DNA from: Alphaproteobacteria bacterium
Lineage (GTDB): Bacteria; Pseudomonadota; Alphaproteobacteria; Bin95
NCBI GenBank assembly: GCA_965222315.1
Contig: OZ244951.1
Location: forward strand, 1,644,346 to 1,708,345
Length of the DNA stretch: 64,000 nt
Direction: 5' to 3'
Shown here: positions 1 to 64,000 of the stretch, piece after piece
Position numbering within the stretch: the stretch's first letter is position 1
Layout of the letters: each line of letters begins with the position of its first letter
The notes under the pieces: model-generated
What the model was told of the DNA's origin: nothing
The model's database searches: none
Seen by the model: only the letters and a program-made list of their open reading frames with translations
Translations under genes and position numbers: made by a program

Positions 1-1
1 C

Positions 2-406
2 CGTGGGCGGGTCGGCTCCGTCATTGCCCAGGACTTGTCGCGGGTGCCGCCGGGCCGCCGCATCTATTCAGGCGGCGGCGGCTCCGTCCGCGGCTATGCG
101 GAGCGTAGCATCGGGCCGCTTGATGCCTCCGGCGACCCTACCGGTGGCCTCTCAGTCCTGGAAGGCACTGCTGAACTGCGGGCCAATATTGCCTGGGATA
201 TCGGCGCTGCCGTCTTTCTCGAAGCAGCCTCTGTGTCGGAAGAAGTGGTTCCGGCCTTCTCGGAAGGGGTGCAGTATGCGGCTGGTGTTGGCTTGCGGTA
301 CTACTCGCCAATCGGTCCAATCCGTGTGGATGTCGGCGTGCCGTTAAACGGCCGCCCGACCGACGATTCGTTCCAGATCTACTTCTCCATAGGGCAGGCC
401 TTTTGA
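2..406 (+). CDS. tamA: Omp85-family outer membrane protein, C-terminal end (TamA-like); 5' truncated by window edge
   Basis: Frame open from window start. Barrel motifs GGGGSVRGY and GLRYYSPIGPIRVDVG, terminal QIYFSIGQAF. Stop overlaps the next start (TGATG) and tamB follows. Confidence 0.8.
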   Translation, partial: RGRVGSVIAQDLSRVPPGRRIYSGGGGSVRGYAERSIGPLDASGDPTGGLSVLEGTAELRANIAWDIGAAVFLEAASVSEEVVPAFSEGVQYAAGVGLRYYSPIGPIRVDVGVPLNGRPTDDSFQIYFSIGQAF

Positions 407-3400
407 TGCGACTCCCTATCCTGATTGCGACCCTTGCAGCCATGCTGCTGGCACCGGGCCCGCTCAATGCCCGCATTTCGCTGCTTGGGATCAAGAGCGC
501 GCTTGTCCAGTTCGCTTTGGAGCGGATCAACGTGCCCGGCTCTCTGGAAATCACTGTCGAGCGTCTGGAGAAGGTGGAGGATGACGCCACCGACCTGGTC
601 GGGCTGGCCGTTGCCGACCGGGACGGCGTCTGGCTGCGGATCGAGCGGGTATCCATGGGCTGGGTCCCGGGGCGGCTGGTGCGGGGCGAACTGGTCATCA
701 CCCGCCTCGCTGCAACCAATGTGCAGGTCCTGCGGCAACCGGTGTTCGGCGGGGAGAGTCCGCCTGCTGCTGCGCCAGCCGACGGCCCGGTAGAGATTGC
801 ATGGCCGCGGGCGCCATTGACGGTTGCTGCGGATGGTTTGGCCCTAAATGGTGTTACGATCGCTGCTGGCGTGCTGGGGGAGCAGGCGGTTGCCTTCAAT
901 GCGGAGGGCAGTCTCCGGGATGAAGGTGATGAACAGAGCGCCACGTTCAGCCTGACCCGGACCGACGCGATTGCCGGCAAAATCCGGCTGAACTATCTGC
1001 GGGACTTCGCGGCCGATACCCTCCGCCTGAAGCTGGACGCCGATGAGGCACCCGGCGGCCTGGTCGCGACGCTGGCCGGATTGCCCCCAGGCTCGGCGGC
1101 GGAGGTACATTTGGACGGCGAAGGTCCGATCCTCGAATGGGCGGGGGATCTGCGCGCAGCCATTAGCGATGTCGGCGACCTGGAAGGCCGGATAGCGGTG
1201 CCATCCGTTCAGCCGGCCCATGTCCGCCTGGATGTCCGCGCGCGGGCGCAGGGCCTGGTGAAGGAAAGCGCCGCACCTCTGCTGGATGAACCGGTCGATC
1301 TCAAAACCGACCTGGTCGCGGCGGAAGACGGCCTTATGACCCTGAACAATCTGGACATCAGCGGCAGCCTCGGGGCAATGCTGGCCAGCGGAACATTCGA
1401 CGCCAACTCGGGCCAAATGGATTTGCGTGTCGATGCCGACATCCCGGAGCTTGGCGAACCGCTGCTGCCAGGCGCCAAACTGAGCGGGTTCCGGTTCAAT
1501 GGCCAGGTTGAAGGCGTGCCTGACGACCTGCGGGCCAAGGGACGATTGAATGCGGCAACCCTCGTTTCCCCTGCCGTTGACGCGGGCGGGGTGCTGGTTG
1601 AGGCAGATGTGCGGCTGGCGGCTGGCGAGGTGCGCTTCTCGGTAGACGGCAGCGCAGACGCCCTTCGGGCCGACCGGCTGAACCTTACCGGCGATGGACC
1701 GGTAACGCTGGATATCGCTGGGCTGGTGGCTGACGAGAAGGTGGAACTGACGCGCGCCGATATCGCGAGCCCCTTGCTGAATGCAGCACTCCAGGGGGCG
1801 ATGCGGTTGGATGGCAGCGTCCTTTCTCTGGCTTACAAGGCATCAGCGAATGACTTGGCGCCGATCGCGGCGGCCTATGACATAGAAGCCGGCGGTGGAT
1901 TGCTGGCGGAGGGCCAGGTTGCCGGTAGCCTTGCCAACCCGGACTTGACTGGAAATGCAGCCCTGACAGGCTTTTCCTATAATGGCGAGCCTGTCGGCGA
2001 TGCCCGCCTCGTTCACGAAGTGAGGATTGCGGAGACGATATCCGGTACGGCGACTTTTACGGCGGAAACGGAGCCGTTCGGAGAAGCCGAGGCCCAAGCC
2101 GCATTTGTGCTGCAGGGCAAAACGCTGACGGTTTCTACGCTGGAGGCATCCGCTCTCAACGTGAAGGCGCGGGGAGAAACGCCCATCACAATAGACCTTG
2201 CCAACGGCATGGCGGACGGTCGAGTTTCCTGGAGTTCACCCAACCTGAAAGATATCGGCCGGGTCGCTGGGACCGCGCTGTCCGGCGCTGGGCGCGGTAC
2301 TCTGGCGCTGCGCACGCAAGGTGCCCGGCAAGATGCTGACGTCACTGCCGTGCTGACGCGGTTCGGCGCCGAAGGAATAAATGTTGAGATGGTGTCCGCC
2401 CGCGCCGGTATTCGTGACGTGCTGGCAGCGGAGCCCGCTATCACCGCGTCTGTCGAGGCGCAAACGGCGGCCATGGGCGGTATCAATCTCTCCTCCAGTA
2501 CGGTCGAGGCGAAGGGAACACTGGCAAGCCTGAACATGCAGGCCGCGCTGGTGGGAACTGCGCCTGACGGACGGGACATCACGGCAGATATGACCGCCCG
2601 CGCCGCGCTGACCGGTCCCCGCCAGATGATACGGATATCCCGGTTCCTCGCCGAATATGCCGGCGAAACATTGAGCCTCCGCCAACCGCTAACAATCGCG
2701 ATGGAGGAGGGCACGGTCCGGGCCAACGGCATCGCGCTGGACATTCCTGGCGGGCGCGTTGACGGCGACGTGTCGTTGGCCGGCAACCGCCTGCGGGGGA
2801 AGGTGGCGCTGGACCTGCCGGATATCAGCCGGTTGGCGGCGATAGCTGGCCTGTCGATCCAAGGCGGCGCGCTGAAGGCCAGCACGGCGTTTGACAGCCA
2901 GCGCTCGGCAACGCTTCAGGCTGAGGTCAAGGCGCTGCGCTCCGAGCACCTGCCGCGGGAGGCGGCCGGCCTGGATATTACGCTGTCAGGCGATTGGGAC
3001 GGACGGACTGCATCGGTGGACGGACGCGTGGACGGCGGTTTCGGGGCCCCGGCATTGGTTGCGGCAAGCGTGGCCTTGCGGCCTTCCGCCGGGATAGTCC
3101 CGCTGCCGAAGGCCAATGCGGCTCTCAAGGGCAGCGTGAAATGGCAAGGCCGCGTCGAGGCTCTTTGGGCCGCGCTGCCCGCGCCGGACCACTACCTGGA
3201 AGGCGCGGCGGAGCTGGATCTGGCTGTGACAGGTACCCTGGAAAATCCTGTGCTGGCCGGCAGTATCGCGCTCAGCGATGGGCGCTATGAGAACCTGGAA
3301 ACCGGCACGATTCTGGCCGATCTGTCCGTGGTTTCCGAGATTGCGCCCGACGGTGCGTTCGTTGTGGACGTGGTCGGCAATGATGGAGGCAACGGGCCTG

Positions 3401-4371
3401 TGACGGCGCGTCTGTCGGTCAAGGAGGGCACGTTGGACGGCAAAATCGAGACACGGCAGGCAACGCTGGTCCGCCGCCCGGAACTGGAAGCCGTAATGTC
3501 GGCCGACATAGCCGTCAAAGGACCCATCGCCGGACCCACTATTTCCGGTGAGGTTTTGGTCAACCGGGCAGAAGTACGCCTGATCAATGCGCTTCCCCCC
3601 GATATTGCGACATTGGGCGATGTCCGGATCAAGGGCGCGCCGAAACCGCGGGAGAAACCCTCTGAGGACAGTCTCGTTGGCCTCGACCTGCGCATCTATG
3701 CGCCGAACAGTCTGTTTGTGCGCGGCCGTGGGCTCGATAGCGAATGGCAGATGGATATCGCCGTCGACGGTAATTCCGGCAGGCCGAATGTACGTGGCAG
3801 CATTGAGAAAGTGCGTGGCCAACTGGTTCTCGTCGGGCGCACCTTTGACCTGGATACCGGCCGAATCGCATTTTCCGGTGCAACCCCGGTCGATCCCGAT
3901 CTCGACGTCAGGCTGACTCGGAGCAATGATGGTATTACTGGCGGCGTGGTGGTCAGCGGCAGGGCGTCCGACCCGCAGATTGATTTCGTTTCGACGCCAT
4001 CACTGCCGAATGGAGAAGTCATGCCCAGGCTGCTTTTCGGCCAGTCCCGGCAATCATTGACGGCGCTTCAGGCGGTGGAGCTGGCAAGCGGCATCGCGAC
4101 GTTGCTCGATGGGTCCGGCGGCCGCATTGATCAGATAAGAAGCGCTGTGGGGCTCGACGTTCTGCGGTTGGAGGACGATGGCGACGGCACGGGCGTCACC
4201 GTGGGCAAGAATGTGAGCGACGGCGTGTTCGTCGGCGCTACCCAGCCGTTGGACGGCAGCGCGCCGCGGGTACGGGTTGAGATCGACGTCTACGACAATT
4301 TCGCAGTCGAAACCGACATCGGAACCCAGGGCGGCACCAATGTCGGTGTGAAGTGGAAGCGGGACTTCTAA
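406..4371 (+). CDS. tamB: Translocation and assembly module protein TamB (DUF490-type C-terminus)
   Basis: ~1321-aa ORF with N-terminal signal anchor MRLPILIATLAAMLLAP and a long beta-rich body. C-terminus YDNFAVETDIGTQGGTNVGVKWKRDF. ATG at 406 preferred over TTG at 403. Confidence 0.85.
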   Translation: MRLPILIATLAAMLLAPGPLNARISLLGIKSALVQFALERINVPGSLEITVERLEKVEDDATDLVGLAVADRDGVWLRIERVSMGWVPGRLVRGELVITRLAATNVQVLRQPVFGGESPPAAAPADGPVEIAWPRAPLTVAADGLALNGVTIAAGVLGEQAVAFNAEGSLRDEGDEQSATFSLTRTDAIAGKIRLNYLRDFAADTLRLKLDADEAPGGLVATLAGLPPGSAAEVHLDGEGPILEWAGDLRAAISDVGDLEGRIAVPSVQPAHVRLDVRARAQGLVKESAAPLLDEPVDLKTDLVAAEDGLMTLNNLDISGSLGAMLASGTFDANSGQMDLRVDADIPELGEPLLPGAKLSGFRFNGQVEGVPDDLRAKGRLNAATLVSPAVDAGGVLVEADVRLAAGEVRFSVDGSADALRADRLNLTGDGPVTLDIAGLVADEKVELTRADIASPLLNAALQGAMRLDGSVLSLAYKASANDLAPIAAAYDIEAGGGLLAEGQVAGSLANPDLTGNAALTGFSYNGEPVGDARLVHEVRIAETISGTATFTAETEPFGEAEAQAAFVLQGKTLTVSTLEASALNVKARGETPITIDLANGMADGRVSWSSPNLKDIGRVAGTALSGAGRGTLALRTQGARQDADVTAVLTRFGAEGINVEMVSARAGIRDVLAAEPAITASVEAQTAAMGGINLSSSTVEAKGTLASLNMQAALVGTAPDGRDITADMTARAALTGPRQMIRISRFLAEYAGETLSLRQPLTIAMEEGTVRANGIALDIPGGRVDGDVSLAGNRLRGKVALDLPDISRLAAIAGLSIQGGALKASTAFDSQRSATLQAEVKALRSEHLPREAAGLDITLSGDWDGRTASVDGRVDGGFGAPALVAASVALRPSAGIVPLPKANAALKGSVKWQGRVEALWAALPAPDHYLEGAAELDLAVTGTLENPVLAGSIALSDGRYENLETGTILADLSVVSEIAPDGAFVVDVVGNDGGNGPVTARLSVKEGTLDGKIETRQATLVRRPELEAVMSADIAVKGPIAGPTISGEVLVNRAEVRLINALPPDIATLGDVRIKGAPKPREKPSEDSLVGLDLRIYAPNSLFVRGRGLDSEWQMDIAVDGNSGRPNVRGSIEKVRGQLVLVGRTFDLDTGRIAFSGATPVDPDLDVRLTRSNDGITGGVVVSGRASDPQIDFVSTPSLPNGEVMPRLLFGQSRQSLTALQAVELASGIATLLDGSGGRIDQIRSAVGLDVLRLEDDGDGTGVTVGKNVSDGVFVGATQPLDGSAPRVRVEIDVYDNFAVETDIGTQGGTNVGVKWKRDF

Positions 4372-4529
4372 ACGTATCACCTGGCCGGATGGGATCGCTG
4401 GCCCGTCGGGGTTATGACCGTGGCGGGTGGAAGCGGCCCTGTGACGGGTGTGCGGCCAGCGCCGTCGCTGCGTTTTGCGAGGCAGCCGTCGGCAGCGGTG
4501 GATCGGAAAGCCGGAATCGTGGAGCGGCC

Positions 4530-4634
4530 GAGATGCCGCTTGGCCTGGTTCCAAAAATTCCCGATTTTGTTGATGTGGTTGCGGGCTTCAACAAAGCTTT
4601 GAGAATGGTTAATGCGGATGTGCAGCTCAGTCAT
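4530..4634 (-). pseudogene. IS1595-family (ISXO2-like) transposase gene fragment
   Basis: Peptide ELHIRINHSQSFVEARNHINKIGNFWNQAKRHL resembles the conserved C-terminal block of IS1595-type transposases. Only ~35 codons. A shorter piece of the same block recurs at 45341-45364. Confidence 0.4.
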
Positions 4635-4820
4635 AAACTTGGTCTCAAGGGGATCCCCCGCGATTCAATCAATACCGAATACGCTCCACGTTTCAGGAGA
4701 TGTCCGCATGAACAGGCATTCATCCAGAGATGAACGGGGGAGGGGATGGTTTCCTAATATCAAAACGGGATAGGTCTTGGCTCTTTGTGGGAAACGTTAG
4801 AACCTTCCCCGGAACCATCG

Positions 4821-7800
4821 TTACACAGCCCAAACATCCACGTTGACGAACGCCTCCGTGAACCCGCCCTGGCTGTCACTGGCCCAATATTTGAAGGACT
4901 CGCTTCCGGCGAAGCTTAGGGATGGGCGGTAGGTGATCGTGCCGTCGCCATTGTCGAAAACGGTCCCATAGGTCGGCTGGGCGATGCCGTCGATCTCTAG
5001 CGCATCTCCGTCCGCGTCCCAGTCGTTCTGCAGCAGGTCGATCGTCACGTCAGTTTCGATTGATGTAGATGCGGTGTCATCTTGGGCGACGGGAGCTGTA
5101 TTGTTCAGATTAATCGTGCCGGCATATTTCGCGTTTTCATAAGGGGCAAATTGTCCGAGAATGTTATCTAATGTGTCAGATAGTTCGACAATATTACCAG
5201 TCTTAAAGATTTCGCCAGTCCCGCGGTCTGTGTAATAGCTTTCCAATATAAAATAGTTTACGCCCTGAGTGCTATAGTACCCATCTTGCTCCAGTATCTC
5301 AATTACATGGTTCTTCGTTACATCGTATCCGTAGGGTTCGGAACTGTGATCAAAACCATCCGTCCCAGCCGGAATGTTAATCGTGCCAATACTATCAGTC
5401 TTGACCCCGGCAATGGTCACATGTGGATCCGCAGAATCATAGTAAAGTGGTAGATTAAGATCAATTGCAAGATTATTTCCCTGCAATGAACTGCTCACAA
5501 TTAGCTCATCCACGTTCGGGTCGAAATGCTTCATATCTTCATTGACGATGTTCAAGAATGTTGGATTGACAACCTTGTATTGGGTAACATCAACACTCTC
5601 GTTGAAGCTAAAATTTTTGTCTAGATTAATCCCGTTTGCGAAAGAATCGATTTTCGGATCGATCGCAACCATATCGACAGCATTTTGACCGAAAATAATA
5701 CCATCGCCGATCGCGCCCGCCCTTGCCGGTGTCGACTTAGCAATTAAATCCAGATTATCCAGTACATAGTGGCCAGTGTATTCAAAAAAAGCACCGACAT
5801 TTACTTCCCACGCAGTAAAATCGACAATCTTAGAATGAACGTCGAACCCTTGATATGGGTTGTTCTTCACAATATGCAGGCCTTCGTTTGCCGCAAACGT
5901 CTCATTTCCCGAAAAATGCAGGATAGGAGTTTTGTTAGGGTCTATTGGTCCGTTGCCGAGCACTTCTGGAAGATCGAACAGGCTTGGATCGAACCTGATC
6001 TGACCATCCAAGTCATTATCAAGATCTTGATAACGCCCTCTGTGAAAGTACGTGAACCCATGATTTACGCTCGCAGCAACATTGTCTGCTACCTTGATCA
6101 TCCGCCCCTGGAAAAAGAACCCGTCACCGCCTTTTCCTGTATCAAAGTTGGCGCCATCACTTTGGTTTTTCGCCAGGCTCCAGTTTATGCCCTTGGCAAA
6201 AATGGCAATATTGTTCGTCCATGCGCCCGTTTCATTACCTGCTTCGGCGACATAGCCCGCGCCGAACGTGTCGTAGGTGGCGTTGCTGTGCAAAATGGCA
6301 TGAGAGTCATGATGCACAAAACCCCAGCCAGGGGAGCCAAAAACCGCGTTGCCCTCCGCAATAACCGGAGCCATCGGGTCGTCGATGCCGGTTTTGTGCA
6401 GGTGGAAAGAATAGCGCCCTTTAACATTACTGTCTGAGGCGATATTGGAAAACTCGTGCGGGTTCAGGGCGAGCACCGACTTGTCAGTTCGCCCCAATTC
6501 GCTGAACTCGACAAAGCGGACATCCACATCGTCGCTATGCATGAACATCACGTGACCACGGTGGTGGATCTCTGCCGCGCCGCCATTCTCTGACTCGATG
6601 GACACATTGCGGGTATAGTTTGCGACAGACGCTTTCAGGTCCGCACGTGGTGTCTGATGGTCAAACTGAAGGGGTGCATCAAAGAAAACTGTATCGCCAT
6701 TGATATTAGATATCGTCAATATTTCATCTTGCGGCGCCCGATAACTATTTGGGTTGTTTGCCCAAATATAGCCATCATATTGCGTGCCGGTTAGGACAAT
6801 AGTGTCGCCAATCTGCCAATTGTCAGGGACCTCTTCTAACGTAAGCGAGGTTTCCCCCGCCAAGGGATCTACCGCAACCTTCAAGTGCGTGGTTTTTTCC
6901 TGCCCATGCATCTCTACGGTCCCGTGCGAGACAAGACCTCTCGAAATCAGGAGCGGGTCCCAGGCGACATCGATGTCTCCATTGTCGGCGATGACGATTT
7001 CGACTTTAACGTTGCCGGCGACCGGATTGCTCTTCGTGCCGGCTGTGAGTGTGCCGTTTTGATCGACGACAAGCGTATCCACCACTATTTTGGAGTCTGT
7101 AGTGGTGGAGAAGTGCAGTTCTCCGTCAACCCGGACCGTCATCAGGCGGTCATTCGAAATACCATCATAGTCTACTACAACACCATCGGATATCAGGACT
7201 CTGGCGTCATCACCGGGCACGCTATTCCCTGCCCAGGTGGCGGGATCAAACCAGGAACCATTATTGATGGCCGTATGCGTAACGTCTGCGTGTTTAACCA
7301 GATTGAACACCGCCATGTGCTCATCATGCTGTAAGGTTGACGGATCATGGGGGGAGGCTGCGGTCACATTGACAGTCACGGTTGCGGTGCTTGTCCCGCC
7401 GTTTCCGTCGGTGACGGTATAGGTGAAACTGTCGGTTCCTACGAAGCCGGTGTTCGGCGTGTAGGTCAGCGTACCATCCGGGTTTCCGGTAAGATTGCCG
7501 CCGGTCGCAGCACCGTAGGTCAATAAGCTTAGCGCGTCGCCATCGCCATCGATGTCGTTTGCCAGGGGATCGATCGTGACAGGCATATCCTTGTCGGTCG
7601 CCACGAAATCGTCGGCGGTGATGGGTGGATTGTTTACCGCGGCGACATTGACAGTCACGGTTGCGGTGCTTGTCCCACCGTTTCCGTCGGTGACGGTATA
7701 GGCAAAACTGTCGGTTCCTACGAAGCCGGTGTTCGGCGTGTAGGTCAGCGTACCATCTGGGTTTTCGGTAAGATTGCCGCCGGCGGCAGCATCGTAGGTC

Positions 7801-8258
7801 AATAAGCTTAGCGCGTCGCCATCGCCGTCGGTGTCGTTTGCCAGAGGATCGATCGTGACAGGCATATCCTTGCCGGTCGCCACTAAATCGTCGGCGGCGA
7901 CGGGCGGATTGTTTACATTGCCGGTTACATCGATTGTGACGGTGCCTTGGGCTGTATTGCCGTTCACCCAAAAATTTCGATCATTGATTACATACGTAAA
8001 CGTTACGACCCCAACAAAACCTGGGTCCGGGTAGAATGTAATTTTTCCGTTGTTGAATTCTTCAATGTATCCCCCCGTCAAAAAAATAAGATCAGGATTA
8101 TAATTCCGTAATAATTGACCATTAATAGAGTTGATCGTAATCTTATCACCATTCAAATCATAGTCATTATCCAAGAGATCAATAAAGACAGGCTGTCCCT
8201 GGTTAGTGGTCGCAGTATCATCTGTAGCGACTGGTGGGACGAATGGATAGCGCGCCAT
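4821..8258 (-). CDS. Large (1145 aa) surface/secreted protein: cadherin/VCBS-like DxDxDGD repeat domains (3 N-terminal, 1 C-terminal) flanking a G8 domain plus right-handed beta-helix core
   Basis: Repeats carry PVTIDPLANDTDGDGDALSL...GTLTYTPNTGFVGTDSF.YTVTDGNGG. G8-like block WFDPATWAGNSVPGDDARVLISDGVVV...GELHFS...GTLTAG, then GRYSFHLH. GC is visibly below the flanks. No N-terminal signal peptide. Confidence 0.8.
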   Translation of the reverse strand: MARYPFVPPVATDDTATTNQGQPVFIDLLDNDYDLNGDKITINSINGQLLRNYNPDLIFLTGGYIEEFNNGKITFYPDPGFVGVVTFTYVINDRNFWVNGNTAQGTVTIDVTGNVNNPPVAADDLVATGKDMPVTIDPLANDTDGDGDALSLLTYDAAAGGNLTENPDGTLTYTPNTGFVGTDSFAYTVTDGNGGTSTATVTVNVAAVNNPPITADDFVATDKDMPVTIDPLANDIDGDGDALSLLTYGAATGGNLTGNPDGTLTYTPNTGFVGTDSFTYTVTDGNGGTSTATVTVNVTAASPHDPSTLQHDEHMAVFNLVKHADVTHTAINNGSWFDPATWAGNSVPGDDARVLISDGVVVDYDGISNDRLMTVRVDGELHFSTTTDSKIVVDTLVVDQNGTLTAGTKSNPVAGNVKVEIVIADNGDIDVAWDPLLISRGLVSHGTVEMHGQEKTTHLKVAVDPLAGETSLTLEEVPDNWQIGDTIVLTGTQYDGYIWANNPNSYRAPQDEILTISNINGDTVFFDAPLQFDHQTPRADLKASVANYTRNVSIESENGGAAEIHHRGHVMFMHSDDVDVRFVEFSELGRTDKSVLALNPHEFSNIASDSNVKGRYSFHLHKTGIDDPMAPVIAEGNAVFGSPGWGFVHHDSHAILHSNATYDTFGAGYVAEAGNETGAWTNNIAIFAKGINWSLAKNQSDGANFDTGKGGDGFFFQGRMIKVADNVAASVNHGFTYFHRGRYQDLDNDLDGQIRFDPSLFDLPEVLGNGPIDPNKTPILHFSGNETFAANEGLHIVKNNPYQGFDVHSKIVDFTAWEVNVGAFFEYTGHYVLDNLDLIAKSTPARAGAIGDGIIFGQNAVDMVAIDPKIDSFANGINLDKNFSFNESVDVTQYKVVNPTFLNIVNEDMKHFDPNVDELIVSSSLQGNNLAIDLNLPLYYDSADPHVTIAGVKTDSIGTINIPAGTDGFDHSSEPYGYDVTKNHVIEILEQDGYYSTQGVNYFILESYYTDRGTGEIFKTGNIVELSDTLDNILGQFAPYENAKYAGTINLNNTAPVAQDDTASTSIETDVTIDLLQNDWDADGDALEIDGIAQPTYGTVFDNGDGTITYRPSLSFAGSESFKYWASDSQGGFTEAFVNVDVWAV
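7359..7916 (-). repeat. Tandem duplication, 2 x 279 bp (93 codons), inside the large surface-protein gene
   Basis: Residues ~115-207 and ~208-300 are near-identical. DNA blocks starting near 7365 and 7644 match with period 279. Confidence 0.85.
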
Positions 8259-8699
8259 CGGATATTACCCCTTTTAATAGCAACATATTACCACAGGCAT
8301 TAATTGCACAGAATCGATATGACAGTAAGTTTAGTATGTCAAGGAGGTATTCTCAGAAAACATGTATATACATATGTAACAAAGTGAGCTTTTTGTCAGA
8401 TACTAGGGGTTTCTTTTCAGTTTTATTGGTCTGTTGTGCAGATTTGCATATTTAGGAGAGTGAATTTTAATATAACCAATTTTAGGTTGTGTGTTTTGAG
8501 TGTATTCATAATTAAATCAATCAGGTAATATCTACAGATTATATTCTCTGTATATACAGTGTACGAGACAATTACAGGTCGCGTTATGAAAGCGTGGCAT
8601 CTTTTGTCTGGGGAACGCCTACTTGTAAGTTTCCAACTGACGAGGTGGCGTTCTCGGTTGAAACGATTGTGCAGGCCGGCGTGGAAGGAAGTGAATTTT

Positions 8700-8826
8700 G
8701 GGGGTCTGTTGCATTATTGGCTGGCTGAGTTCGAGGATTGGCATTTTTTGGGGGGGGGCAACGAGATGCGCAGATCGCCATTCAAGGGGCATCGATTCCC
8801 ACAAGCCATCATCCTCACTGCCATCG
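8700..8826 (+). mobile_element. IS6-family left-end remnant (IR-like sequence plus first ~20 codons of transposase)
   Basis: GGGGTCTGTTGCA at 8700 resembles the IS6/IS26-type IR. MRRSPFKGHRFPQAIILTAI (from 8766) is a typical IS6 transposase N-terminus. The frame then runs into unrelated sequence. Confidence 0.4.
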
Positions 8827-9414
8827 GCGTGCCGGAGCTGGGCTTACTCCAGGCGCTGGATCGGGCCGAGGCTTTCGCCGAACAACGCTCCAAGGCAACC
8901 GATCCCAACGGCAGGCTGCAGCTGCGCTCCCTCATCGAGCAAATCACCATCGCCGAGGATGGCGTCACCATCTCCTTGGCTATCTCCGACCTGCTCAACA
9001 TGCTGGGCCATAAGATTGAAGGCATGGTTAACGAGCAGACGCATGATCTGTCCGTGCCGGCATGCCTGCAGCGGGAAGGGATGGAGATGCGGCTCGTTGA
9101 CGAGAGAGCGTCGGCAGCTGGACCCGATGCCACGATGGTCCGCCTGCTAACAAAAGGCCTGGGCCATCCGCAACGACATGCTCAAGGGCGACGGCCGGTC
9201 CCTGACCGAGATTGCCGCTGGCCACAGCATCGGTGACAGTTGTGCCGGCCGTCTGCTGCGCATCGCATTCCTTGCACAGGAAATTGTCGAAACCATCCTT
9301 GCCGGCAAGCAGCCGATCGACCTGACCGCCAATCGCCTGACGATCATTCCGGAAACCCCGGTCGACTGGGCCGAGCAGCGCATGCTGATACTTGGTTCCG
9401 AAGCTCAAGTCTGA
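8827..9414 (+). pseudogene. Recombinase-family (serine recombinase type) C-terminal fragment, frameshifted
   Basis: Two frames: ...LQLRSLIEQITIAEDGVTISLAISDLL...PDATMVRLLTKG, then SIGDSCAGRLLRIAFLAQEIVETILAGKQPIDLTANRLTIIPETPVDWAEQRMLIL. This tail is typical of recombinase-family proteins. No N-terminal catalytic domain is present. Confidence 0.55.
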
Positions 9415-9864
9415 GCGCTCATTACCCAGCACTGCAGAAAGGCCGGTCCTGCCGAATCTGCACCAAGAAAGCCGCCTTCCCCAATATCCTGGCCAAGATG
9501 CAGCGCTAACCGTACCGCCGAATTCCCAAACTGAGACAGCATCGCTATCAGCATCGTCTGCCAGTGAACTGCCGCGTCTCAGCCAGTCAAAGGTACGGAG
9601 GTGTCCCGCTAAGCCTGAGATAAGACGGTTGAATAAAGCACAACCAAAGGCATGTAACTGTTTAATATCAAAATGTTAACTCATGGCGGAGAGAGAGTCC
9701 GCCATTTAAAGGTAAAACTCTACATAATATATTGTAAATTAATGATTTTATGAATCATCGTATTCCAAAATGTACCGCAAAATGTGCTGCGAATCCTATG
9801 GCTCTTTCGAACTCCGTGGTTCGGCAGCATCCAATAGTCGAATGATATCGGAGAGAACCCAGCA

Positions 9865-12243
9865 ATGCAGGAGAATAAGAGCAAAACCGCTATTCGGGAC
9901 CGCAAGCGTCCTGTTGGCGGGAACGACAGGGAAACTGATGGTTCGTTACAAAGAAAGCTTGGCGACCCCGAGTTAGTCCCGTTTCCTGAACGAGGAGTGT
10001 CGCTCGAAGACCTTATCTGCGATGCGCCGCTTTGGGTGGCCTGGCGCAGAGATGCCGACGGCAAACGAATTCCGATCAGCCCCAAAACTGGCAAAGCGTG
10101 CGGCACCGCCAGCACCGAAGGCTGGGGAACCCAATGCGAGGCGGAGCGGAGAGTAGAACAACTAAGTGCCCGAACCTCTGCACCCAACGATAGTGCAGGC
10201 ATTGGAATCATGCTTGGACCATTGCCGCAGTATCCCGGGCTCTATCTCAGCGGCATCGATATCGACGGCTGTAGAGATCCTGAGTCTGGGGTTCTCGAAC
10301 CTTGGGCTGCGGAAATCCTGGACCGGTTTGACACCTATGCTGAGGTGTCTCCCAGCGGGGGCGGGGTCCATGTCTTATTCGTCTGCAGTGATGAAGACCG
10401 GTCAGCGCTGAAAGCAGAAGGACTGATACGCCCCGGTTCAGAGTATGGCCGCGACTTCAGCCCTTGTAAGCGGATTGAGATCGCGCCAAGGCTTTGTGGC
10501 GGTAAGTGGTTAACCTATACTGGCAGCGGCATTCTTCCCACGTACCTTTCCGAGGTTCTCGGCGATGGCATGGCAATGGACGTCAAGCGGATCGGATCTG
10601 AGGATCTTCGGTGGCTGTTCGGGGAACACGGTCCGGCATTTTTGCGAGACTTCCAGGGGCAGACCGAACGATCGTCATCTATCAGGGATGAGTCCGGATC
10701 AGGGATCGGCTGGCGAAAGGCATTGGACCTGTTTGGAAAAGGGATGACCCTGGAAGAAGTAGCAGAGGCGTTCGATGCGGACGGCGGTAATGCGGGTGAA
10801 TGGTGGAGCCGCACTGACGACCGGCAGCGCCAGCGGGTTCTGGAGCGGGCTTGCCGGCGAGTGCTAGAAACCAGGAAGGTACGCTTGGCAGAACTCCTGG
10901 ATGAGTTTGACGACCTTGATGATGAGCCCGGTGAAGACGACGACCCTGATGTCTGGCGCGTGAACCGGGACTACGCGGTCGTCGATGTGCCGGGCGGTGT
11001 GGCGATAGCCCGTTTCAAGGATGATGACTTCGATCTTCTAAGCAAGTCATCGTTCGAGTTGAAGATGGCGAACCGACGGGTGCTCGTCAGGGATAAGCAA
11101 GCTCCATTGTCCCGGTACTGGCTCCAGCACCCTCTGCGCAAAGACTTTGATGGCCTTGTCTTCGATCCGTCCGGCCGCAGCCCGGATCGCATGCTGAACA
11201 TGTGGCGCGGCTGGAGTGTCTCCGCTGATGTCTCGGGGAGTTGCGAACGGTTCCTTGCGTTGATCGAAGACGTAGTTTGCCCGGACGATCCGGCTGCAAG
11301 GGACTATCTGATAAAGTGGTTTGCCCACATGGTGCAGTACCCCGCAGTCAAACCCGGCGTCGCCCTGGTTCTCATCGGCGGTAAAGGCGTCGGTAAGGAC
11401 TCGCTCATCGAATACGCCGGAGGCATGCTGCGGCCCAAAAACTACGTCAACATGGATACGCCAACGCATCTGACCGGCAACTTCAATGCTCACCTGGAGA
11501 CCTGCCTCCTGGGACACATGCAGGAGGGCGTGTTCTCCGGCAATATTGCCCAGGCGGAAGTTCTCAAGGCTCGGATTACCGGTCATCGTCAGGCGATTGA
11601 GCGGAAAGGTCTGGATGTTTTTGAGGTGGACTCCTTCACGCGGCTGGCGATCACGTCCAATAGCTGGAATGCGATCCTGGCATCGGCGGACGAGCGGCGC
11701 TTTGCGGTCTACAACTGCGCCGGCAAGAAAGAGCGGGCGTACTATGACGCCCTGCACCAGGAGCGGCTCAATGGGGGCCCAGCGGCGTTGATGTCGTATC
11801 TTCGTTCCATCGACCTAGCGGACTTTGACGTCCGGAGTCCGCCTGACAGCCACGGGCTGCGCGAACAGAAGTTGAACAGTCTGCGGGGCGTGCGCGCATG
11901 GTGGTTGGATGTGCTGCAGTCGGGGCGATTGCCGCAGGGTCTTGGGAACAGCTTTGAGCATACGGGCGACGAAGAGGGAGCCGACGACTGGCAGACCCAC
12001 ACGCAATTCGTTACCACCGAAGTGTTGCGGTCGGATTGTATGGACTGGTTCCGGCAACGTCGTTTCGAGGGCGATCCGCCACCCGATCGGCGGTTCTCCA
12101 AGGAACTGAAGGAGATATGTCCGGCCGAGCGTGAGCGCGGGACGGGCTCACACCGGCCATGGGGCTATAAGATCCCACCCTGGCCGGTGTGCGTCGACCA
12201 TTTTGAACGTCACTTCGGCGTATCGCTGGACCTGGGTGAATGA
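9865..12243 (+). CDS. Bifunctional Prim-Pol primase / P4-D5-type helicase-NTPase (792 aa)
   Basis: N-terminal Prim-Pol motifs GIGIMLG...LSGIDIDGC...YAEVSPSGGGVHVLF. Central P-loop LVLIGGKGVGKDS in a D5/P4-like (DUF5906-type) region. Intact ORF. Confidence 0.75.
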   Translation: MQENKSKTAIRDRKRPVGGNDRETDGSLQRKLGDPELVPFPERGVSLEDLICDAPLWVAWRRDADGKRIPISPKTGKACGTASTEGWGTQCEAERRVEQLSARTSAPNDSAGIGIMLGPLPQYPGLYLSGIDIDGCRDPESGVLEPWAAEILDRFDTYAEVSPSGGGVHVLFVCSDEDRSALKAEGLIRPGSEYGRDFSPCKRIEIAPRLCGGKWLTYTGSGILPTYLSEVLGDGMAMDVKRIGSEDLRWLFGEHGPAFLRDFQGQTERSSSIRDESGSGIGWRKALDLFGKGMTLEEVAEAFDADGGNAGEWWSRTDDRQRQRVLERACRRVLETRKVRLAELLDEFDDLDDEPGEDDDPDVWRVNRDYAVVDVPGGVAIARFKDDDFDLLSKSSFELKMANRRVLVRDKQAPLSRYWLQHPLRKDFDGLVFDPSGRSPDRMLNMWRGWSVSADVSGSCERFLALIEDVVCPDDPAARDYLIKWFAHMVQYPAVKPGVALVLIGGKGVGKDSLIEYAGGMLRPKNYVNMDTPTHLTGNFNAHLETCLLGHMQEGVFSGNIAQAEVLKARITGHRQAIERKGLDVFEVDSFTRLAITSNSWNAILASADERRFAVYNCAGKKERAYYDALHQERLNGGPAALMSYLRSIDLADFDVRSPPDSHGLREQKLNSLRGVRAWWLDVLQSGRLPQGLGNSFEHTGDEEGADDWQTHTQFVTTEVLRSDCMDWFRQRRFEGDPPPDRRFSKELKEICPAERERGTGSHRPWGYKIPPWPVCVDHFERHFGVSLDLGE

Positions 12244-12281
12244 CGGCGAGGGTAATCAATTAGCCCATCCCCTTGGGGCCT

Positions 12282-12509
12282 GTGTCCCATGGCCGTGAAA
12301 AACATCACGGTTCATGGGACACGGTTTTCTGTTAGATATCAGGAAGTTCTCTATACCTGTCCCATCTGTCCCATGAGTCCCATAAGAATAACAGCTAAAG
12401 GCTTTCTTCATTCTCCGTGGTGCTACTGCCGATCGTCTGACCGGCGTATGCCCTATAAAAAATTCTTGAACAGCCGATGCTTATGGGACTCATGGGACAG
12501 ATGGGACAG
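12282..12509. repeat. Iteron-like array: 8 copies of GTCCCAT/ATGGGAC in two palindromes (12282-12322; perfect 30-bp arms 12357-12386 and 12480-12509 around a 93-bp spacer)
   Basis: GTCCCAT at 12284, 12359, 12368, 12377. ATGGGAC at 12314, 12483, 12492, 12501. Triplets are spaced 9 bp apart. The spacer has the A/T tract CCCTATAAAAAATTC. Starts 39 bp after the Prim-Pol/helicase stop. Confidence 0.7.
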
Positions 12510-12901
12510 TCTGCTCCAATTCAGTGGCTTGGCGAGGTTGGCGCGCATTGACTCGGCTGAAGCGGGCTTGGGTCCTTCCCGGGAGCCGGCCTGGTCGGGG
12601 GGTGCGCGGAGCCCCGGGTTTCCAGAGTTTTCAATAATTTGGGAACAAAATCCCTTCGGCAAAAAGTCTTGGTCATGTTCCCAGGAGAGGTGTAGCTCGG
12701 CGTAGCGCCCTTGATGGCGTCTGCGGCCACCCGTAGCTTTGTAGGACGTCATCGAGGGCGCGATGGTAATCGGGAAATTGTCGGAAGGGTTGGGTTGCTG
12801 AGACCAACTCGAACCGAAGGAAGACCCCGATGTCAACGGCGGTGAGAAAATGTACCGGCGCGGGTTTACCGGAGAGTAAAAACACTCGAAGGATACCCGT
12901 T

Positions 12902-13135
12902 ATGAAGAACCGCCCCTACACCCCATCCTTTTCAGCCGAGCTACGCGAACGCGGCGTTCGGCTTTTCAAGGAACATCGCACCGAATATCCAAGCGATAAT
13001 GCAGCCTACAGGGCGATTGCCCCGAAGCTTGGCTGCTCGCCGGACAGCCTGCGGGTCTGGTGCCAGCGTGCTGAGCGCGATGCCGGTGAGCGCCCTGGCC
13101 TGACCGGCGCAGAGCAAGACCGGATCAAGGCATAG
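12902..13135 (+). pseudogene. IS3-family orfA with premature TAG
   Basis: MKNRPYTPSFSAELRERGVRLFKEHR...GLTGAEQDRIKA then TAG. The paralog at 43687-43965 reads KALEREVRELRQANE through the same position. Confidence 0.75.
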
Positions 13136-13203
13136 GAGTTTGAAGTCCGGGAACTGCGCCAAGCCAATGAGATCTTGAAGAAGGCCAGCGCGTATTTTGC
13201 CCC

Positions 13204-13242
13204 TCCTCTCGGCGAATGCTTGCATTCGCCTGTCGGGCAACG
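13204..13242 (+). repeat. 39-bp hairpin mini-insertion (copy 1)
   Basis: TCCTCTC-GGCGAATGC-tt-GCATTCGCC-TGTCGGGCAACG. Adds 13 in-frame codons between SAYFA and AELDRP at the orfA/orfB junction. Confidence 0.7.
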
Positions 13243-13734
13243 GGCGGAGCTCGACCGCCCGTTCAAGAAATGACGGCGTTCATCAACGAGCATCGGAGCG
13301 TCTTGGGTGTCGGGCCGATCTGCAAAATGCTGCCGATCGCACCATCGACGTATTTTGCTCGCGCCGCGGTTGTCCGAAACCCTGCTCTGGCCTCCGACCG
13401 GGCGAAGAGCGATGCGGCGACCAGCCGGAAGATCCGGCGCATTTTCGACGCCAGTGGGTGCCGCTATGGCGCGCGCAAGGTCTGGCATGCGTTGCGCCGC
13501 GAGGGGCATGACATCGCCCGCTGTATGGTGGAACGGCTGATGAAAGCGGCAGGATTACAGGGCGTTGTGCGTGGCAGGAAAGTCATCACAACCAATCCGG
13601 ACACATTGCTGTCCTGTCCCGGCGACAAGGTCAACCGGGCGTTTGTTGCCCAGGCGCCAAACCGGCTCTGCCCTTACGGCATTTGCACGCAAACGCCTAC
13701 CGGGTAACAGGTCTCGGACTTTACCTACGTTGTG
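13243..13734 (+). pseudogene. IS3-family orfB, 5' half only
   Basis: AELDRPVQEMTAFINEHRSVLGVGPICKML...ARKVWHALRREGHDIARCMVERLMK...APNRL[insert]VSDFTYV. Broken at ~13734 by the IS110-family element. Confidence 0.7.
13671..13709 (+). repeat. 39-bp hairpin mini-insertion (copy 2)
   Basis: CCCTTAC-GGCATTTGC-ac-GCAAACGCC-TACCGGGTAACA, inserted inside the Trp codon of PNRLWVSDFTYV. This copy carries an in-frame TAA. Confidence 0.75.
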
Positions 13735-15075
13735 TGACGTCAGCGCTTGTCGGACAGAATTGAGCGTTTGAGGAGCGGAGATGCGGTCATCGGGCCGAGT
13801 CGCCACAATTGTCGTGGTGATTTGTAACTCAGAGGAGATGACCATGACCTATTACGTAGGGCTTGATGTTTCGGTCGAGAACACAGCTATTTGCGTTATT
13901 GACGCTGCCGGCCACGTCGAAAAAGAACTTTCCGCGCGGAGCGATCCTGATGACCTCGCAACAGCGCTTGATCCGTTTTCTGATGCAATTGGTGCGATCG
14001 GCCTCGAAGCTGGCCCCATGTCAGCGTTCCTGGCAGAGGGCCTAAAGCAGAGGGGGGTGGACAGCGTTCTGATGGAGACACGACGGGTCCATGCCGCGCT
14101 GTCTGCCATTCCGATTAAGACGGACCGGCGGGATGCCCGCGGCATAGCTGAGTTGCTTCGCATGGGGTGGTTTCAGCCGGTTCATTTGAAGACGCCTGCT
14201 GCTCGGGACCTGGGGTTGATGCTGTCGGCGCGTGACATTCTGGGACGGCGCGTCCGGGAACTAGACAATTCGGTTCGAGGGCTTCTCCGAGGGTTTGGCT
14301 TGAAACTTCCCAAAGGAGCCCGAGGCCGGTTTTGCGACCTGGTTTGCACCCTGATCGCAGATAATCTGGTTCTGGAAGCGGCGATCTTACCTCTCTTGTC
14401 AGCACGCGACGCGATGGCAGGCGAGTTTGTTAAATTGGACAAGTTGGTCCGGGATCAGTTTCGCACCGATGAGGTCTGCCGTCGCCTGATGACCATTCCC
14501 GGTGTTGGTGCTGTCATTGCGATGACCTTCCGTGCCGCTATCGACGACCCCAAACGGTTTCGTTCATCGAAGTCGGTGGGCGCCTGTTTTGGCCTCACGC
14601 CAAGACGATACCAATCCGGTGAAACGGACCGGGTCACCTCGATCACCAAGGCCGGAGATGCCAGCGTGAGGGCCGCGCTCTACGAAGCGGAGCATGTGAT
14701 GCTTGTCAGATCCACCCGATGGACACCGCTCAAGGCATGGGCCATGCGCGTCGCCACCAGAAGGGGTGCGAAGCGCGCCAAGATTGCACTCGCAAGGAAG
14801 CTGGCCGTCATCATGCATCGAATGTGGCTGGACAGCACAGAGTTCAGAGCCGCCTGATAGGCGAGGAACACAAACCCTTCCGCAAGGAAGGCGCTCCTGA
14901 AGGGACGTGGTAAGGGAAAAGCCGACAGAAATCCTGGCTTGGAAATCAAAGTCGCAGCGGAGATGGGCTTTCCCGAACCAACGCTAACCGCATCATGTGA
15001 GTGCTAAACGCAGATCACGGACAGAAGCATGCACCTTCAGCCGCCATACCCTTGCAAAACTGGGCCCGATTACAG
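13735..15075 (+). mobile_element. IS110-family element no. 1 (IS1111-like layout); boundaries +/- 5 bp
   Basis: Interrupts IS3 orfB after DFTYV. Its 3' non-coding end shares the blocks CATCATGTG...CACGGACAGAAGCATG...CCCGAT(T/C)ACAG with element no. 2 (reverse complement of 37055-37140). Confidence 0.7.
13838..14857 (+). CDS. IS110-family (DEDD) transposase, intact
   Basis: MTMTYYVGLDVSVENTAICVID...KTDRRDARGIAELLRMGWF...MTIPGVGAVIAMTF...GLTPRRYQSGETD...ITKAGDASVRAALYEA. GAGG lies before the ATG at 13838. Confidence 0.85.
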   Translation: MTMTYYVGLDVSVENTAICVIDAAGHVEKELSARSDPDDLATALDPFSDAIGAIGLEAGPMSAFLAEGLKQRGVDSVLMETRRVHAALSAIPIKTDRRDARGIAELLRMGWFQPVHLKTPAARDLGLMLSARDILGRRVRELDNSVRGLLRGFGLKLPKGARGRFCDLVCTLIADNLVLEAAILPLLSARDAMAGEFVKLDKLVRDQFRTDEVCRRLMTIPGVGAVIAMTFRAAIDDPKRFRSSKSVGACFGLTPRRYQSGETDRVTSITKAGDASVRAALYEAEHVMLVRSTRWTPLKAWAMRVATRRGAKRAKIALARKLAVIMHRMWLDSTEFRAA

Positions 15076-15114
15076 AAGAATTTCTGGTTCATCGAATCCA
15101 TGGTGGAGCGAATA

Positions 15115-15461
15115 TGAACAAGAAACCCGGAACATCGAAAGATGCCGCTGACAAGCTGGTCAGAGGCATCAAGCGGACGACCGGCAAACACTACTCAGCA
15201 GAGGAGAAGATCCGCGTCGTGTTGGCTGGCCTGCGTGGCGAAGAGAGCATCGCCGCCCTGTGCCGGCGCGAGGGTATCGCAGAAAGCCTGTACTACACCT
15301 GGTCGAAGGAGTTCCTGGAAGCTGGCAAGCGTCGCTTGGCCGGTGACACGGCGCGTCAGGCCACGGCGCCGGAGGTCAAAGAATTGCGCTCAGAGGCGGT
15401 GGCCCTGAAGGAAGTCGTTGCCGAGCTGACCTTGGAAAACCGGCTGCTGAAAAAAGTATGA
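15115..15461 (+). CDS. IS3-family orfA (HTH/leucine-zipper protein)
   Basis: MNKKPGTSKDAADKLVRGIKRTTGKHYSAEEKIRVVLAGLRGEESIAALCRREGIAESLYYTWSKEFLEAGKRRL...LTLENRLLKK. Confidence 0.75.
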
Positions 15462-15932
15462 CAGGGGTTGGGGAGGACGATACATGAGATACCCCGCCTC
15501 TGAGAAGCTGGAAATCATCCGCACGGTTGAGGCCTCGCATCTGCCGGTAAAGCGAACGCTGTCGATGATCGGCATCCCCAGCAGCACCTACTATGACTGG
15601 TATGCCCGCTGGGTCGACGGCGGCCCGGAAGCCCTGGCGGATCGTTCTCCGAGGCCAAAGGCGGTCTGGAACCGCATCCCCGACACGGTCCGTTCCGACT
15701 TCGTGGCGTTCGCGCTGGACCATGAGGACCTGACACCCCGGGAACTGCCGTCAAATACACCGATGAGAAGCGATATTTTATCTCGGAATCATCGGCTTAC
15801 CGCATCCTGAAGGCCGAGGATCTGATCACGGCGCCGGCGCATGTGGTGATCCGGGCCGCCGATGAATTCAAGAACAAGACAACCCGTCCCAACGAGCTCT
15901 AGCAAACCGACTTCACCTATCTCAAGGTCATC

Positions 15933-15971
15933 CCCTCTCATGGTTTGCACGCAAACCACTGCCGGGCAACG
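15933..15971 (+). repeat. 39-bp hairpin mini-insertion (copy 3)
   Basis: CCCTCTCAT-GGTTTGC-ac-GCAAACC-ACTGCCGGGCAACG, lying between TDFTYLKVI and GWGWFYL. Confidence 0.75.
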
Positions 15972-16253
15972 GGCTGGGGCTGGTTCTATCTCAGCACGAT
16001 CCTCGACGATTACAGCCGCTACATCATCACATGGAAGCTGTGCACGACGATGAAGACCGAGTATGTCACCGCCACCCTGGAACAGGCGCTGCAGGCGTCA
16101 GGCTGTGACCAGGCAACCCTCATCCATCGCCCGAGGCTACTCAGCGATAACGGATCTTCCTACATCGCCGGTGACCTGGCCAAGTATCACAAGGCCAAGG
16201 GTATGGAACATGTTCGCGGCGCCCCGCATCACCCTCAGACCCAAGGCAAGATC

Positions 16254-16290
16254 GCCTCTCGGCGTTGCACGCAACGCCTGCCGGCCAACG
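16254..16290 (+). repeat. Hairpin mini-insertion (copy 4, 37 bp, shorter stem)
   Basis: GCCTCTC-GGCGTTGC-ac-GCAACGCC-TGCCGGCCAACG, lying between QTQGKI and (E)RWHQTMKN, at the catalytic Glu of the DDE motif. Confidence 0.7.
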
Positions 16291-16626
16291 GAGACGCTGG
16301 CACCAAACCATGAAGAACCGCGTGCTGCTCGAAAATTACTTTTGCCCGGCGACCTTGAACGGCGGATCGGCGCCTTCGTCGAGTACTACAACGACCGCCG
16401 ATACCACGAGAGCCTGGGAAACCTGACACCCGCCGATGTGTATTGCGAACGTGGCGCGCAGATCCTGAAAATGAGAAAGGAGATCAAAACCAAGACCATC
16501 GAAACCCGACGGTTGCAGCACCGAAAAGCAGCCGCCTAAACTGATCCCGAAACCGAACCAGAGCCTCCGTTACGAAAACCTGAGCGCAGTCCGAAAAACT
16601 CTGACGACGGACAAGAAGCAAGGACA

Positions 16627-17327
16627 GTGACGATTTCCAACGAAGTACTGGACGAACTTCTGAATGGCTGCGAGCGGCCTGAGGATTTGTTTGGCGACAC
16701 CGGGCCGATGAAAGAGCTGAAGATCAAGCTAATGGAGCGGATGCTGGGGGCCGAGCTGACGGCGCATCTGGGCTATGAGACAGGCAAGGATGCCCCGCCG
16801 GAGCAGCCGAACCGGCGTAACGGTAGCGCCGGCAGAAGGCTGGAGGGCCAGGATGGCGAGGTGCCACTATCCGTCCCCCGGGGCCGCGATGTGCACCTGG
16901 TGCGCCATTCCCTGAACTTCTGGCCTGGAAGGACCGCAAATCCGTGGCGGGCGACCTGCGCCGGATTTATGGGGCTGCCACGGTCGACCAGGCTGCCGCC
17001 GAACTGAACGCATTCGAGGAAAAATGGGCCGGTAAATGCGCTTCGATCGCCCCAGCTTGGCGGCGGGCATGGCAGGAGGTGATCCCGTTCTTCGCCTTCG
17101 ATCCGGCAATCCGCAGGATCATTTACACGACGAATGCCATAGAAAGCCTGAACCGGGTCATCCGCAAATCGATCAAGACGCGCGGGTCATTCCCGACCGA
17201 AGACGCTGCCACCAAGCTGATTTATCTCGCCATCCGCAACTTCGAGAAAGGCGGCAGGAATGTCAGGGAGTGGTTTGCCGCCCGAAACCAATTCGCTATC
17301 CTGTTTGCCGAGCGCTTCAACGCGTGA
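16627..17327 (+). pseudogene. IS256-family transposase with central (catalytic) deletion and a frameshift
   Basis: N-terminal part MTISNEVLDELLNGCERPEDLFGDTGPMKELKIKLMERMLGAELTAHLGYE...VPRGRD joins directly to VHLVRHSLNF...AGDLRRIYGAATVDQAAAELNAFEEKW...IYTTNAIESLNRVIRK. Confidence 0.75.
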
Positions 17328-17412
17328 CGGTATCTGAAACCTGCATGGGACAGGCCAGATACACAGAGGTTATGACACTCCTTGGTTCCGATCGCATGCG
17401 GAAGCCACGATG

Positions 17413-17529
17413 GCGGTCTTCTACGTCATTGAGGGCTACTACAACCTGACCCGCCAACACTCGGCGCTTGGATACCTATCGCCCATCGAATACGAAGGGA
17501 GGCAAGATGATCTGACACAAACTGTATGA
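17413..17529 (+). pseudogene. IS3-family orfB extreme C-terminal fragment
   Basis: AVFYVIEGYYNLTRQHSALGYLSPIEYEG... followed by a stop. This is the typical IS3 transposase tail. Confidence 0.6.
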
Positions 17530-17668
17530 CCCAAAACCTGTCCACGAAACCGGCTCAACTCCAGTCATCAACGTTAAACTGTAGGGCACGTAACTTGATC
17601 TGACATTTCTGCTCCGCTGGAGCGCAATCAAGGAGTGTCGATCCGTGACCAGCATTTCCGTGACCAGC

Positions 17669-17900
17669 ATTCAAGAGAAGATCATCAAGCCGAAGCTGCG
17701 ACTTTTGGAGCTTGTCAAGCAATTCGGCAGTGTCAGCTAGGCCTGTAAAATGATAGGCTGTTCGCGAGATAGCTTTTACTGGTTCCGCGACCTTTACCAA
17801 CAGGGCGGGGCCGAGGCGCTGATCGATCTCTCGCGTCCCAAGCCTTTACTGAAGAACCGGGTGCCGGAACACGCGGAGAAAACCATCGTCGACCAAACCT
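17669..17900 (+). pseudogene. Integrase-core (IS481-like) transposase N-terminal fragment with in-frame TAG
   Basis: IQEKIIKPKLRLLELVKQFGSVS*ACKMIGCSRDSFYWFRDLYQQGGAEALIDLSRPKPLLKNRVPEHAEKTIVD. No catalytic domain follows. Confidence 0.45.
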
Positions 17901-17927
17901 CATTCAAGCAGCATACCGTTTTGATCA

Positions 17928-17958
17928 TTGAAGCTCTAGTAGCTGAAGGGACTATCTT
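17928..17958 (+). promoter_or_regulatory. MerR-type promoter (19-bp spacer) upstream of the P1B ATPase, with no adjacent regulator gene
   Basis: TTGAAG-CTCTAGTAGCTGAAGGGAC-TATCTT. Shares TTGAAsCTCTAG with the promoters at 31149-31179 (minus) and 32328-32358. Confidence 0.5.
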
Positions 17959-17990
17959 TGGAGAACCTGCGCAACATTGAGGTTCTTGTT

Positions 17991-20339
17991 ATGCCTTCCG
18001 ATACCTATTCCCACCAGCACAATCATGCCGCTGCCGGCGGCTGTCAGGCAGCTGCGCACGATCACAACCACGATCATGCCTGCTGCGGCGCTGACGTTTC
18101 AACGGGATCTCCGGACGCCGCCGGACGCAGTTTTCAGGTCAACGGGCTCGATTGCGTCGAGGAAGTGGCGATCCTGAACCGGGTGGTCGGGCCGGTGGTC
18201 GGTGGCGAGCAGCATCTGGGTTTCGACGTGATCAACGGGCGGATGACCGTACTCGATACGGCCAGTGCGGTCGGCGACGACCGGATCATCAAGGCAGTCA
18301 ACGGCACGGGCATGAGCGCCCGGCCATGGAATGCCGACGATGCCGACGCCGACCGGGCCGCGCATCTTCGCCGACAAAAATGGTTCACGGGCGCCAGCGG
18401 CGGGTTCTGGGCGGCCGGCTTCCTCTGGCACATCGTAGAGACAGGCATGGCCGGCGCGCTTGGGCTGTTCTCCGGGCATGGCGAGGCACCGATTCCCTTG
18501 CCGGAGGCCGGGCTCTTCGGGCTGGCCATCCTGTTTGGGGTCTGGCTGGTCGCACCAAAGGCATGGTCGTCGGCCCGGCGGCTATCGCCCGATATGAATC
18601 TGTTGATGATCATCGCCGTGGCCGGTGCGGTCGGGCTCGGCGAGTATTTCGAAGCGGCGACCGTGGCCTTCTTCTTCTCGCTTTCGCTCTATCTTGAGAG
18701 TTGGAGCATCGGGCGGGCGCGGAACGCGGTCGCAGCACTGCTCGATCTGGCACCGCCAACGGCGAGGGTGATCCGCCCGGACGGCAGTGAGGCGACGGTG
18801 CCGGCCGAACAGGTCGCAGTCGGAGACCGGTTTGCGGTCCGCGGCGGCGACCGTATTCCGCTCGACGGCGAGATAACGGATGGGATGGGCGCGGTCGATC
18901 AGGCACCAATCACGGGTGAGAGCGCGCTAGTCTCCAAAGAGCCCGGCGACACTGTTTATGCCGGCACGATCAATGGCGAAGGTACGCTGATCGTGCGCGC
19001 CACCAAGACGGCGGCGGACACGGTGTTGTCGAAAATCATCCGCATGGTCGGCGACGCCCATTCCCGCCGGGCCGAAGTGGAGCAGTGGGTGACGCGGTTT
19101 GCGCGCGTTTATACTCCGGCCGTCATGGCGCTAGCCGTCCTTATCGCCCTGTTGCCGCCACTCGCCATGGGCGGGGATTGGGGGTTTTGGTTCTATAATG
19201 CGCTGGTGCTGCTGGTCATCGCGTGCCCCTGTGCGCTGGTGATCTCTACGCCCGTTTCCATTGTCGCCGCGCTCACCGCCTCCGCCCGGTCGGGCGTGTT
19301 AATCAAGGGCGGCGCTTACGTGGAGGCTCCTGGCCGAACCACCGCGCTGGCCATGGATAAAACCGGAACCATCACCGAGGGTAGACCGGAAGTTGCCTCC
19401 GTGCATCTGCTTAGCAGCGCCAGCGAAGGAGAGCTCATCGCGATGGCGGCGTCGCTTGAGACGCGCTCTTCACATCCGCTGGCTAGGGCAATTTTAGACC
19501 GTGCCAAACAGGAGGACCTGACGGTCGCGGCAGCGGAGGATACCCGCACGGTGCCGGGGCGTGGGCTGGAAGGGCGATTGAATGGGCGCGCGATCTGGCT
19601 CGGATCGGACCGCTTTGCCACGGAAAAGGGGCTTGGCGACGCGATCCCCGCCGAATTGCGCAACCGGATCGAGGACGCTGGCGCAACGCTGGTCGCCATC
19701 GGTCACGAGGCCGGGGTGGTGGGAGTGCTCGAACTGCGCGACCGCATCCGCCCCGATGCGCGCGGCATCGTGGCAAAGCTGCACGCCCAAGGCGTGAAGA
19801 CCATCGTGATGCTGACGGGCGACAACGAACGCACGGCGCGCGCGGTGGCGGCTGAAGTGGGCATCGACGAGGTACGGGCCGAGCTTCTGCCGGAGGACAA
19901 GGTCACCGCCATCGAGGAGCTGGTGGCCCAGCACGACGTGGTGGCGATGATCGGGGACGGCGTGAATGACGCCCCCGCCATGGCGCGGGCGCACTATGGC
20001 ATCGCCATGGGCGCGGTCGGCTCTGACGCAGCGATCGAGACGGCGGACATCGCTTTGATGACCGACGACATCGGCAAGGTGCCCTGGCTGATCGGCCATT
20101 CGCGCCGCACGATGGGCATCATCCATCAGAACATCGGGATCTCGCTGGCGACGAAAGCGCTGTTCGTCGGGTTGACCGCCTTTGGCATGGCGACAATGTG
20201 GGGCGCTATTGCGGCCGATGTCGGCGTTTCGTTGCTCGTTGTGGCCAATGCACTGCGACTTCTCAATACGAACGAAAGAGAGGCGCCGCCGGCAGAAAGC
20301 GAACACGCGTCAACCGCAGCGCTGGCAGATGGTGGTTGA
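17991..20339 (+). CDS. Heavy-metal P1B-type ATPase, Zn/Cd/Pb (ZntA/CadA-like) class
   Basis: His-rich N-terminus SHQHNHAAAGGCQAAAHDHNHDHACCG. CPC in ACPCALVISTP, DKTGTIT, GDGVNDAP. TM7 Lys (SLATKALF) and TM8 Asp (AADVGVS) as in the Zn/Cd subgroup. GAGG before the ATG at 17991. Confidence 0.85.
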   Translation: MPSDTYSHQHNHAAAGGCQAAAHDHNHDHACCGADVSTGSPDAAGRSFQVNGLDCVEEVAILNRVVGPVVGGEQHLGFDVINGRMTVLDTASAVGDDRIIKAVNGTGMSARPWNADDADADRAAHLRRQKWFTGASGGFWAAGFLWHIVETGMAGALGLFSGHGEAPIPLPEAGLFGLAILFGVWLVAPKAWSSARRLSPDMNLLMIIAVAGAVGLGEYFEAATVAFFFSLSLYLESWSIGRARNAVAALLDLAPPTARVIRPDGSEATVPAEQVAVGDRFAVRGGDRIPLDGEITDGMGAVDQAPITGESALVSKEPGDTVYAGTINGEGTLIVRATKTAADTVLSKIIRMVGDAHSRRAEVEQWVTRFARVYTPAVMALAVLIALLPPLAMGGDWGFWFYNALVLLVIACPCALVISTPVSIVAALTASARSGVLIKGGAYVEAPGRTTALAMDKTGTITEGRPEVASVHLLSSASEGELIAMAASLETRSSHPLARAILDRAKQEDLTVAAAEDTRTVPGRGLEGRLNGRAIWLGSDRFATEKGLGDAIPAELRNRIEDAGATLVAIGHEAGVVGVLELRDRIRPDARGIVAKLHAQGVKTIVMLTGDNERTARAVAAEVGIDEVRAELLPEDKVTAIEELVAQHDVVAMIGDGVNDAPAMARAHYGIAMGAVGSDAAIETADIALMTDDIGKVPWLIGHSRRTMGIIHQNIGISLATKALFVGLTAFGMATMWGAIAADVGVSLLVVANALRLLNTNEREAPPAESEHASTAALADGG

Positions 20340-20348
20340 GTTTATGGA

Positions 20349-21107
20349 TTAGGAGAACCGTCGACGGAGCGCGACGTTCATCGCTTCAATCACGACGACC
20401 ATCACTATTACGGCAAGGGTGACGCTCGCCGCCTTGTCGTACTGGAAGGAGCGGACATAAGTCTGGATATAAAACCCAATCCCCCCGGCGCCGACAATAC
20501 CTAGGACCAGCGACTCTCGCAGGTTCAACTCGAAGCGGAAGATCGTGTCGCGGGCCACGACGGGCGCCATTTGCGGCCAAATCGCATAGCGCAACCGCAA
20601 TAGCGGCCCGGCGCCCGCACTTTCCAGTGCCGTCAACGGCGCGCGCGCCACTCCGTCGATGGCCTCAGCATAGAATTTTGCCAGCATTCCCGTGGCGTGA
20701 AAGGCGACCGCGATAATGCCCGGCAAGGGACCGAGGCCGACCGCACCGACCATCAGCATGGCGACAAGGATCAGGGGTATCGCCCGGATCAGCGCGAGAA
20801 GAGGACGCACCGTTCGGTGGACTGCCGCCGGCGCCATCGTCTCGGAGGCCAGAATACCCAGCGGCACCGACAGCAGAACAGCACCGAGTGTGCCAAGAAT
20901 GGCGATGCGCATCGTCTCTGCACCGCCCTTGAGAATTTCCGCCATTACCGATGGGCTGGGCGGGAACATCCTATCCAGGAAGTCGACGATCCGCGGGCCG
21001 GCCGTTAGCAGGCGCGAGAGCTCGACATCGGTAGTGGCAACCGACCAGAGCACGGCGCTGGCGACGAGCGCGCCTGCCACGAAACCCGAAACACCGCGCC
21101 CGCGCAT
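20349..21107 (-). CDS. phnE: PhnE-like ABC transporter permease
   Basis: 252 aa, multi-TM. PhnE-type motifs ETMRIAILGTLGAVLLSVPLGILA and GIVGAGGIGFYI. Start overlaps the phnC-like stop. Confidence 0.75.
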   Translation of the reverse strand: MRGRGVSGFVAGALVASAVLWSVATTDVELSRLLTAGPRIVDFLDRMFPPSPSVMAEILKGGAETMRIAILGTLGAVLLSVPLGILASETMAPAAVHRTVRPLLALIRAIPLILVAMLMVGAVGLGPLPGIIAVAFHATGMLAKFYAEAIDGVARAPLTALESAGAGPLLRLRYAIWPQMAPVVARDTIFRFELNLRESLVLGIVGAGGIGFYIQTYVRSFQYDKAASVTLAVIVMVVVIEAMNVALRRRFS

Positions 21108-21889
21108 CAGTGCACAACCTGAAGCTGCCTACCCGGCACAGGGTCCGTGTCGCGATAAAGCTCGGCTGTTGCATCGCCGGTCACAGCCGACGCGGAAATG
21201 TCGAAGACCACCCGACCATTGCGTATGCCGATGACCCGTTCGGCAAAGCGTTTGGCAAGTTCCGGCTGATGCGACGAGAATATGGTGGTCGCGCCGCGCG
21301 CCCGGCCTGCGCCGGTCAGAAATGTCAGGATCTCTGCCGCTCGCGTCGGGTCGAGATTGCTTACCGGCTCGTCCGCCAGAATGAGGCGTGGCTCCTGGGC
21401 AAGGCAACGGGCAATCGCGACCCTCTGGCGCTGGCCGCCACTGAGGGAATCTACCCGCCTTCCAGCAAGGTCTGCTATGCCGCAATCGGAGAGGGTAGCC
21501 TGCACTACGGCAAGGTCCGTGCCGGTCGGCTGTCCAAACAAGGCACGCAGCGGTGACATCCGGCCGAGCCGGCCATTTAGAACATTGCGCAGCACCGTCG
21601 CTCGCTCGACCAGCGCGAATTCCTGGAAAACAAAGCCGGTGTCGGGGCGCCGTTCGCGTGGCGGAGGGTGGGTGGGAGAGAGCGGCAGGCCGCATACGGA
21701 GACATGGCCTCGCCACCCACGAAGCTGGCCGTCGAGAAGACCCAGCAGCGTCGTCTTTCCGGCGCCGGACGGCCCAAGAAGTGCGACGGATTCGCCTTCT
21801 TTTATGGAGATAGAGACACATTCCAACGCCGGCAATTCCCCGCTCGCATGGGAGAAGCTCAGCTCGTCGATCTGAACAGCGGCCGTCAT
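21107..21889 (-). CDS. phnC: PhnC-like ABC transporter ATP-binding protein
   Basis: Walker A LLGPSGAGKTTLL, signature LSGGQRQRVAIARCL, Walker B LILADEP. Confidence 0.8.
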   Translation of the reverse strand: MTAAVQIDELSFSHASGELPALECVSISIKEGESVALLGPSGAGKTTLLGLLDGQLRGWRGHVSVCGLPLSPTHPPPRERRPDTGFVFQEFALVERATVLRNVLNGRLGRMSPLRALFGQPTGTDLAVVQATLSDCGIADLAGRRVDSLSGGQRQRVAIARCLAQEPRLILADEPVSNLDPTRAAEILTFLTGAGRARGATTIFSSHQPELAKRFAERVIGIRNGRVVFDISASAVTGDATAELYRDTDPVPGRQLQVVH

Positions 21890-22764
21890 TCGAGCAATCC
21901 ATAGCGCCGTGCCATGTCGCGCACACCCTCATACGTGGATGGATTGGCGATGACATAGCCGTCGGGTCCGTAAAGGTAACGCAGCTTGTCGCTATGCTCG
22001 GGCGCATTCAGCTTCATCATAGCGCCCACGAACCGATCTCTGAGCCTAGCGTCGAGACCGGGGCGCGCGATCACCACATGGCTCGGGATCTTGGGGCTCT
22101 CGGCGATCCAGGTCACTTGCGGCTGCTGCTCCGGTGTCAGCAGAAGATCGGCATACTGGCTGGCGCCCGCCGCATTGACCAACCCTTCGGCCATGGCCTG
22201 CATCGCCTGCTGGTAGCCGCCAGCAAAAAAGATCCGTCCGAAGAAGTCTTCGGCTGCCTGCGGGCCGGCTATCAGCCCAGCGCGCTCGAATTCCGCAAGT
22301 GGGTACAGGTAGCCCGATTCCGAGATCGGGTCGGCGAAGGCGATATCGCTGCCGCGTAGGTCGGCAAGCGTTTCGATACCGCTGTCGCGGCGCACGAAAA
22401 TTCGTCCCGTGTAATACGGCTCGCCGCGATAGACTTCGGAGAGCAACGGTACCGCGCCGATCTCAGCCTCCGCCAGCACGAACGGCAGCGCGCCCATGAA
22501 CGAGATGTCGGCATCCTTGTTTCGCAAGGCCTCGACGGCGGCGGCGTGATCGATTGTCACGAACCCTTCGACCGGCACGCCGATCTGCTGCGACAGCCAA
22601 CCGGAAATGGCGTCGATGTCGCCAAGCAGCTTTTCCGGGTTTTCCTGCGGGATAAAGGCGAGCCGCAGCCTGTCTGACTGCGCGAATGCGGGGCGCAACC
22701 CGGTGACCAAGAGCATGCCCAACGCGGCCTTCAGAACGTGTCGTCGGTTCACAAAATGCGTCAT
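21886..22764 (-). CDS. phnD: PhnD-family periplasmic substrate-binding protein
   Basis: Signal MTHFVNRRHVLKAALGMLLVTGLRPAFAQ. FIPQENPEKL, DISFMGALPFV, SESGYLYP. Start set at 22764, where the ATG overlaps the upstream stop (TGATG). Confidence 0.75.
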   Translation of the reverse strand: MTHFVNRRHVLKAALGMLLVTGLRPAFAQSDRLRLAFIPQENPEKLLGDIDAISGWLSQQIGVPVEGFVTIDHAAAVEALRNKDADISFMGALPFVLAEAEIGAVPLLSEVYRGEPYYTGRIFVRRDSGIETLADLRGSDIAFADPISESGYLYPLAEFERAGLIAGPQAAEDFFGRIFFAGGYQQAMQAMAEGLVNAAGASQYADLLLTPEQQPQVTWIAESPKIPSHVVIARPGLDARLRDRFVGAMMKLNAPEHSDKLRYLYGPDGYVIANPSTYEGVRDMARRYGLLE

Positions 22765-24662
22765 CAGTAAACCCTTTCGTCGATCGCTTTGGCCTCGGCC
22801 TTGAACTTGGTCCAATGTGCTTCTGCGGTCTCCCAGTCATCGGCTCGTACAGCGTCGCCGACCGCAAAAAGGATTTCGGCGATCCGGTAGATCTCGGGTC
22901 GGGCGCTCTGGTTCGACATGATGCCCGCATCCGCAGCAAGGTCCGCGGAGACCGTGTCGATCAGCAGCAGCGTATGTTCCGCGTCACGGGCGGGCAGCAG
23001 GGTATTGAGGGTCGAGGCGAAGGTGGTAAGTTCCTCGAAGGCAAGGCGGAATGGGGTGTTGCGCTCATCAAACGACTCATAAGGCTCGTCCGCAGCGCCA
23101 ACGGCCTCAAGATACGCAGTCAGGTCGGACCGCTCCCCCTCGGATAGCCCAAGCGATTTTGTATTGTTGAACCAGTCCACGACGCTGGCCAGCGTCGGTA
23201 GCGAGCCGTCATGGAAATAAGGCGCGGTATAGGCAGTGCCCAGCAGCGTTGGCGTGTCGAACGTGCCCGCGCGTGCCCCCTCGTAAGATTCACCGCCCGA
23301 CCCGATATTGTAGGCCTGTCGGTCGAAGAAGTTGGCCGACGGGATGTGGCAGCTGGCACAAGATTGGTCGCCGAGCCCGGCCATGGGCCGCTTGAAGATC
23401 TTTTCGCCACGCCGTGCCGCCGCCGGCGCCCGATCGCTCAGCGCACCTTCGGCCGTCACCATCGCATTCGGCAGGAAATCGAACTCAAGCATGTAGGCCA
23501 CCAGGGCATCCAGCATGAAGGGCGTGGGCTCCTCGCCGTCGAATTCGTTGACGATCACATTGCGCGTGAAATCGCGGAGCGACGCGAAACGGCCATCGCG
23601 GCCGTAGGGGCCGGTAAAGCGCAGACCGCGGAGGCTGGGTATATCGATCGAATCCGCCCGCCTGTCGTTGAACAGCGGGTTGAAATAGGCCCCGTCTACA
23701 TCCGCCGCTCCCGGTTGGTGGCTGACGCCCGGGATAAAGAAGCGGTTATTAATATCCGAGCGGTTGTGGCACATCGAACAGGTAATGCCGAGTTCGCTTG
23801 CCGGTGCACCGAAGATTTCGGGGCTATCGAACAACATGTCCCCATAGGCGATTAGCGGAAGGTCGCTTTCGTCGATCCCCTGTTCCTCGAAATTGAGCAC
23901 GAGTCGTGGCAGGGGATCCTGATCGAAGATGTCAGATCCGGGCGGCAGGGTAGCGGGCAGATTCACGGTACGCCCGGTTCGGACAACGGTCTCGGGGATC
24001 GCACTCAGCACCCTGCGCTGTGCGAATGATTCACGCAGGTAGTTTTCGGCCAGATAGGCCGAGATCGTGTTTCGCGCCTCCGCCATCCGCGCGGTGTCTG
24101 GCGGCACGGCCCCAACTCCCAGAACTCCGGCCGAGCCGGTGGCGCTGGCAAGTTCCAGCCAGGCTCGGCCGAGCGTCCTTGCATTCTCCGGATCGGCCGC
24201 TGCGAGATGGTCAGCAAAGGCGCGGTAAAGCTCCCGCGCCTCGGCCACGGCGCGTTGTGCCCCGGCAGGGGAGTCTGCACCCATCGTCCGGTCGAGTTGT
24301 TCCTCGATCCGCCCTGCTACCAGCCGGGTCGCGGCCGCGAACAGAGCTTCCAGGTTCTCCGATTCAATCGCGTTTCTCAGCGCATTAGGACTAACGCTGC
24401 TTTGCTTCGCAATACGCTCAAGTGGGCCCGCGGTGAAATCAGATCCTCGATAGGGCTCTTCCCACGCGCGGGTGATGGCCTGCCACGGAACCGGTGCCAG
24501 GTTTCCGTAATGCAAGGTCAACCGATAGGCCGCAGCCTCGGGCAGCCAAGGCGCCTCTTTCGCCGGTGTGGCGCGCGCCGGTGATCCCGCCATCATGATA
24601 GAGACGAGCAACGCCAGCGCGACGATCGCGGTCGGTCGGATGGATTCTCGCCGCAACTCCAT
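22764..24662 (-). CDS. Di-haem cytochrome c peroxidase/MauG-family protein with ~250-aa N-terminal extension (632 aa)
   Basis: Two CXXCH motifs (CSMCH, CASCH). FDTPTLLGTAYTAPYFHDGSLPTL is typical of the CCP family. N-terminal signal peptide. Translationally coupled to the phnD-like gene. Confidence 0.75.
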   Translation of the reverse strand: MELRRESIRPTAIVALALLVSIMMAGSPARATPAKEAPWLPEAAAYRLTLHYGNLAPVPWQAITRAWEEPYRGSDFTAGPLERIAKQSSVSPNALRNAIESENLEALFAAATRLVAGRIEEQLDRTMGADSPAGAQRAVAEARELYRAFADHLAAADPENARTLGRAWLELASATGSAGVLGVGAVPPDTARMAEARNTISAYLAENYLRESFAQRRVLSAIPETVVRTGRTVNLPATLPPGSDIFDQDPLPRLVLNFEEQGIDESDLPLIAYGDMLFDSPEIFGAPASELGITCSMCHNRSDINNRFFIPGVSHQPGAADVDGAYFNPLFNDRRADSIDIPSLRGLRFTGPYGRDGRFASLRDFTRNVIVNEFDGEEPTPFMLDALVAYMLEFDFLPNAMVTAEGALSDRAPAAARRGEKIFKRPMAGLGDQSCASCHIPSANFFDRQAYNIGSGGESYEGARAGTFDTPTLLGTAYTAPYFHDGSLPTLASVVDWFNNTKSLGLSEGERSDLTAYLEAVGAADEPYESFDERNTPFRLAFEELTTFASTLNTLLPARDAEHTLLLIDTVSADLAADAGIMSNQSARPEIYRIAEILFAVGDAVRADDWETAEAHWTKFKAEAKAIDERVY

Positions 24663-24745
24663 TGTAGCCGGCTCCCTATTTATTAGCCGAGGCTGAATTT
24701 ATAAGCCATGGGCAGAGAATTGTCGATCATCTAAAGACAGGCCGC

Positions 24746-24871
24746 ATGGAGGTTTCGGACGCGAAGCGGCTGAAGCAGCTAGAAGACGAGAATGCCCGGC
24801 TGAAGAAGCTGCTGGCCGAGCAGATGATGGACGTCTCGACGCTGCGCGAGATGCTCGGAAAAAACTTCTGA
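24746..24871 (+). pseudogene. IS3-family orfA 3' fragment
   Basis: [41 protein letters not shown] (leucine-zipper end of orfA). Confidence 0.65.
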
Positions 24872-24894
24872 CGCCGGGTTCCCGGAGGAATGCC

Positions 24895-25710
24895 GTGAGC
24901 TGGGCAATCGAAACAAGAGGCTACTCGCAACGGCGCGCCTGCGCCCTGGTGGGCCTGTCGCCGAAAACCTACCGGTACGTGTCCAGGCGGCCGGACGATG
25001 ACGCGCTGCGGCAAGAGTTAAGACGGCTTGCGGATGAACGCCGCCGTTTCGGCTACTGGCGCCTGCACCTGCTGCTGCGCCGCCAGGGCTATGAGGCGAA
25101 CCATAAGCGCATCTTCCGGATCTATCGCGAGGAAAAGCTCGCAGTCCGCCGGCGCGGCGGCCGCAAGCGGGCGCTGGGGACACGAGCGCCGATGGCAATC
25201 CCGCAAGGCCGGAACCATCGTTGGTCGACCGACTTCATCCACGACGTGCTGGTCGACGGACGGCGCTTCCGGGTGCTGGCGGTCGTAGACGACTTCACGC
25301 GGGAGTGCCTGGCGCTGGTGGCCGATACTTCTCTGTCGGGCCAGCGCGTTGCCCGTGAGTTGGATCGGCTTGTCGAATGGCGAGGGACCCCCTGCATGAT
25401 CGTGTCCGACAACGGCACGGAGTTTACGTCGAACGCGATCCTGCGATGGGCTGACTGCGCCCAAGTCGAATGGCACTACATCGCTCCGGGAAAGCCGACC
25501 GACAATGCCTTCATCGAAAGCTTCAACGGCAAGTTCCGGGCCGAGTGTCTGAACGCCCACTGGTTCATGAGCCTTGACGATGCGCGGCGAAAAATGGAGG
25601 ACTGGCGTAGAGACTACAACGAGGTTCGTCCCCACAGCGCCATCGGCAACAAACCGCCGGCAGCGCTGCAACCCGGGCTCAGCAGGCTACCGCCAGCAAG
25701 GCCCAATTAA
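24895..25710 (+). CDS. IS3-family orfB (DDE transposase), open frame
   Basis: [27 protein letters not shown]...[10 protein letters not shown]...[10 protein letters not shown]...[11 protein letters not shown]...[17 protein letters not shown]...[15 protein letters not shown]. Confidence 0.8.
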
Positions 25711-25768
25711 CCCCCACGAGGTCCCAGCCGAGCGGACCAAAAACGGGGAGCGGGTCAGAAGAATTCAG

Positions 25769-26188
25769 ATGACGACAATCGCATCTTCGAAAGCGGGCGC
25801 GTTTTCGATTGGCGATCTGTGCAAGCGAACCGGAGTCAACATCGAGACGATCCGATATTACGAACGCATCGATCTCCTGCCTGCCGCGCCGCGCACCGTT
25901 GGCGGTCGGCGAAGCTACGCAGAAAGCCATGTCCGGGTGCTGACGTTCATTCGGCGGAGCCGTGAGCTTGGTTTTCCCATTGGCGACATCCGAACGTTAC
26001 TCGGATTAGCGGAACCGGAAGACACGTCCTGCGCCGAGGTCGAGAAGATCGCCCGCGCTCATCTGGATAGCGTCAGATCGAAGATCGCCGGCCTGACGAG
26101 GCTGGAGCGGATCCTAAGCGAAACCGTATCCCAATGTGGAGGCGATGACGCGCCGTCTTGCCCTGAGTTGGATGTGCTCAGCGCATAG
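25769..26188 (+). CDS. MerR-family metal sensor, divalent-type (no. 1)
   Basis: HTH FSIGDLCKRTGVNIETIRYYERIDLL. Cys at the ZntR-C79-equivalent position (EDTSCAEVE). C-x7-C loop QCGGDDAPSC. Confidence 0.75.
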   Translation: MTTIASSKAGAFSIGDLCKRTGVNIETIRYYERIDLLPAAPRTVGGRRSYAESHVRVLTFIRRSRELGFPIGDIRTLLGLAEPEDTSCAEVEKIARAHLDSVRSKIAGLTRLERILSETVSQCGGDDAPSCPELDVLSA

Positions 26189-26322
26189 CGGTTTTGAACC
26201 GGGGATTTGGTTCTGCCAATAAGGACCATTAAATTCGAGAATCGTAACGGCGCAAACTTGTAGATCCGCAACAAGTAGGTAGTCGCCTGAACCGCTCGTC
26301 TTTTGAAAGCAATGCTGTCCGG

Positions 26323-26823
26323 TCAAGACGCGTGGGACCGACGCGAGATAGTTGGTGACAGGACCAGCAGCGCTAAGCCTGTCACGACGGCAACATCGGC
26401 GAAATTGAACGCGGGCCAATGGTATTTGCCGACGTAGAAGTCCAGAAAGTCTGTTACGGCTCCGAGACGCATCCGGTCGACGACATTGCCGAGCGCGCCA
26501 CCAATGATCAGGCCGCATCCGACGGCTTCCCACGTCTGCTTTGCGCGCCACATCATCGACGCTATCCAAATCGAAATCGCCAGCGCCGCAACACTTAGAA
26601 TCCAAGAGGGGACCTGATTGAACAGGCCAAAACTGATGCCGTAATTACGCAGGAAGATCAGGTTGAAACCAGAGAATACCGGAATGCCTTCCGCTAGACG
26701 GGCAGCATTCGCTGTCACGAAGCCCTTAGTAAGCTGATCGAGCAACAATGCGGCGGCCAAGGCCGAAATGCCCGCCAAACGGCTCGATTTGGTTTTCACC
26801 AGCAAGGCTTCGTTGTGAGGCAT
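26323..26823 (-). CDS. lspA: Lipoprotein signal peptidase (signal peptidase II)
   Basis: FNLIFLRNYGISFGLF and GGALGNVVDRMRLGAVTDFLDF...WPAFNFADVAV. Confidence 0.85.
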   Translation of the reverse strand: MPHNEALLVKTKSSRLAGISALAAALLLDQLTKGFVTANAARLAEGIPVFSGFNLIFLRNYGISFGLFNQVPSWILSVAALAISIWIASMMWRAKQTWEAVGCGLIIGGALGNVVDRMRLGAVTDFLDFYVGKYHWPAFNFADVAVVTGLALLVLSPTISRRSHAS

Positions 26824-26889
26824 AGCTCAAACAGGACCTTGAACCAATGATGGTAGCCGCTTGCTGTGACGGGTAAATTTGGGCACGTG

Positions 26890-28203
26890 TTAGAGTGGTC
26901 CACCAAAGGCATTCTTCGTCAGTCTTTCCTCCAGCCGTACCCGGGCGTCTTTTAGCTGGCCAATCAGCAGGGTCTGCTGCGCTTCTGTCTCCGTTACGGA
27001 CGCGAGACGGTCGTCCAACAGAGGGTCGGTTGGTCGGCCATTGACACGCACCTCGTAATGCAAGTTGGGGCCCGTTGCGGTACCCGTGGCGCCTACATTG
27101 CCGATGACATCGCCCGCCGCAACACGGGCGCCGATCGAGATTCCCTCCGCCGTTGCACTCAAATGCGCGTAGCGGGTCATGATATTTGCTCCGTGAGCGA
27201 TCTCGACGACGCGGCCGAAGCCACCGCGCCGACCGATGAAGCTTATGCGGCCAGGCGCAGTCGCGCGAACAGGTGCGCCGCGCGCGGCTGCAAAATCAAC
27301 GCCAGTATGCACTCGGACATTGCCATATATCGGGTGGCGGCGGCGGCCGAAAACCGAGCTCAGCCGCGCGCCCTCCACCGGCTGGGCGAAGGTGAGCATT
27401 ACCTCTCCATCGCGAAAGATTGCAGCGCGGCCGGAGGCATCCTCGGGCCAAACGACCTCATAGAGAGCGTCGCCGAGATCAAGGGCCGCAAAGGTGATCT
27501 CGGGTTGTCCCACGATCTCGTTGCCCACGCGGGTCTCCCGCCAAATTAGACGCAGGATCTCGCCACCCGAAAGATCACGCCGGAAATCCACGGTACCGCC
27601 GAGCACCTGCGCCAGATCGGTCGCGAAACGCACCGGCAGCCCAGCTTCGTCTAGCGCAGCGAAAATCGAACTGTCGATGCGCGCCTCTCCGGCCACGGAA
27701 AATTGCTCCTGATCGGGTTCCACAATGCGTGTCGCTATGCGGTTACGACCGTCGAAGAACGCCTCAATCCGCACGCCGTCTTCGAACTTCAGTATGACAT
27801 GTCGCGGCGCGCCATCCGGTGTGACTGACGTTATGACGAGGTCTCCAGGCCGCAGCCGCCGCAGATCGTATTCCGCGCCTAAGGCGAGCGCGGTTTCGTG
27901 GCGGTCGGAAACCGCGAGGCCGGCCTCTGCCAAAACCCAGTCAAGCGTCTCGCCGCGTGCAATCTCGCGCGATACAGTGACGAGTTGCGTTTCGCTTGCC
28001 GACCGGGAAGTGTCCACCTCGCTCATCGCTGACCGAGCCGAACTGAGGCTATTTGGAACGGGACTCGGTTGCATGGCAGCGTTTTCGACGGCGGATGCGC
28101 TGGCCGGTTCCGGCGGCACTGGGGCTTTGGACATTGCGCCTGAGGCTGCCATCGATGCGCCCAAAGCGGCCATCATCCCGGCAGTCAGTATTTTCATCCT
28201 CAT
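26890..28203 (-). CDS. M23-family metallopeptidase (exported)
   Basis: HTGVDFAAARGAPVRA...GGFGRVVEIAHG...YAHLS...GATGTATGPNLHYEVRVNG. N-terminal signal peptide. Confidence 0.85.
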   Translation of the reverse strand: MRMKILTAGMMAALGASMAASGAMSKAPVPPEPASASAVENAAMQPSPVPNSLSSARSAMSEVDTSRSASETQLVTVSREIARGETLDWVLAEAGLAVSDRHETALALGAEYDLRRLRPGDLVITSVTPDGAPRHVILKFEDGVRIEAFFDGRNRIATRIVEPDQEQFSVAGEARIDSSIFAALDEAGLPVRFATDLAQVLGGTVDFRRDLSGGEILRLIWRETRVGNEIVGQPEITFAALDLGDALYEVVWPEDASGRAAIFRDGEVMLTFAQPVEGARLSSVFGRRRHPIYGNVRVHTGVDFAAARGAPVRATAPGRISFIGRRGGFGRVVEIAHGANIMTRYAHLSATAEGISIGARVAAGDVIGNVGATGTATGPNLHYEVRVNGRPTDPLLDDRLASVTETEAQQTLLIGQLKDARVRLEERLTKNAFGGPL

Positions 28204-28826
28204 GTTGCCTTATCCGTACGTTTTTTCATTGCACCGCGAATCTTGGGCACTGCAATCTCTCTGGGCTCGTGATAGTCAATCGTGCTGGCGAAGCGTCCAC
28301 CTGCGTCAAACACAAACACACTGGCTGTGTGATCCATTGTATAGTCGCTACCTTCAACTGGTACTTTTTTGTAGGTGATTCGGAAAGCTTCCGCGGCGCG
28401 GGCGACCTGATTCTCCGGCCCGGTCCAGCCGCGAATTGCGGGATGGAAAAAGCCTACATATTTCGCCATCGTCTCCACCGTGTCGCGCGCGGGATCAACC
28501 GTGATGAATGCGACATTCAGCCGTTCCGCATCTTCGCCCATCGCTTCGAGCCAATCCGAGATGTCCGCCAGAGTGGTCGGGCAAACATCGGGGCAATATG
28601 TGAAGCCAAAGAACACCAGGGATGTGCGTCCGATCAATGTCTCCGGACCCACTGGCTGTCCGTCATGATCGATCAGACGAAAGCCCATTGATGACAGCGC
28701 ACGGGGCCTTAGTGCCACAGGTTCGGGCGCACCGGGGCCGTCCACCTGCCACCAGCCGGCGAATAACGCCAAACCGAGCGCGCCGAGCCCCGCTGCGACG
28801 TAACCCAGAAACGCGCGCCGCTGCAT
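28200..28826 (-). CDS. SCO1/SenC-family copper chaperone (thioredoxin fold)
   Basis: FFGFTYCPDVCPTTL plus conserved His in MDHTASVFVFD. Membrane anchor present. Confidence 0.85.
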   Translation of the reverse strand: MQRRAFLGYVAAGLGALGLALFAGWWQVDGPGAPEPVALRPRALSSMGFRLIDHDGQPVGPETLIGRTSLVFFGFTYCPDVCPTTLADISDWLEAMGEDAERLNVAFITVDPARDTVETMAKYVGFFHPAIRGWTGPENQVARAAEAFRITYKKVPVEGSDYTMDHTASVFVFDAGGRFASTIDYHEPREIAVPKIRGAMKKRTDKAT

Positions 28827-29323
28827 TACCCTTCTGGCCCACGTGCCCCCAGACTTAGGATGGGCACCTCCACCGTCACCTTACCACCGTCGGCGAAGGT
28901 AATCGTCAGCGGGAATGTCTCTCCTTCGGTCATCGGGGCTTGCAGTTGCATCAGCATCGCGTGCCGCCCGCCAGGTTCCAGCGCCACCGTCTCGCCGGCA
29001 GCTATGGTGATCCTACCCGCTGGAGCCATGGTGCTGACCCCTTTGTCATTCGTCGCGGTGCGGTGGATTTCAGCCATCATCGCGATAGGCGTCGCGATAC
29101 TGGTCACCGTCACTGGCTCACTGCCGGTATTGCGCAGCATCATATAGGCCACGCCGGGCCGTGTTGTGCCGATTGATGCACGCGCCCAAGGGCTTTCGAT
29201 CACGACATCCTCCGATCCGGCGAGCGCTGTTTCTGGGATCATGAACGAGAGAGCTAAGGCCACCAGAGCCGCGAGGATAGATTTCTTCATTTGACTTCTT
29301 GTCCGTCTGTCCTTTTTGACCAC
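28826..29323 (-). CDS. PCu(A)C copper chaperone (DUF461)
   Basis: ESPWARAS...AYMMLRNTG...EIH...GGRHAMLMQLQAPMTEGETFPLTITF (H/M-rich Cu(I) motifs). Confidence 0.85.
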   Translation of the reverse strand: MVKKDRRTRSQMKKSILAALVALALSFMIPETALAGSEDVVIESPWARASIGTTRPGVAYMMLRNTGSEPVTVTSIATPIAMMAEIHRTATNDKGVSTMAPAGRITIAAGETVALEPGGRHAMLMQLQAPMTEGETFPLTITFADGGKVTVEVPILSLGARGPEG

Positions 29324-30087
29324 TATTCGGAAGCGGCGACCTTCGCCGCAACCAACGCCCGCAACTCCTCCACCCCAAACGGGTTAAGCGGTTGCCCATT
29401 TACAAAAAATGTCGGGGTTTGGCGAACGCCCAAATTTTGAACGTCCATGCGGTCCTGATCGAACACCGTATTCACCCTAGGCAAGTTCATCTGCCGCTGC
29501 GCGGCGTCGGGATCCAGCCCAGCGGTGGTAGCAATCTCGAGAATTGGTCCCGCGTTCGATGCTTCGTGCGAGGCCCAACGCGGCTGTTCGCGCAGGACGG
29601 CCTCCAGCACCGGCTCATAGACGCCCTGCATCCGCGCCGCCTCCAAAACGCGGATCGCCTGCTCTGACGCGTCGCCGTGGAATGGCGTGTAGCGGAGCAC
29701 CAGCCGGACCGAGTCTCCGTGTTTGGCCATGATGTCCTTGACGATTGGGTAGAAGGCGCGGCAGGCCTCGCAAGCTGGGTCAAAAAACTCAACAATGGTT
29801 ACCGGCGCTTCCGCAGGCCCAAGAACTGGCGAATAAAAGCGCTGTAAGACAGGTTCAGTCGATTTAGCGCTAGAGGCCGTTTTCGCAACGGGGGCGGCTG
29901 CCTGCTGCGATGCGGCACGTGGCCCAGTTGTCGATGTTTCGGCAACTTGGGGCGAGTTTGCTGTCCTATCCGCAGAATCCGATGAAGACATGGCTTGAGG
30001 CTCGGGTTGCGTCACGTACCAAGCCGCCGCGGCAAATACTGCTAAGGCGAGGCCAACGACAGACAATACAAGTGTTTTTCGGGTCAT
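29323..30087 (-). CDS. DsbA/BdbD-like thiol-disulfide oxidoreductase
   Basis: VTIVEFFDPACEACRAFYP (CxxC). Signal anchor and low-complexity linker present. Confidence 0.8.
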   Translation of the reverse strand: MTRKTLVLSVVGLALAVFAAAAWYVTQPEPQAMSSSDSADRTANSPQVAETSTTGPRAASQQAAAPVAKTASSAKSTEPVLQRFYSPVLGPAEAPVTIVEFFDPACEACRAFYPIVKDIMAKHGDSVRLVLRYTPFHGDASEQAIRVLEAARMQGVYEPVLEAVLREQPRWASHEASNAGPILEIATTAGLDPDAAQRQMNLPRVNTVFDQDRMDVQNLGVRQTPTFFVNGQPLNPFGVEELRALVAAKVAASE

Positions 30088-30509
30088 GGTCGGGGTACCT
30101 TTAACGAGAGAGCGGACAAGCCTGCAACTAATACAAAGGCCAAAAGCGATAGAATGGGAATTGGAACGCCAAGGATCAGTTGGTTACTGTCGGTGCAGGA
30201 GGGGCCGGTCGCCGTGCACGGCTCGATCGGCTCTGGAATTAGGCCGACATAGAGCCCCGAATGCCAAAGGGCGATAGCGCCGCCAGCCAGACTCAGAACC
30301 ACGCCGTATCGCCCTACGCGCGGATCCTGCCACCACAGCCCCAGGCCCAAAATAATGGCCAGTGGAAACATGAACGCGCGTTGATACCAGCACAGAATGC
30401 AGGGCATTTGGCCCAACACCTCTCCGATGAACAGCACTGCGAGCGACGCGGCCAGCGCGACACCCCAGGCGGCTGCCAGTGCCGTATCGCCACAAACCCT
30501 TCTCATCAT
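30084..30509 (-). CDS. DsbB/BdbC-like disulfide bond formation protein
   Basis: 4-TM protein with CILCWYQR and a second pair CTATGPSC. Start set at MMRRV (30509), overlapping the upstream stop. Confidence 0.75.
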   Translation of the reverse strand: MMRRVCGDTALAAAWGVALAASLAVLFIGEVLGQMPCILCWYQRAFMFPLAIILGLGLWWQDPRVGRYGVVLSLAGGAIALWHSGLYVGLIPEPIEPCTATGPSCTDSNQLILGVPIPILSLLAFVLVAGLSALSLKVPRP

Positions 30510-31114
30510 CCGGTTACTCGCTTGTTTAGGTCGGCAAGGATCTCTTCGACCGGCGTGCGGTAGGGCCATGCCTTCACGTAGCCGCCGGATGGGTCGAATA
30601 GAAATAGTTGGGAGGAGTGACCCATGGTGTAGCCGCCCGCCGCCGCAGCCTCCTCAATCTTTTCATAGAAGATGTAGAAGTTGTCCGCCGTTTGCTCGAT
30701 CTGGTCCGGCGTCCCGGTCAGGCCGATGATTCCCGCCTCGAAATGCGGCACGAATTCAGCGAGTGCAGCAGGGGTATCGCGTTCGGGATCGATGGAGATG
30801 AAAAGAGGCTGGACCTGTCCCGCTTTGGCGCCAAGACCGTCCATAACCGCCGCAACCTCGGCCAGCGTGGTCGGACAGACATCGGGGCAGTTGGCGAATC
30901 CAAAGAAGACAAGTAGCCAGCGGCCGGCAAAGTCTTCATCCGTGCGGACTTTACCTTGATGGTCGGTTAATTCGAAATCGGCATAATAGGCGGGTTCCTG
31001 TGAGCGGCTTGTGGTGTCATCGCGGTATTCGGTCCAAAACAGAAGCGACCCGAATGCTATGACACCAGCAATTGCTAGCGCCCAAAGGGTTTTCTGAAGC
31101 GGAGTAAATTTCAA
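30506..31114 (-). CDS. SCO1/SenC-family copper chaperone
   Basis: FFGFANCPDVCPTTL and MGHSSQLFLFD. Confidence 0.85.
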   Translation of the reverse strand: MKFTPLQKTLWALAIAGVIAFGSLLFWTEYRDDTTSRSQEPAYYADFELTDHQGKVRTDEDFAGRWLLVFFGFANCPDVCPTTLAEVAAVMDGLGAKAGQVQPLFISIDPERDTPAALAEFVPHFEAGIIGLTGTPDQIEQTADNFYIFYEKIEEAAAAGGYTMGHSSQLFLFDPSGGYVKAWPYRTPVEEILADLNKRVTG

Positions 31115-31148
31115 AGGGTATGCCTGCGTGTGGTCGTGTTTGCAGGCT

Positions 31149-31179
31149 TGGCTAAACCCTGTACCTCCTAGAGGTTCAA
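31149..31179 (-). promoter_or_regulatory. MerR-type promoter (19-bp spacer) for the SCO...lspA operon
   Basis: Minus strand reads TTGAAC-CTCTAGGAGGTACAGGGTT-TAGCCA. Lies between divergent merR no. 2 and the first SCO gene. Confidence 0.5.
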
Positions 31180-31286
31180 GCGGCTATCCTGTCGCTCCGG
31201 CGCAGCCATAACGCCCCGACCTGATAAAACGGACTTGCCGATAGGCAATCCAAAATCTACATAGACTGTATGTTTCAGGAGGTCCG

Positions 31287-31715
31287 ATGCTGACAATTGG
31301 CGCGCTAGCGAAGAAGACCGGAACCAAGGCGCAGACCATCCGGTACTATGAACAAATCGAGTTGATGCCGGAACCAGGCCGCACCGAGGGCGGGCAGCGT
31401 CGCTATGGCGATGCAGAACTCGACCGGTTGTCCTTCATCCGGCATGCCCGACAGCTAGGATTTACGCTAGAGGCGATCCGCGAGCTCCTTGATCTGTCCG
31501 ACCATCCGGACCAGCCCTGCTGCGAAGCCGACACGATAGCCCGGCGTCAGTTGAAGCAGGTTGAGCAGCGCCTTGCCCGACTCAAGGCGTTGCGTACCGA
31601 ACTTAAGCGCATGGTACATGAATGCGACGGCGGCCGCACAGCGGATTGCCGTGTGTTGGAGGTCTTGCGCGACCATTCCGAATGTCTGACGAACCACGAC
31701 AGGATCGGTATCTGA
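31287..31715 (+). CDS. MerR-family metal sensor, divalent-type (no. 2)
   Basis: TIRYYEQIELMPEPGRTEGGQRRY. Cys at the C79-equivalent (DQPCCEAD). C-x7-C loop ECDGGRTADC. Confidence 0.8.
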   Translation: MLTIGALAKKTGTKAQTIRYYEQIELMPEPGRTEGGQRRYGDAELDRLSFIRHARQLGFTLEAIRELLDLSDHPDQPCCEADTIARRQLKQVEQRLARLKALRTELKRMVHECDGGRTADCRVLEVLRDHSECLTNHDRIGI

Positions 31716-31780
31716 GATTGCAGCCGAAATAATCAAATAGTAAGTCAACTGAGTGTTGCGCCGCCGCAAGCCTGCGCTTG

Positions 31781-31806
31781 GCATTCTTAGGCTCATCTAA
31801 GAATGC
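31781..31806. terminator. Perfect 10-bp stem hairpin between convergent merR genes (possible bidirectional terminator)
   Basis: GCATTCTTAG-gctcat-CTAAGAATGC. No clear U-tract on either side. Confidence 0.3.
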
Positions 31807-31902
31807 ACCGTAAAGTGAAGCGCCAACAACACTGCTCGCGCAATCATCGATATTAAAAGATCAATCGCCTGTTTGGCCGAACGTCAAGCAATACGACCGA
31901 AA

Positions 31903-32316
31903 TCAATGCGCATCCTCGCAGAGAGAATGGTCGGCCAGGGCTTTCAAAACATAGCATTGTGATGCTTTATCTGCAGAGCATCTGGACGCGATTCGATCCA
32001 ACTCGCTCTCTAATCGCTTGAGTTTCACAATGCGCGCGCGAACCGCAAAAAGTTGTTCGCGCGCGATCCTGGTTGCTTCTTGGCAAGACCGGTCCGGTTG
32101 GTCACTCAGTTCCAAGAGTTCCCGGATCGCCTCGACCGAAAACCCGAGATCGCGGGCGTGGCGGATAAAGCCAAGGCGTTCGACCGCCTGGCTGCTGTAG
32201 CGCCGCTGATTTCCTTCGGAGCGCTCGGGCTCAGGCAAGAGCCCTACCTGCTCATAGTAGCGGATCGTCGGCACTTTTACGCCACTCATCTTGGACAGTG
32301 AGCCAATAGAAACCAT
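31903..32316 (-). CDS. MerR-family metal sensor, divalent-type, CadR/PbrR/ZntR-like (no. 3)
   Basis: TIRYYEQVGLLPEPERSEGNQRRY. Cys at the C79-equivalent (DRSCQEAT). C-x7-C loop RCSADKASQC. Confidence 0.8.
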   Translation of the reverse strand: MVSIGSLSKMSGVKVPTIRYYEQVGLLPEPERSEGNQRRYSSQAVERLGFIRHARDLGFSVEAIRELLELSDQPDRSCQEATRIAREQLFAVRARIVKLKRLESELDRIASRCSADKASQCYVLKALADHSLCEDAH

Positions 32317-32327
32317 AAAAAAACCTC

Positions 32328-32358
32328 TTGAACCTCTAGTCGCTATAGAGAATAGAGT
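32328..32358 (+). promoter_or_regulatory. MerR-type promoter (19-bp spacer) for the SHOCT-dctQM genes
   Basis: TTGAAC-CTCTAGTCGCTATAGAGAA-TAGAGT. The CTCTA...TAGAG dyad resembles PbrR/CadR-type operators. Confidence 0.6.
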
Positions 32359-32521
32359 TTGAACGGCTATTTGGAAAGGATCTTGTTATCTGGAAAGGAT
32401 CTCGTGATGTCAGCCTGCGGTGGCGACGGCGTAAGGTTTGACGGTGCATCTGACGCCTATAAGGGACGGCTCTGGATCGTAACATCGTAACAACCTTAAA
32501 TGAGACGAGGTTCGGTCAGGA

Positions 32522-32893
32522 ATGGAACATGGAAGAAAGGTCTCAAAGGTGGGTCGATTCACTCAGGCAATAAGCGGTGTCACCATTCTCACTTTGACGA
32601 CGAAAAGCGCAGTCGCGCAGCAGACCGGCAGCCCGGGATATGGCCACGGTTGGTGGGAAGGATCGTGGCACGGCTGGATGTTCGGGCCATTCGGAATGCT
32701 GTTGATGGTGGCGCTGGTCGTTGTTGCTGTCGTTTTGGTGGTCCGGCTTGCCAGTCCGCGCAGAGGTAATGACGAGGGTCGTGCGCGTCATTCATCGCAA
32801 CCGACGCCGCTCGATATTCTAAAAGAACGGTTCGCCCGAGGGGAGATCGACCAAGTGGAATTTGAAGAGAAAAGGCGTATTCTCAATGAGTGA
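32522..32893 (+). CDS. SHOCT-domain membrane protein
   Basis: GYGHGWWEGSWHGWMFGPFG, one TM segment, then C-terminal LDILKERFARGEIDQVEFEEKRRIL. Start codon uncertain. Confidence 0.65.
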   Translation: MEHGRKVSKVGRFTQAISGVTILTLTTKSAVAQQTGSPGYGHGWWEGSWHGWMFGPFGMLLMVALVVVAVVLVVRLASPRRGNDEGRARHSSQPTPLDILKERFARGEIDQVEFEEKRRILNE

Positions 32894-33428
32894 CTCTAAC
32901 AAAGAAATTTTAGAACCTGAACACGACGAATATCTCGGCTTTTTCGCAAAAATCTGCAAAATATTTAGCCGAATTTCTGCATATATTTTTTTACCCGCAT
33001 TAATGTCGGTCGCTATCTTTGACATAATTGGTCGAAAATTCGCCAATGTTGGGTCTACGCAACTGCAGGAGCTGCAGTGGCATTTCTTCTTTGCGGCGGT
33101 GATGTTGAGCATCGCATACACCTATCTGTCCGACGGACATGTGAGGATCGATGTTCTGCGCAACCGCTTTTCGCCCCGGCTGCGTGCTTGGGTCGAGATT
33201 TTGGGGTGTGTGTTTGGCCTTGCGCCACTAGCAATTTTGCTGATGTGGGCTGGCGGAGATCAGGCCTGGCGTGCCTTTGAAGCCGGTGAACGGTCGAGCG
33301 CTGCCCTTGGGCTAGAACAGCGATGGATCATTAAATCTGCAGTACCCTTGGCGGGGCTGTTGCTGATGATTGCAGCGGCGCGGGTTGTCGGTCGGCAAGT
33401 CAAATTCATCCAGACCGGCAAGAATTGA
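32886..33428 (+). CDS. dctQ: TRAP transporter small permease (DctQ family)
   Basis: 4-TM, ~180 aa, directly upstream of dctM. GHVRIDVL motif. ATG at 32886 overlaps the SHOCT stop. 5' part is AT-rich. Confidence 0.7.
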   Translation: MSDSNKEILEPEHDEYLGFFAKICKIFSRISAYIFLPALMSVAIFDIIGRKFANVGSTQLQELQWHFFFAAVMLSIAYTYLSDGHVRIDVLRNRFSPRLRAWVEILGCVFGLAPLAILLMWAGGDQAWRAFEAGERSSAALGLEQRWIIKSAVPLAGLLLMIAAARVVGRQVKFIQTGKN

Positions 33429-33440
33429 GCACCCATCCGC

Positions 33441-34811
33441 ATGCAAACAATTGAAATCTATCTGCCGTTGATAATGGCCGCCGCCCTCGGGCTGTTGCTG
33501 TTCAGCGGCTATCCGGTGGCTTTGGTCTTGTCCGCTGTGGGCATCGGCTTTGCCCTGATCGGCATCAGTTTTGACCTGATGTCGGCCATGGAGATGTACA
33601 ACATCCCGGCACGTGCCTACGGCATGATTGGCGAAAACCTCATTTACCCGGCGGTCCCGATGCTGATCTTTATGGGGATCCTTTTGGAGCGCAGCCAGAT
33701 CGCCAGGGAATTGCTGGAATGCCTTCAAGTTATCATGCGGCGCGTACCGGCGAGTTTGGCGATCGCGACTGCAGTGATCGGCCTCATCCTAGCTCCCGCT
33801 GCAGGCCTTGTCGGCGCATCCGTTGCGACGATTGGATTGATCGCGCTCCCAACAATGCTGCAGCGCGGCTATCGCCCGTCTTTCGCAAGCGGCACCGTCG
33901 CCTCGGCAGGAACCCTCGGCATCATCTTCCCGCCGGCGATCATGCTGTTTTTCTTGGCTGATCTGCTCGGCATCCGGATTGCTGTGATGTTCACCGTAAC
34001 GATTGTACCGGTTGGCATCATTTTTTCTCTGATGCTGGCCTATTTCCTGATCCGTGCCATCCTGGATCCGACCGTTGCCCCCAAAGCCGAGTCGCTGCCT
34101 CGCATGACTGTGGCGCAATTGCTGCTTTACATCCTGCGCAGCTTTGCTTTCCCGACCGCGCTAATCGTGATGATTCTGGGTTCGATCGTAGCCGGAATTG
34201 CGACGCCAACCCAGTCCGGTGCGGTGGGCGCTGCTGGCGCGGTTCTGCTGACTATTCTCAACCGGAGCATTTCACTCTTCATGCTGGCAGATGCTCTCCG
34301 GCAAACCGTCAAAATGACCGGGATGGTCTTCTTTGTCGTTATCGGCGCATCGGTATTTTCTTATACGTTCAGGTCGCTTGGCGGTGATGAGCTGATTTTC
34401 GACCTAATGGAAGCAGCGGGACTTGGGGCATGGGGTATGCTTTTCCTCGTTCTCGGCGTCATCTTTGCGCTTGGTTTCATTATCGATTGGATTGAAATAG
34501 CATTGATTACCTTGCCAATATTTTTTCCGATCCTGTCGGGATTGGATTTTGGCGATGCTTTCGGGTCTAGAGAGCAGATGATGGCCTGGATAGCTGTTCT
34601 GATCGCGATAAATCTTCAAACGTCATTTTTGACGCCACCATTTGGGTTCGCGTTGTTTTTCCTCAAAGGCGTGTCACCGCCACAGATAAGTCTTTCAGAT
34701 ATATATAAAGGTGCAGCACCAATTGTTTGCCTGCAGTTACTTGCATTGGCAATCATCATAATTATACCGGATCTAGTGCTTTGGCTTCCCTACAAAATTC
34801 TAGGAAATTAG
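33441..34811 (+). CDS. dctM: TRAP transporter large permease (DctM family)
   Basis: 456-aa polytopic protein with the typical DctM layout (LFSGYPVALVL..., LIALPTM, FLTPPFGFALFFLKG). Confidence 0.8.
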   Translation: MQTIEIYLPLIMAAALGLLLFSGYPVALVLSAVGIGFALIGISFDLMSAMEMYNIPARAYGMIGENLIYPAVPMLIFMGILLERSQIARELLECLQVIMRRVPASLAIATAVIGLILAPAAGLVGASVATIGLIALPTMLQRGYRPSFASGTVASAGTLGIIFPPAIMLFFLADLLGIRIAVMFTVTIVPVGIIFSLMLAYFLIRAILDPTVAPKAESLPRMTVAQLLLYILRSFAFPTALIVMILGSIVAGIATPTQSGAVGAAGAVLLTILNRSISLFMLADALRQTVKMTGMVFFVVIGASVFSYTFRSLGGDELIFDLMEAAGLGAWGMLFLVLGVIFALGFIIDWIEIALITLPIFFPILSGLDFGDAFGSREQMMAWIAVLIAINLQTSFLTPPFGFALFFLKGVSPPQISLSDIYKGAAPIVCLQLLALAIIIIIPDLVLWLPYKILGN

Positions 34812-34949
34812 AAACTGCAGTTTTTTCCAATAAAACCATGATTTATGTGAGTGGTCGAGAATAGTCAATATCTGTGAAAAGGCCGGTACTTGCGGCGCAT
34901 AACACTTTGTGATTCCATCATTTGCAGTCGAGTTTGGAGGTTTGGCCAG

Positions 34950-35117
34950 ATGAAGGGGCGACAGGCAGAGCCAGACCGGCTGTTTTATGACTTCTGTCTC
35001 GGCTACCATGTCCCTGCAGATCATTTGCTGAGGCAGGTCAACTGTTTCCCGGACCTTGAATGCCTTCGACCGGAGTTTGCCGGTCTCTACAGCGGTGTAG
35101 GTGGAGACCCGCATTAA
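34950..35117 (+). pseudogene. IS5/IS1182-type transposase N-terminal fragment
   Basis: MKGRQAEPDRLFYDFCLGYHVPADHLLRQV... Only ~55 codons remain. Confidence 0.4.
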
Positions 35118-35371
35118 CCTCGCGGATTTCCGTTATGTGATTGTGGGATGGCCCGCCCCTTTTATACCAACTGCAGGGGATAGTGACTTTCACCTCGAGT
35201 AGCCCCGGATCGGAGTCCGGGGCATATCGAGTGGCCGGCGACTGTATCCCTCGATACGCCGGCTGCGGCGGCACTCGGGATGAAGGAGAGAGGAGATCAT
35301 TATTCACTGTCGTTAGTATTAGGAGCAATCGTTTAGGTTGCTTCTGCTTCAAGCGAGAGAAGAACGGAGCT

Positions 35372-35607
35372 ATGTCGATATATGTTCTTGGAATTGATCT
35401 TGGTAAGAACGTTTGCAGTCTCGTCGGGTTGGATGAGACGGGCGCTGTGGTTATGCGCCGGCGCCTTCGACGTGATGGCGTTCTGGATTTCGTCGGCAGG
35501 CTCCCAGTCTGCGTCGTGGCGATGGAAGTGTGCTGCGGGGCCCACCATCTTGGACGCGTGCTTGGGGCTGCGGGCCACACGATCCGCCTGATGTCGCCGA
35601 AATATGT
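35372..35607 (+). pseudogene. IS110-family transposase (host element), 5' part, split by IS66 insertion
   Basis: MSIYVLGIDLGKNVCSLVGLDETGAVVMRRRL...VAMEVCCGAHHLGRVLGAAGHTIRLMSPKYV. Continues at 41777. Confidence 0.8.
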
Positions 35608-35713
35608 GTAACCGTCCGGCCTGACTGCTCTTGCGGAGAGGGGCTGAACCGCGATCCTGCCCGATAGTGTGGGCGTAAATGTCCACTAACGTTAATGGAC
35701 ACTTGAGGCGGGA

Positions 35714-36076
35714 TTGATGGCAACGGCGAAGCGGCGGGTCCGTCGGTTTTGGCCGGACGACGAGAAGCGCCGCATTGTGGCGCAAACGCAGGTGCCGGGC
35801 GTGTCGGTCGCGCAGGTTGCCCGTCGCTACGACCTCAATGCCAACCAGGTTTTCAACTGGCTGCGCGATCCGCGCTTTCAGCCGGCTGATGACGCAACGG
35901 CGCCGGCGCACTTTCTCCCTCTTGAGGTCATTGACGAGCCGGCACGCCACCATCCATCAACACCGCCGGTTGCTGGCTGTATCGAGATCGCCTTGGCGAA
36001 CGGGCGCAGCATCCGGTTGGTCGGCGACGTCGATATGGATGCGGTTGCCCGCTTGGTTCGGAGCCTGGAGGCGTGA
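35714..36076 (+). CDS. tnpA: IS66 accessory protein TnpA
   Basis: [46 protein letters not shown]. Confidence 0.8.
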
Positions 36077-36420
36077 TCCCTGTTCCGGCCTCGACGAGGA
36101 TCTGGCTCGCCGGCGGCGTCACCGACATGCGCAAGGGCTTTGCCGGACTGGCAGCGTCTGCCGAGGCAATCCTGAACGCCGATCCCTATGGCGGGCACCT
36201 GTTCGTCTTCCGTGGCCGCCGTGGCGATCTGGTGAAGATCATCTGGTGGGACGCCCAGGGTGCGTGCCTGTTTTCCAAGCACCTGGAGAAGGGTCGCTTC
36301 GTCTGGCCGTCGGTCGCCGACGGCAAGGTGCACGTCACCGCGGCGCAGTTGTCGATGCTGCTGGAGGGCATCGACTGGCGCGCTCCGTTGCGGACCTGGC
36401 GACCGTTGGCGACGGGCTAG
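36073..36420 (+). CDS. tnpB: IS66 accessory protein TnpB
   Basis: [20 protein letters not shown]...[39 protein letters not shown]. Confidence 0.85.
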
Positions 36421-37054
36421 AAGGCCATGTTTTCTGCCATTTTTCGACCGTTCTGGGATTCCCCGTAAGCGTTCGATTTGCTAGCTTTTTGCCATGATTA
36501 GCGATGCAAAAGACCTGCCTGACGATCCGGCCCTGCTGAAGGGCTTGATCGCCTCGTTGACATCGGAACTGACCAGCCGCGACGTGCTGATCGCCAAGCT
36601 GCAGCACCAGCTTTCCGGCCTTCGCCGGCATCAGTTCGGTTCACGCTCGGAGAGCATCGACCAGCTCGAACTGACGCTTGAAGAGCAGGAGATCGCCCGC
36701 GCCGCCGACGCGCCGGTCACAAATGACCTTCCGCAGTAAGGCGAGAAGCAACAGCCGAAGCGCCGCCCTTTGCCGGAGCACCTGGTCCGGGAAGAGGTCA
36801 CCCTTTCACCTGGAACCGCCTGTGCTGCGTGCGGCGGCAAACTGCGCGAACTCGGCCGGGACGTGACCGAAGAGCTGGAGTACGTGCCCGGCCGCTTCAT
36901 CGTGAACCGGATCGTTCGGCCACGCATGGCGTGCTCATGCTGTGAAGAGATCGTGCAGGCAGCGCTGCCGTCGCGTCCGATTGAGCGCGGCAGGCCGGGG
37001 CCGGGACTGCTGACGCATGTGCTGGTCGGTAAATACGCCGATCACCTGCCGCTT

Positions 37055-38390
37055 CTGTGATCGGGCCGTTTCAGTCAAGTGTTTCGTGTCTCAAGCGGGT
37101 CCATGCTTCTGTCCGTGGTCAGTGTTTCTGCCACATGATGCGAACTAAGGAGGTGGACGGCACAATCTCTACCCCGTGCTCGAGGCAACACCGGCAGATG
37201 CGTGCTCACCCAACCTTCGTCCCCGCTTGGGACTTCGTTACCGGCGCGACATTCGCAAAGCCGGCAAACCGGATTAGGCGGCAGTCTCCTTGTCGGCCGA
37301 CCATTGGAATGGCATCTGCGTTTTCCACATGCTGTGAAGGATCACCGCTAGTTTCCGCGCGACCGCCACCCGCGCCTTTTTCATCCCACTGCGTCGGGCA
37401 ACCCGCAGCCCCCAGTTCTTCAACGCCGACCATCGTACAACACGACCGAGCAACGTCGTCGTCGCCTCATAGAGGGCCGTGCGTACCGACGCATCGCCAG
37501 CCTTTGTTATATGGCCGCTCCGGTCGATCTGTCCCGACTGGTATCGGCTTGGTGTCAGACCTAGCCAGGCCCCTACATCCTTGGATCGACGGAATCTGTC
37601 GGGATCGTCGACAGCATTTCTGAATGTCAGGGCAACGATCGCCCCGACACCTGGCGCTGTCATTAGGGTTTGAACCACGGGATCGGCACGCGCCACCTCG
37701 AGCAGCCTTCGGTCCAAGTCTCTCAGCTCGCTCAGCAATACAGCACGGATCTTCAGCATTGCTTCAACGAAGATTTCCAACGTCGGGTGGCCTTCAGCCA
37801 GGTTCCGGGCACGCTCAGGCCAGTTTCGCCGGGATACGATCCCAACTTTCAGACCGAAGTTGCCCAAGTTCGCACGCATCGAGTTTTCCAACGCAGTGAC
37901 TTTATCGACCATGAATTGCCGGGCGTTTAGCAGGGCACGTGTTTCCTGTGCGCTGGCCGCCTTGACGTGTACGGCCTTGAACCAGCCCAAACGTACCAGC
38001 TGCGCGATACCTCTGGCATCGTTTCGATCCGTTTTGATCCGCATCGCCGCGAAGGCGGCGTGGACGTGCCGAGCTTCCATGACCGTGACGCGAAAGCCTT
38101 GAGCTTCAAGCCCTGCATGGAGCCATTGCGACAGCCCTCCAGTCTCAAGCCCCACATGTTCGATCTTCCGGCCCTGATGGCGAATGAAACGCCCGAGAGA
38201 TTCCGGATCGCTTGCGGCTTGCCCCTCTTTGATGATTGTCCCTGTCTCATGAATGACACAGACGCTTGAACTTTCCAGAGCGACGTCGATTCCGACAAAG
38301 AATTGCATGATGATACTCCTCGTGCTGATGGGCTTGTAAGGTTACCATTCCCGACCTCGGAGCGGCTCCAAAGCCCGATCAGCGCATCTC
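37055..38390 (-). mobile_element. IS110-family element no. 2 (IS1111-like layout), inside tnpC; boundaries +/- 3 bp
   Basis: Subterminal IRs GATCGGGC / GCCCGATC. 219-bp non-coding 3' flank and 82-bp 5' flank. Confidence 0.8.
37274..38308 (-). CDS. IS110-family transposase, intact (344 aa)
   Basis: MQFFVGIDVALESSSVCVI...KTDRNDARGIAQLVRLGWF...MTAPGVGAIVALTF...GLTPSRYQSGQID...ITKAGDASVRTALYEA. Confidence 0.85.
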   Translation of the reverse strand: MQFFVGIDVALESSSVCVIHETGTIIKEGQAASDPESLGRFIRHQGRKIEHVGLETGGLSQWLHAGLEAQGFRVTVMEARHVHAAFAAMRIKTDRNDARGIAQLVRLGWFKAVHVKAASAQETRALLNARQFMVDKVTALENSMRANLGNFGLKVGIVSRRNWPERARNLAEGHPTLEIFVEAMLKIRAVLLSELRDLDRRLLEVARADPVVQTLMTAPGVGAIVALTFRNAVDDPDRFRRSKDVGAWLGLTPSRYQSGQIDRSGHITKAGDASVRTALYEATTTLLGRVVRWSALKNWGLRVARRSGMKKARVAVARKLAVILHSMWKTQMPFQWSADKETAA

Positions 38391-39149
38391 TACAGGCAGA
38401 GCCAGATCTTCGAACGCGACGGCATCGATCTGCAGCGCTCGACCCTGACCGATTGGGTCGGCCAGGCAACACGCCTGCTGGAACCCCTGGCAGACGCCAT
38501 TGGCCATCATGTTCAAAACGGGCAGGCGCTGTTTGCCGATGATACGCCGGTGAAGATGCAGGCCGCAGGCACCGGGAAGACGGCCAAGGCGCGCTTCTGG
38601 GCCTATGCCCGCGACGAACGCCCCTGGTGCGGAGACGCCTCGCCGGCTGCCTGGTACCAATTCTCCATCGACCGCAAGGGCGCCAGGCCGGTCGGCCATC
38701 TGACCGGCTTTAGCGGCTGGATGCATGCGGATGGCTATGCCGGTTTCGGCGATCTCTACCGGTCCGGACGGGTCGAGGAAGTCGCCTGCATGGCGCACAT
38801 CCGGCGAAAATTCGTCGATGTGCACAAGGCGCAGGTCTCCGCCATCGCCAAGGAAGCCATCCGCCGGATCGCGGAGCTCTATGCTATCGAGAAGCAGGCA
38901 AGAGGCTCCTCGCCGGACGAGCGGGTCCGATTACGCCAGGCCGGAGCCCGGCCGCTGTTGGACGATCTGGAGACCTGGCTGGCGGCCCAGTTGCACCGGA
39001 TCTCCGGCAAGTCACCCCTGGCGCAGGCTATCCGCTATGCGCTCACCCGGATCAAGCGGTTGCGGCCATATCTCAACCACGGCTTCCTGGAGATCGACAA
39101 CAACGTGGCCGAGCGCAGTATTCGGGCCATCGCTCTTGGCCGAAAAAAT

Positions 39150-40629
39150 TCCTATGACCGTTGTCAACCATACGGCACACACTTCTCCCCTTGCCGAACC
39201 AAGGCGATAGCTTTTTGACGATCCTCAGGGGTCAGGGCGCCGCGCTTTTTCGACGGTCGCTCAAACTCCTATTCGGGGATTGGGTACCCCATGATGACGT
39301 TGCGTCGGAAGGCTGCCTCGATCTGGCTGCGGGCGTCGGACGCTGCCTGCCCAAATTTTTGCCCGAGGATTCCTTCTAACCCGTGCGCGACGCCCTGAGG
39401 GCTACCGATCGGTTTTTGCAAAGCCTGTTCTCAGGCGACGGCAAGAGGCACGCGGCGAGCGATATCCCAGATAAACCCGACCAGCTCACGCGCGACCGCC
39501 GTAACAGCTACATTGCTTCGCTTGCCCCGCCCAATCAGTTTTTTGTAGCGACCGTGCAAGCGCAGCTGCGCCTTCCATGCGATGTCCTTGAACTCCTGGG
39601 CCACATCCGGGCGGTTAGCCAGTTGCCACTGTCCCACTTTCGGTGTCGTCCGGTAACTCCACGCCGCTTCGAACAGCAGTGACCGCGCGGCGGTATTACC
39701 TGCTTTTGTGATGCCACGCTGGCGTACGGTACCGCCGCTTGAGTATTCGCCGGGTACCAGACCGAGCCAGGCCATCAGATGGCGGGGGCTGGAAAAGCGC
39801 GAAAAGTCGCCGATCTCCGCAACGAGGGTGGTGGCGATGATCGCCCCAACACCTTTGAGTACCTGGATAGCCCTGACGGTAGCCGCCAACGGCCAAGCCT
39901 CGGAGAGTTCGCCGATTTGCGTTTCCAGTTCTTTCTTGCGCGCTTCAGCCTGCTCAATGCGGTTCAAAAAGCTTTGGAAAGCGACTTGCTGGGCGGGATG
40001 ATCGAAGCGGCGGTCAGCAAGCCACACCCGGTGGCGGTAGCTCCAGCTTTTTCCGTCATAGCGCAGGCCGTTTTTCAGCAAGAACATCTGGACATGAGCA
40101 CGAGCGTGCCGGACATCCTTGGCGGCGAGATAGCGCGCGCGCACCAAGTCCCTCATCGCCTCGTGGATCGGGTCGGGCGTCCAGACATAGGTTAGCTCGC
40201 CAGCGCGGGCGAGCCTGGCGAGCTTCTCGGCGTCTCGGGTGTCATTCTTGATCCGGTCTGATGGAGTGCGCGGCGTGTGGCTCGGCGCGACGACGTGGCA
40301 ACTGACGCCAAGCTCGCTGAGTTGGCGGAACAGCACGTACCCGCATGGCCCAGCCTCGTAAACGAATTCTGGCTTGTGATGTCGCTTGCCGAGTTTCTTC
40401 ACAAACCGCGTGACAGCGTTCGGTGTGTTCGGGATCTCGCCGTAGCGACGAACCTCGCCTCCACGACCGGCATCGGCGATGGCTATAGTGATTGACAGCT
40501 TGTGGACGTCGAGCCCGACAAAGACATCTGGGTCTTTCATGATCCGTTCTCCTTTTCCAACTCGTCGATTGCACTGGCCAGTGCATCCCTCCGCGATTGT
40601 GCGGAAGAGTCGGGAACGGTCATCTCATC
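39150..40629 (-). mobile_element. IS110-family element no. 3 (IS1111-like layout), inside tnpC; boundaries +/- 2 bp
   Basis: Subterminal IRs ATGACCGTT / AACGGTCAT. 281-bp non-coding 3' flank and 89-bp 5' flank. Confidence 0.8.
39431..40540 (-). CDS. IS110-family transposase, intact (369 aa)
   Basis: VFVGLDVHKLSITIAIADAG...KNDTRDAEKLARLARAGEL...LKGVGAIIATTLVAEIGDFSRF...GLVPGEYSSGGT...ITKAGNTAARSLLFEAA. Confidence 0.85.
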   Translation of the reverse strand: MKDPDVFVGLDVHKLSITIAIADAGRGGEVRRYGEIPNTPNAVTRFVKKLGKRHHKPEFVYEAGPCGYVLFRQLSELGVSCHVVAPSHTPRTPSDRIKNDTRDAEKLARLARAGELTYVWTPDPIHEAMRDLVRARYLAAKDVRHARAHVQMFLLKNGLRYDGKSWSYRHRVWLADRRFDHPAQQVAFQSFLNRIEQAEARKKELETQIGELSEAWPLAATVRAIQVLKGVGAIIATTLVAEIGDFSRFSSPRHLMAWLGLVPGEYSSGGTVRQRGITKAGNTAARSLLFEAAWSYRTTPKVGQWQLANRPDVAQEFKDIAWKAQLRLHGRYKKLIGRGKRSNVAVTAVARELVGFIWDIARRVPLAVA

Positions 40630-40827
40630 TGGCTGTTCGCCGGCTCCGAGCGGGGCGGCCGATCCGCCGCCGTCGCCTATACATTGATCGAGACCGCCAA
40701 GCTGAACGGCGTCGATCCCCAGGCTTGGTTGTCAGGCGTCCTCGCGCGCATCGCCGATCACAAGATCAACAGGATCGATGAACTCCTGCCCGGCACTATC
40801 AAGCCGCCTGAACCGTCAAGAGCCTCA

Positions 40828-41758
40828 GAGCCCAACTCGAAAAGAGTTGAGCGGTTTCAGTAGGATGTGATTCCGTCTGGTTTGCAGACTGGACGGAGCC
40901 GATGATGCCTTGGACTGAAGCCGCTCGCCGTGAGTATCAGCGGGAGACGCCGCGCTATGCAAGCGATCTGACTGACCATGAGTGGGCGTTGATCGCGCCG
41001 TTCATGCCGCCGCCGCGCCCGATTGGTCGACCGCGCAAGACCGATCTGCGCGAGGTGATGAACGCGATCCTGTATATCGGCTCGACCGGCTGCCAATGGG
41101 CGATGCTGCCGAAGGACTTTCCGCCGTATTCGACCGTTCAGCGGTACTTCTACGACTGGCGGGACAGCGGGTTGCTCAAGACGATGCGCTTCACGCTGGC
41201 GATGGAGACCCGCGAACTGGAAGGCCGCGAGGCGCAGCCGACGGCGGGCGTGATCGATAGCCAGACTGTCAAAACCACGGAAAGCGGCGGCGTTAGGAGC
41301 TATGACGCAGGCAAGAAGGTCAACGGGCGCAAGCGGCATATCCTTGTTGACACCACTGGCCTGCTGTTTGGCGCGGTCGTCCATGCCGCCGGCGTGCAGG
41401 ACCGCGATGGCGCGCCGGGCGTGCTCGCCTCGATCCGCAAATCCTGCCCCTGGCTCCGCCACATCTTCGCTGATGGCGGCTATGCAGGGCCGAAGCTGCG
41501 TTGCGCCCTCGACAAGATCGGCAAGTGGACGCTCCAGATCGTCAAACGGTCCGACGCCGCCCAAGGCTTCGAGGTCATCCCGCGGCGGTGGGTCGTCGAG
41601 CGTACCTTCGCCTGGCTCGGACGATGCCGCAGGCTCGCCAAGGACTGGGAGAAATCCATCCCCTCAGCCGAAGCATGGATCGACATCGCCCATATCCGCC
41701 TAACTACCCGACGACTCGCAAGGTATTGGTATGCATGACAGAGTTTCGAGTCGGGCTC
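40828..41758 (+). mobile_element. IS5-family element (931 bp), copy 1, intact, inserted in the right end of IS66
   Basis: IRs GAGCCCAACTCGAAA... / ...TTTCGAGTCGGGCTC. 3-bp duplication TCA (40825-40827 and 41759-41761). Confidence 0.85.
40902..41738 (+). CDS. IS5-family DDE transposase (278 aa)
   Basis: DLTDHEWALIAPFMPPP...GCQWAMLPKDFPPYSTVQRYFYDWRDSG...GVIDSQTVKTTESGG...GRKRHILVDTTG...ADGGYAG...RWVVERTFAWL. Confidence 0.85.
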   Translation: MMPWTEAARREYQRETPRYASDLTDHEWALIAPFMPPPRPIGRPRKTDLREVMNAILYIGSTGCQWAMLPKDFPPYSTVQRYFYDWRDSGLLKTMRFTLAMETRELEGREAQPTAGVIDSQTVKTTESGGVRSYDAGKKVNGRKRHILVDTTGLLFGAVVHAAGVQDRDGAPGVLASIRKSCPWLRHIFADGGYAGPKLRCALDKIGKWTLQIVKRSDAAQGFEVIPRRWVVERTFAWLGRCRRLAKDWEKSIPSAEAWIDIAHIRLTTRRLARYWYA

Positions 41759-41776
41759 TCAATGCCGGACGGTTAC

Positions 41777-42096
41777 GAATATGTTCGGCCCTATGTGAAA
41801 GCAAACAAGAATGACGACCGGGATGCCGAGGCGGTCGCGGAAGCAGCTGCGCGCCCGACGATGCGGTTCGTGTCGGTCAAGAGCGAGGTGTAATCGGACA
41901 TCCAAGCATTGCGCGCGCGCTCGCGTTTGGTGGCAGAGCGCACGGCGCTGATCAACCATTTGCGTGCGCTCTTGCTTGAGCGTGGCATCATCGTGGCGCA
42001 GGGGCGACGTAAACTGGAAGCTGCGCTTGGTGTCATTGTCGATGAGGACGATCTCCGGTTGTCGCCACGCATGCGGCTTCTGGTAGAGGATCTACG
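41777..42096 (+). pseudogene. IS110-family transposase (host element), middle part, cut off by IS21
   Basis: (YV)RPYVKANKNDDRDAEAVAEAAARPTMRFVSVKSEV*SDIQALRARSRLVAERTALINHLRALLLERG...LLVEDLRVD. Contains an in-frame TAA. Confidence 0.75.
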
Positions 42097-42167
42097 TGTT
42101 GATTTTCACCGAGAACTGACCCGGTGTTTTCACCGAGAATTGACCCACCTCAGTAGCTTATCAGCGG

Positions 42168-42959
42168 TCAGGTTTTGGTCAATGTGGGCGCCTCCTTTCG
42201 CTGTTTCTTTGCAGCTTCGGAACTGGCTTTGAAGCGGTAGCTGTCGTTGCCGGTTTCGAGGATATGGCAGCGGTGGGTGAGGCGATCGAGGAGGGCGGTT
42301 GTCATCTTGGCATCCCCGAAGACCTGGGCCCATTCGGCGAAGCTTAGGTTGGTTGTGATGATGACGCTGGTGCGCTCGTAGAGCTTGCTGAGCAGGTGGA
42401 ACAGCAATGCGCCGCCGGATGCACTGAACGGCAGGTAGCCGAGCTCATCGAGGATGACCAAGTCGATCTTGGTCAGCATCTCGGCCGTCTTCCCGGCCTT
42501 TCCCATAGCTTTTTCCTGCTCGAGCGCGTTTACGAGCTCCACGGTTGAGAAGAAGCGGACCTTGCGGCGGTGATGCTCGATGGCCTGGACACCGATGGCT
42601 GTCGCGACATGGCTTTTTCCGGTCCCCGGACCGCCGATGAGCACGACGTTCTCAGCGTTTTCCATGAACTCGCCGCGATGCAGCTGGCGGACGGTGGCCT
42701 CGTTGATGTCGCTGGACGCGAAGTTGAAGCCGGCGAGATCCTTGTAGGCCGGGAAGCGCGCGGCCTTCATGTGGTACGCAATGGATCGGACTTCCCGTTC
42801 AGCCATCTCCGCCTTGAGCAGTTGAGACAGCATCGGCGTTGCGGCCTCGAAGGCAGGTGCGCCCTGTGCGACGAGATCATCCACGGCCTGGGCCATGCCA
42901 TACAACTTGAGGCTGCGCAGCATGATCACGATCGAGGCTCCTGCTGGATCATGAAGCAT
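42168..42959 (-). CDS. istB: IS21 helper ATPase IstB, intact
   Basis: [13 protein letters not shown]...[17 protein letters not shown]...[13 protein letters not shown]. Confidence 0.9.
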
Positions 42960-43600
42960 GGCGCTTCTCCTTGGTCTGCCTCAGGCCGTCATAGCGGTCG
43001 ACATCGGCCTTCGGTACCGTCGCCAGTGCCAACGCTTCCGGCGGATCGATCTCGGGATGATCGGTCTGCTTGCGATCAACCAACCTGTGGAGCAGGTTCA
43101 GAATGTGCGTTTCGGTCGGCACGCCGGCCTCCAGGGCCAGCTCTACGGCGCACAAGACAGCGTTTTCGTCATGCTGGAGTACCAGGGACAGGATATCGAC
43201 CATCTCCCGGTCCCCACCTTCCTTGCGCAGCATATGATCCTGCAGGCGGCGGAAGGCTTCAGGCATTTCCGTGAACGGCGCGCCATTGCGCAGAGCCCCA
43301 GGTTTACGTTGGATGACTGCGAGGTAGTGCCGCCAGTCGTAGACAACCCTGCCGGGCTTATGATGCGAGCGCTCGATGATGCGCTCATGTGTGCAAACCG
43401 TCTGCCCCTCGGCCACGATGACCAACCGATCCGGGTAGACATGCAGGCTGACGGGGCGGTTCGCGAAGGTACTTCTTGATGGTGTTGCGAGACAGGCCCG
43501 TGCGCCTGGCGATCTCGCGGATAGGCATCTTGTCACGCAAGGCCCAACGTCGGATGACACTCAAAAATCCCATGTCGATCACTCCATATCTCCCCGACAA
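42949..43600 (-). pseudogene. istA: IS21 transposase IstA with internal deletion of the catalytic region
   Basis: N-terminal HTH MGFLSVIRRWALRDKMPIREIARRTGLSRNTIKKYLR joins out of frame to the C-terminal third (HVYPDRLVIVAEGQTVCTHERI...). About 200 codons are missing. Confidence 0.8.
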
Positions 43601-43686
43601 AATCCGTCAGGGGAAGGTGTTCACATGGGTCAACTCTCAGTGAAAAATCAGCACCCCACCGGGTCAGTTCTCAGTGGAAACCAACA

Positions 43687-44006
43687 CTCATTGGCCTGGC
43701 GCAGTTCCCGAACCTCGCGTTCCAATGCCTTGATCCGGTCTTGCTCTGCGCCGGTCAGGCCAGGGCGCTCACCGGCATCGCGTTCGGCCCGTTGGCACCA
43801 GACGCGAAGGCTATCCGGAGAGCAGCCAAGCTTCGGCGCAATCGCCCGATACGCCGCATTATCGCTGGCATATTCGGCGCGGAGTTCCCTGAAAAGCCGA
43901 ACGCCGCGTTCGCGAAGCTCAGCCGGGTAGGTTGGGGTGTAACGTCTCTTGCTCATAACAGGCATCCTCGGAGTAATTCACTCTCCGGGAAACCCGGGGC
44001 GGTTCA
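43687..44006 (-). mobile_element. IS3-family copy a', left end plus orfA up to RQANE, cut by IS21
   Basis: Paralog of 12851-13160. MSKRRYTPTYPAELRERGVRLFRELR...KALEREVRELRQANE, then the IS21 terminus. Confidence 0.8.
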
Positions 44007-44079
44007 TTTCAACTCATCGATCGCACTGGCCAGTGCACTCCTCCGCGATTGTGCGGAAGAGGCGGGAACGGTCACTCGC
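44007..44079. mobile_element. Remnant of the 5' non-coding end of an IS110 no. 3-type element
   Basis: TTCAACTCATCGATCGCACTGGCCAGTGCACTCCTCCGCGATTGTGCGGAAGAGGCGGGAACGGTCAC aligns with 40557-40622. Confidence 0.7.
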
Positions 44080-44104
44080 TCCATCGAATTGATGGAGCAG
44101 TCCG

Positions 44105-45222
44105 ATGGAACAGCGTGGGTTTTTTAGCCTTTCAGAGCATCTGGAAAAACTGAGTGAGCACTGCGATCCGCTGGAGTGCTCGATGCGACGGTGGACTTCG
44201 AGTATTTCCGCGGCTGGGTGGTCGAGGGCCTTGGCTATGGCGACGGGCGCAAGGGTGGGAGGCCGCCGTTCGATCCGGTGGCGATGTTTAAAGCCCTGAT
44301 CCTGCAAGCGCAGCACAATCTGTCAGACGCCAGGATGGAATTCATGATCAGGGATCGGCTCTCGTGGGTGCGGTTTCTGGGTTTCGACCTGGGCGGTCCG
44401 ACGCCGGACGAGAACACGATCCGGCTGTTTAGCAACAAACTGACCGAGACCGGCACGTTGCGGCGGGTGATGAAGGCCTTAGACTGGCAACTGCAGAAGA
44501 AGGGCTACATCCCCATCGGCGGGCAGATCGTCGATGCCAGCCTGGTACCCGCGCCCAAGCAGCGGAACACCGAGGACGAAAAGGCCCAGATCAAAGCCGG
44601 GAAGTTGGCCAAGGAAATCTGGCCGGACGCGCCGAACAAGGCGGCGCAGAAGGATACGCAAGGCCCCCTCTCGTGGTTTGCGACCAAACCACTGCCGGGC
44701 AACGGATGGACTTTGAAGATCTGCGGCAAGATCCGCTATCGCCCGGACGGCTCACCGTTGCCGCAGAGCGCCCAGCCGGTGTTCGGGTACAAATCTCACA
44801 TCGCCATTGATCGGCGCTATGGCTTCATCCGGGAATGCACTGTGACGTCTGCCGCGGAAGCGGACAGGCGCATGCTTCGGCAACTGGTGACAACGAACAA
44901 TACATCGTCTGAGGTTTGGGCCAACACGGCCTACCGCTCGAAGCAGAACGAAGAATGGCTAGTCTCGCACATGCTGACGAGCCACATCCATCGCCGGAAA
45001 CCGAACGGAAAGCCGATGTCCAAGGCGACCGCACGCGCCAATGCGAAGAAATCTTCCATCCGCGCCTGCATCAAGCATGTCTTTGCCCATCAAAAGATGC
45101 GCTTCGGCCTGTTCATCCGCACCATCGGCCTGTCGCGGGCCGAGGCCAAACTGACATTGGCCAACATCGCCTACAACTTTGACCGCCTCGTCTTCCATGA
45201 GCGCCGTGCTCTAAAGGCATGA
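44105..45222 (+). pseudogene. IS5-family transposase (second type), with N-terminal frameshift and a 39-bp hairpin insertion
   Basis: MEQRGFFSLSEHLEKLSEH..., frameshift near 44170, then LDATVDFEYFRG...PFDPVAMFKALILQAQHNLSD...QIVDASLVPAPKQRN...KDTQG[insert]RWTLK...FGYKSHIAID. Confidence 0.8.
44666..44704 (+). repeat. 39-bp hairpin mini-insertion (copy 5)
   Basis: CCCTCTCGT-GGTTTG-cgac-CAAACC-ACTGCCGGGCAACG. Removal restores KDTQGRWTLK (the D..RWT block of IS5 transposases). Confidence 0.75.
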
Positions 45223-45364
45223 GTCTGTCCAAAACCACCGAAAGTCGGGGAACCAGCCCTTTCAAACGCCCCAAATTGAGCAATCACTCCGACCATTGTA
45301 CCTCAACGGCCAATGCTACCGGCAAAGTCGTCAACAAACATGGTTAATGCGGATGTCCAGCTTG

Positions 45365-46370
45365 ATCCAATGGCTGTCCGGGAACGCATAGTCGGTCAGG
45401 GTCTCGGCCACATGGCCATCGGCGAGGTCAGTCCCATACGCTGGTGGAGGAGCAGGTCTGAGACGACACTAGCCTTTGCCAGGGCGGCTTCTCGGTTCTC
45501 CTGAGCGTGGATCGCTTTCAGCATTTGGCTGACCTCCCGCACCTTCGCCGCCGGTACATGGCTGAAGAAGTTGCGGTAGAAATGCACGATGCAACGCTGC
45601 CAGCGGGCGTCCGGCAGGTATTCCTCGACGCTCTCCACCAAGTCGCGGCAGGCGTCCGAGATCACCAGTTCGACACCCTGCAGCCCGCGGTCCACCAGAT
45701 GGCGTAGAAAGGCTGACCAGCCGGATTTATCCTCTTTGGCGCCCTCGCAGATGCCCAGGATCTCCCGGTAGCCCTCGGCATTGACACGGATGGCTACCAA
45801 GAGCGAGACATTGCGGACCTCGCCGGCTCAGGTGCGCTTCATGACGATCCCGTCTAGGAAAACATAGGGATGTTCGCCCTCGATCGGCTTGTTCCGCCAG
45901 GCCTCGATCTTGGCCTAAATCTTCTTGTTCAGGTTCGAGACCGTGCTGGGACTGACCCGTGTACCCCACAGCGCCTCGGTGATCTCCTCGACCCGCCGGA
46001 CCGAGACCCCGGCCAGATACATCTCGATCAAGGCCTCTTCGACGGAGCTTTTCCGCCGCCGGTAGCGCTCGATAATCGCGGTCTCGAAGGTCTGCCGGCG
46101 CAGCTTTGGCACCTGCAACTGCACTTTGCCGGCCTTCGTTTCCAGAGAACGCTCATAATGGCCGGCGCGCCTGTCCATGCGGCCCTCGCTCCGTTCATAC
46201 CGGCCCGCGCCGCACAACTGATCCGCCTCGGCGTCCAGCATGGCATTCAGCGCCTCTTCGACCATGCCCCGCACCATCTCACTCAGGTGATCGCGGATGC
46301 GGACTTCATCAATCTGGATAACCTGGCCCATCGGTTTCTGGTCTGTCTTGTCGTCCATTTCCGGTTCCAC
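45365..46370 (-). pseudogene. IS256-family transposase, 3'-truncated, with in-frame stops
   Basis: VIQIDEVRIRDHLSEMVRGMVEEALNAMLDAEADQLCGAGRYERS...VPKLRRQTFETAIIERYRRR...EEALIEMYLAGVSVRRVE...LVAIRVNAEGYREILG...ISDACRDLVESV. Confidence 0.8.
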
Positions 46371-46516
46371 TCAGCCAGTCTGATCGGAACTGCCGCGCTC
46401 GGCAAATGTGCGAAAGATTGTGTACGTTATCGGTTATGCTGCGGGCGGGTGATATCATTCAAGGGCATTCGATCCTCCATCTTCTCGACAAAGACGGTTG
46501 AATCACACCCCTTTGA

Positions 46517-47445
46517 GAGCCCGACCCGAAAATCGATCAGGAATAGCAATATCTTGCGAGGCGTCGGGCAGTGAGACGTATGTGAGCGACGTTGATCCAA
46601 GCCTCGGCAGACGCAATGGATTTCTCCCAGTCCTTCGCCAGTCTGCGGCATCGGCCGAGCTAGGCGAAGGTGCGTTCCACGACCCAGCGACGCGGGATGA
46701 CCTCGAAGCCTCCGGCGGTGTCGGAGCGCTTCACAATCGGATCGTCCAGGCGCCGATCCGGTCGAGTGCACCACGCAGTTTGGGCCCGGCATAGCCACCA
46801 TCGGCGAAGATGTGTCTGAGCCATGGGCACGCTCTGCGGATCGAAGCGCACACCGCGGGCGCACCGTCACGATCCTGGATATCGGCGGCGTGGACGACGA
46901 GGCCGAAGAGCAGGCCGATGGTGTCCACGACCGCATGGCGCATGCGCCATTGATTTTCTTGCCTGCGTCATAGCCCCGAATGCCGCCGCTTTCCGTGCTT
47001 TTCACGCTCTGGCTATCGATAACGCCGGCCGTCGGCTGAGTTTCGCGGCCCTCCAACTCGCGTGTCTCCAGGGCGAGCGCAAATCTGATCGTCTGCAGCA
47101 GACCGCCAACACGCCAGTAATAGAAGTAGCGTTGCACGGTCGAGTATGGCGGAAATTCTTTCGGCAACATGGCCCACTGGCAGCCGGTGGCTGCATTGTA
47201 GAGGATCGCGTTCGTCACTTCGCGCAGGTTCGTTGTTCGCGGTCGCCTGAGCCGCTTCGGCGGCGGCATGAACGGCAAGATCAGCGCCCATTCTCTGTCC
47301 GTCAGGTCACCTGCATATCGAGGCGTCTCCCGCCGATACTCCAGGCGAGCGGCTTCGGTCGAGGACATTGTCGACTCCGTCTATTGTGGCAACCGGACAG
47401 AACCACAACCTCCTGAAACCGCTCAACTCATTTTGGGTTGGGCTC
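46517..47445 (-). mobile_element. IS5-family element, copy 2 (929 bp)
   Basis: IRs GAGCCCGACCCGAAAAT / ATTTTGGGTTGGGCTC. 3-bp duplication TGA. Confidence 0.85.
46538..47368 (-). pseudogene. IS5-family transposase, frameshifted
   Basis: MSSTEAARLEYRRETPRYAGDLTDREWALILPFMPPP...DAGKKING, then the frame is lost. The remainder (RHAVVDTIGLLFGLVVHAADIQDRDGA...) is in other frames. Confidence 0.8.
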
Positions 47446-47795
47446 TGATATCACTCAAATACTTTTAAGTCTGGCTCTAAGAAAATTTCATTTTTAGGCG
47501 GAAATAACAAATTTTTATTATAAAGAATCATTGGTGAATGAATGAAATCCCGATTATGATCATAACGTCAACATTCGTTACTGATATCGCTTCGAAAATG
47601 GCTGTTAAGAAATTGGTGGTGACGCCACCATGCGTGGTTCGTATATGGGGTCGAGTGCTGAATATGACGGTAAGCTCTGTGGCGGAGAGGATGGGTCCGA
47701 TGCCCAATCTTCTTCACCGTAAGTTATTGATTCTAATTCGAGTGGCTGGCGCGAAGCGGCAAACGCTCATCGTTATGTTGGTGGCTTTTGCCGGT

Positions 47796-48617
47796 CTACC
47801 GGCATACCGGCGGGGGGCCTGCGGATTCCTCCGCTTTGACCAGCGCTTTCAGCGTTGCCGTCCGTATTGTGCCGACTACGATGGTGCGACCGACCACCAG
47901 CGCCGGGGTTCCCGGAAATGCAAAGCGCCGGACCAGAGCTGCGCTCGTGTGAAGCTCGCGCGTCGTAGCGTCACTCGCCATATCCGCGAGCAGTCGATCC
48001 GCGTCGATCCCTGCGGATTGCGCCACGTCTCGCAGGTATGCTTCGCTCGGCGCGAAGCTCGTCCGCTGCAGCCGCCGGTTGAACGCACTCTGCGCTCCCT
48101 GCCGTCCCGCGGCGATCGCCGCCCGCGCCGAGATTTCGGATGACTCACCAAGGATCGGCCATTCGTGGCGCTGGATATGCACGCGCCCACGTGCCTCGGC
48201 CTCCAGCGCGATCAGGTCCTCAAGGATAAGCTCGCAATTGGGACAATTGAAGTCGGAGAAGTACGCGATGGGCACAACTCCAAGCTGGAAGCCTGCCCGG
48301 CCGAAAAGGGCGCTGCAGAAATCCGCCTCAGGGATGACTTCGTCCATCTCGGCAACCTCACCGGACGCAGCGATCCCGGCGAAGGGATCAATTGCGCCGG
48401 TTGTCGATCCGACAAGGCTTAGGCGCCGAAACCCGGCCGGATCGTCCACCGGAATGAAGCTGAGATCGTCGGTCGCCTGGTCGAGCAGCCAGGAGGCGCC
48501 ATGAAAGAACGTGACCGCTCCGGCCGCGGCTGCGAGGAAGACAAGCAGGCCGCGACGGCCGCTTTTTGCAACGGTCCGTTGCGTTGCCTCGGGCACACCA
48601 TCCTTGTCCTGGGTCAT
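47796..48617 (-). CDS. DsbA-family thiol oxidoreductase (exported/anchored)
   Basis: YFSDFNCPNCELILEDL (CxxC) and FPGTPALVVG. Start set at MTQDKDG (48617), overlapping the ccdA stop. Confidence 0.7.
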   Translation of the reverse strand: MTQDKDGVPEATQRTVAKSGRRGLLVFLAAAAGAVTFFHGASWLLDQATDDLSFIPVDDPAGFRRLSLVGSTTGAIDPFAGIAASGEVAEMDEVIPEADFCSALFGRAGFQLGVVPIAYFSDFNCPNCELILEDLIALEAEARGRVHIQRHEWPILGESSEISARAAIAAGRQGAQSAFNRRLQRTSFAPSEAYLRDVAQSAGIDADRLLADMASDATTRELHTSAALVRRFAFPGTPALVVGRTIVVGTIRTATLKALVKAEESAGPPPVCR

Positions 48618-49342
48618 CCGATGCGCCCCAGAGCCGGGAAGGCGTCCAGCAGCCAATAGGACATTGCACTGAGTTGACCTGTCATCATCGCTACTCCCAT
48701 CAGAATCATGATTGCGCCCGCACCCTGGTGTAGTCTGCGCCCGATCCGTCCCACGCCCCGCAATCGCCCGGCGAGCCGGTCGGTAAAGGCGGCGACGATA
48801 AGGAACGGCACGCCAAGTCCGGCGGAGTAGATCGCGAGCAGGGTGACGCCCTGGCCGACCGTTGCGCTCGCCGCGCTGGCGGTCAGGATCGCGCCGAGTA
48901 TGGGGCCGATACATGGCGTCCAGCCGAAACCGAAGGCGAGCCCCAGCACGTAGGACGCGGCAGGCCTACCGCCGGGGATGTCGAGATGGAAGCGCAGCTC
49001 CCGCTCCATCGCGCCGATGCGCGCCGCGCCGATCATGAAGAACCCGAACAGGATTACGATTCCGCCGCCAACGAGATTGAGCTCGTAGCGCCATTGCAGC
49101 AATGCCTGGCCCACTGCCGTCGCCGAAGCGCCGAGCGCCATGAAGATGGTGGAAAAGCCGAGGACGAAGCAGAGACTGAGCCAGATGACATGCCCCCGGC
49201 CGAACCGAGCCTCACTGACCGTGGTCCGTCCGGCGATGTAAGATACGTAACCCGGCACCAGCGGCAGGACGCAAGGTGATACGAAGGAGATCGTCCCGGC
49301 CAGCAAAGCCGCGGTCATCCCGAGAAGCGATAGGTCAGCCAT
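48614..49342 (-). CDS. ccdA: CcdA/DsbD-family transmembrane thiol-disulfide electron transporter
   Basis: LLAGTISFVSPCVLPLVPGY and FGWTPCIGPILG (two conserved Cys). Confidence 0.8.
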   Translation of the reverse strand: MADLSLLGMTAALLAGTISFVSPCVLPLVPGYVSYIAGRTTVSEARFGRGHVIWLSLCFVLGFSTIFMALGASATAVGQALLQWRYELNLVGGGIVILFGFFMIGAARIGAMERELRFHLDIPGGRPAASYVLGLAFGFGWTPCIGPILGAILTASAASATVGQGVTLLAIYSAGLGVPFLIVAAFTDRLAGRLRGVGRIGRRLHQGAGAIMILMGVAMMTGQLSAMSYWLLDAFPALGRIG

Positions 49343-49835
49343 GCGCGACTTCCACACGTGCGCGCCGCCACGGCCGGAGGCCGGTGGCCCAGCAGTAGCC
49401 GACAACCGGGATGACGACCCATTGCAGGATCGGACTCAGCCCCGCGTCGATCACCGGGATCACCGGCATCATCTCGCGATAGGCCCAGGCCTCGCGCAGC
49501 TCGATGTTCAGCCACTCGCTGAAGATCGTATAGGCGACGCCGAAGATTACCGCGCCCCCGAGCACGCGGCGTACGCGATTGTGGGGCCAATCCGCGCTTC
49601 CGAAAATACAAAGCGACAGCATGATCGTGCTGAGCGTGATTAGGATATCGCCACCGGTGCAATGAACCGCGGCGAACGCGAGTTCACTGGGTGTGCCCGT
49701 GAGCCAGATGGTATAGAGCGGCAGGTGCGCGAATTCCCAGACCAGATGGGCAATGGCGGCGAAGGCGAAATACCTACGAAGCGCACCCAGCCAATCTTGT
49801 CCCGGCGCCGCACATTTACCTGGCCGCGCCATCAT
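49335..49835 (-). CDS. Integral membrane protein of unknown function
   Basis: 166 aa, 4-5 TM segments (AIAHLVWEFAHLPLYTIW..., VHCTGGDILITL). Translationally coupled on both sides. Confidence 0.55.
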   Translation of the reverse strand: MMARPGKCAAPGQDWLGALRRYFAFAAIAHLVWEFAHLPLYTIWLTGTPSELAFAAVHCTGGDILITLSTIMLSLCIFGSADWPHNRVRRVLGGAVIFGVAYTIFSEWLNIELREAWAYREMMPVIPVIDAGLSPILQWVVIPVVGYCWATGLRPWRRARVEVAHG

Positions 49836-50446
49836 CGAAATGCTCCGAACAGTCGGTCCAGCAGTCCCGGTTCGGGCGGCGGCGCGTTGGTCAGGCCGTT
49901 GATGTAGAGCACCATGTTCATGCGCCCGAACCCTGCGCCGTGGAAAATGCCGGCATGACGTCCGCCCCGGTCGATGACATGGACCATGGGTGTATCCGTC
50001 CCTCGAGCAGAGAGCGTCGCGAAGGCCGCGGCGGTTTCCACCACCGTTCCGTCGGCGGGATTGAAAGAACGCCAGTTCCCGGCCTCTTCGTCCGGTTCGA
50101 ACGCCGCGTCGCCGCTAAAGTTCAGGAACTGGACCATGTCGCGCATCGGCGTGATGTTTACCGCATCGCGGACCTCCTGCAGAAGCGCCTGCTGATCCGC
50201 GCAGAGCGCGCCGCACCCGTCAGGTCGGAAACTGAGCACGACGATCTGATCGGCAAGCCCTGACAGATCGTGGCTGGCGCCATCCGCCCCGGTAAACACC
50301 AGCGCCGGCATGCGGCGCGAATCCCTGGGCTCGAAGGCCGGTTCCTTTTCCGCCATCACTTCGTCGAGACGTTCGCCGGGATGGTGCGCGGCGGCCGGTG
50401 CGGCGCCTGCGAGGGACAGTAAGGCGACAAGGGCAGTCAGCCTCAT
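49832..50446 (-). CDS. Divergent SCO-like thioredoxin-fold protein (C-x3-C = CGALC)
   Basis: Signal peptide. VVLSFRPDGCGALCADQQ aligns with the SCO motif FFGF..CPD.CP. MVHVID matches the position of the SCO His. Confidence 0.55.
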   Translation of the reverse strand: MRLTALVALLSLAGAAPAAAHHPGERLDEVMAEKEPAFEPRDSRRMPALVFTGADGASHDLSGLADQIVVLSFRPDGCGALCADQQALLQEVRDAVNITPMRDMVQFLNFSGDAAFEPDEEAGNWRSFNPADGTVVETAAAFATLSARGTDTPMVHVIDRGGRHAGIFHGAGFGRMNMVLYINGLTNAPPPEPGLLDRLFGAFR

Positions 50447-50883
50447 GGTTTTACCTCCGGCCCCGCCGCCGCAACTCCGAGCACTGGGACCTCCACGGTG
50501 ATCGCACCCGCGCGCTCGAATGTCAGCGTCAGTGGAAACGAGGTACCTTCGTCGAGTTTGCCCGCGAGCCCCATAAGCATGAGATGCATCCCGCCGGGAG
50601 CAAACCGAACCGTCTGTCCCGCCTCCAGATCGAGCGCGTCAAGATGGATCATACGCGTGGCGGCACCCGCTCCCGTCTCGGAGGCATGGATCATCACGTG
50701 ATCCGCGACTGGCGTCGTCGCTGACAGCAGTCGGTCGTCGGCATCGCTGCTCAGCGCAAGATAGGCCGCGCCCGGGCGCGACGCGAGAATGCTGGCCCGC
50801 GCCCAGGGGTCGCTGACGAGGACCTCCGCCAGCGCGGCTGCGGGAAATGCGGCAATACACACCGCGGCAAGATAAAGCTTCAT
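50443..50883 (-). CDS. PCu(A)C copper chaperone (DUF461)
   Basis: SDPWARAS...AYLAL...VMIHASE...PGGMHLMLMGLAGKLDEGTSFPLTLTF. Confidence 0.85.
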   Translation of the reverse strand: MKLYLAAVCIAAFPAAALAEVLVSDPWARASILASRPGAAYLALSSDADDRLLSATTPVADHVMIHASETGAGAATRMIHLDALDLEAGQTVRFAPGGMHLMLMGLAGKLDEGTSFPLTLTFERAGAITVEVPVLGVAAAGPEVKP

Positions 50884-51536
50884 CAGGATCTTCCATCCCT
50901 CTCGATACGCATGAGAATTTCGTCGGCGAGCGCCTCGGGCGGCTGATCGCCTTCCCGGTAGACGGAGTCGAAGCCGCCGTCGGGGCGCATCAGGTAGATG
51001 TAGCCGGAATGCGCCATCAGATAGCCGTCGGGCGCGGTTGCGTCCTCGGATCGCTCGTACCAGACGCGGAAATTGCCGGCGGCCTCGGAGATCTGTGCCT
51101 CGGTCCCAGTGAGGCCGATCAGCCGCGAATGGAACGCGGCTACGTACTCCGCCATAACGTCGACGGTGTCGCGCGCCGGATCCACGGTGATGAAGATTGG
51201 CGCAACCCGGTCAGCTTCAGGCCCGAGGATGTCCATCACGCTGGCCATGTAGGCGAGTGTGGTCGGGCAGATGTCGGGACAGAATGTAAAACCGAAGAAC
51301 ACCAGTTGCCACCGCCCGTCGTAAGCATCGGGCGTCACCGAGCGCCCTGTATGATCGGTCAGGGTATAGGCGTTGACAATCTCGGCCTTGCCCGTCACGC
51401 GGGGCGTCGGCAGGTCGGAGGGGGTGAGGGCGCGCCAGAGAACGGCGCCGCCGAAAGCCAAGGCGGATCCGGCAACGGCCACCCAGAGAAGGCGCCGGAT
51501 GCGTCGCAAGCCATTGGCATTGGAAGTGGCGTTCAT
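50883..51536 (-). CDS. SCO1/SenC-family copper chaperone
   Basis: FFGFTFCPDICPTTL and LMAHSGYIYLM. Start set at MNATSNANG (51536). The upstream ORF extension is rejected. Confidence 0.85.
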   Translation of the reverse strand: MNATSNANGLRRIRRLLWVAVAGSALAFGGAVLWRALTPSDLPTPRVTGKAEIVNAYTLTDHTGRSVTPDAYDGRWQLVFFGFTFCPDICPTTLAYMASVMDILGPEADRVAPIFITVDPARDTVDVMAEYVAAFHSRLIGLTGTEAQISEAAGNFRVWYERSEDATAPDGYLMAHSGYIYLMRPDGGFDSVYREGDQPPEALADEILMRIERDGRS

Positions 51537-51595
51537 CGGATCAGGTCTTTCAGGAAGGTCGCCCGGGCGGCGGGTGCAGCCCGGGCGTCTTGATG

Positions 51596-51838
51596 TCAGC
51601 CGCCCTGTGGCGCTGGGGTCTTGCCTTGCCCGGCAGGGGGCGTCGCACTGTCGGGGTGGCCGGGCTGATGATGCGCCATCTGCTGCATCATCTCGGTGCA
51701 GTGCTCCATCATCGGGCCCATGGCCTGCATCATCTGCATCATGCCCTGCATCTGTCCCTCGGGCATGGCGGGGGCGTCGTTCTCCGCCAGCGCGGCGGAG
51801 GTGGCGAGCCCGAGGCCAAGAACGGCGGCCGTTGCCAC
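51596..51838 (-). pseudogene. Duplicate of the Met/His-rich periplasmic protein gene lacking its native N-terminus
   Basis: Identical to 52122-52357, but the N-terminus MKTIQKYAM is replaced at the duplication junction. Confidence 0.7.
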
Positions 51839-52062
51839 CGCGCGTCGTAAGCATCGGGCGTCACCGAGCGCCCTGTATGATTGGTCAGGGTATAGGCGTT
51901 GACAATCTCGGCCTTGCCCGTCACGCGGGGCGTCGGCAGGTCGGAGGGGGTGAGGGCGCGCCAGAGAACGGCGCCGCCGAAAGCCAAGGCGGATCCGGCA
52001 ACGGCCACCCAGAGAAGGCGCCGGATGCGTCGCAAGCCATTGGCATTGGAAGTGGCGTTCAT
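51832..52062 (-). pseudogene. Duplicated 5' fragment of the SCO gene
   Basis: MNATSNANGLRRIRRLLWVAVAGSALAFGG...TPDAYD(G/A)RWQ. It then runs into the junction. Confidence 0.8.
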
Positions 52063-52121
52063 CGGATCAGGTCTTTCAGGAAGGTCGCCCGGGCGGCGGG
52101 TGCAGCCCGGGCGTCTTGATG

Positions 52122-52382
52122 TCAGCCGCCCTGTGGCGCTGGGGTCTTGCCTTGCCCGGCAGGGGGCGTCGCACTGTCGGGGTGGCCGGGCTGATGATGC
52201 GCCATCTGCTGCATCATCTCGGTGCAGTGCTCCATCATCGGGCCCATGGCCTGCATCATCTGCATCATGCCCTGCATCTGTCCCTCGGGCATGGCGGGGG
52301 CGTCGTTCTCCGCCAGCGCGGCGGAGGTGGCGAGCCCGAGGCCAAGAACGGCGGCCATTGCGTATTTCTGGATCGTCTTCAT
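52122..52382 (-). CDS. Small exported Met/His-rich protein (candidate Cu(I) binder)
   Basis: Signal peptide, then APAMPEGQMQGMMQMMQAMGPMMEHCTEMMQQMAHHQPGH. Confidence 0.6.
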   Translation of the reverse strand: MKTIQKYAMAAVLGLGLATSAALAENDAPAMPEGQMQGMMQMMQAMGPMMEHCTEMMQQMAHHQPGHPDSATPPAGQGKTPAPQGG

Positions 52383-52410
52383 CGGATTGCTCCTTTTGGT
52401 GTGGCGAGGG

Positions 52411-52692
52411 TCACTCCCTCGGGGTATCCGGACCGGCGTCCGAATTCTTCTGGGCGGCGCAGGATTTCGAGCCGCCCATCATGCAGAGCCCCAACCCGCA
52501 CATGACGGCGCAGGGAGCGAGGGCGAGGATCAGGGGGGCGGCGCCGATAGCGGCCACCCAGCCCCAGTTGAGCCACAGCCCTGCGCCGATCAGCGCCATA
52601 GCGCCGAGGATAAGGCCGCGGCGCCCGAACGGAATGGAGAAGCCCCCCGGTCGGGCGGCGTTCTGGTCATAAGGTGTGTCAGGCATGGTCAT
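52411..52692 (-). CDS. Small membrane protein with Cys-rich C-terminal segment
   Basis: 93 aa, two TM segments, LAPCAVMCGLGLCMMGGSKSC. Stop is 29 bp upstream of the next gene and the start overlaps the tlpA-like stop. Confidence 0.5.
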   Translation of the reverse strand: MTMPDTPYDQNAARPGGFSIPFGRRGLILGAMALIGAGLWLNWGWVAAIGAAPLILALAPCAVMCGLGLCMMGGSKSCAAQKNSDAGPDTPRE

Positions 52693-53210
52693 CTGTTCCT
52701 TTCAGCGATGATGGTCTGGAATTGCGCGATCGCCTCCGCGCTGTCCCATTCGGCGGGACCCGTCAGGCGGCCGCGTTCGCGCCCCTGCCGGTCGATCAGC
52801 AGGGTCGTGGGCAGCCCGATGACAGAGAAGGCGCGCATCGCGCGGATGTCCTCGGCGAGGTACTGGCCCAGGTGTCGGATGCCGATCTCGTCGTAGAAGC
52901 GCCGGACCGGCCCGAGCCCCGCCCGGTCTATGGACAGGGGCAGGACGTGGAAATCGTCACCGCCAAGCTGCGCCTGCAGACGGTCGAGCGTCGGCATCTC
53001 CTCGCGGCAAGGCGCGCACCAAGTGGCCCAGACGTTCAGCAGCACTATGCGGCCCCGGAAATCCGCCAGCGTCAGGTCGCGCCCGTCGCCATCTACGAAC
53101 GGCGGCGAGAGCATCTCGCGCGGGGTCTCGTGCAGCGGCATCAAGGGTTGTGCGGCAGCGGGCATGGCGGCAAGCGCCAGCGCACCGGTCAGCAGGTCGC
53201 GCCGCCTCAT
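52689..53210 (-). CDS. TlpA/ResA-like periplasmic thioredoxin
   Basis: Signal MRRRDLLTGALALAAMPAAA. LNVWATWCAPCREEMP. Start set at 53210 (ATGA overlap). Confidence 0.8.
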   Translation of the reverse strand: MRRRDLLTGALALAAMPAAAQPLMPLHETPREMLSPPFVDGDGRDLTLADFRGRIVLLNVWATWCAPCREEMPTLDRLQAQLGGDDFHVLPLSIDRAGLGPVRRFYDEIGIRHLGQYLAEDIRAMRAFSVIGLPTTLLIDRQGRERGRLTGPAEWDSAEAIAQFQTIIAERNR

Positions 53211-53785
53211 GATCCGTCCTCCGCCTGCAACTGGCGAACGACGGGCAGGATCTCTTCCTCCAGTACGCGGCGATCGAAGGGCCCAACATGCTTGGATGCG
53301 ATCCGCCCCCCGGCATCGACAACGAAGGTCTCGGGCAGGCCGTAGACGCCCCAGTCGATGGAGACACGCCCGTTCCGGTCGGCGCCAATCCGGGTATAGG
53401 GGTCGCCGAGCTCGGCGAGAAACCCGAGCGCTGCGTCGGGAGCGTCCTTGTAATTGATCCCGTAGATCGGAACCGTCCCGGTTTCGGCCAGTTGGACCAA
53501 CAGGGGCATCTCCACACGGCAGGGCACGCACCAGGAGGCCCAGACGTTCACGATGGAGACCTCGCCGCGCAGGTCCTCCGACGAAAGACCGTCGCTGCGC
53601 CCTTCGATCGGCGGCAGGGCGAAATCCGGTACCGATCGCCCGATCAGCGCCGATGGCAGCCGGTCGTCCTTGTTCCAAAGCCCCCAGTATAAGGCGACGA
53701 AAATCAGCGCCACGATAGCGACGGGTATCATCGCGAGCAGCCTTCCGCCCACAGGGCGAGCGATATGACGGTCTCCGTCGCTCAT
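53207..53785 (-). CDS. CcmG/DsbE-type thiol:disulfide interchange protein
   Basis: VNVWASWCVPCRVEMP, YGINYKD, GVYGLPETFVVD. Confidence 0.8.
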   Translation of the reverse strand: MSDGDRHIARPVGGRLLAMIPVAIVALIFVALYWGLWNKDDRLPSALIGRSVPDFALPPIEGRSDGLSSEDLRGEVSIVNVWASWCVPCRVEMPLLVQLAETGTVPIYGINYKDAPDAALGFLAELGDPYTRIGADRNGRVSIDWGVYGLPETFVVDAGGRIASKHVGPFDRRVLEEEILPVVRQLQAEDGS

Positions 53786-54267
53786 GACCCGCCCTCATCG
53801 GCGGCTGTGATCCGCGCCTGGTTGTCGCGCTCCCGCTCGGGCCAGGTGCTTTTGATGAAGGCCAAAACCGCGGCGATTTCGTCATCGGACAGGATGTCCT
53901 CGAAGGCGGGCATGTCGCTCTCGTAGCCGGGCACGACGGCGCTCACACCGAGCTTGGTTATCGTGAACAATTGGCGGTCGGCATGGTGCCAGGTATGGCC
54001 GCTCGCATCGTGCGGCGGCGCAGGCATCCGGCCGTTCTCGTTCCGCCTGCGCCAGTCGGGCTGCCCTTCCAGGTTCGCCCCGTGACAGGAGGCGCAATTG
54101 GCGGCGTAAACCTCCTGCCCAAGCGCAAGCTGCGCCGCGGTGACCGTCTCGCCGAGGAAGGTCAGACTTTCGACGTCCGCCCCTTTTGGGGTCGCCGCGA
54201 TCCAGCCTGCCGCACCGATCGCCGCCACAAGAGCGGCGGCTGCTGCGATCGAGCGCCGGCGCGTCAT
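53782..54267 (-). CDS. Membrane-anchored mono-haem c-type cytochrome
   Basis: CASCHGANLEGQP...MPAF. Start set at MTRRRSIAAAAA (54267). Confidence 0.75.
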   Translation of the reverse strand: MTRRRSIAAAAALVAAIGAAGWIAATPKGADVESLTFLGETVTAAQLALGQEVYAANCASCHGANLEGQPDWRRRNENGRMPAPPHDASGHTWHHADRQLFTITKLGVSAVVPGYESDMPAFEDILSDDEIAAVLAFIKSTWPERERDNQARITAADEGGS

Positions 54268-54404
54268 CCGGGCCTCCGCAGATACTTGATCAGCGCCGCC
54301 GCCGCGAGGACCAAGACCGCGATCAGCAGCAGTAGGACGAGTCCGCCGCCCAGCATCATGCCCATCATAGACCCGCCCATCATCTGGCCCATGCAGTCGC
54401 CCAT
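54264..54404 (-). CDS. 46-aa Met/Gly-rich single-TM peptide
   Basis: MGDCMGQMMGGSMMGMMLGGGLVLLLLIAVLVLAAAALIKYLRRPG. Start and stop overlap the neighbouring genes. Confidence 0.4.
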   Translation of the reverse strand: MGDCMGQMMGGSMMGMMLGGGLVLLLLIAVLVLAAAALIKYLRRPG

Positions 54405-54946
54405 CAGCCTGCCTCCCTGGTATCGTCGCGCCATGCCACCACCCAAGCGGCGACGAGTGCGAAGAGGATATGGCCGACGAGCGCGACCCAAGTGATGCCG
54501 GTGAAGCCGAGAAAGGCCGGATTACCGGCGACGAGATGCGCCATAACGTAAAGCGCAAAGACCCAGAGCAGGACGCCGTAGAGGACGGCAGGCACCGCCC
54601 AGCCCAGCCCCGAGGCGAGCGTGCGCGCGATGGGCCTCGCGAGCACCATCCAGCCAACTGGATAGGCAACCATCCCCGCGAAGTAGTGCAGGAATTCGGC
54701 GCCTGGTCGGTATGGCGCACCGAACAGCGTCTGGATCACGTTGTTGGCGAGTGGAACTGGCGCAAGATTGGCGAAGCCCAGCATCGGGCTGAGGCTCTGG
54801 CCGAAGAAGTCGAAGGCGACGGTGGCGCAGGCACCCGCCAGAGCCATCGTGAAGAGGCCGGCCCGCGTGAAGTGCGCACTTACGGCGTCCGCTATGGCGG
54901 CGCCCAAGTTCCTCCGCGGGGTGGTTGCGATGTCATTCATCGGCAT
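54404..54946 (-). CDS. Integral membrane protein of unknown function
   Basis: 180 aa, ~4 TM segments. Coupled to copG-like and to the small peptide gene. Confidence 0.55.
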   Translation of the reverse strand: MPMNDIATTPRRNLGAAIADAVSAHFTRAGLFTMALAGACATVAFDFFGQSLSPMLGFANLAPVPLANNVIQTLFGAPYRPGAEFLHYFAGMVAYPVGWMVLARPIARTLASGLGWAVPAVLYGVLLWVFALYVMAHLVAGNPAFLGFTGITWVALVGHILFALVAAWVVAWRDDTREAG

Positions 54947-55367
54947 AGACCGTCACTCCGTTGGGCCCGAATGAGTAGGTGCGCAGCGTGCCCGTCTTCG
55001 CTGGCGCCATCCCTGGTGCATTGGCGGGCATGCCGGGCAGCGTGATGCCAGTGATGTCGGGACGTTCCTTGAGCAGCCGCTCGATGATCTCGGCGGGAAC
55101 CAGACCGCTGACGACATAGCCGTCAATCATGGCGAGGTGGCAGCCCACCCCCTGCTCGGGCACGCCTGCGGCGACAGAGCGATCGACGAAGTCATTATCG
55201 TCGACCACGGTGACCGCGAAGCCCTCCGCCCGCAGGTATTCGGCATAGGCGTCGCAGCAGCCGCAGCCGGGACTGCGCCAGATGGTAACGGGCTCGGCTG
55301 CGAGCGCCGGGGTGGCTGAAGCCAGGAAAACGGCCAAGGCGAGACGTTTCATGTGATGTCCTTTCAT
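54933..55367 (-). CDS. copG: CopG-like DUF411 metal-binding periplasmic protein
   Basis: Signal peptide, then WRSPGCGCCDAYAEYL (CxCC) and GITLPGMP. Confidence 0.8.
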   Translation of the reverse strand: MKGHHMKRLALAVFLASATPALAAEPVTIWRSPGCGCCDAYAEYLRAEGFAVTVVDDNDFVDRSVAAGVPEQGVGCHLAMIDGYVVSGLVPAEIIERLLKERPDITGITLPGMPANAPGMAPAKTGTLRTYSFGPNGVTVYADE

Positions 55368-56320
55368 GTGGTTGAGAGTGCGGCCCAGGTGGTGCCGCCG
55401 TCATGGCTGAGGAGCACGCCGTCCGCGGTGGCGGCGGCGATCCGGGATGGCACTTTTTGGTGAGCGGCGAGCGCGGTCGTGGCGTGGCCCGATCTCCGCG
55501 ACCAGTTCACCCCGCCATCGTTGGACGCCCATAGGCCCGAGGGCAGCGCGGCGACAAGTCGTTCCGGAGCAGCCATTGCCGAGGCGAGAGCTAGTACAGG
55601 CTTGCCCTCGGGCAGCGGGGCCTCGGGCGCGGGCGGCGTGCCCTCGACCAGCGCGTCCATCGCGTCTCCCGCCACCACGTCCTGCCAACGGCAGAAGCAG
55701 TCCGGCACGCGGGTCAGGCCGCGCTCGGTGCCGGCGTAGATCCAGATGCCGCCCATGCCTGAGGCAAGATTGACCGAGGCGAGCGTCAGCACCTCGCGCT
55801 CGGCCTCGGCGATCCAGGGACGGTCCATCACAAAGGACCAGTTTTTCCCCGCGTCTTCGCTGCGCCATAGCCCGTCGCCCGCGACGGCGGCATAGATCGT
55901 ATCCGGCGTTCCGGCCGCAATGGCGAGCGCCGCGACTTGAGTTTGGGGCAATCCGCTCGAGGCAGCACCCCATGTACCGCCGCCATCGTCGGATCGGTCG
56001 AGGCCGCCGCCCTCCAGCGCCGCGAAGAGCTGCCCCGGACGATCTGGGTGACTGGCCAACGCCCGGATCGGGTTGCTCGGCTCAGGCAGGAGGGTTGCGT
56101 CGCCGGACAGATCAAACCGCCACACCCGCTCACCCGCGGCGACAACCGCATCGCCGTCGAATGCCAACACACATGTCGCCGGGCCCCCGGCCTCCGCCCG
56201 CCGGGCTGGCAACAGTCCGGCGGCTGTTATTCCGCCAAACATGGCAAGCACGCTGCGGCGGCGAAGCGGTCTTGTGATCGGATTGTTCATGGTCATCATC
56301 TCATCTTCTTCACGCGACAC
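55364..56320 (-). CDS. Exported BNR/Asp-box repeat beta-propeller protein (Ycf48-like)
   Basis: Tat-like RRRSVLAMFGG. Asp-boxes SDDGGGTW, SEDAGKNW, SNDGGVNW, SHDGGTTW. Exact start uncertain. Confidence 0.7.
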   Translation of the reverse strand: MSREEDEMMTMNNPITRPLRRRSVLAMFGGITAAGLLPARRAEAGGPATCVLAFDGDAVVAAGERVWRFDLSGDATLLPEPSNPIRALASHPDRPGQLFAALEGGGLDRSDDGGGTWGAASSGLPQTQVAALAIAAGTPDTIYAAVAGDGLWRSEDAGKNWSFVMDRPWIAEAEREVLTLASVNLASGMGGIWIYAGTERGLTRVPDCFCRWQDVVAGDAMDALVEGTPPAPEAPLPEGKPVLALASAMAAPERLVAALPSGLWASNDGGVNWSRRSGHATTALAAHQKVPSRIAAATADGVLLSHDGGTTWAALSTT

Positions 56321-57755
56321 GGATCACCCCCATCATCCCACCCGCCTGATGCTCGAGGATGTGGCAGTGGAACATCCAGTTGCCGGGGTTGTCGGCGACA
56401 AAGGCGATCTCGACCCGTTCGCGCGGGGCCATCAGCACAGTGTCCTGCCATTCGCGATGCGCCGTCGGCGTGCCGTCGCGGTTGATCACGCGGAAGGAAT
56501 GGCCGTGCAGGTGGATCGGGTGGTGGAACGCCGTGGCATTGGTCATGGCGATGACGTGGGAGGCATCGCGCTCCAGCGTCAGCATCGGGTCGAGGATGTG
56601 GCCTTCGGCCGCCACGCCGTTGACGAACCAGATGCCGCTGTCGTGCATCCGGTTCATCATCCCACCACCCATCATGCCACCCATACCACCGCGGTCATCG
56701 GCAAGGCCCATCTGGCGCTCGACCATTCCGCCCATCATGCCGCCGGTGAAGGTCACTTCGTGACGGCGGGCACGGGCGATGTCGGGCTCGGGCAGCGGGT
56801 TTGGGGCCAACGCCATGTCCCAGTCTGGCGGGGAGTCGCGCAGGGGCGTCTCCGCGACCGCCAGATCGACCAGCCCATAGGCGTCCTGCGCGAAGAACCG
56901 GTCGGTGATCCGGACCTTCGTGCCGGGCGCGGCGGACACGTCGAGCATCAGGTCGGCGCGCATGGCCGGGCCGAGCACTACCCGCCCGCCAGGCGCTGCG
57001 TGCGGTGTGACAGGCTGGCCGTCGAGCGCAATCACTTGCGGCGCAAGATCGCCAAAATCGAGTGTGAAGATGCGGGCATTGGCGGCGTTGATCAGGCGCA
57101 GCCGGATCCGCTCGCCCGCCCGCACTGGCACGGCGTCGGGGACGCGAGCGTTGATCGTCAACGTGTTGCCGAGCCGCCCGGCATGGCTCATGTCGCGGAA
57201 GCCGCCGAAATCGCCCGCGATGCTTGCGTCCTGCGTCAGCCGCCAGTCGTCGAGCACCCAGACCAGTTCGCGGTCCACCTGCGGCGGGTCCGCCTCCTCG
57301 ACTATCAGCGCGCCATAGAGCCCGCGACCTACCTGCTCGAAGCTGCGCTGGTGCGGGTGATACCAAAATGTGCCGGCATCGACCGCGTTGAACTCGTAGG
57401 TGAAGGTTTCACCCCGCGCGATGGGCGCCTGTGTCAGATGAGGCACGCCGTCCATGGCATTGGGCACCCGCAGCCCGTGCCAGTGCACGGTCGTTTCCTC
57501 GGCCAGTGCATTCTCGACCGTGATGCTCAGCCGGTCGCCTTGCCGCACCCGGATCTTGGGGCCGGGCACGGCGCCGCCATAGCACCAGACGTCAGTTTCG
57601 CCCCAGCGTTCGGGGACCAGTTGCGCCCGTCCCTGTGCAGCGCGCAGGGTGAAGGTATTCGGCGTGCCCGCCCATACGGGACGCATGGATATTGCCGCAC
57701 CACTGCCTGCCAAAAATCCGCGCCGCGACAGCGCCGGTGTGAATGTCGATTTCAT
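56310..57755 (-). CDS. Multicopper oxidase (CopA/PcoA/CueO type) with Met-rich insert
   Basis: Tat signal SRRGFLAGSG. HWHGLRVP, WYHPH, HPIHLHGH, HCHILEHQAGGMMG. Met-rich GGMMGGMVERQMG...GGMGGMMGGGMMNRMHD. Confidence 0.9.
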   Translation of the reverse strand: MKSTFTPALSRRGFLAGSGAAISMRPVWAGTPNTFTLRAAQGRAQLVPERWGETDVWCYGGAVPGPKIRVRQGDRLSITVENALAEETTVHWHGLRVPNAMDGVPHLTQAPIARGETFTYEFNAVDAGTFWYHPHQRSFEQVGRGLYGALIVEEADPPQVDRELVWVLDDWRLTQDASIAGDFGGFRDMSHAGRLGNTLTINARVPDAVPVRAGERIRLRLINAANARIFTLDFGDLAPQVIALDGQPVTPHAAPGGRVVLGPAMRADLMLDVSAAPGTKVRITDRFFAQDAYGLVDLAVAETPLRDSPPDWDMALAPNPLPEPDIARARRHEVTFTGGMMGGMVERQMGLADDRGGMGGMMGGGMMNRMHDSGIWFVNGVAAEGHILDPMLTLERDASHVIAMTNATAFHHPIHLHGHSFRVINRDGTPTAHREWQDTVLMAPRERVEIAFVADNPGNWMFHCHILEHQAGGMMGVIRVA

Positions 57756-57863
57756 GTGTCTGTCTCATCTGATCTCTACCATCGGGGTTCGCGCGATTAA
57801 GTGCGTCCCGAAACCGTTCAGGTTCCAGAAATACTTAGTCCGACGGTCACGGGAACGCTGTGG

Positions 57864-58328
57864 TCAGCGCCCGTGAACGTCGGATCGGATGAGGTATCGG
57901 GGTGGGAACGGATCCGGCGGTTCACGCAGACTATTCGGCATGGTCTCGCTCATGGGGCGGCCCTGACGAAGGACTGGCATCAAGTAAATGAAAGACGATG
58001 CAGCGGGAAGGGTCACCACACTGGTGGCAGTGCAATCGAGTTGGCACGATTTCAAGTCCGCAGCACCTTCGCCACCTGTCGGACAGCCTTGACAGTCCTC
58101 CATGGCCATCACGCTGCCATCCGTTACGGCCATTTCCAGTGTCATCGCGTTCGCGCTCACCGCATGCACGACCGTGCTCGCAGCGATAACCGCAAGAAAG
58201 GCCAGTAGCAATATAGAGGAAAATTGACACGTGATTAGGTAATTGATTGGGCGAGAGCGCGTGTCCAGCCACGACCCTGTGACCCGACGCGGCGCGATAA
58301 TCTGACTTTCAGGGAACACGACGTGCAT
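57864..58328 (-). CDS. Small anchored Cys-rich protein of unknown function
   Basis: TM segment SSILLLAFLAVIAAS, then MEDCQGCPTGG...KSCQLDCTATS and C-terminal PPDPFPPRY. Start uncertain (ATG at 58328 abuts the cueR stop). Confidence 0.4.
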   Translation of the reverse strand: MHVVFPESQIIAPRRVTGSWLDTRSRPINYLITCQFSSILLLAFLAVIAASTVVHAVSANAMTLEMAVTDGSVMAMEDCQGCPTGGEGAADLKSCQLDCTATSVVTLPAASSFIYLMPVLRQGRPMSETMPNSLREPPDPFPPRYLIRSDVHGR

Positions 58329-58732
58329 CAGACTGGCTCTTTCTGTAAAACCACAGCCAGATCTTCGAGGATCGGACATTCCGGCCGGTGGTCACCTGCG
58401 CAACTCTCGATGAGATGGCCGAGCGTGGCACGCATCGCCTTCAGTTCGGTGATCTTCGCATGGACAAGCTCCAGATGGTGTTGGACGATCTGTTTGACAT
58501 CCGCGCTTGCGCGGTCCTTATCCTCATACAAGGCGAGAAGCGCACGACAATCTTCAATCGTGAAGCCAAGAGAGCGGGCGCGCCCGATGAAGCCCAGCTT
58601 GTGCAGATCCTTATCGTTGAACTGGCGATAGCCGTTGTTATCGCGTGCCGGGGTCACGAGGCCGATATCCTCGTAATACCGGATGGTCTTGGCGGGCAGC
58701 CCTGTGATCCGCGCTACATCTCCGATATTCAT
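58328..58732 (-). CDS. cueR: CueR/HmrR-type Cu(I)-sensing MerR regulator
   Basis: MNIGDVARITGLPAKTIRYYEDIGL. Ser at the CueR-S77-equivalent (DRASADVK). C-x7-C loop CAGDHRPECPI. Confidence 0.85.
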   Translation of the reverse strand: MNIGDVARITGLPAKTIRYYEDIGLVTPARDNNGYRQFNDKDLHKLGFIGRARSLGFTIEDCRALLALYEDKDRASADVKQIVQHHLELVHAKITELKAMRATLGHLIESCAGDHRPECPILEDLAVVLQKEPV

Positions 58733-61260
58733 GCGTGAGCCTCCTGTTCCGCTGGGGCCAGTCGGGCCGCGTGCGTAGAATTTGAAGCTCCGGCACGCGC
58801 GCCCTCGGCCATAGCCGGGCGCAACCGGCGTAGGCGCAGCGCGTTTGACAGCACAAAAACAGAACTGAGCGCCATCGCCCCGGCTGCCAGAACCGGCGAC
58901 AGCAACAGCCCGAAGGCTGGGTAAAGCACGCCCGCCGCCACCGGAATGAGCGCGGTATTGTAGCCGAAAGCCCAGAACAGATTCTGCCGAATGTTGCGCA
59001 TTGTGTGGCGGGAGACCTGAAATGCGTTCACCACACCGCGCAGGTCGCCCGACATTAGCACGACATCGGCGGATTCGATGGCCACGTCGGTTCCGGTACC
59101 GATCGCAATCCCGACATCCGCATGGGCCAGCGCGGGCGCATCGTTGATCCCATCGCCGACGAAGGCCACGCGGCGGCTCTCGCGGCGCAGCGCGTCGATG
59201 GCCGCGACCTTGCCGTCGGGCAGCACCCCGGCGATGACGTGATCAATGCCCACCTCGCGCGCGATGGCGTCGGCAGTCTCGCGATTGTCGCCTGTGATCA
59301 TCGCCACGCACAGCCCGGCGGCGTGCAACGCGCGGATTGCTGCGGCGCTTGACGGCTTGACCGGATCGGACACGGCAATGACCGCGGCGGCCTGCCCGTC
59401 GAGTGCCACGTAAAGCGCGGTGCGCCCGGTTGTGGCGAGGTCGGCGGCCATGTCGGCCAACGCGCCCGTATCCACCCCATCGCGCGTCATCAGCCGGTCG
59501 GAGCCGACCAGCACGTCGCGGCCCGCGACGCGCGCACGCACCCCGTACCCGGTGATTGACTCGAAATTGTCCGCGTCAAGGCGTGCCGCACCCTCGGCTT
59601 CCGCGGCGCGGGTGATCGCCGCGGCCACGGGGTGTTCCGACTGGGCCTCCACTGCCGCCACCGCCGACAGGACGTCTGTGCGCTCGAACCCCTTGGCCAA
59701 CACCAGGTTCGTCAGTTCGGGCCGCCCCTCAGTAACCGTCCCGGTCTTATCGAGCGCCACCGTGTCGATCCCGGCCAGCGATTGCAGTGCGTCACCCTTG
59801 CGAAACAGCACGCCCATTTCGGCCGCGCGCCCGGTGCCCACCATGATCGAGGTCGGCGTGGCCAGCCCCATCGCGCAGGGGCAAGCGATGATCAACACCG
59901 ACACTCCCGCCACCAGCGCCAGCGTCATGCTCGGGTCAGGGCCAACGGTTAGCCACACTGAGACCGTCAGCGCCGTCACGGCCATCACCGCCGGCACGAA
60001 CCACAGCGTAATCCGGTCCACCAGCGCCTGCACGGGCAGCTTGGCGCCCTGCGCGTCCTCGACCATGCGGATGATCTGCGCCAGCGTCGTGTCCGCACCC
60101 ACCCGCGAGACGCGGACCTGCAGCGCGCCCGCACCGTTGACCGTGCCACCCGTCACCGGATCGCCGGGCGCCTTGGCCACCGGCACCGACTCGCCGGTGA
60201 TCATGCTCTCGTCGACATGGACCGAGCCTTGCGTGATCTCGCCATCCAGTGCGATGCGTTCGCCGGGACGCACTAGAAGAGTGTCGCCGACGACGATGTT
60301 GTCGACGACGACATCCTGTGGCACGCCATCGCGAATCACGCGCGCGGTGTTTGCCTGCAGGCCCAGCAGCCGCTGGATCGCCGCGCCGGTCCGCCCCTTG
60401 GCGCGCGCCTCCAGCCAGCGCCCCAGCAGGATCAGTGCCGCGATGACCGCGGCCGCCTCGAAATAGACCGCGCGCACGGCCTCGGGCAGAATGTCCGGTT
60501 GGAATGTCGCCACCACCGAATACGCCCAGGCCGCGCCGGTGCCGACCGCGACCAAGCTGTTCATGTCCGGCGCCCCGCGTAGCAGAGCGGGGATCCCCTT
60601 GACAAAGAACATTCGCCCCGGCCCCGCGAGGATCGCCGTCGTCAGCACGAACTGGAGGATCCAGTTGGCCTGCTGGCCGATCGTTCCGGCGATCAGACCA
60701 TGCAGGCCGGGAATGACATGGCTGCCCATCTCGACGACGACGACCGGTAGCGCCAGCGCGGCGGCAAACGCCGTCCGGCGCGCGGTCTGCCGCGTCTCGA
60801 CCGCCTGACGCGCGGACGCCTCCTCGGTCCTGTCCGCGACGGCCAGTTCGGCAGGATAGCCCGCCGCGCGTGCGGCCGCCATCAGCGCCCTCGGCCCAGT
60901 CGCGTCTTCGGCGTGGCGAATCGTGGCGCTGCGCGCGGCGAGGTTCACGGTGACATCGGTGACGCCAGACACTGCGGCCAGCGCCGCCTCAAGCCGTCCG
61001 ACGCAGGAGGCGCAGTACATCGACGGGATGTGCAGTGTCACGCGCTGCGTGCGCAGGGGATACCCGGCGTGGTCAAGTGCTGCCGCGACGTCGGCCAGAT
61101 CGGCCGGAGCTGTCATTGAAAGCCACGCGGTGCGGGCGGCCAGGTTGACCGACGCGTCGCACACGCCGTCAATCTCGCGCAAGATTCGCTCGACCCGGCC
61201 CACGCAGGACGCGCAGGACATCCCGTCGATTGCTATTGTCAGATGTGGCGCATCGGTCAT
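58729..61260 (-). CDS. copA: Cu(I)-exporting P1B-1 ATPase with two N-terminal HMA domains
   Basis: Two GMSCASCVGRVE / SMYCASCVGRLE domains. CPC, DKTGTVT, GDGINDAP, TM7 YN (FGYNTALIP), TM8 MALSSVFV. Start set at MTDAPHL (61260). Confidence 0.9.
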   Translation of the reverse strand: MTDAPHLTIAIDGMSCASCVGRVERILREIDGVCDASVNLAARTAWLSMTAPADLADVAAALDHAGYPLRTQRVTLHIPSMYCASCVGRLEAALAAVSGVTDVTVNLAARSATIRHAEDATGPRALMAAARAAGYPAELAVADRTEEASARQAVETRQTARRTAFAAALALPVVVVEMGSHVIPGLHGLIAGTIGQQANWILQFVLTTAILAGPGRMFFVKGIPALLRGAPDMNSLVAVGTGAAWAYSVVATFQPDILPEAVRAVYFEAAAVIAALILLGRWLEARAKGRTGAAIQRLLGLQANTARVIRDGVPQDVVVDNIVVGDTLLVRPGERIALDGEITQGSVHVDESMITGESVPVAKAPGDPVTGGTVNGAGALQVRVSRVGADTTLAQIIRMVEDAQGAKLPVQALVDRITLWFVPAVMAVTALTVSVWLTVGPDPSMTLALVAGVSVLIIACPCAMGLATPTSIMVGTGRAAEMGVLFRKGDALQSLAGIDTVALDKTGTVTEGRPELTNLVLAKGFERTDVLSAVAAVEAQSEHPVAAAITRAAEAEGAARLDADNFESITGYGVRARVAGRDVLVGSDRLMTRDGVDTGALADMAADLATTGRTALYVALDGQAAAVIAVSDPVKPSSAAAIRALHAAGLCVAMITGDNRETADAIAREVGIDHVIAGVLPDGKVAAIDALRRESRRVAFVGDGINDAPALAHADVGIAIGTGTDVAIESADVVLMSGDLRGVVNAFQVSRHTMRNIRQNLFWAFGYNTALIPVAAGVLYPAFGLLLSPVLAAGAMALSSVFVLSNALRLRRLRPAMAEGARAGASNSTHAARLAPAEQEAHA

Positions 61261-61297
61261 GTGGGTCGCTTTCCAGGTTCCGATCATACAGATGGGG

Positions 61298-61320
61298 CTT
61301 CCACTTACTGGAAGGTCAAG
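61298..61320 (-). promoter_or_regulatory. CueR-box promoter for copA
   Basis: Minus strand reads CTTGACCTTCCAGTAAGTGGAAG (TTGACC -35 plus CTTCCA/TGGAAG dyad), as in the E. coli PcopA architecture. The -10 is unclear (CATCTG at 19 bp). Confidence 0.55.
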
Positions 61321-61546
61321 AGGCGGCGCCGGAAAAATCGATCCCCGTGCAGCACTGCAGCTTCGCCACATCCATGTCGAAGGTCTGCGCGGCAAGCTTG
61401 AGGCCCGCGGCCGTGGTGATATAGGGGAGGATCATCTCGCTGAGCGCCTTGGTGGCCATGCCGGATTTCAGTGCCATGACGAGCGTCTGGATGGTGTCGG
61501 CCCCCTTGGCTCGGTGCGCGGCAGCAGGCGCGAGCGGCACACGATG
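61316..61546 (-). pseudogene. merA: Mercuric reductase (merA) 3'-terminal remnant
   Basis: ...ADTIQTLVMALKSGMATKALSEMILPYITTAAGLKLAAQTFDMDVAKLQCCTG resembles the MerA C-terminus with its terminal Cys pair. No upstream part is present. Confidence 0.55.
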
Positions 61547-61640
61547 CACGAGCCCAGCGCGCTCGAATTCGGGAAGTGGGTACAGGTAGCCCGATTCCGC
61601 GATTGGATCAGGAAAAGCGATATCGCGGCCGCATTGCAGC
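61547..61640 (-). pseudogene. phnD-like gene scrap
   Basis: GRDIAFPDPIAESGYLYPLPEFERAGL. The DNA resembles 22275-22350 of the phnD-like gene. Confidence 0.6.
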
Positions 61641-61908
61641 GACCAGGTCAGACCGGAACAGCTCGAAATTGACGGTCGCGGTGAGCTTTTCCAACGAGCC
61701 GCTATGGGTCGACAATTCCTGAAGGCGATCCGTAAAATCCCCAAAAACGCGGTTGCTGAGCCATTGCGATACTCCGTGCGGTGATGGCTCTATCGATTCA
61801 CAAAATTCGCCAAAGCGCTAGGTGTGAGATTGCAGTAGGTTGTCCATTCGAGTCTGACCGAGGAGGCGGGAGTTACCAAGCTTCAATCTTTCCCGGAGGG
61901 AAGCCCGA

Positions 61909-62189
61909 ATGAACATCCATCAGAATGCGCGCCTGACGCCGCTCAGTCGAGAGCATATGGTGACTTCGATGCTGGCCGGGCAAAGCCCGGAGGCCGCCGC
62001 ATGGGCCGCAGGGATTTGCCCGCTACCAGGCTGAAGGCATCGAAGCCTTGTCCGACTGCTCGTCCCGGCTGAAACGGCCGCACAATCCCACGCCGCCTGC
62101 AACCGTCGCTCGGATTATTGCGCTGCGCCGGCAACGCTTAACCGGCACGGACCCTGCCGCCGAGACCGGCGTTTCGAGTGCAACCGTCA
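61909..62189 (+). pseudogene. IS481-family transposase N-terminal fragment, frameshifted
   Basis: MNIHQNARLTPLSREHMVTSMLAGQSPEAAAWAAG, then in another frame RYQAEGIEALSDCSSR...PTPPATVARIIALRRQRLTG...VSSATVSR. Confidence 0.75.
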
Positions 62190-62303
62190 GCCGGATGTAA
62201 AAGTAGGTGAGTGATATCATTCAAGGGCATTCGATCCTCCATCTTCTCGACAAAGACGGTTGAATCACGCCCCTTTGATATCACTCAACTACTTTTACAT
62301 CCG
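62190..62303. mobile_element. MITE-like element (~114 bp), uninterrupted copy
   Basis: ~29-bp terminal IRs CCGGATGTAAAAGTAGGTGAGTGATATCA / TGATATCACTCAACTACTTTTACATCCGG (1 mismatch). The left limit may be a few bp further in. Confidence 0.65.
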
Positions 62304-62949
62304 GCCCTAAGATCTGACATGCTTGGCATTGACGTGCAGCAGCGACAAGTTGGCGGCCCATTTCCGCAGCACGCATGCGCATGCTACGCCACGCTTCCAG
62401 CATCGGCAGCCCGATGGGAGCAAGTCCTTCCTGACCGACAAGCAGGGCGAGGACATTTTTCTCAAACGCGCTCCCTTTGCCTGCGGGAACGAGCAGCCCG
62501 AATGTATTCATGATGCCACGGACCTGGTTCGAAAGCTCGGTGGTGATCCTGACAATCCTGGTGTGTGCCGCCACGAGAGTGCGGGTCAGCATGCTTTCGA
62601 ACCCTTTCACCCGCACTTCGCGGAAGAAGCCCGCCTCTGCAAGATGTGCCAAGCCATCGGCGTCGTTCGCATCGGTCTTGTTGGCGGCCATGTCGAGCGC
62701 TGCCTTGGCGTGGCGTGCATCGATGCAGATCGCCGGCATTCCCTCTTCTTGCAGCGCATGATAGAACCATACGGACAGAGGCCCGGTCTTGAACACCACG
62801 CGTTTTGCGGCGGGTGCCCACTTACGAATAAGTTCAGCAATGATCCTTGGATCGGAGGCGCACCTGCCGTGCCAGATGCGCTTTCCTTTACGGCGGATCG
62901 ACACCGCTGTCTCTTTCATGGGCACGTCGAGACCGATATATTCGTCCAT
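62304..62949 (-). pseudogene. IS110-family transposase, 3'-truncated
   Basis: MDEYIGLDVPMKETAVSIRRKG...NKTDANDADGLAHLAEAGFF...QLVAAARQCQACQIL, then lost before the PGVG motif. Confidence 0.8.
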
Positions 62950-63151
62950 GGCTGTTCTCCATTCGATGCTTGGGCCCGGCGTCCAGTCGTGAGCCCGTAT
63001 TTCCATCCTAACGTGGAACAGCCGCCCTCCAAGAATCTGATCAGTTCAGGGTAACTCACGCCCGCGATTACCCTATGTGGATGCCCCCTCCCGGCCGGTA
63101 TCGTTAAGGTGTCAGCGTGGCGCCATGGTGGCGTCATAGAAGGAGAAACCC

Positions 63152-64000
63152 ATGTCAGACGTTCATGTCCTGGCGATTGACCTCGCCAAACGAAGCTTTC
63201 AGGTCTGCGGTACGGGGCGGGGCGGTTCTATTCAATCGCACGCTGTCGCGGGCGAAGCTGATGCAGCTGCTGGGCGCGCAGCCACCTTGCATCGTTGCGA
63301 TGGAGGCCTGCGCGACCAGCCACTATTGGGGGCATTTCGCTCAGCGCATCGGACATGATGTCCGATTGGTCCCGACTATTTATGTGAAGCCCTTCGTCAA
63401 GCGGCAGAAGAACGATGCAGCGGACGCGGCGGCGATTGCTGAAGCGGTGTTGCGCCCGAACATCCATTGCGTCGCGGTCAAGAGCGCCGAGCATCAGGGG
63501 CGCGCAGTCGCTTTCCGGACGCACCAATGTTTTGTCCTCCAACGCACGCAACTGATCAATGCCTTGCGGGGTCACCTAGCCGAATTCTGGCTGGATGTGC
63601 CTCAAGGGCCTCGCCGCCTCAAGCAGTTCATTGGCCTGCTGGATGGCAACACGGCCGAAGTGCCGGACTCGGTCAGAGAGATTGCCAAACTCTACCTCGA
63701 TCAGATCGACCTGCTGACCGAAAAGATCGAAATGCTGAACCGCAAATTAAAGGACGCAACGCAGGAAAATGCCGAGATGCGCCGTCTGTGCACGGTGCCC
63801 GGCGTTGGGCCAGTGACGGCTGGCTCTGTGATGGCCTTCGCGCCCGATCTGCGTGCCTTCTCCAGCGGTAGAAACTTCACTGCCTGGCTAGGTTTGATCC
63901 CGAGGCAGCGATCGACAGGCGGCAAGACGCGGTTGGGCGGGATCAGCAAAATGGGCCAGGCCGATATCCGTAAGCTGTTGATTGTCAGCGCGATGAGCCG
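63152..64000 (+). pseudogene. IS110-family transposase, frameshifted near 63225; runs off the window
   Basis: MSDVHVLAIDLAKRSFQVCG..., then in another frame FNRTLSRAKLMQLLGAQPPCIVAMEACATSHYWG...KNDAADAAAIAEA...CTVPGVGPVTAGSVMAF...GLIPRQRSTGGK. Confidence 0.8.

Follow-up and report, generated by a model that had tools for sequence, protein, structure and literature searches.

A family of very small hairpin insertions, most of them in transposase genes, in Rhodobacterales

What are the short hairpin sequences that interrupt the transposase genes of this locus, how did they arrive, and why do they lie where they do? The window, by which we mean the whole 64,000-nt stretch of alphaproteobacterial DNA analysed here, had been predicted to hold four copies inside IS3-family elements. 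All four are present exactly where and as predicted, copy 4 being 37 nt and the other three 39 nt long; a fifth, at 44666-44704 in an IS5-family ORF, had been missed. The copies, their hosts and the adjoining features are listed here, with slashes marking points of insertion in peptides.

12851-13730, + strand: host IS3a, a decayed IS3-family element; homologues are annotated as IS3 / ISAli4 family
13204-13242, + strand: copy 1, 39 nt, TCCTCTC-GGCGAATGC-tt-GCATTCGCC-TGTCGGGCAACG, in IS3a
13227-13344, + strand: ALIL frameshift-stimulating pseudoknot of IS3a (RF01497, 86 bits, E=1.5e-20)
13671-13709, + strand: copy 2, 39 nt, CCCTTAC-GGCATTTGC-ac-GCAAACGCC-TACCGGGTAACA, in orfB of IS3a
13731-15045 (boundaries approximate), + strand: IS110-family element, transposase gene at 13781-14857
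15053-16616, + strand: host IS3b, a decayed IS3-family element holding copies 3 and 4
15933-15971, + strand: copy 3, 39 nt, in orfB of IS3b at the beta1-beta2 turn (TDFTYLKVI/GWGWFYL)
16254-16290, + strand: copy 4, 37 nt with an 8-bp stem, in IS3b directly 5' of the catalytic Glu (QTQGKI/ERW)
44105-45222, + strand: host IS5-family transposase gene (ORF at 44176-45222), carrying copy 5
44666-44704, + strand: copy 5, 39 nt, in frame in the IS5-family transposase (KDTQG/PLSWFATKPLPGN/GWTLK)

All five copies lie within IS DNA, which by a rough estimate makes up about a quarter of the window, and all are in sense orientation and free of stop codons. A relaxed flank-plus-hairpin scan recovered four of them, copy 2 being too degraded to pass, and 30 Markov shuffles of the window gave 0-1 matches each (mean about 0.1). 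Chance is not the source of the window copies. Copy 1 separates the frameshift pseudoknot of IS3a from the putative slippery TTTTG, and its DNA hairpin is predicted at -8.4 kcal/mol (z-score -2.5). Copy 2 lies 4 codons 5' of the first catalytic Asp in orfB (PNRL/WVSDFTYV) and is either a degraded copy or a member of a diverged CCTTAC...TACCGGGTAACA sub-lineage; CCTTAC-type copies like it also occur at loci L010, L101 and L108. In IS3a, orfA is interrupted by an in-frame stop, and the copy is cut short by the IS110-family element, which entered about 22 nt 3' of copy 2, within the IS3 DxTY motif; the same arrangement of IS110-family element and copy is found at L056. IS3b, 81% identical in nucleotides to a Roseovarius IS3 family transposase gene, has one stop and at least three one-base indels, and the IS5-family gene has a frameshift near its 5' end, the rest being open, including across the insert. 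The hairpins of the window mark old, decaying IS3 and IS5 copies, and copies 2-4 are placed next to the catalytic Asp and Glu.

Comparison with uninterrupted homologues defines the ends of these sequences. Copy 3 corresponds to an exact 39-nt gap in the Roseovarius THAF9 IS3 (target GTCATC^GGCTGG), copy 4 to a 37-38-nt gap in Roseovarius IS3, and copy 1 to a 39-nt gap in L075 (target TGCCCC^GGCGGA). The site of copy 2 reads ADRPNKLWVSDFTYV without interruption in L075, and DRPNKLWVSDFTYV, likewise without interruption, in the L075 and L010 homologues. For copy 5, 6625 IS5 homologue clusters passed E<=1e-30, and among the 120 of them that were listed, about 110 are 359 aa long. The clusters that were aligned (P0003, P0004, P0016, P0050) are without the 13-residue copy 5 peptide; the P0002/L121 allele has the same insert as copy 5. 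The sequence is thus absent from most reference homologues (Roseovarius IS3, L075 and the IS5 clusters), as had been expected. Also as expected, no target-site duplication was found in eleven empty-site comparisons, and the two ends of the element, CCCTCTC and CAACG, do not form terminal inverted repeats. Judged from these alignments, the elements are insertions relative to empty homologous sites, with exact ends. No near-identical IS pairs with and without the insert were found in PLSDB, where the closest uninserted relatives are 86-92% identical.

The predicted family of short hairpin insertions with fixed flanks is borne out well beyond the window. Scanning for the exact pattern and re-scanning locally under relaxed criteria gave about 130 copies at about 109 distinct sites (124 copies reduce to 109 unique sites), mostly in Rhodobacterales; many further copies were found, and their structure holds. 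The set genome_contigs contributed >119 loci, whose relaxed re-scan gave 53 more copies against a null of about 1, and 66 Rhodobacterales or Shinella plasmids carry the element. The family is widespread in marine Rhodobacterales. A phage origin was rejected: 2.9 million viral contigs held one true copy, in an IS5/IS427 transposase gene.

The element has a fixed 5' flank, N-CCTCTC, i.e. (C)CCTCTC, and a fixed 3' flank, CTGCCGGGCAACG; the opposite strand reads CGTTGCCCGGCAG...GAGAGGG. Between the flanks is a single central hairpin of 7-11 bp, variable in sequence yet paired. One subfamily has a bulged A in the stem. Lengths form a discrete size class of 37-43 nt, mostly odd and mostly not multiples of 3, so that 39 nt in frame, or 13 codons, does not survive as a rule for the family. 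Because MAFFT columns were inconsistent across length classes, we used a flank-plus-hairpin scanner with a shuffle null. Among 26 gap-free 39-nt copies, 93.6% of stem cells are paired, versus 71.6% in shuffles and 26-40% with slid partners, and 7 of the 9 stem pairs show double changes, as the claim of compensatory stems requires. G-U accounts for only 1 of 234 stem cells, which fits pairing at the DNA level. We rejected the idea that the stem is copied from, or anneals to, the local target, the arms matching it at 2.83 of 9 positions versus 2.84 for permuted targets.

Insertion favours (C)C^GA(T/C)G (n=125), with G at +1 in 117 of 125 copies and C at -1 in 90 of 125, most of the conserved target being on the 3' side. 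This motif carries only about 4 bits of information and cannot account for the IS bias or for repeated use of the same codon in diverged IS. Copies also nest in one another (L116, L216, L217), the nested insertions lying at GGC^GAT inside other copies.

In this sample the predicted enrichment in IS genes is strong. Transposase genes hold about 90% of the copies and intergenic DNA about 10%: about 100 of the 109 unique sites are in IS, and about 10 copies are in ordinary intergenic DNA. No copy among the roughly 130 was found in the interior of an ordinary gene, and Pfam searches of the junction ORFs returned transposase families only, save one OCD gene end and one weak Xre match. The host families number at least eight (IS3, IS481, IS21, IS5/IS427, IS66, IS256, IS630 and IS1182-like), and flanks are homologous to those of other species in 67 of 79 and in 48 of 53 copies. 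At L010, at least 8 copies crowd into one 1.2-kb IS3, with zero in the adjoining 6.8 kb. Clustering at the catalytic motifs, also foreseen, is seen in IS3 genes: of 21 copies there, 12 are no more than 8 codons from the first catalytic Asp (D1) or from the catalytic Glu (E), a zone that holds only 0-15% of YCGRY motifs. Diverged IS have been hit by different subfamilies at one and the same codon, to within 1 nt (copy 4/L042, copy 2/L056, copy 1/L010), and the stems at shared IS3 sites are unrelated, both between copy 2 and L056 and at the site of copy 4, where L042 has a copy with a different stem. Sampling took one genome per species and favours alleles that spread with IS, so part of the IS bias may be ascertainment.

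Sense-only orientation, which the original prediction had described, is true of the window alone. The family as a whole shows a sense:antisense ratio of 57:42 or, when the threshold is tightened, 48:28, which is about 1.4-1.7 to 1. Within loci, 48 pairs are on the same strand versus 42 on opposite strands, and because of this lack of strand consistency a simple lagging-strand rule is unsupported.

We propose, with a probability of roughly 0.6, that the five window copies represent a family of non-autonomous insertion elements, only 37-43 nt in size, that are REP-like and mobilised in trans. A trans-acting enzyme would recognise the hairpin plus flanks, and movement would most likely take place in single-stranded form, as for REP/RAYT or IS200/IS605. 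Preferential insertion into IS DNA, tolerance or neutrality of the insertions, and hitch-hiking would combine in some proportion to give the IS bias. Given its near-confinement to transposase genes, the element looks like a parasite of parasites.

REPs are mobilised by RAYT (HUH Y1) transposases, whose genes are usually flanked by REPs. Our element resembles REPs and REPINs as a 20-40-nt imperfect palindrome with a conserved flank and a covarying stem, non-autonomous and occasionally nested. REPs within ORFs are known (PMC3733652), and REPs serve as landing sites for IS110/IS1111-family elements (PMC11208160, PMC12288879); here too, IS110-family elements adjoin copies, in the window and at L056, L007, L051 and L066. 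Classified REPs, however, end on one side in a conserved GTAG or CGTC tetranucleotide (PMC3733652), a tag absent from both strands of our family alignments. The present copies are also singlets, few per locus, rather than inverted doublets, their per-genome number appears low, and about 90% are inside IS transposase genes, whereas REPs are mainly extragenic, numerous and often arranged as inverted pairs. No HUH/Y1 family appears among the best 25 of 54 Pfam families of the window or the best 25 of 45 of ten intergenic loci. The IS110-family elements were considered as the mobiliser because they adjoin copies, and were rejected: the two junctions have no common core dinucleotide, and the IS110 copies of the window and L056 sit in the IS3 DxTY motif and may target that instead. 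A Xer-like site was rejected because the flanks do not fit.

With IS200/IS605 elements and PATEs the element shares the absence of target duplication and terminal inverted repeats, a hairpin with short fixed flanks, and a short target sequence abutting one end. It differs in having one central hairpin, where IS200/IS605 derivatives have two (left and right end), in the mostly 3' position of its conserved target, and in showing no strand bias within loci; PATEs are several-fold larger than 37-43 nt. Rickettsia palindromic elements (RPEs) are likewise palindromic selfish DNA tolerated in coding genes and translated as extra residues. RPEs measure about 100-150 nt, are kept in frame and occupy many kinds of host gene, whereas our element, at 37-43 nt, is often out of frame and did not turn up in ordinary genes. 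Cyanobacterial small dispersed repeats (SDRs), reportedly described by Elhai et al. in 2008 (a study cited in PMC3116915) as 21-27 nt, palindromic, mobile and self-nesting, are similar in being very small palindromic mobile repeats that nest in each other and also in other repeats, but they belong to another sequence family and another phylum and, to our knowledge, are not confined to transposase genes. MITEs (Correia/NEMIS, ERIC, Nezha) are also small and non-autonomous and sometimes insert in frame; they have the terminal inverted repeats of a parent IS and target duplications, and our element has neither. The boxes of attC sites (RYYYAAC ... GTTRRRY) pair with each other, and an integron attC site was rejected: GGGCAAC occurs near the 3' end of the element, but the complementary GTT box is absent at the other end. 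A literature search by sequence and by concept found no description of the element; it turned up only general work on REPs and studies of IS110 elements that target them.

The element also hitch-hikes, because some of its carriers are open, multicopy or under purifying selection, which sets aside the purely IS-disabling role once suggested for it. A Pseudosulfitobacter IS3 carries a 41+1-nt insert within an open 351-aa ORF; two 100% identical copies of this IS share a plasmid, and a plasmid of another type has a copy at 98.3%. The extra base that accompanies this 41-nt copy restores the frame, which matters only if the insert is translated. The L121 IS5 allele has a full-length 372-aa ORF, and its comparison with the window allele, both with the insert, gives dN/dS 0.09. 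These open or multicopy carriers and this dN/dS show, indirectly, that translation runs through the insert, adding 13-14 residues, and that the insert is carried along by its host IS.

It is possible, though clearly less probable than our main reading, that the family is a hyperparasite of IS or a host anti-transposon mechanism, with preferential delivery into IS DNA and hot spots at DDE catalytic loops. Delivery would depend on recognition of IS transposition or replication intermediates or of another IS-specific feature, and transposase genes would be progressively peppered and silenced, or would bear 13-14-residue insertions. We know of no mobile element for which an IS-specific recognition step has been described. 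Active insertion by a dedicated system of this kind, hyperparasite or host-encoded, which would recognise IS DNA or transposition intermediates and place the hairpin preferentially beside catalytic motifs, we hold to be slightly more doubtful again. The share of sites in IS, the crowding at L010, the excess near D1 and E over YCGRY motifs and the reuse of codons by different subfamilies all point toward it. So do the IS5 alleles, whose dS is 0.73 while their inserts differ at only 4 of 39 nt and whose possession of the insert does not track the protein tree, and IS3b, with two inserts versus about four small disabling lesions. Set against these are the eight IS families, which have no recognisable common sequence beyond the roughly 4-bit motif, the copies in ordinary intergenic DNA, and the several carriers that remain functional, so that insertion is not reliably disabling. 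Moreover, the hot spots coincide with surface loops of the RNase-H fold, where selection for tolerated insertions predicts the same pattern, and candidate machinery was not found.

Should the IS bias have a mechanistic cause, no smaller mobile element with a preference for other mobile elements would be known, and the family could be a natural IS brake in a major marine bacterial group, raising the question of how eight unrelated IS families are recognised as a class. If instead the bias reflects tolerance and hitch-hiking, the family offers a natural record of where DDE transposases permit insertions, marks IS lineages, and accounts for many 'pseudogenised' transposases in annotations of Rhodobacterales plasmids. 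The family is easily scanned for, and the question is therefore directly testable.

We consider it improbable that the copies are what decay or deletion has left of a larger transposon with hairpin ends, for instance a MITE of an unknown IS, or are footprints of its excision. The two arms of the stem could be taken for sub-terminal inverted repeats of 7-11 bp between fixed ends, and the size class is discrete. Intermediate lengths are nevertheless essentially absent: a 30-60-nt spacer gives 7 genome matches versus >119 with a 15-23-nt spacer, and of the 7, two are nested copies and the others lie outside Rhodobacterales. No solo 3' end lacking the 5' flank turned up in the 815 kb of loci, target duplication is absent, and footprints would not maintain covarying stems over about 130 copies.

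Still less probable are a few primary insertions followed by homologous or homeologous recombination (gene conversion) among IS copies, with quasi-palindrome correction mimicking compensation. Such exchange would account for the exact ends and the restriction to IS, and for the presence of the same insert, younger than the divergence of its hosts, in IS5 alleles that are not mutually closest. It would not allow transfer between unrelated IS families or to intergenic sites, however, and the 109 sites are distinct in sequence, the same-site copies in diverged IS3 have unrelated stems, and the nested insertions at GGC^GAT represent true insertion.

A functional RNA or regulatory module selected in transposase mRNAs (one that attenuates translation, for example, or is itself removed from the message) is hardly credible: all five window copies are sense and stop-free and copy 1 lies within a frameshift window, but in the family both orientations are common, G-U pairs are nearly absent, lengths are mostly not multiples of 3, one 41-nt copy needs a frame-restoring base, and no Rfam family matches the element. 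The one other Rfam match with E<=10, sR39 (E=6.7), overlaps none of the copies. The only significant match in the region is the ALIL pseudoknot of IS3a, which copy 1 has shifted by about 39 nt from the slippery site.

The four hairpin insertions of the original prediction are present in the window, with the positions and letters first given for them, and a repeat search of the window adds a fifth copy, CCCTCTCGTGGTTTGCGACCAAACCACTGCCGGGCAACG, in frame within an IS5-family transposase ORF. All five lie on the plus strand and are sense relative to their host genes.

Mini-element copies in the window and their hosts
13204-13242 (+): copy 1, in IS3a
13671-13709 (+): copy 2, in IS3a
15933-15971 (+): copy 3, in IS3b
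16254-16290 (+): copy 4, in IS3b
44666-44704 (+): copy 5, in the IS5 gene
about 12851-13730: IS3a, host of copies 1 and 2; internal stop, truncated by an IS110-family element
about 15053-16616: IS3b, host of copies 3 and 4; one stop and several one-base indels
44105-45222: IS5 gene, host of copy 5; ORF open except for a 5' frameshift

Because IS3a and IS3b carry further lesions, they are dead regardless of their inserts. Copies 2-4 flank catalytic residues of these two elements, and copy 1 falls between a putative slippery TTTTG and the ALIL pseudoknot (RF01497, 86 bits) of IS3a, where the 39 nt of added spacing should abolish -1 frameshifting. The pseudoknot itself (13227-13344) is intact, the first ~16 positions of the model aligning to the 3' flank of copy 1. 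A scanner that allowed at most 3 mismatches in the 3' flank and at most 2 in the 5' flank, and required an intervening perfect stem of 5 bp or more, found four copies in the window versus 0-1 per shuffled window (mean about 0.1); copy 2 was missed because it is too degraded. The expected hairpin forms in all copies but one when they are folded as single-stranded DNA (-6 to -8.4 kcal/mol); the exception, copy 2, has a stem mismatch and folds no better than shuffles.

Comparison with uninserted relatives defines the ends of the element. An IS3 of Roseovarius sp. THAF9, with an annotated intact transposase and 81% identical to IS3b, is without exactly 39 nt at the copy 3 site and without 37-38 nt at the copy 4 site. 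Copy 1 is absent from the compared locus L075, in which the copy 2 site is uninterrupted and reads ADRPNKLWVSDFTYV. About 110 of the 120 IS5 homologue clusters listed are 359 aa long; the four uninserted homologues aligned read KDTQAR-WTLK, and at this position the window protein and its homologue P0002 (372 aa) have 13 extra residues. Eleven empty-site comparisons agree that the inserted block is N-CCTCTC...CAACG. They bear out the original view of the copies as insertions and, as first reported, reveal neither a target duplication nor a terminal inverted repeat.

The pattern scan proposed at the outset extends the family well beyond the window: the exact pattern CCTCTC-N15-23-CTGYCGGSCAACGG matched >119 loci in a one-genome-per-species collection. 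Once chance hits in Actinomycetota and ilvD-like genes were discarded, at least 79 copies were left among the matches listed, mostly from Roseobacteraceae and Paracoccaceae, and a relaxed scan of 815 kb of listed loci yielded 53 additional copies versus about 1 expected. In PLSDB the element occurs in 66 plasmids, all from Rhodobacterales bar two Shinella records. The supposed 13-codon length is no family rule, lengths ranging from 37 to 43 nt; among the matches listed they are 39 (28 copies), 41 (20), 43 (11), 37 (9), 40 (9), 38 (4) and 42 (2), and odd lengths prevail because stems gain or lose whole base pairs.

Across 26 gap-free 39-nt copies, 93.6% of cells in the 9-bp stem are paired, versus 71.6% for shuffled stems and 26-40% for slid partners, and double changes occur at seven of the nine pairs, so that the compensatory pattern perceived in the window's stems holds for this larger set. 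The same copies contain a single G-U, in keeping with pairing in DNA, or on both strands, and not in an RNA helix. A bulged A past the third base pair is common to the 41-nt and 43-nt subfamilies, on differing stem sequences, and two sub-lineages have diverged, CCTTAC...TACCGGGTAACA (which includes window copy 2) and CCTGAC...TGACGGCCAACAG. At locus L095 (around 7868-7925, reverse strand, gene-sense), another hairpin insertion, ...GAAAACAGTCCGGCGGACTGTTTTC..., interrupts an IS481-family gene at HPW^NGGQVER (here and below, ^ marks the point of insertion). This gene also holds three main-family copies, and the additional insertion may belong to another mini-insertion family, unrelated to the main one but of the same habit.

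The sites of insertion share a short consensus, (C)C^GA(T/C)G, which we estimate at about 4 bits.

Bases flanking the insertion point (n=125 copies)
-2: C 53%
-1: C 72%
+1: G 94%
+2: A 60%, G 26%
+3: T 46%, C 30%
+4: G 50%

A frequent form is ATC^GAY or ATC^GAR, an Ile-Asp or Ile-Glu codon pair in GC-rich coding DNA. The motif is also present inside the commonest stem, GGC GAT TGC, and three nested insertions, in either orientation, lie at GGC^GAT in the stem of another copy (L116 168-210, L216 2487-2567 and L217 7134-7215), two of them in the diverged CCTGAC...TGACGGCCAACAG lineage. No relation was seen between the stem of a copy and its target. Orientation was assigned by a codon-usage classifier that recovered the eye-annotated loci, though some margins were small; it gives sense:antisense ratios of 57:42 at margin 4 and 48:28 at margin 8, and Pfam counts suggest about 2:1. 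Within loci, same-strand pairs number 48 versus 42 opposite. Orientations across the family are therefore mixed, and the uniform sense orientation on which the original prediction remarked is a feature of the window.

Where the element resides was assessed by removing it to 'heal' each junction and running Pfam on the spanning ORFs. The sense group returned rve (17 members), rve_3, HTH_21, DDE_Tnp_1, DUF4096 and IS66, together with Mu-transposase C-terminal, IstB, DUF772, Transposase_mut and DDE_3; its sole exception is one ornithine cyclodeaminase gene end. The antisense group returned only transposase families, save one weak Xre hit. By tblastx, element flanks are homologous to flanks in other species for 67 of 79 strict and 48 of 53 relaxed copies among the matches listed, so the flanking DNA is repeated and mobile; several of the remaining copies are recognisable by eye as IS256 or IS66. 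The 124 copies listed represent 109 distinct sites, about ten of which are ordinary intergenic spacers between housekeeping genes, and none lies within an ordinary gene. A decayed IS3 in a Phaeovulum MAG (L010 1-1260) holds at least eight mini-elements within 1.2 kb, in both orientations, and none was found in the adjoining 6.8 kb. On pDSHI04 of Dinoroseobacter shibae, an IS1248-like gene bears two antisense copies; its uninserted relatives in Paracoccus are shorter by 82 nt. A set of 2.9 million viral contigs has one true copy only, inside an IS5/IS427 transposase gene. Nearly all PLSDB matches are annotated 'none', which is consistent with disrupted transposase genes as hosts, since the PLSDB gene table omits pseudogenes. 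The window itself carries three IS110, two IS256 and two IS5 elements, an IS21 and an IS66; among these, the three IS110-family genes and the IS21, IS256 and IS427-like copies that were located are free of the mini-element.

The target motif is no explanation of this bias. The bias might stem from preferential insertion into IS DNA or IS intermediates, from the neutrality of IS DNA, or from hitch-hiking combined with prevalence-weighted sampling of a one-genome-per-species collection. We see a substantial chance, though one below even, that the IS restriction reflects a new targeting principle.

Within hosts, the siting at catalytic motifs proposed from the window recurs. By eye, 12 of 21 copies in IS3-family hosts (~7 of 14 distinct sites) are no more than 8 codons away from either the first catalytic Asp or the catalytic Glu, versus only 0-15% of the YCGRY motifs in two reference IS3 genes. 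The tendency extends to IS481, IS5 and IS427 hosts (HI^D, LT^DNG, MI^D, GYDA^G, HPW^TNGQVER). Different subfamilies in diverged IS have also hit the same codon, ±1 nt, as illustrated by copy 4 and L042, copy 2 and L056, and copy 1 and L010; the L010 copy occupies the frameshift-window site matching that of window copy 1, with a differing stem. In the RNase-H fold of DDE enzymes, these sites presumably fall in the linker that precedes beta1, in the turn between beta1 and beta2, and in the loop ahead of the Glu-bearing helix. The clustering is compatible both with real targeting and with survival at permissive loops.

Several hosts point to read-through of the insert. In a Pseudosulfitobacter IS3 on plasmid p4 (L123 2490-2545), a copy of the 41-nt subfamily is followed 3 nt downstream by one extra base, and the 42-nt total leaves a 351-aa ORF open (DADFC-PSRQIASQSPAGQR-CEALNEA); the extra base looks like a compensatory frame repair. 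Two 100% identical copies of this IS3 share one plasmid, another plasmid type carries it at 98.3% identity, and a Paracoccus homologue is without the insert. Marivita, Octadecabacter and Yoonia share one IS3 insertion, at WP^DN, whose stem is the same in all three and whose loops differ. The window IS5 shares its insert with an allele at L121, whose 372-aa ORF is full-length. Between the window and P0002/L121 alleles dS is 0.73 and dN/dS 0.09, and no more than 4 of 39 nt distinguish the inserts. The divergence of the hosts is therefore older than the insert, which implies hot-spot re-insertion, short-patch conversion or precise loss. The uninserted homologue P0003, which shares a 5.16-Mb contig with the window IS5, is nearer to P0002 (93.3% identity) than is the window protein (86.5%), so presence and absence of the insert are not tree-like. 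Taken together, these sequences indicate that the element is translated and at times tolerated, and that it travels with its host IS.

The element inserts by exact ends, in either orientation and with nesting, at a short, roughly palindromic target, and it consists of a selected hairpin with fixed asymmetric flanks. We propose that it is non-autonomous and that a protein acting in trans would mobilise it by reading the hairpin and flanks, which is the most economical reading of our analysis. Such mobilisation may involve a ssDNA/HUH step, and a circular or tandem junction of the element would read ...GGGCAACG|CCCTCTC.... No HUH/Y1 enzyme appeared among the Pfam families listed for the window (the top 25 of 54) or for ten intergenic loci (the top 25 of 45). 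REPs with RAYTs, and IS200/IS605 ends with TnpA, are likewise mobilised through a hairpin and flanks. In behaviour the element is REP-like or PATE-like; however, it lacks the tag, extragenic location and doublets of REPs, the inverted repeats and target duplication of MITEs, the two hairpins of IS200/IS605 derivatives and the defining features of attC sites. No Rfam family matches it, and no earlier account of it emerged when full texts were searched by sequence and by concept. The nearest conceptual analogues are RPEs (translated palindromic inserts) and cyanobacterial SDRs (tiny nested repeats). The ...CCTG-CCGGGC... of the 3' arm and flank (e.g. 15955-15966) resembles what we take to be the nic region of a P-type oriT (RP4 ATCCTG^CCCGGC, ^ here being the nick); the element junctions are elsewhere.

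IS110-family elements adjoin copies in the window and at L056, L007, L051 and L066, an arrangement reminiscent of IS621 and ISPpu9, which use REPs as targets (PMC11208160, PMC12288879). In the window (13731-15045) and in L056 (1060-1330, a Leisingera MAG), the IS110 starts ~17-22 nt downstream of the element, in the IS3 'DxTY' motif; identity between the two transposases is only 42%. The target of these IS110s is either the 3' flank of the element, as with REPs elsewhere, or the conserved IS3 motif itself. At L007 (2958-3000), a 43-nt copy lies ~40-60 nt past the stop of an IS110-family transposase, and the same is seen in L051 and L066, the three loci belonging to three genera. In IS1111-type elements, the bridge RNA would be encoded in the region past the transposase stop.

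Four MerR regulators, two P-type ATPases, SCO1/SenC and PCuAC make the window a metal-resistance island. A metal ATPase of the source genome shares 77-80% identity with many Rhodobacterales counterparts, so that the source is probably a marine alphaproteobacterium. The window also contains a 300-nt direct repeat (51305-52130; 99% identical, spacing 526 nt) and, within a large Big_9/cadherin-like gene, a 279-nt tandem repeat (7360-7916; 94%).

Follow-up and report, generated by a model that had tools for sequence, protein, structure and literature searches.

Several kinds of small bacterial DNA elements resemble the inserts described here. The small dispersed repeats (SDR) of Nostoc and other cyanobacteria, attributed to Elhai et al. 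(2008), are reportedly hairpin inserts of 21-27 nt with compensatory changes in their stems, and are said to interrupt otherwise conserved sequences, mobile elements among them, by precise insertion, and to occur in many contexts, among which HIP1 sites, heptamer repeats and SDR themselves, in which they are nested. This SDR work is cited in passages of PMC3116915 and PMC5861425. The REP/REPIN-RAYT system (PMC2817692, PMC3116915, PMC3479197, PMC8266576) is similar in consisting of hairpin repeats of 20-40 nt in which conserved unpaired nucleotides adjoin a covarying stem; these repeats are non-autonomous, fall into many subfamilies and are presumably handled as single-stranded DNA. Elements of the IS200/IS605 group, PATEs and IS608 (PMC6006769) share with the present elements the lack of terminal inverted repeats and target duplications, seamless empty sites and the recognition of a hairpin. 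Rickettsia palindromic elements (RPE) and the CGTC-tagged REPs of alphaproteobacteria (PMC3733652) are likewise palindromic and can sit in protein-coding genes, where they are read through in frame. Finally, classical MITEs (PMC10969869, PMC2229807) are comparable as small non-autonomous mobile DNA.

The window, i.e. the whole 64,000-nucleotide stretch of alphaproteobacterial DNA that was analyzed, contained on its + strand a 39-bp hairpin element (CCCTCTCGTGGTTTGCGACCAAACCACTGCCGGGCAACG; positions 44666..44704; covariance-model match of 55.7 bits, E 2e-10) that was missing from the intact homologues of its host gene. It was composed of a left block CCCTCTC (44666-44672), a left stem arm GTGGTTTG (44673-44680), a loop CGAC (44681-44684), a right stem arm CAAACCAC (44685-44692), and a right block TGCCGGGCAACG (44693-44704), all on the + strand. 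The initial annotation had reported this element together with a related copy, and both were recovered, the latter being a 39-bp member of the same subfamily on the + strand at positions 15933..15971 (stem TGGTTTGC/GCAAACCA; 58.5 bits). The two copies differed at four positions instead of the three counted previously, namely position 8 (G/A) and positions 17-19 in the loop and stem top (GAC/ACG), corresponding to an identity of 37/41 when the common flanking C and G are counted; as had been stated, the hairpin was retained, with 8 bp in both copies. The probability that this pair represents a chance similarity, an assembly artefact or a co-duplicated segment common to both IS elements is practically nil. 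Indeed, only the shortness of the match speaks for such an origin, which is refuted by the lack of a comparable pair in shuffled versions of the window (0/100 shuffles), by the unrelated flanks of the 44666 and 15933 copies, and by the occurrence of the same element in complete genomes, MAGs and metagenomes that are independent and come from many projects. An Rfam scan of positions 44500-44900, judged by E-value, returned noise matches only and no ribozyme or curated RNA family, and half-site searches of the window for a larger parent element with the 39-mer as its ends retrieved complete copies only.

The host of the 44666 copy was a decayed IS5-family transposase gene (44105..45222, + strand; homologue alignment, DUF772 and DDE_Tnp_1), thus, as claimed before, a transposase unrelated to the IS3-family host of the 15933 copy. 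Its open reading frame (44176-45222), homologues of which are named IS5 family, encodes DUF772 and DDE_Tnp_1 and stays open across the element, which has the sense orientation and preserves the frame. A 1-nt deletion near position 44170 left the first ~24 codons out of frame with the rest, and WANTAY stood in place of WADTAY at the D2 motif. The insert splits the Arg codon of KDTQG^RWTLK between C and GA (^ marks the insertion point), and its removal restores KDTQGRWTLK, as claimed initially. Alignment with intact IS5 homologues, P0003 among them, showed KDTQARWTLK with a clean 13-residue gap, and no intact IS5 homologue carried a similar 13-residue loop. Similarly, in a DNA alignment with two plasmid homologues, the Sphingobium copy (L074) lacked exactly 39 bp and the Acidiphilium copy (L073) displayed a 41-column gap at the element site, without target duplication in either comparison. 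The insert was present in 2/120 of the closest homologues, namely the window protein and the metagenomic P0002, each of which was closest to the empty P0003. The initial annotation had placed the insert at the first catalytic Asp, taken to be that of KDTQ(A/G)RW, which is probably incorrect, judged from the IS5-family architecture. Indeed, D1 is presumably the Asp of IVDASLV, ~45 residues upstream, and D2 presumably lies in WADTAY; the Pfam DDE match in the host gene starts only downstream of the insert. The 44666 copy is therefore located in a conserved IS5 block that is probably not catalytic.

A covariance-model scan of the window yielded four strong matches (13204, 15933, 16254 and 44666), the next best scoring 15.8 bits. 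All four were on the + strand and inside IS genes, which is to be seen against an IS content of ~26% of the window. The 15933 copy lay in the orfB of an IS3-family copy degenerated by stops and frameshifts (14997..16540, + strand; homologue comparison and HMM), at TDFTYLKVI^GWGW, and corresponded to a clean 39-bp gap in the intact IS3 loci of Actibacterium and Roseovarius (L071 and L072). The same orfB contained a third copy of a different subfamily (37 bp; 16254..16290, + strand; 44.2 bits, E 7e-8), with the layout GCCTCTC-GGCGTTGC-AC-GCAACGCC-TGCCGGCCAACG, abutting the codon of the catalytic Glu on its 5' side (HPQTQGKI^ERWH) and matching a 38-column gap in both L071 and L072. A fourth copy (13204..13242, putative boundaries, + strand; 52.4 bits; stem GGCGAATGC/GCATTCGCC, right block TGTCGGGCAACG) was situated in a further IS3-family copy, in the region where orfA meets orfB (..KKASAYFA^; IS3 HMM match 13216-13707). 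Both the IS5 and the IS3 host gene of the window are dead copies. Since exactly 39 bp, without any duplication, are missing from the intact homologues of both the IS5 and the IS3 gene, the 44666 and 15933 copies represent independent precise insertions. This bears out the earlier view that the element had not been co-duplicated with an IS3 copy but had reached a second, unrelated IS family on its own.

The 39-mer is a member of an apparently undescribed family of non-autonomous DNA hairpin elements of 37-41 bp from marine alphaproteobacteria. Its members consist of a 7-nt left block, a perfect Watson-Crick stem of 6-9 bp, a free loop of 2-6 nt, and a 12-nt right block, with the consensus CCCTCTC, covarying stem, variable loop, and TGCCGGGCA(A/G)(C/T)G; the stem sequence varies between subfamilies and both blocks are conserved. 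The covariance model gave 155 matches in 230 kb of public IS-bearing DNA (Rhodobacterales genomes, plasmids and metagenomes) and none in seven empty control IS loci. An exact-pattern search retrieved 67 copies from genomes and metagenomes; copies occurred on 15 plasmids of cultured strains, and a scan of viral contigs gave none. Among the cultured carriers are Sulfitobacter indolifex DSM 14862 (IS256 at 8708-9958 of pDSM14862_d), Leisingera methylohalidivorans DSM 14336 (IS5, WP_024092534.1) and Pseudorhodobacter turbinis S12M18. Stem covariation was pronounced, as 90.5% of the cells were paired, versus 54% in shuffles, with 98 double changes, and none of 500 shuffles was as good as the observed alignment. 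The near-absence of G-U pairs (3/316 cells) argues for a DNA rather than an RNA structure. The exact length of 39 bp and the sense orientation that had originally been put forward, and with them the preserved frame, hold for the 44666 copy and not as a rule for the family, because 30 of the 64 insertions have lengths that are not multiples of three; the length range of 37-41 bp rules out that elements are in frame by design. Likewise, copies occurred in all three phases and in both orientations, even inside single intact open reading frames, which rules out a function at the peptide level. About 80% were in sense orientation (p about 0.01), the remaining ~20% being antisense inside intact open reading frames. 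The left boundary of the variants with TCCTCTC/CCTCCTCTC is uncertain by 1-3 nt, because the plasmid homologues of the group-1 IS5 are too distant for boundary calls.

All 64 insertion contexts (clusters) were IS genes. HMM searches assigned 22 of them to eight families, namely IS3, IS5, IS30, IS66 (both transposase and TnpB), IS91, IS256, IS481 and ISAs1-like DDE_Tnp_1, and the others, including IS21 istB and IS630, were assigned only from conserved motifs in the translated flanks. The NCBI annotation labels element-bearing genes as intact; the elements account for odd 'extra loops' in annotated transposases, and the covariance model can be used to flag interrupted IS genes. Insertion took place preferentially at C^GAY (-1 C 70%, +1 G 88%, +2 A 64%, +3 Y 73%), GAY being present at 48% of the sites versus 3.5% in the background. 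Many copies directly preceded the codon of a catalytic Asp or Glu or of the IstB Walker B Asp, a placement that is in part due to this target preference. The earlier suggestion of repeated insertion at catalytic motifs is supported at the family level, including the GKI^ER site of the window, but not for the two copies on which it was based, as the 44666 site is probably not catalytic and the 15933 site lies 7 codons after D1. Sense ^GAY sites were in Asp-codon phase in ~17 of 21 cases (a tally made by eye from flank translations; p = 6e-4 against a GAY background and p = 0.02 against a CGAY background).

The copies were inserted as DNA, precisely, and without target-site duplications or terminal inverted repeats. 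The lack of target duplication was seen in five filled/empty comparisons, namely the window IS5 with L073 and L074, the window IS3 with L071 and L072, a Sulfitobacter IS256 pair (97% identity; LIIA^DDHKGL), a filled Leisingera IS5 with an empty Paracoccus one (LLI^DSTGIK), and the empty L025 with L040, filled at the same site and visibly near-identical across the common IS region. Moreover, IS copies that carry elements are still mobile and continue to spread among alphaproteobacteria, mostly Rhodobacterales. For example, a filled IS of 1212 bp was 100% identical in contigs L032 and L033, which shared no similarity beyond it on the single side where both extend; in Pseudorhodobacter turbinis, the filled IS was not multi-copy on its replicon. 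Such filled copies in several genomic contexts, the recurrence of the same variant at the same site in related IS copies, and a filled/empty mosaic that is discordant with IS relatedness (L039 filled and its relative L031 empty; L019 filled and L050 empty) could also result from a few old insertions that are no longer mobile and spread passively by IS transposition, horizontal transfer and gene conversion. The carrier IS would then be mobilized in trans by intact relatives, and conversion would proceed best across the nucleotide-conserved regions of catalytic motifs, which is where diverged copies still recombine. This explanation is improbable, however, as a separate insertion event is required for every one of at least 64 different sites in ten unrelated IS families, one and the same site is shared by different stem subfamilies, and flanks diverge within 3-10 nt of the element boundary, which would leave room only for extremely short conversion tracts.

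The explanation to which about an even chance can be given is that of a family of non-autonomous DNA hairpin elements that is specialized on IS genes and mobilized in trans. An enzyme encoded outside the element may act on the extruded single-stranded hairpin, in a way that would resemble the 'peel-and-paste' of IS200/IS605 or REP/RAYT, with no duplication and with precise excision; the patchiness of filled and empty sites would result from precise excision or gene conversion. That copies are confined to IS genes may reflect a survival filter, host genes being intolerant of inserts and IS copies ferrying the elements to new genomes. A tblastn search of the window and loci (~300 kb) with two approximate queries, IS200 and IS608 TnpA, revealed no mobilizing Y1/HUH gene, and covariation of the IS608 type between a guide in the element and the flanking target was weak and unconvincing. 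In its simple form, a parasite does not explain the lack of intergenic copies, and a mechanism acting purely on DNA would not lead one to expect the sense bias.

Nor does a simple parasite explain the state of the interrupted genes. In-silico removal of three elements (39 + 40 + 37 nt) from L042, two from L039 and four from L019 restored full-length IS5 open reading frames of 324, 331 and 322 amino acids, respectively, and all coding segments were intact in IS3 copies with 8-9 elements (L013 and L065) and in an IS3/IS2-type copy with seven (L045). Frameshifting elements (37 or 40 bp) at catalytic codons occurred in IS copies with low dN/dS. Indeed, among carriers of the same frameshifting site-3 element, dN/dS was 0.11-0.24 (about 0.15) on both sides of it, at dS values of 0.3-1.1. 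The low values downstream of a frameshift are unexplained by the simple parasite, as is the conservation of the element ends, since a site-specific variant (CCTTCTC...TGCCAGGCAGTG) was common to IS5 lineages with saturated synonymous sites, its end-blocks being identical and its stem and loop different. Conversion, as invoked for passive spread, leaves this block conservation over saturated dS unexplained too. The same data weigh against a knock-out of IS elements that benefits the host, whereby insertion is near-random at C^GAY and those insertions that disable a transposase are favoured in the host population and hence seen. This would be in line with the occurrence of copies only in IS genes, their enrichment just upstream of the codons for catalytic Asp or Glu and for the Walker B Asp of IstB, and the Asp-codon phase of the ^GAY sites, yet it is very improbable: dead genes should decay, further elements in a gene that is already dead bring no added benefit, 39-bp copies that keep the frame persist at non-critical sites as well, and conserved element ends are not required.

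Intact segments and low dN/dS are what would be expected of intron- or IES-like inserts that reside for a long time in living transposase genes and are precisely removed ahead of expression or in its course, either through DNA excision in some of the cells or through an RNA-level step, thereby throttling transposase production. Element-bearing IS copies would, therefore, stay functional. Constant end-blocks with a variable stem and loop would be expected if the ends and the hairpin are needed for removal, the placement at catalytic Asp and Glu codons parallels that of inteins and homing introns, and the sense bias and the identical filled IS in two contexts fit as well. On the other hand, we know of no removal mechanism for such a sequence and an Rfam ribozyme match is lacking, antisense copies would look entirely different as RNA, and the scarcity of G-U pairs favours a DNA structure. 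Translational hopping or bypass of the T4 gene 60 or byp type is excluded by mismatched take-off and landing codons, read from the sequence, for example as GCC before the element versus GTG as last codon in L067 and as ATC versus GCG in L066. Furthermore, few close homologues of the window IS5 carry a filled allele, the host genes in the window are dead in both cases, and the selection signal could reflect recent independent insertions or gene conversion with empty active copies. It is thus possible, but rather unlikely, that such removable inserts exist. If these hairpins were bacterial 'genes-in-pieces', inherited by IS elements over the long term and precisely removed to give a working transposase, which can be proposed only tentatively, they would be a prokaryotic counterpart of ciliate IES and introners and a new layer of transposition control. 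In any case, selection on the interrupted genes raises the question of whether bacteria precisely remove hairpin inserts of 37-41 nt, and by which enzyme; if they do, this would be a new DNA- or RNA-processing activity and possibly a useful tool.

Short inserts at conserved coding sites, in host genes under purifying selection, are known as ciliate IES, introners, mitochondrial byp, and inteins or homing introns. These are functional analogues only, as their removal or bypass has been demonstrated and none of them is known to be bacterial and IS-specific (for eukaryotic introners, see PMC7789003). The present elements share the short imperfect palindrome and covarying stem with REPs, but lack the GTAG (or CGTC) tag that REPs carry at the stem foot (PMC3733652). 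Indeed, their left block is CCCTCTC(A/G) and their right block TGCCGGGCA(A/G)(C/T)G, and CGTT on the other strand lies 9 nt from the stem, so that no tag adjoins it and the CGTC/GTAG scheme was rejected. In addition, REPs are extragenic, often paired as REPINs and present in hundreds per genome, flanking a single RAYT gene, whereas the present elements are single and occur inside IS genes only, and no RAYT was identified for them in the window and loci (~300 kb). RPE (Ogata 2000) are said to measure about 100-150 bp and to occur in many kinds of host genes. The present elements are not of that type, given their size, their lengths that often break the frame, and their hosts; CGTC REPs differ by the tag at the stem foot and by a CCA tail (PMC3733652), and neither they nor RPE are known to be IS-specific. 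As in PATEs, there is no target duplication, the empty site is seamless, and a short conserved target (C^GAY) is found at one end. In contrast, elements of the IS200/IS605 type have two subterminal hairpins, at least 100 bp, a defined tetra- or pentanucleotide target and guide-target pairing, as opposed to one hairpin, 37-41 bp, a loose C^GAY and no detectable guide covariation. The terminal inverted repeats of MITEs match a parent IS, and MITEs make target-site duplications; both features are missing here, the ends CCCTCTC and CAACG not being inverted repeats of each other; a MITE was thus discarded. SDR differ in sequence and phylum, and are known neither for a restriction to transposase genes nor for a link with catalytic codons. 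If the family is as it appears, it represents an example, from abundant marine bacteria, of parasite-on-parasite (or regulator-of-parasite) biology, and its members are among the smallest mobile DNAs known and, as far as could be found in the literature, where searches by sequence and by topic retrieved no description of them, the first to be reported exclusively inside other mobile elements.

The 39-bp hairpin element CCCTCTCGTGGTTTGCGACCAAACCACTGCCGGGCAACG was located exactly at window positions 44666-44704 (+). The ORF hosting it (44176-45222), whose reading frame continues through the element, contains DUF772 and DDE_Tnp_1 domains and therefore encodes an IS5-family transposase. A close relative lies in a degenerate IS3 orfB (15933-15971). 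Both copies form an 8-bp hairpin and share 37 of 41 positions, one common flanking base per side included; they differ at four positions (position 8 and three bases at the loop/stem top) instead of the three initially reported. No pair of this kind arose in 100 dinucleotide-preserving shuffles of the window.

The clean 39-bp indel proposed for the IS5 gene was borne out by alignment with intact homologues. Among the 120 homologues closest to the window protein, 118 lack the insert-encoded peptide; six aligned insert-free homologues, P0003 among them, read KDTQARWTLK, where the window protein carries 14 residues instead of the Arg. When the DNA was aligned with two plasmid homologues, the Sphingobium IS5 (L074) lacked exactly the 39 bp and the Acidiphilium IS5 (L073) displayed a 41-column gap; the insertion splits the Arg codon after its C and before its G, with no target duplication in this alignment. 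The metagenomic homologue P0002 (locus L001) carries the same insert in the same codon of an otherwise intact ORF (372 aa), its IS DNA being ~85% identical to that of the window and its element identical at 35 of 39 positions. The window IS5 copy itself is a dead gene, because of a 1-nt deletion near 44170 and, besides the insert, an Asp-to-Asn replacement in the D2 motif (WANTAYRS versus WADTAYRS in homologues). Similarly, the 15933 copy, at KVI^GWGW (^, insertion point), is an equally clean insertion relative to the intact IS3 of Actibacterium and Roseovarius. The view that the element was not co-duplicated with an IS3 copy therefore holds, the IS5 and IS3 insertions being separate and the window copies independent. 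A Sulfitobacter IS256 pair with and without the element (97% identity; LIIA^DDHKGL) and a Leisingera IS5 compared with that of Paracoccus (LLI^DSTGIK) each revealed a precise 39-bp insert without duplication. Insertion is thus precise and leaves no duplication behind.

The alignment of the IS3 carrying the 15933 copy exposed a second, 37-bp insert (16254-16290; GCCTCTC-GGCGTTGC-AC-GCAACGCC-TGCCGGCCAACG), with the same end blocks as other copies and a different but fully compensated stem, directly 5' of the presumed catalytic Glu codon (GKI^ERWH). Another IS3 contains a fourth copy (13204-13242; stem GGCGAATGC). A covariance model derived from 36 diverse copies retrieved exactly these four copies from the 64-kb window (44-58 bits; next match, 15.8 bits), all on the + strand and within IS genes, IS sequence making up only ~26% of the window.

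Beyond the window, an anchored pattern retrieved 10 copies from species-representative genomes (Rhodobacteraceae MAGs, Pseudorhodobacter antarcticus, and unclassified alphaproteobacteria) and copies on 54 metagenome contigs, and none on the viral contigs scanned. BLAST added 15 plasmids of cultured strains of Leisingera, Sulfitobacter, Pseudorhodobacter, Antarctobacter, Tabrizicola, Phaeobacter, Loktanella, Pseudosulfitobacter, and Hoeflea. When the fetched loci were scanned more loosely, many more subfamilies emerged, with common end blocks and different stems (e.g. TCGAATGC, GGGCATGT, ATCGCTGC, TGGATTGC, and ATCGAAAC). Over 230 kb, the covariance model gave 155 matches; seven empty control IS loci gave none. 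The length of 39 bp is not family-wide, as lengths range from 37 to 41 bp and 39 bp occurs in 34 of 64 insertion contexts. The stems covary very strongly (90.5% paired versus 54% in shuffles and 28-42% in slid controls; 98 double changes), their pairing is almost purely Watson-Crick (G-U pairs in 3 of 316 cells), and the loops vary freely. Rfam gave no match, and literature searches by sequence and topic retrieved no published description. These elements constitute a new family of very small DNA inserts that form hairpins.

The 64 contexts derive from 114 regex-detected instances. All 22 contexts submitted to Pfam or NCBIfam matched IS families, namely IS3, IS5 (three subgroups), IS30, IS66 (transposase and TnpB accessory), IS91, IS256, IS481, and ISAs1-like DDE_Tnp_1, three of them (L008, L022, and L007) only with a coding segment re-picked by eye from six-frame translations. 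The remaining clusters, including IS21 istB and IS630, were assigned from conserved motifs in flank translations. No non-IS context was found among the 64 (22 by HMM, the rest by motif); the copies found are in IS genes only. A C^GAY target preference is equally firm (-1 C, 70%; +1 G, 88%; +2 A, 64%; +3 Y, 73%), GAY following 48% of the elements versus 3.5% expected. In confident ORFs, 31 elements are sense and 6 antisense (about 18 versus 4 distinct sites; p about 0.01), antisense copies occurring within intact ORFs too.

Many insertion sites lie immediately 5' of residues that, from family knowledge, are presumably catalytic. This is the case for D1 of IS256 (A^DGVYL, IWA^DSVH), IS903-type (LLI^DSTGIK), and, antisense, IS481 (FHI^DIAEL); for D2 of IS256 (IIA^DDHKGL, AVG^DGVLGFW), IS427-type (TA^DGAYD, LLA^DSWYD), IS5 (FG/WA^DKGY), and IS3 (VS^DNGTE, IRV^DNRPE, MNS^DQGSQF); for E of IS5 (KV^EHVF) and IS3 (GKI^ERW); for an Asp of IS66 (VHA^DGYAGF); and for the presumed Walker B motif of IS21 istB (VIL^DELGY). 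The clustering at catalytic motifs that the initial annotation proposed to test is supported in part, as ~17 of 21 sense-oriented ^GAY sites, counted by eye, are in Asp-codon phase. This excess is significant against a GAY background (p = 6e-4) and less so against a CGAY background (p = 0.02), indicating that the association is partly, but probably not wholly, due to the C^GAY preference. The 44666 copy itself is probably not at a catalytic codon; it had been placed at the first catalytic Asp, which, judging from IS5 architecture, probably lies upstream in IVDASLV. In L066 (NC_023136.1, WP_024092534.1; IS5) and L067 (NZ_CP084955.1, WP_040702103.1; IS256), RefSeq lists ordinary intact transposases despite the element, so that public protein databases silently contain 13 additional residues ahead of the catalytic Asp.

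Several elements per IS copy are common (four in L019, three in L042, seven in L045, and eight to nine in each of the IS3 loci L013 and L065). In single IS3 copies (L013/L065 and the IS2-like L045/L018/L014), 7-9 elements of mixed subfamilies and both orientations occur within ~1 kb, and the intervening coding segments are still open and conserved. In-silico deletion of the elements restored full-length IS5 ORFs (L019, 322 aa; L042, 324 aa; L039, 331 aa) and, in IS3 cases, continuous conserved coding sequence over up to six sites. One IS5 lineage has three recurrent sites: site 1 is filled in 13 of 13 copies; site 2 carries a 40-nt subfamily, a 37-nt subfamily, or nothing; and site 3, at the D2 codon, holds a site-specific variant (CCTTCTC...TGCCAGGCAGTG) or is precisely empty. 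L025 and L040, visibly near-identical over their common IS region, differ in the presence of the site-3 element. L019 and L042, at saturated dS, have identical element end blocks with different stems and loops. A filled 1212-bp IS is 100% identical in contigs L032 and L033, and these have no similarity to each other on the only side on which both continue past it. Pairs both carrying the frameshifting site-3 element displayed a dS of 0.3-1.1 and a dN/dS of 0.11-0.24, also for the 96 codons downstream of it. Selection of this kind is easier to reconcile with inserts that leave the host gene alive, as would be the case if they were precisely removed before or during expression. This main rival reading is nevertheless considered rather unlikely, since no mechanism for such removal is known and a similar signal could be produced by repeated insertion or by gene conversion. 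Instead, the seamless empty sites, the Watson-Crick-only covariation, the occurrence in both orientations, and the recent filled/empty differences favour a non-autonomous DNA element whose single-stranded hairpin would be processed by an enzyme supplied in trans, possibly as in IS200/IS605 or REP-RAYT systems. The single hairpin counts against an IS200/IS605-style mechanism; tblastn with two TnpA queries (IS200 and IS608) found no mobilising enzyme in the window and loci (~300 kb), and no guide-target covariation was seen between element and target. Fewer of the observations are explained by an IS knock-out selected by the host or by spread that is purely passive.

A second, unrelated hairpin insert of ~44 nt (..GGCGCTA-CAAACGATCC-NNN-GGATCGTTTG-C.TCACGCTTGAAC) occurs at WGV^MRKAPKG of the same IS5 lineage in L025 (about 880-925) and, at the same site, in L029; it is absent from L040 and from the window. 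Hence, more than one mini hairpin insert family may be colonising IS genes.

The window contains dense IS graveyards at 12.9-17.4 kb and ~35.7-46.6 kb, the latter with IS66 tnpB and transposase, two IS110, the IS5 under study, an IS427-type IS5 (40902-41738), and IS21 istB (42168-42959) with istA fragments. IS256 fragments occur at 16627-17327 and 45396-46370. Of the three IS110-family (RNA-guided, bridge-RNA type) transposase genes (13781-14857, +; 37274-38308, -; 39431-40540, -), none of which showed the hairpin element, two are apparently nested, in IS3 (~13.2-13.7 kb) and IS66 (~36.0-39.2 kb). Neighbouring genes encode heavy-metal P-type ATPases (17958-20339 and 58729-61395) and a MerR-family regulator (25574-26188). 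A direct repeat with a spacing of 526 bp lies at ~51.3-52.4 kb, as seen from motif matches and overlapping ORFs at that spacing and from the same 21-nt mini-repeat at 51707 and 52233; it may represent a tandem duplication within a gene. The TamB homologue (403-4371) is only ~40% identical to its best named matches (Pikeienuella and Limibaculum; metagenomic proteins, 98% and 87%), which fits a poorly characterised, putatively Rhodobacterales-like alphaproteobacterial host. For the IS elements, horizontal sharing with Roseobacteraceae and Paracoccaceae is evident.

Concerning known systems, the family lacks the GTAG or CGTC tag of REP/REPIN sequences and is not extragenic, has neither the terminal inverted repeats nor the target duplication of MITEs, possesses one hairpin instead of the two of PATEs, and differs from RPEs in both size and hosts. 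It is therefore grouped with the small hairpin repeats as a variant, although there is a genuine possibility that it belongs to a category of its own. Nearest in spirit are the cyanobacterial SDRs, which are likewise very small hairpin inserts, although they differ in sequence, host, and context.
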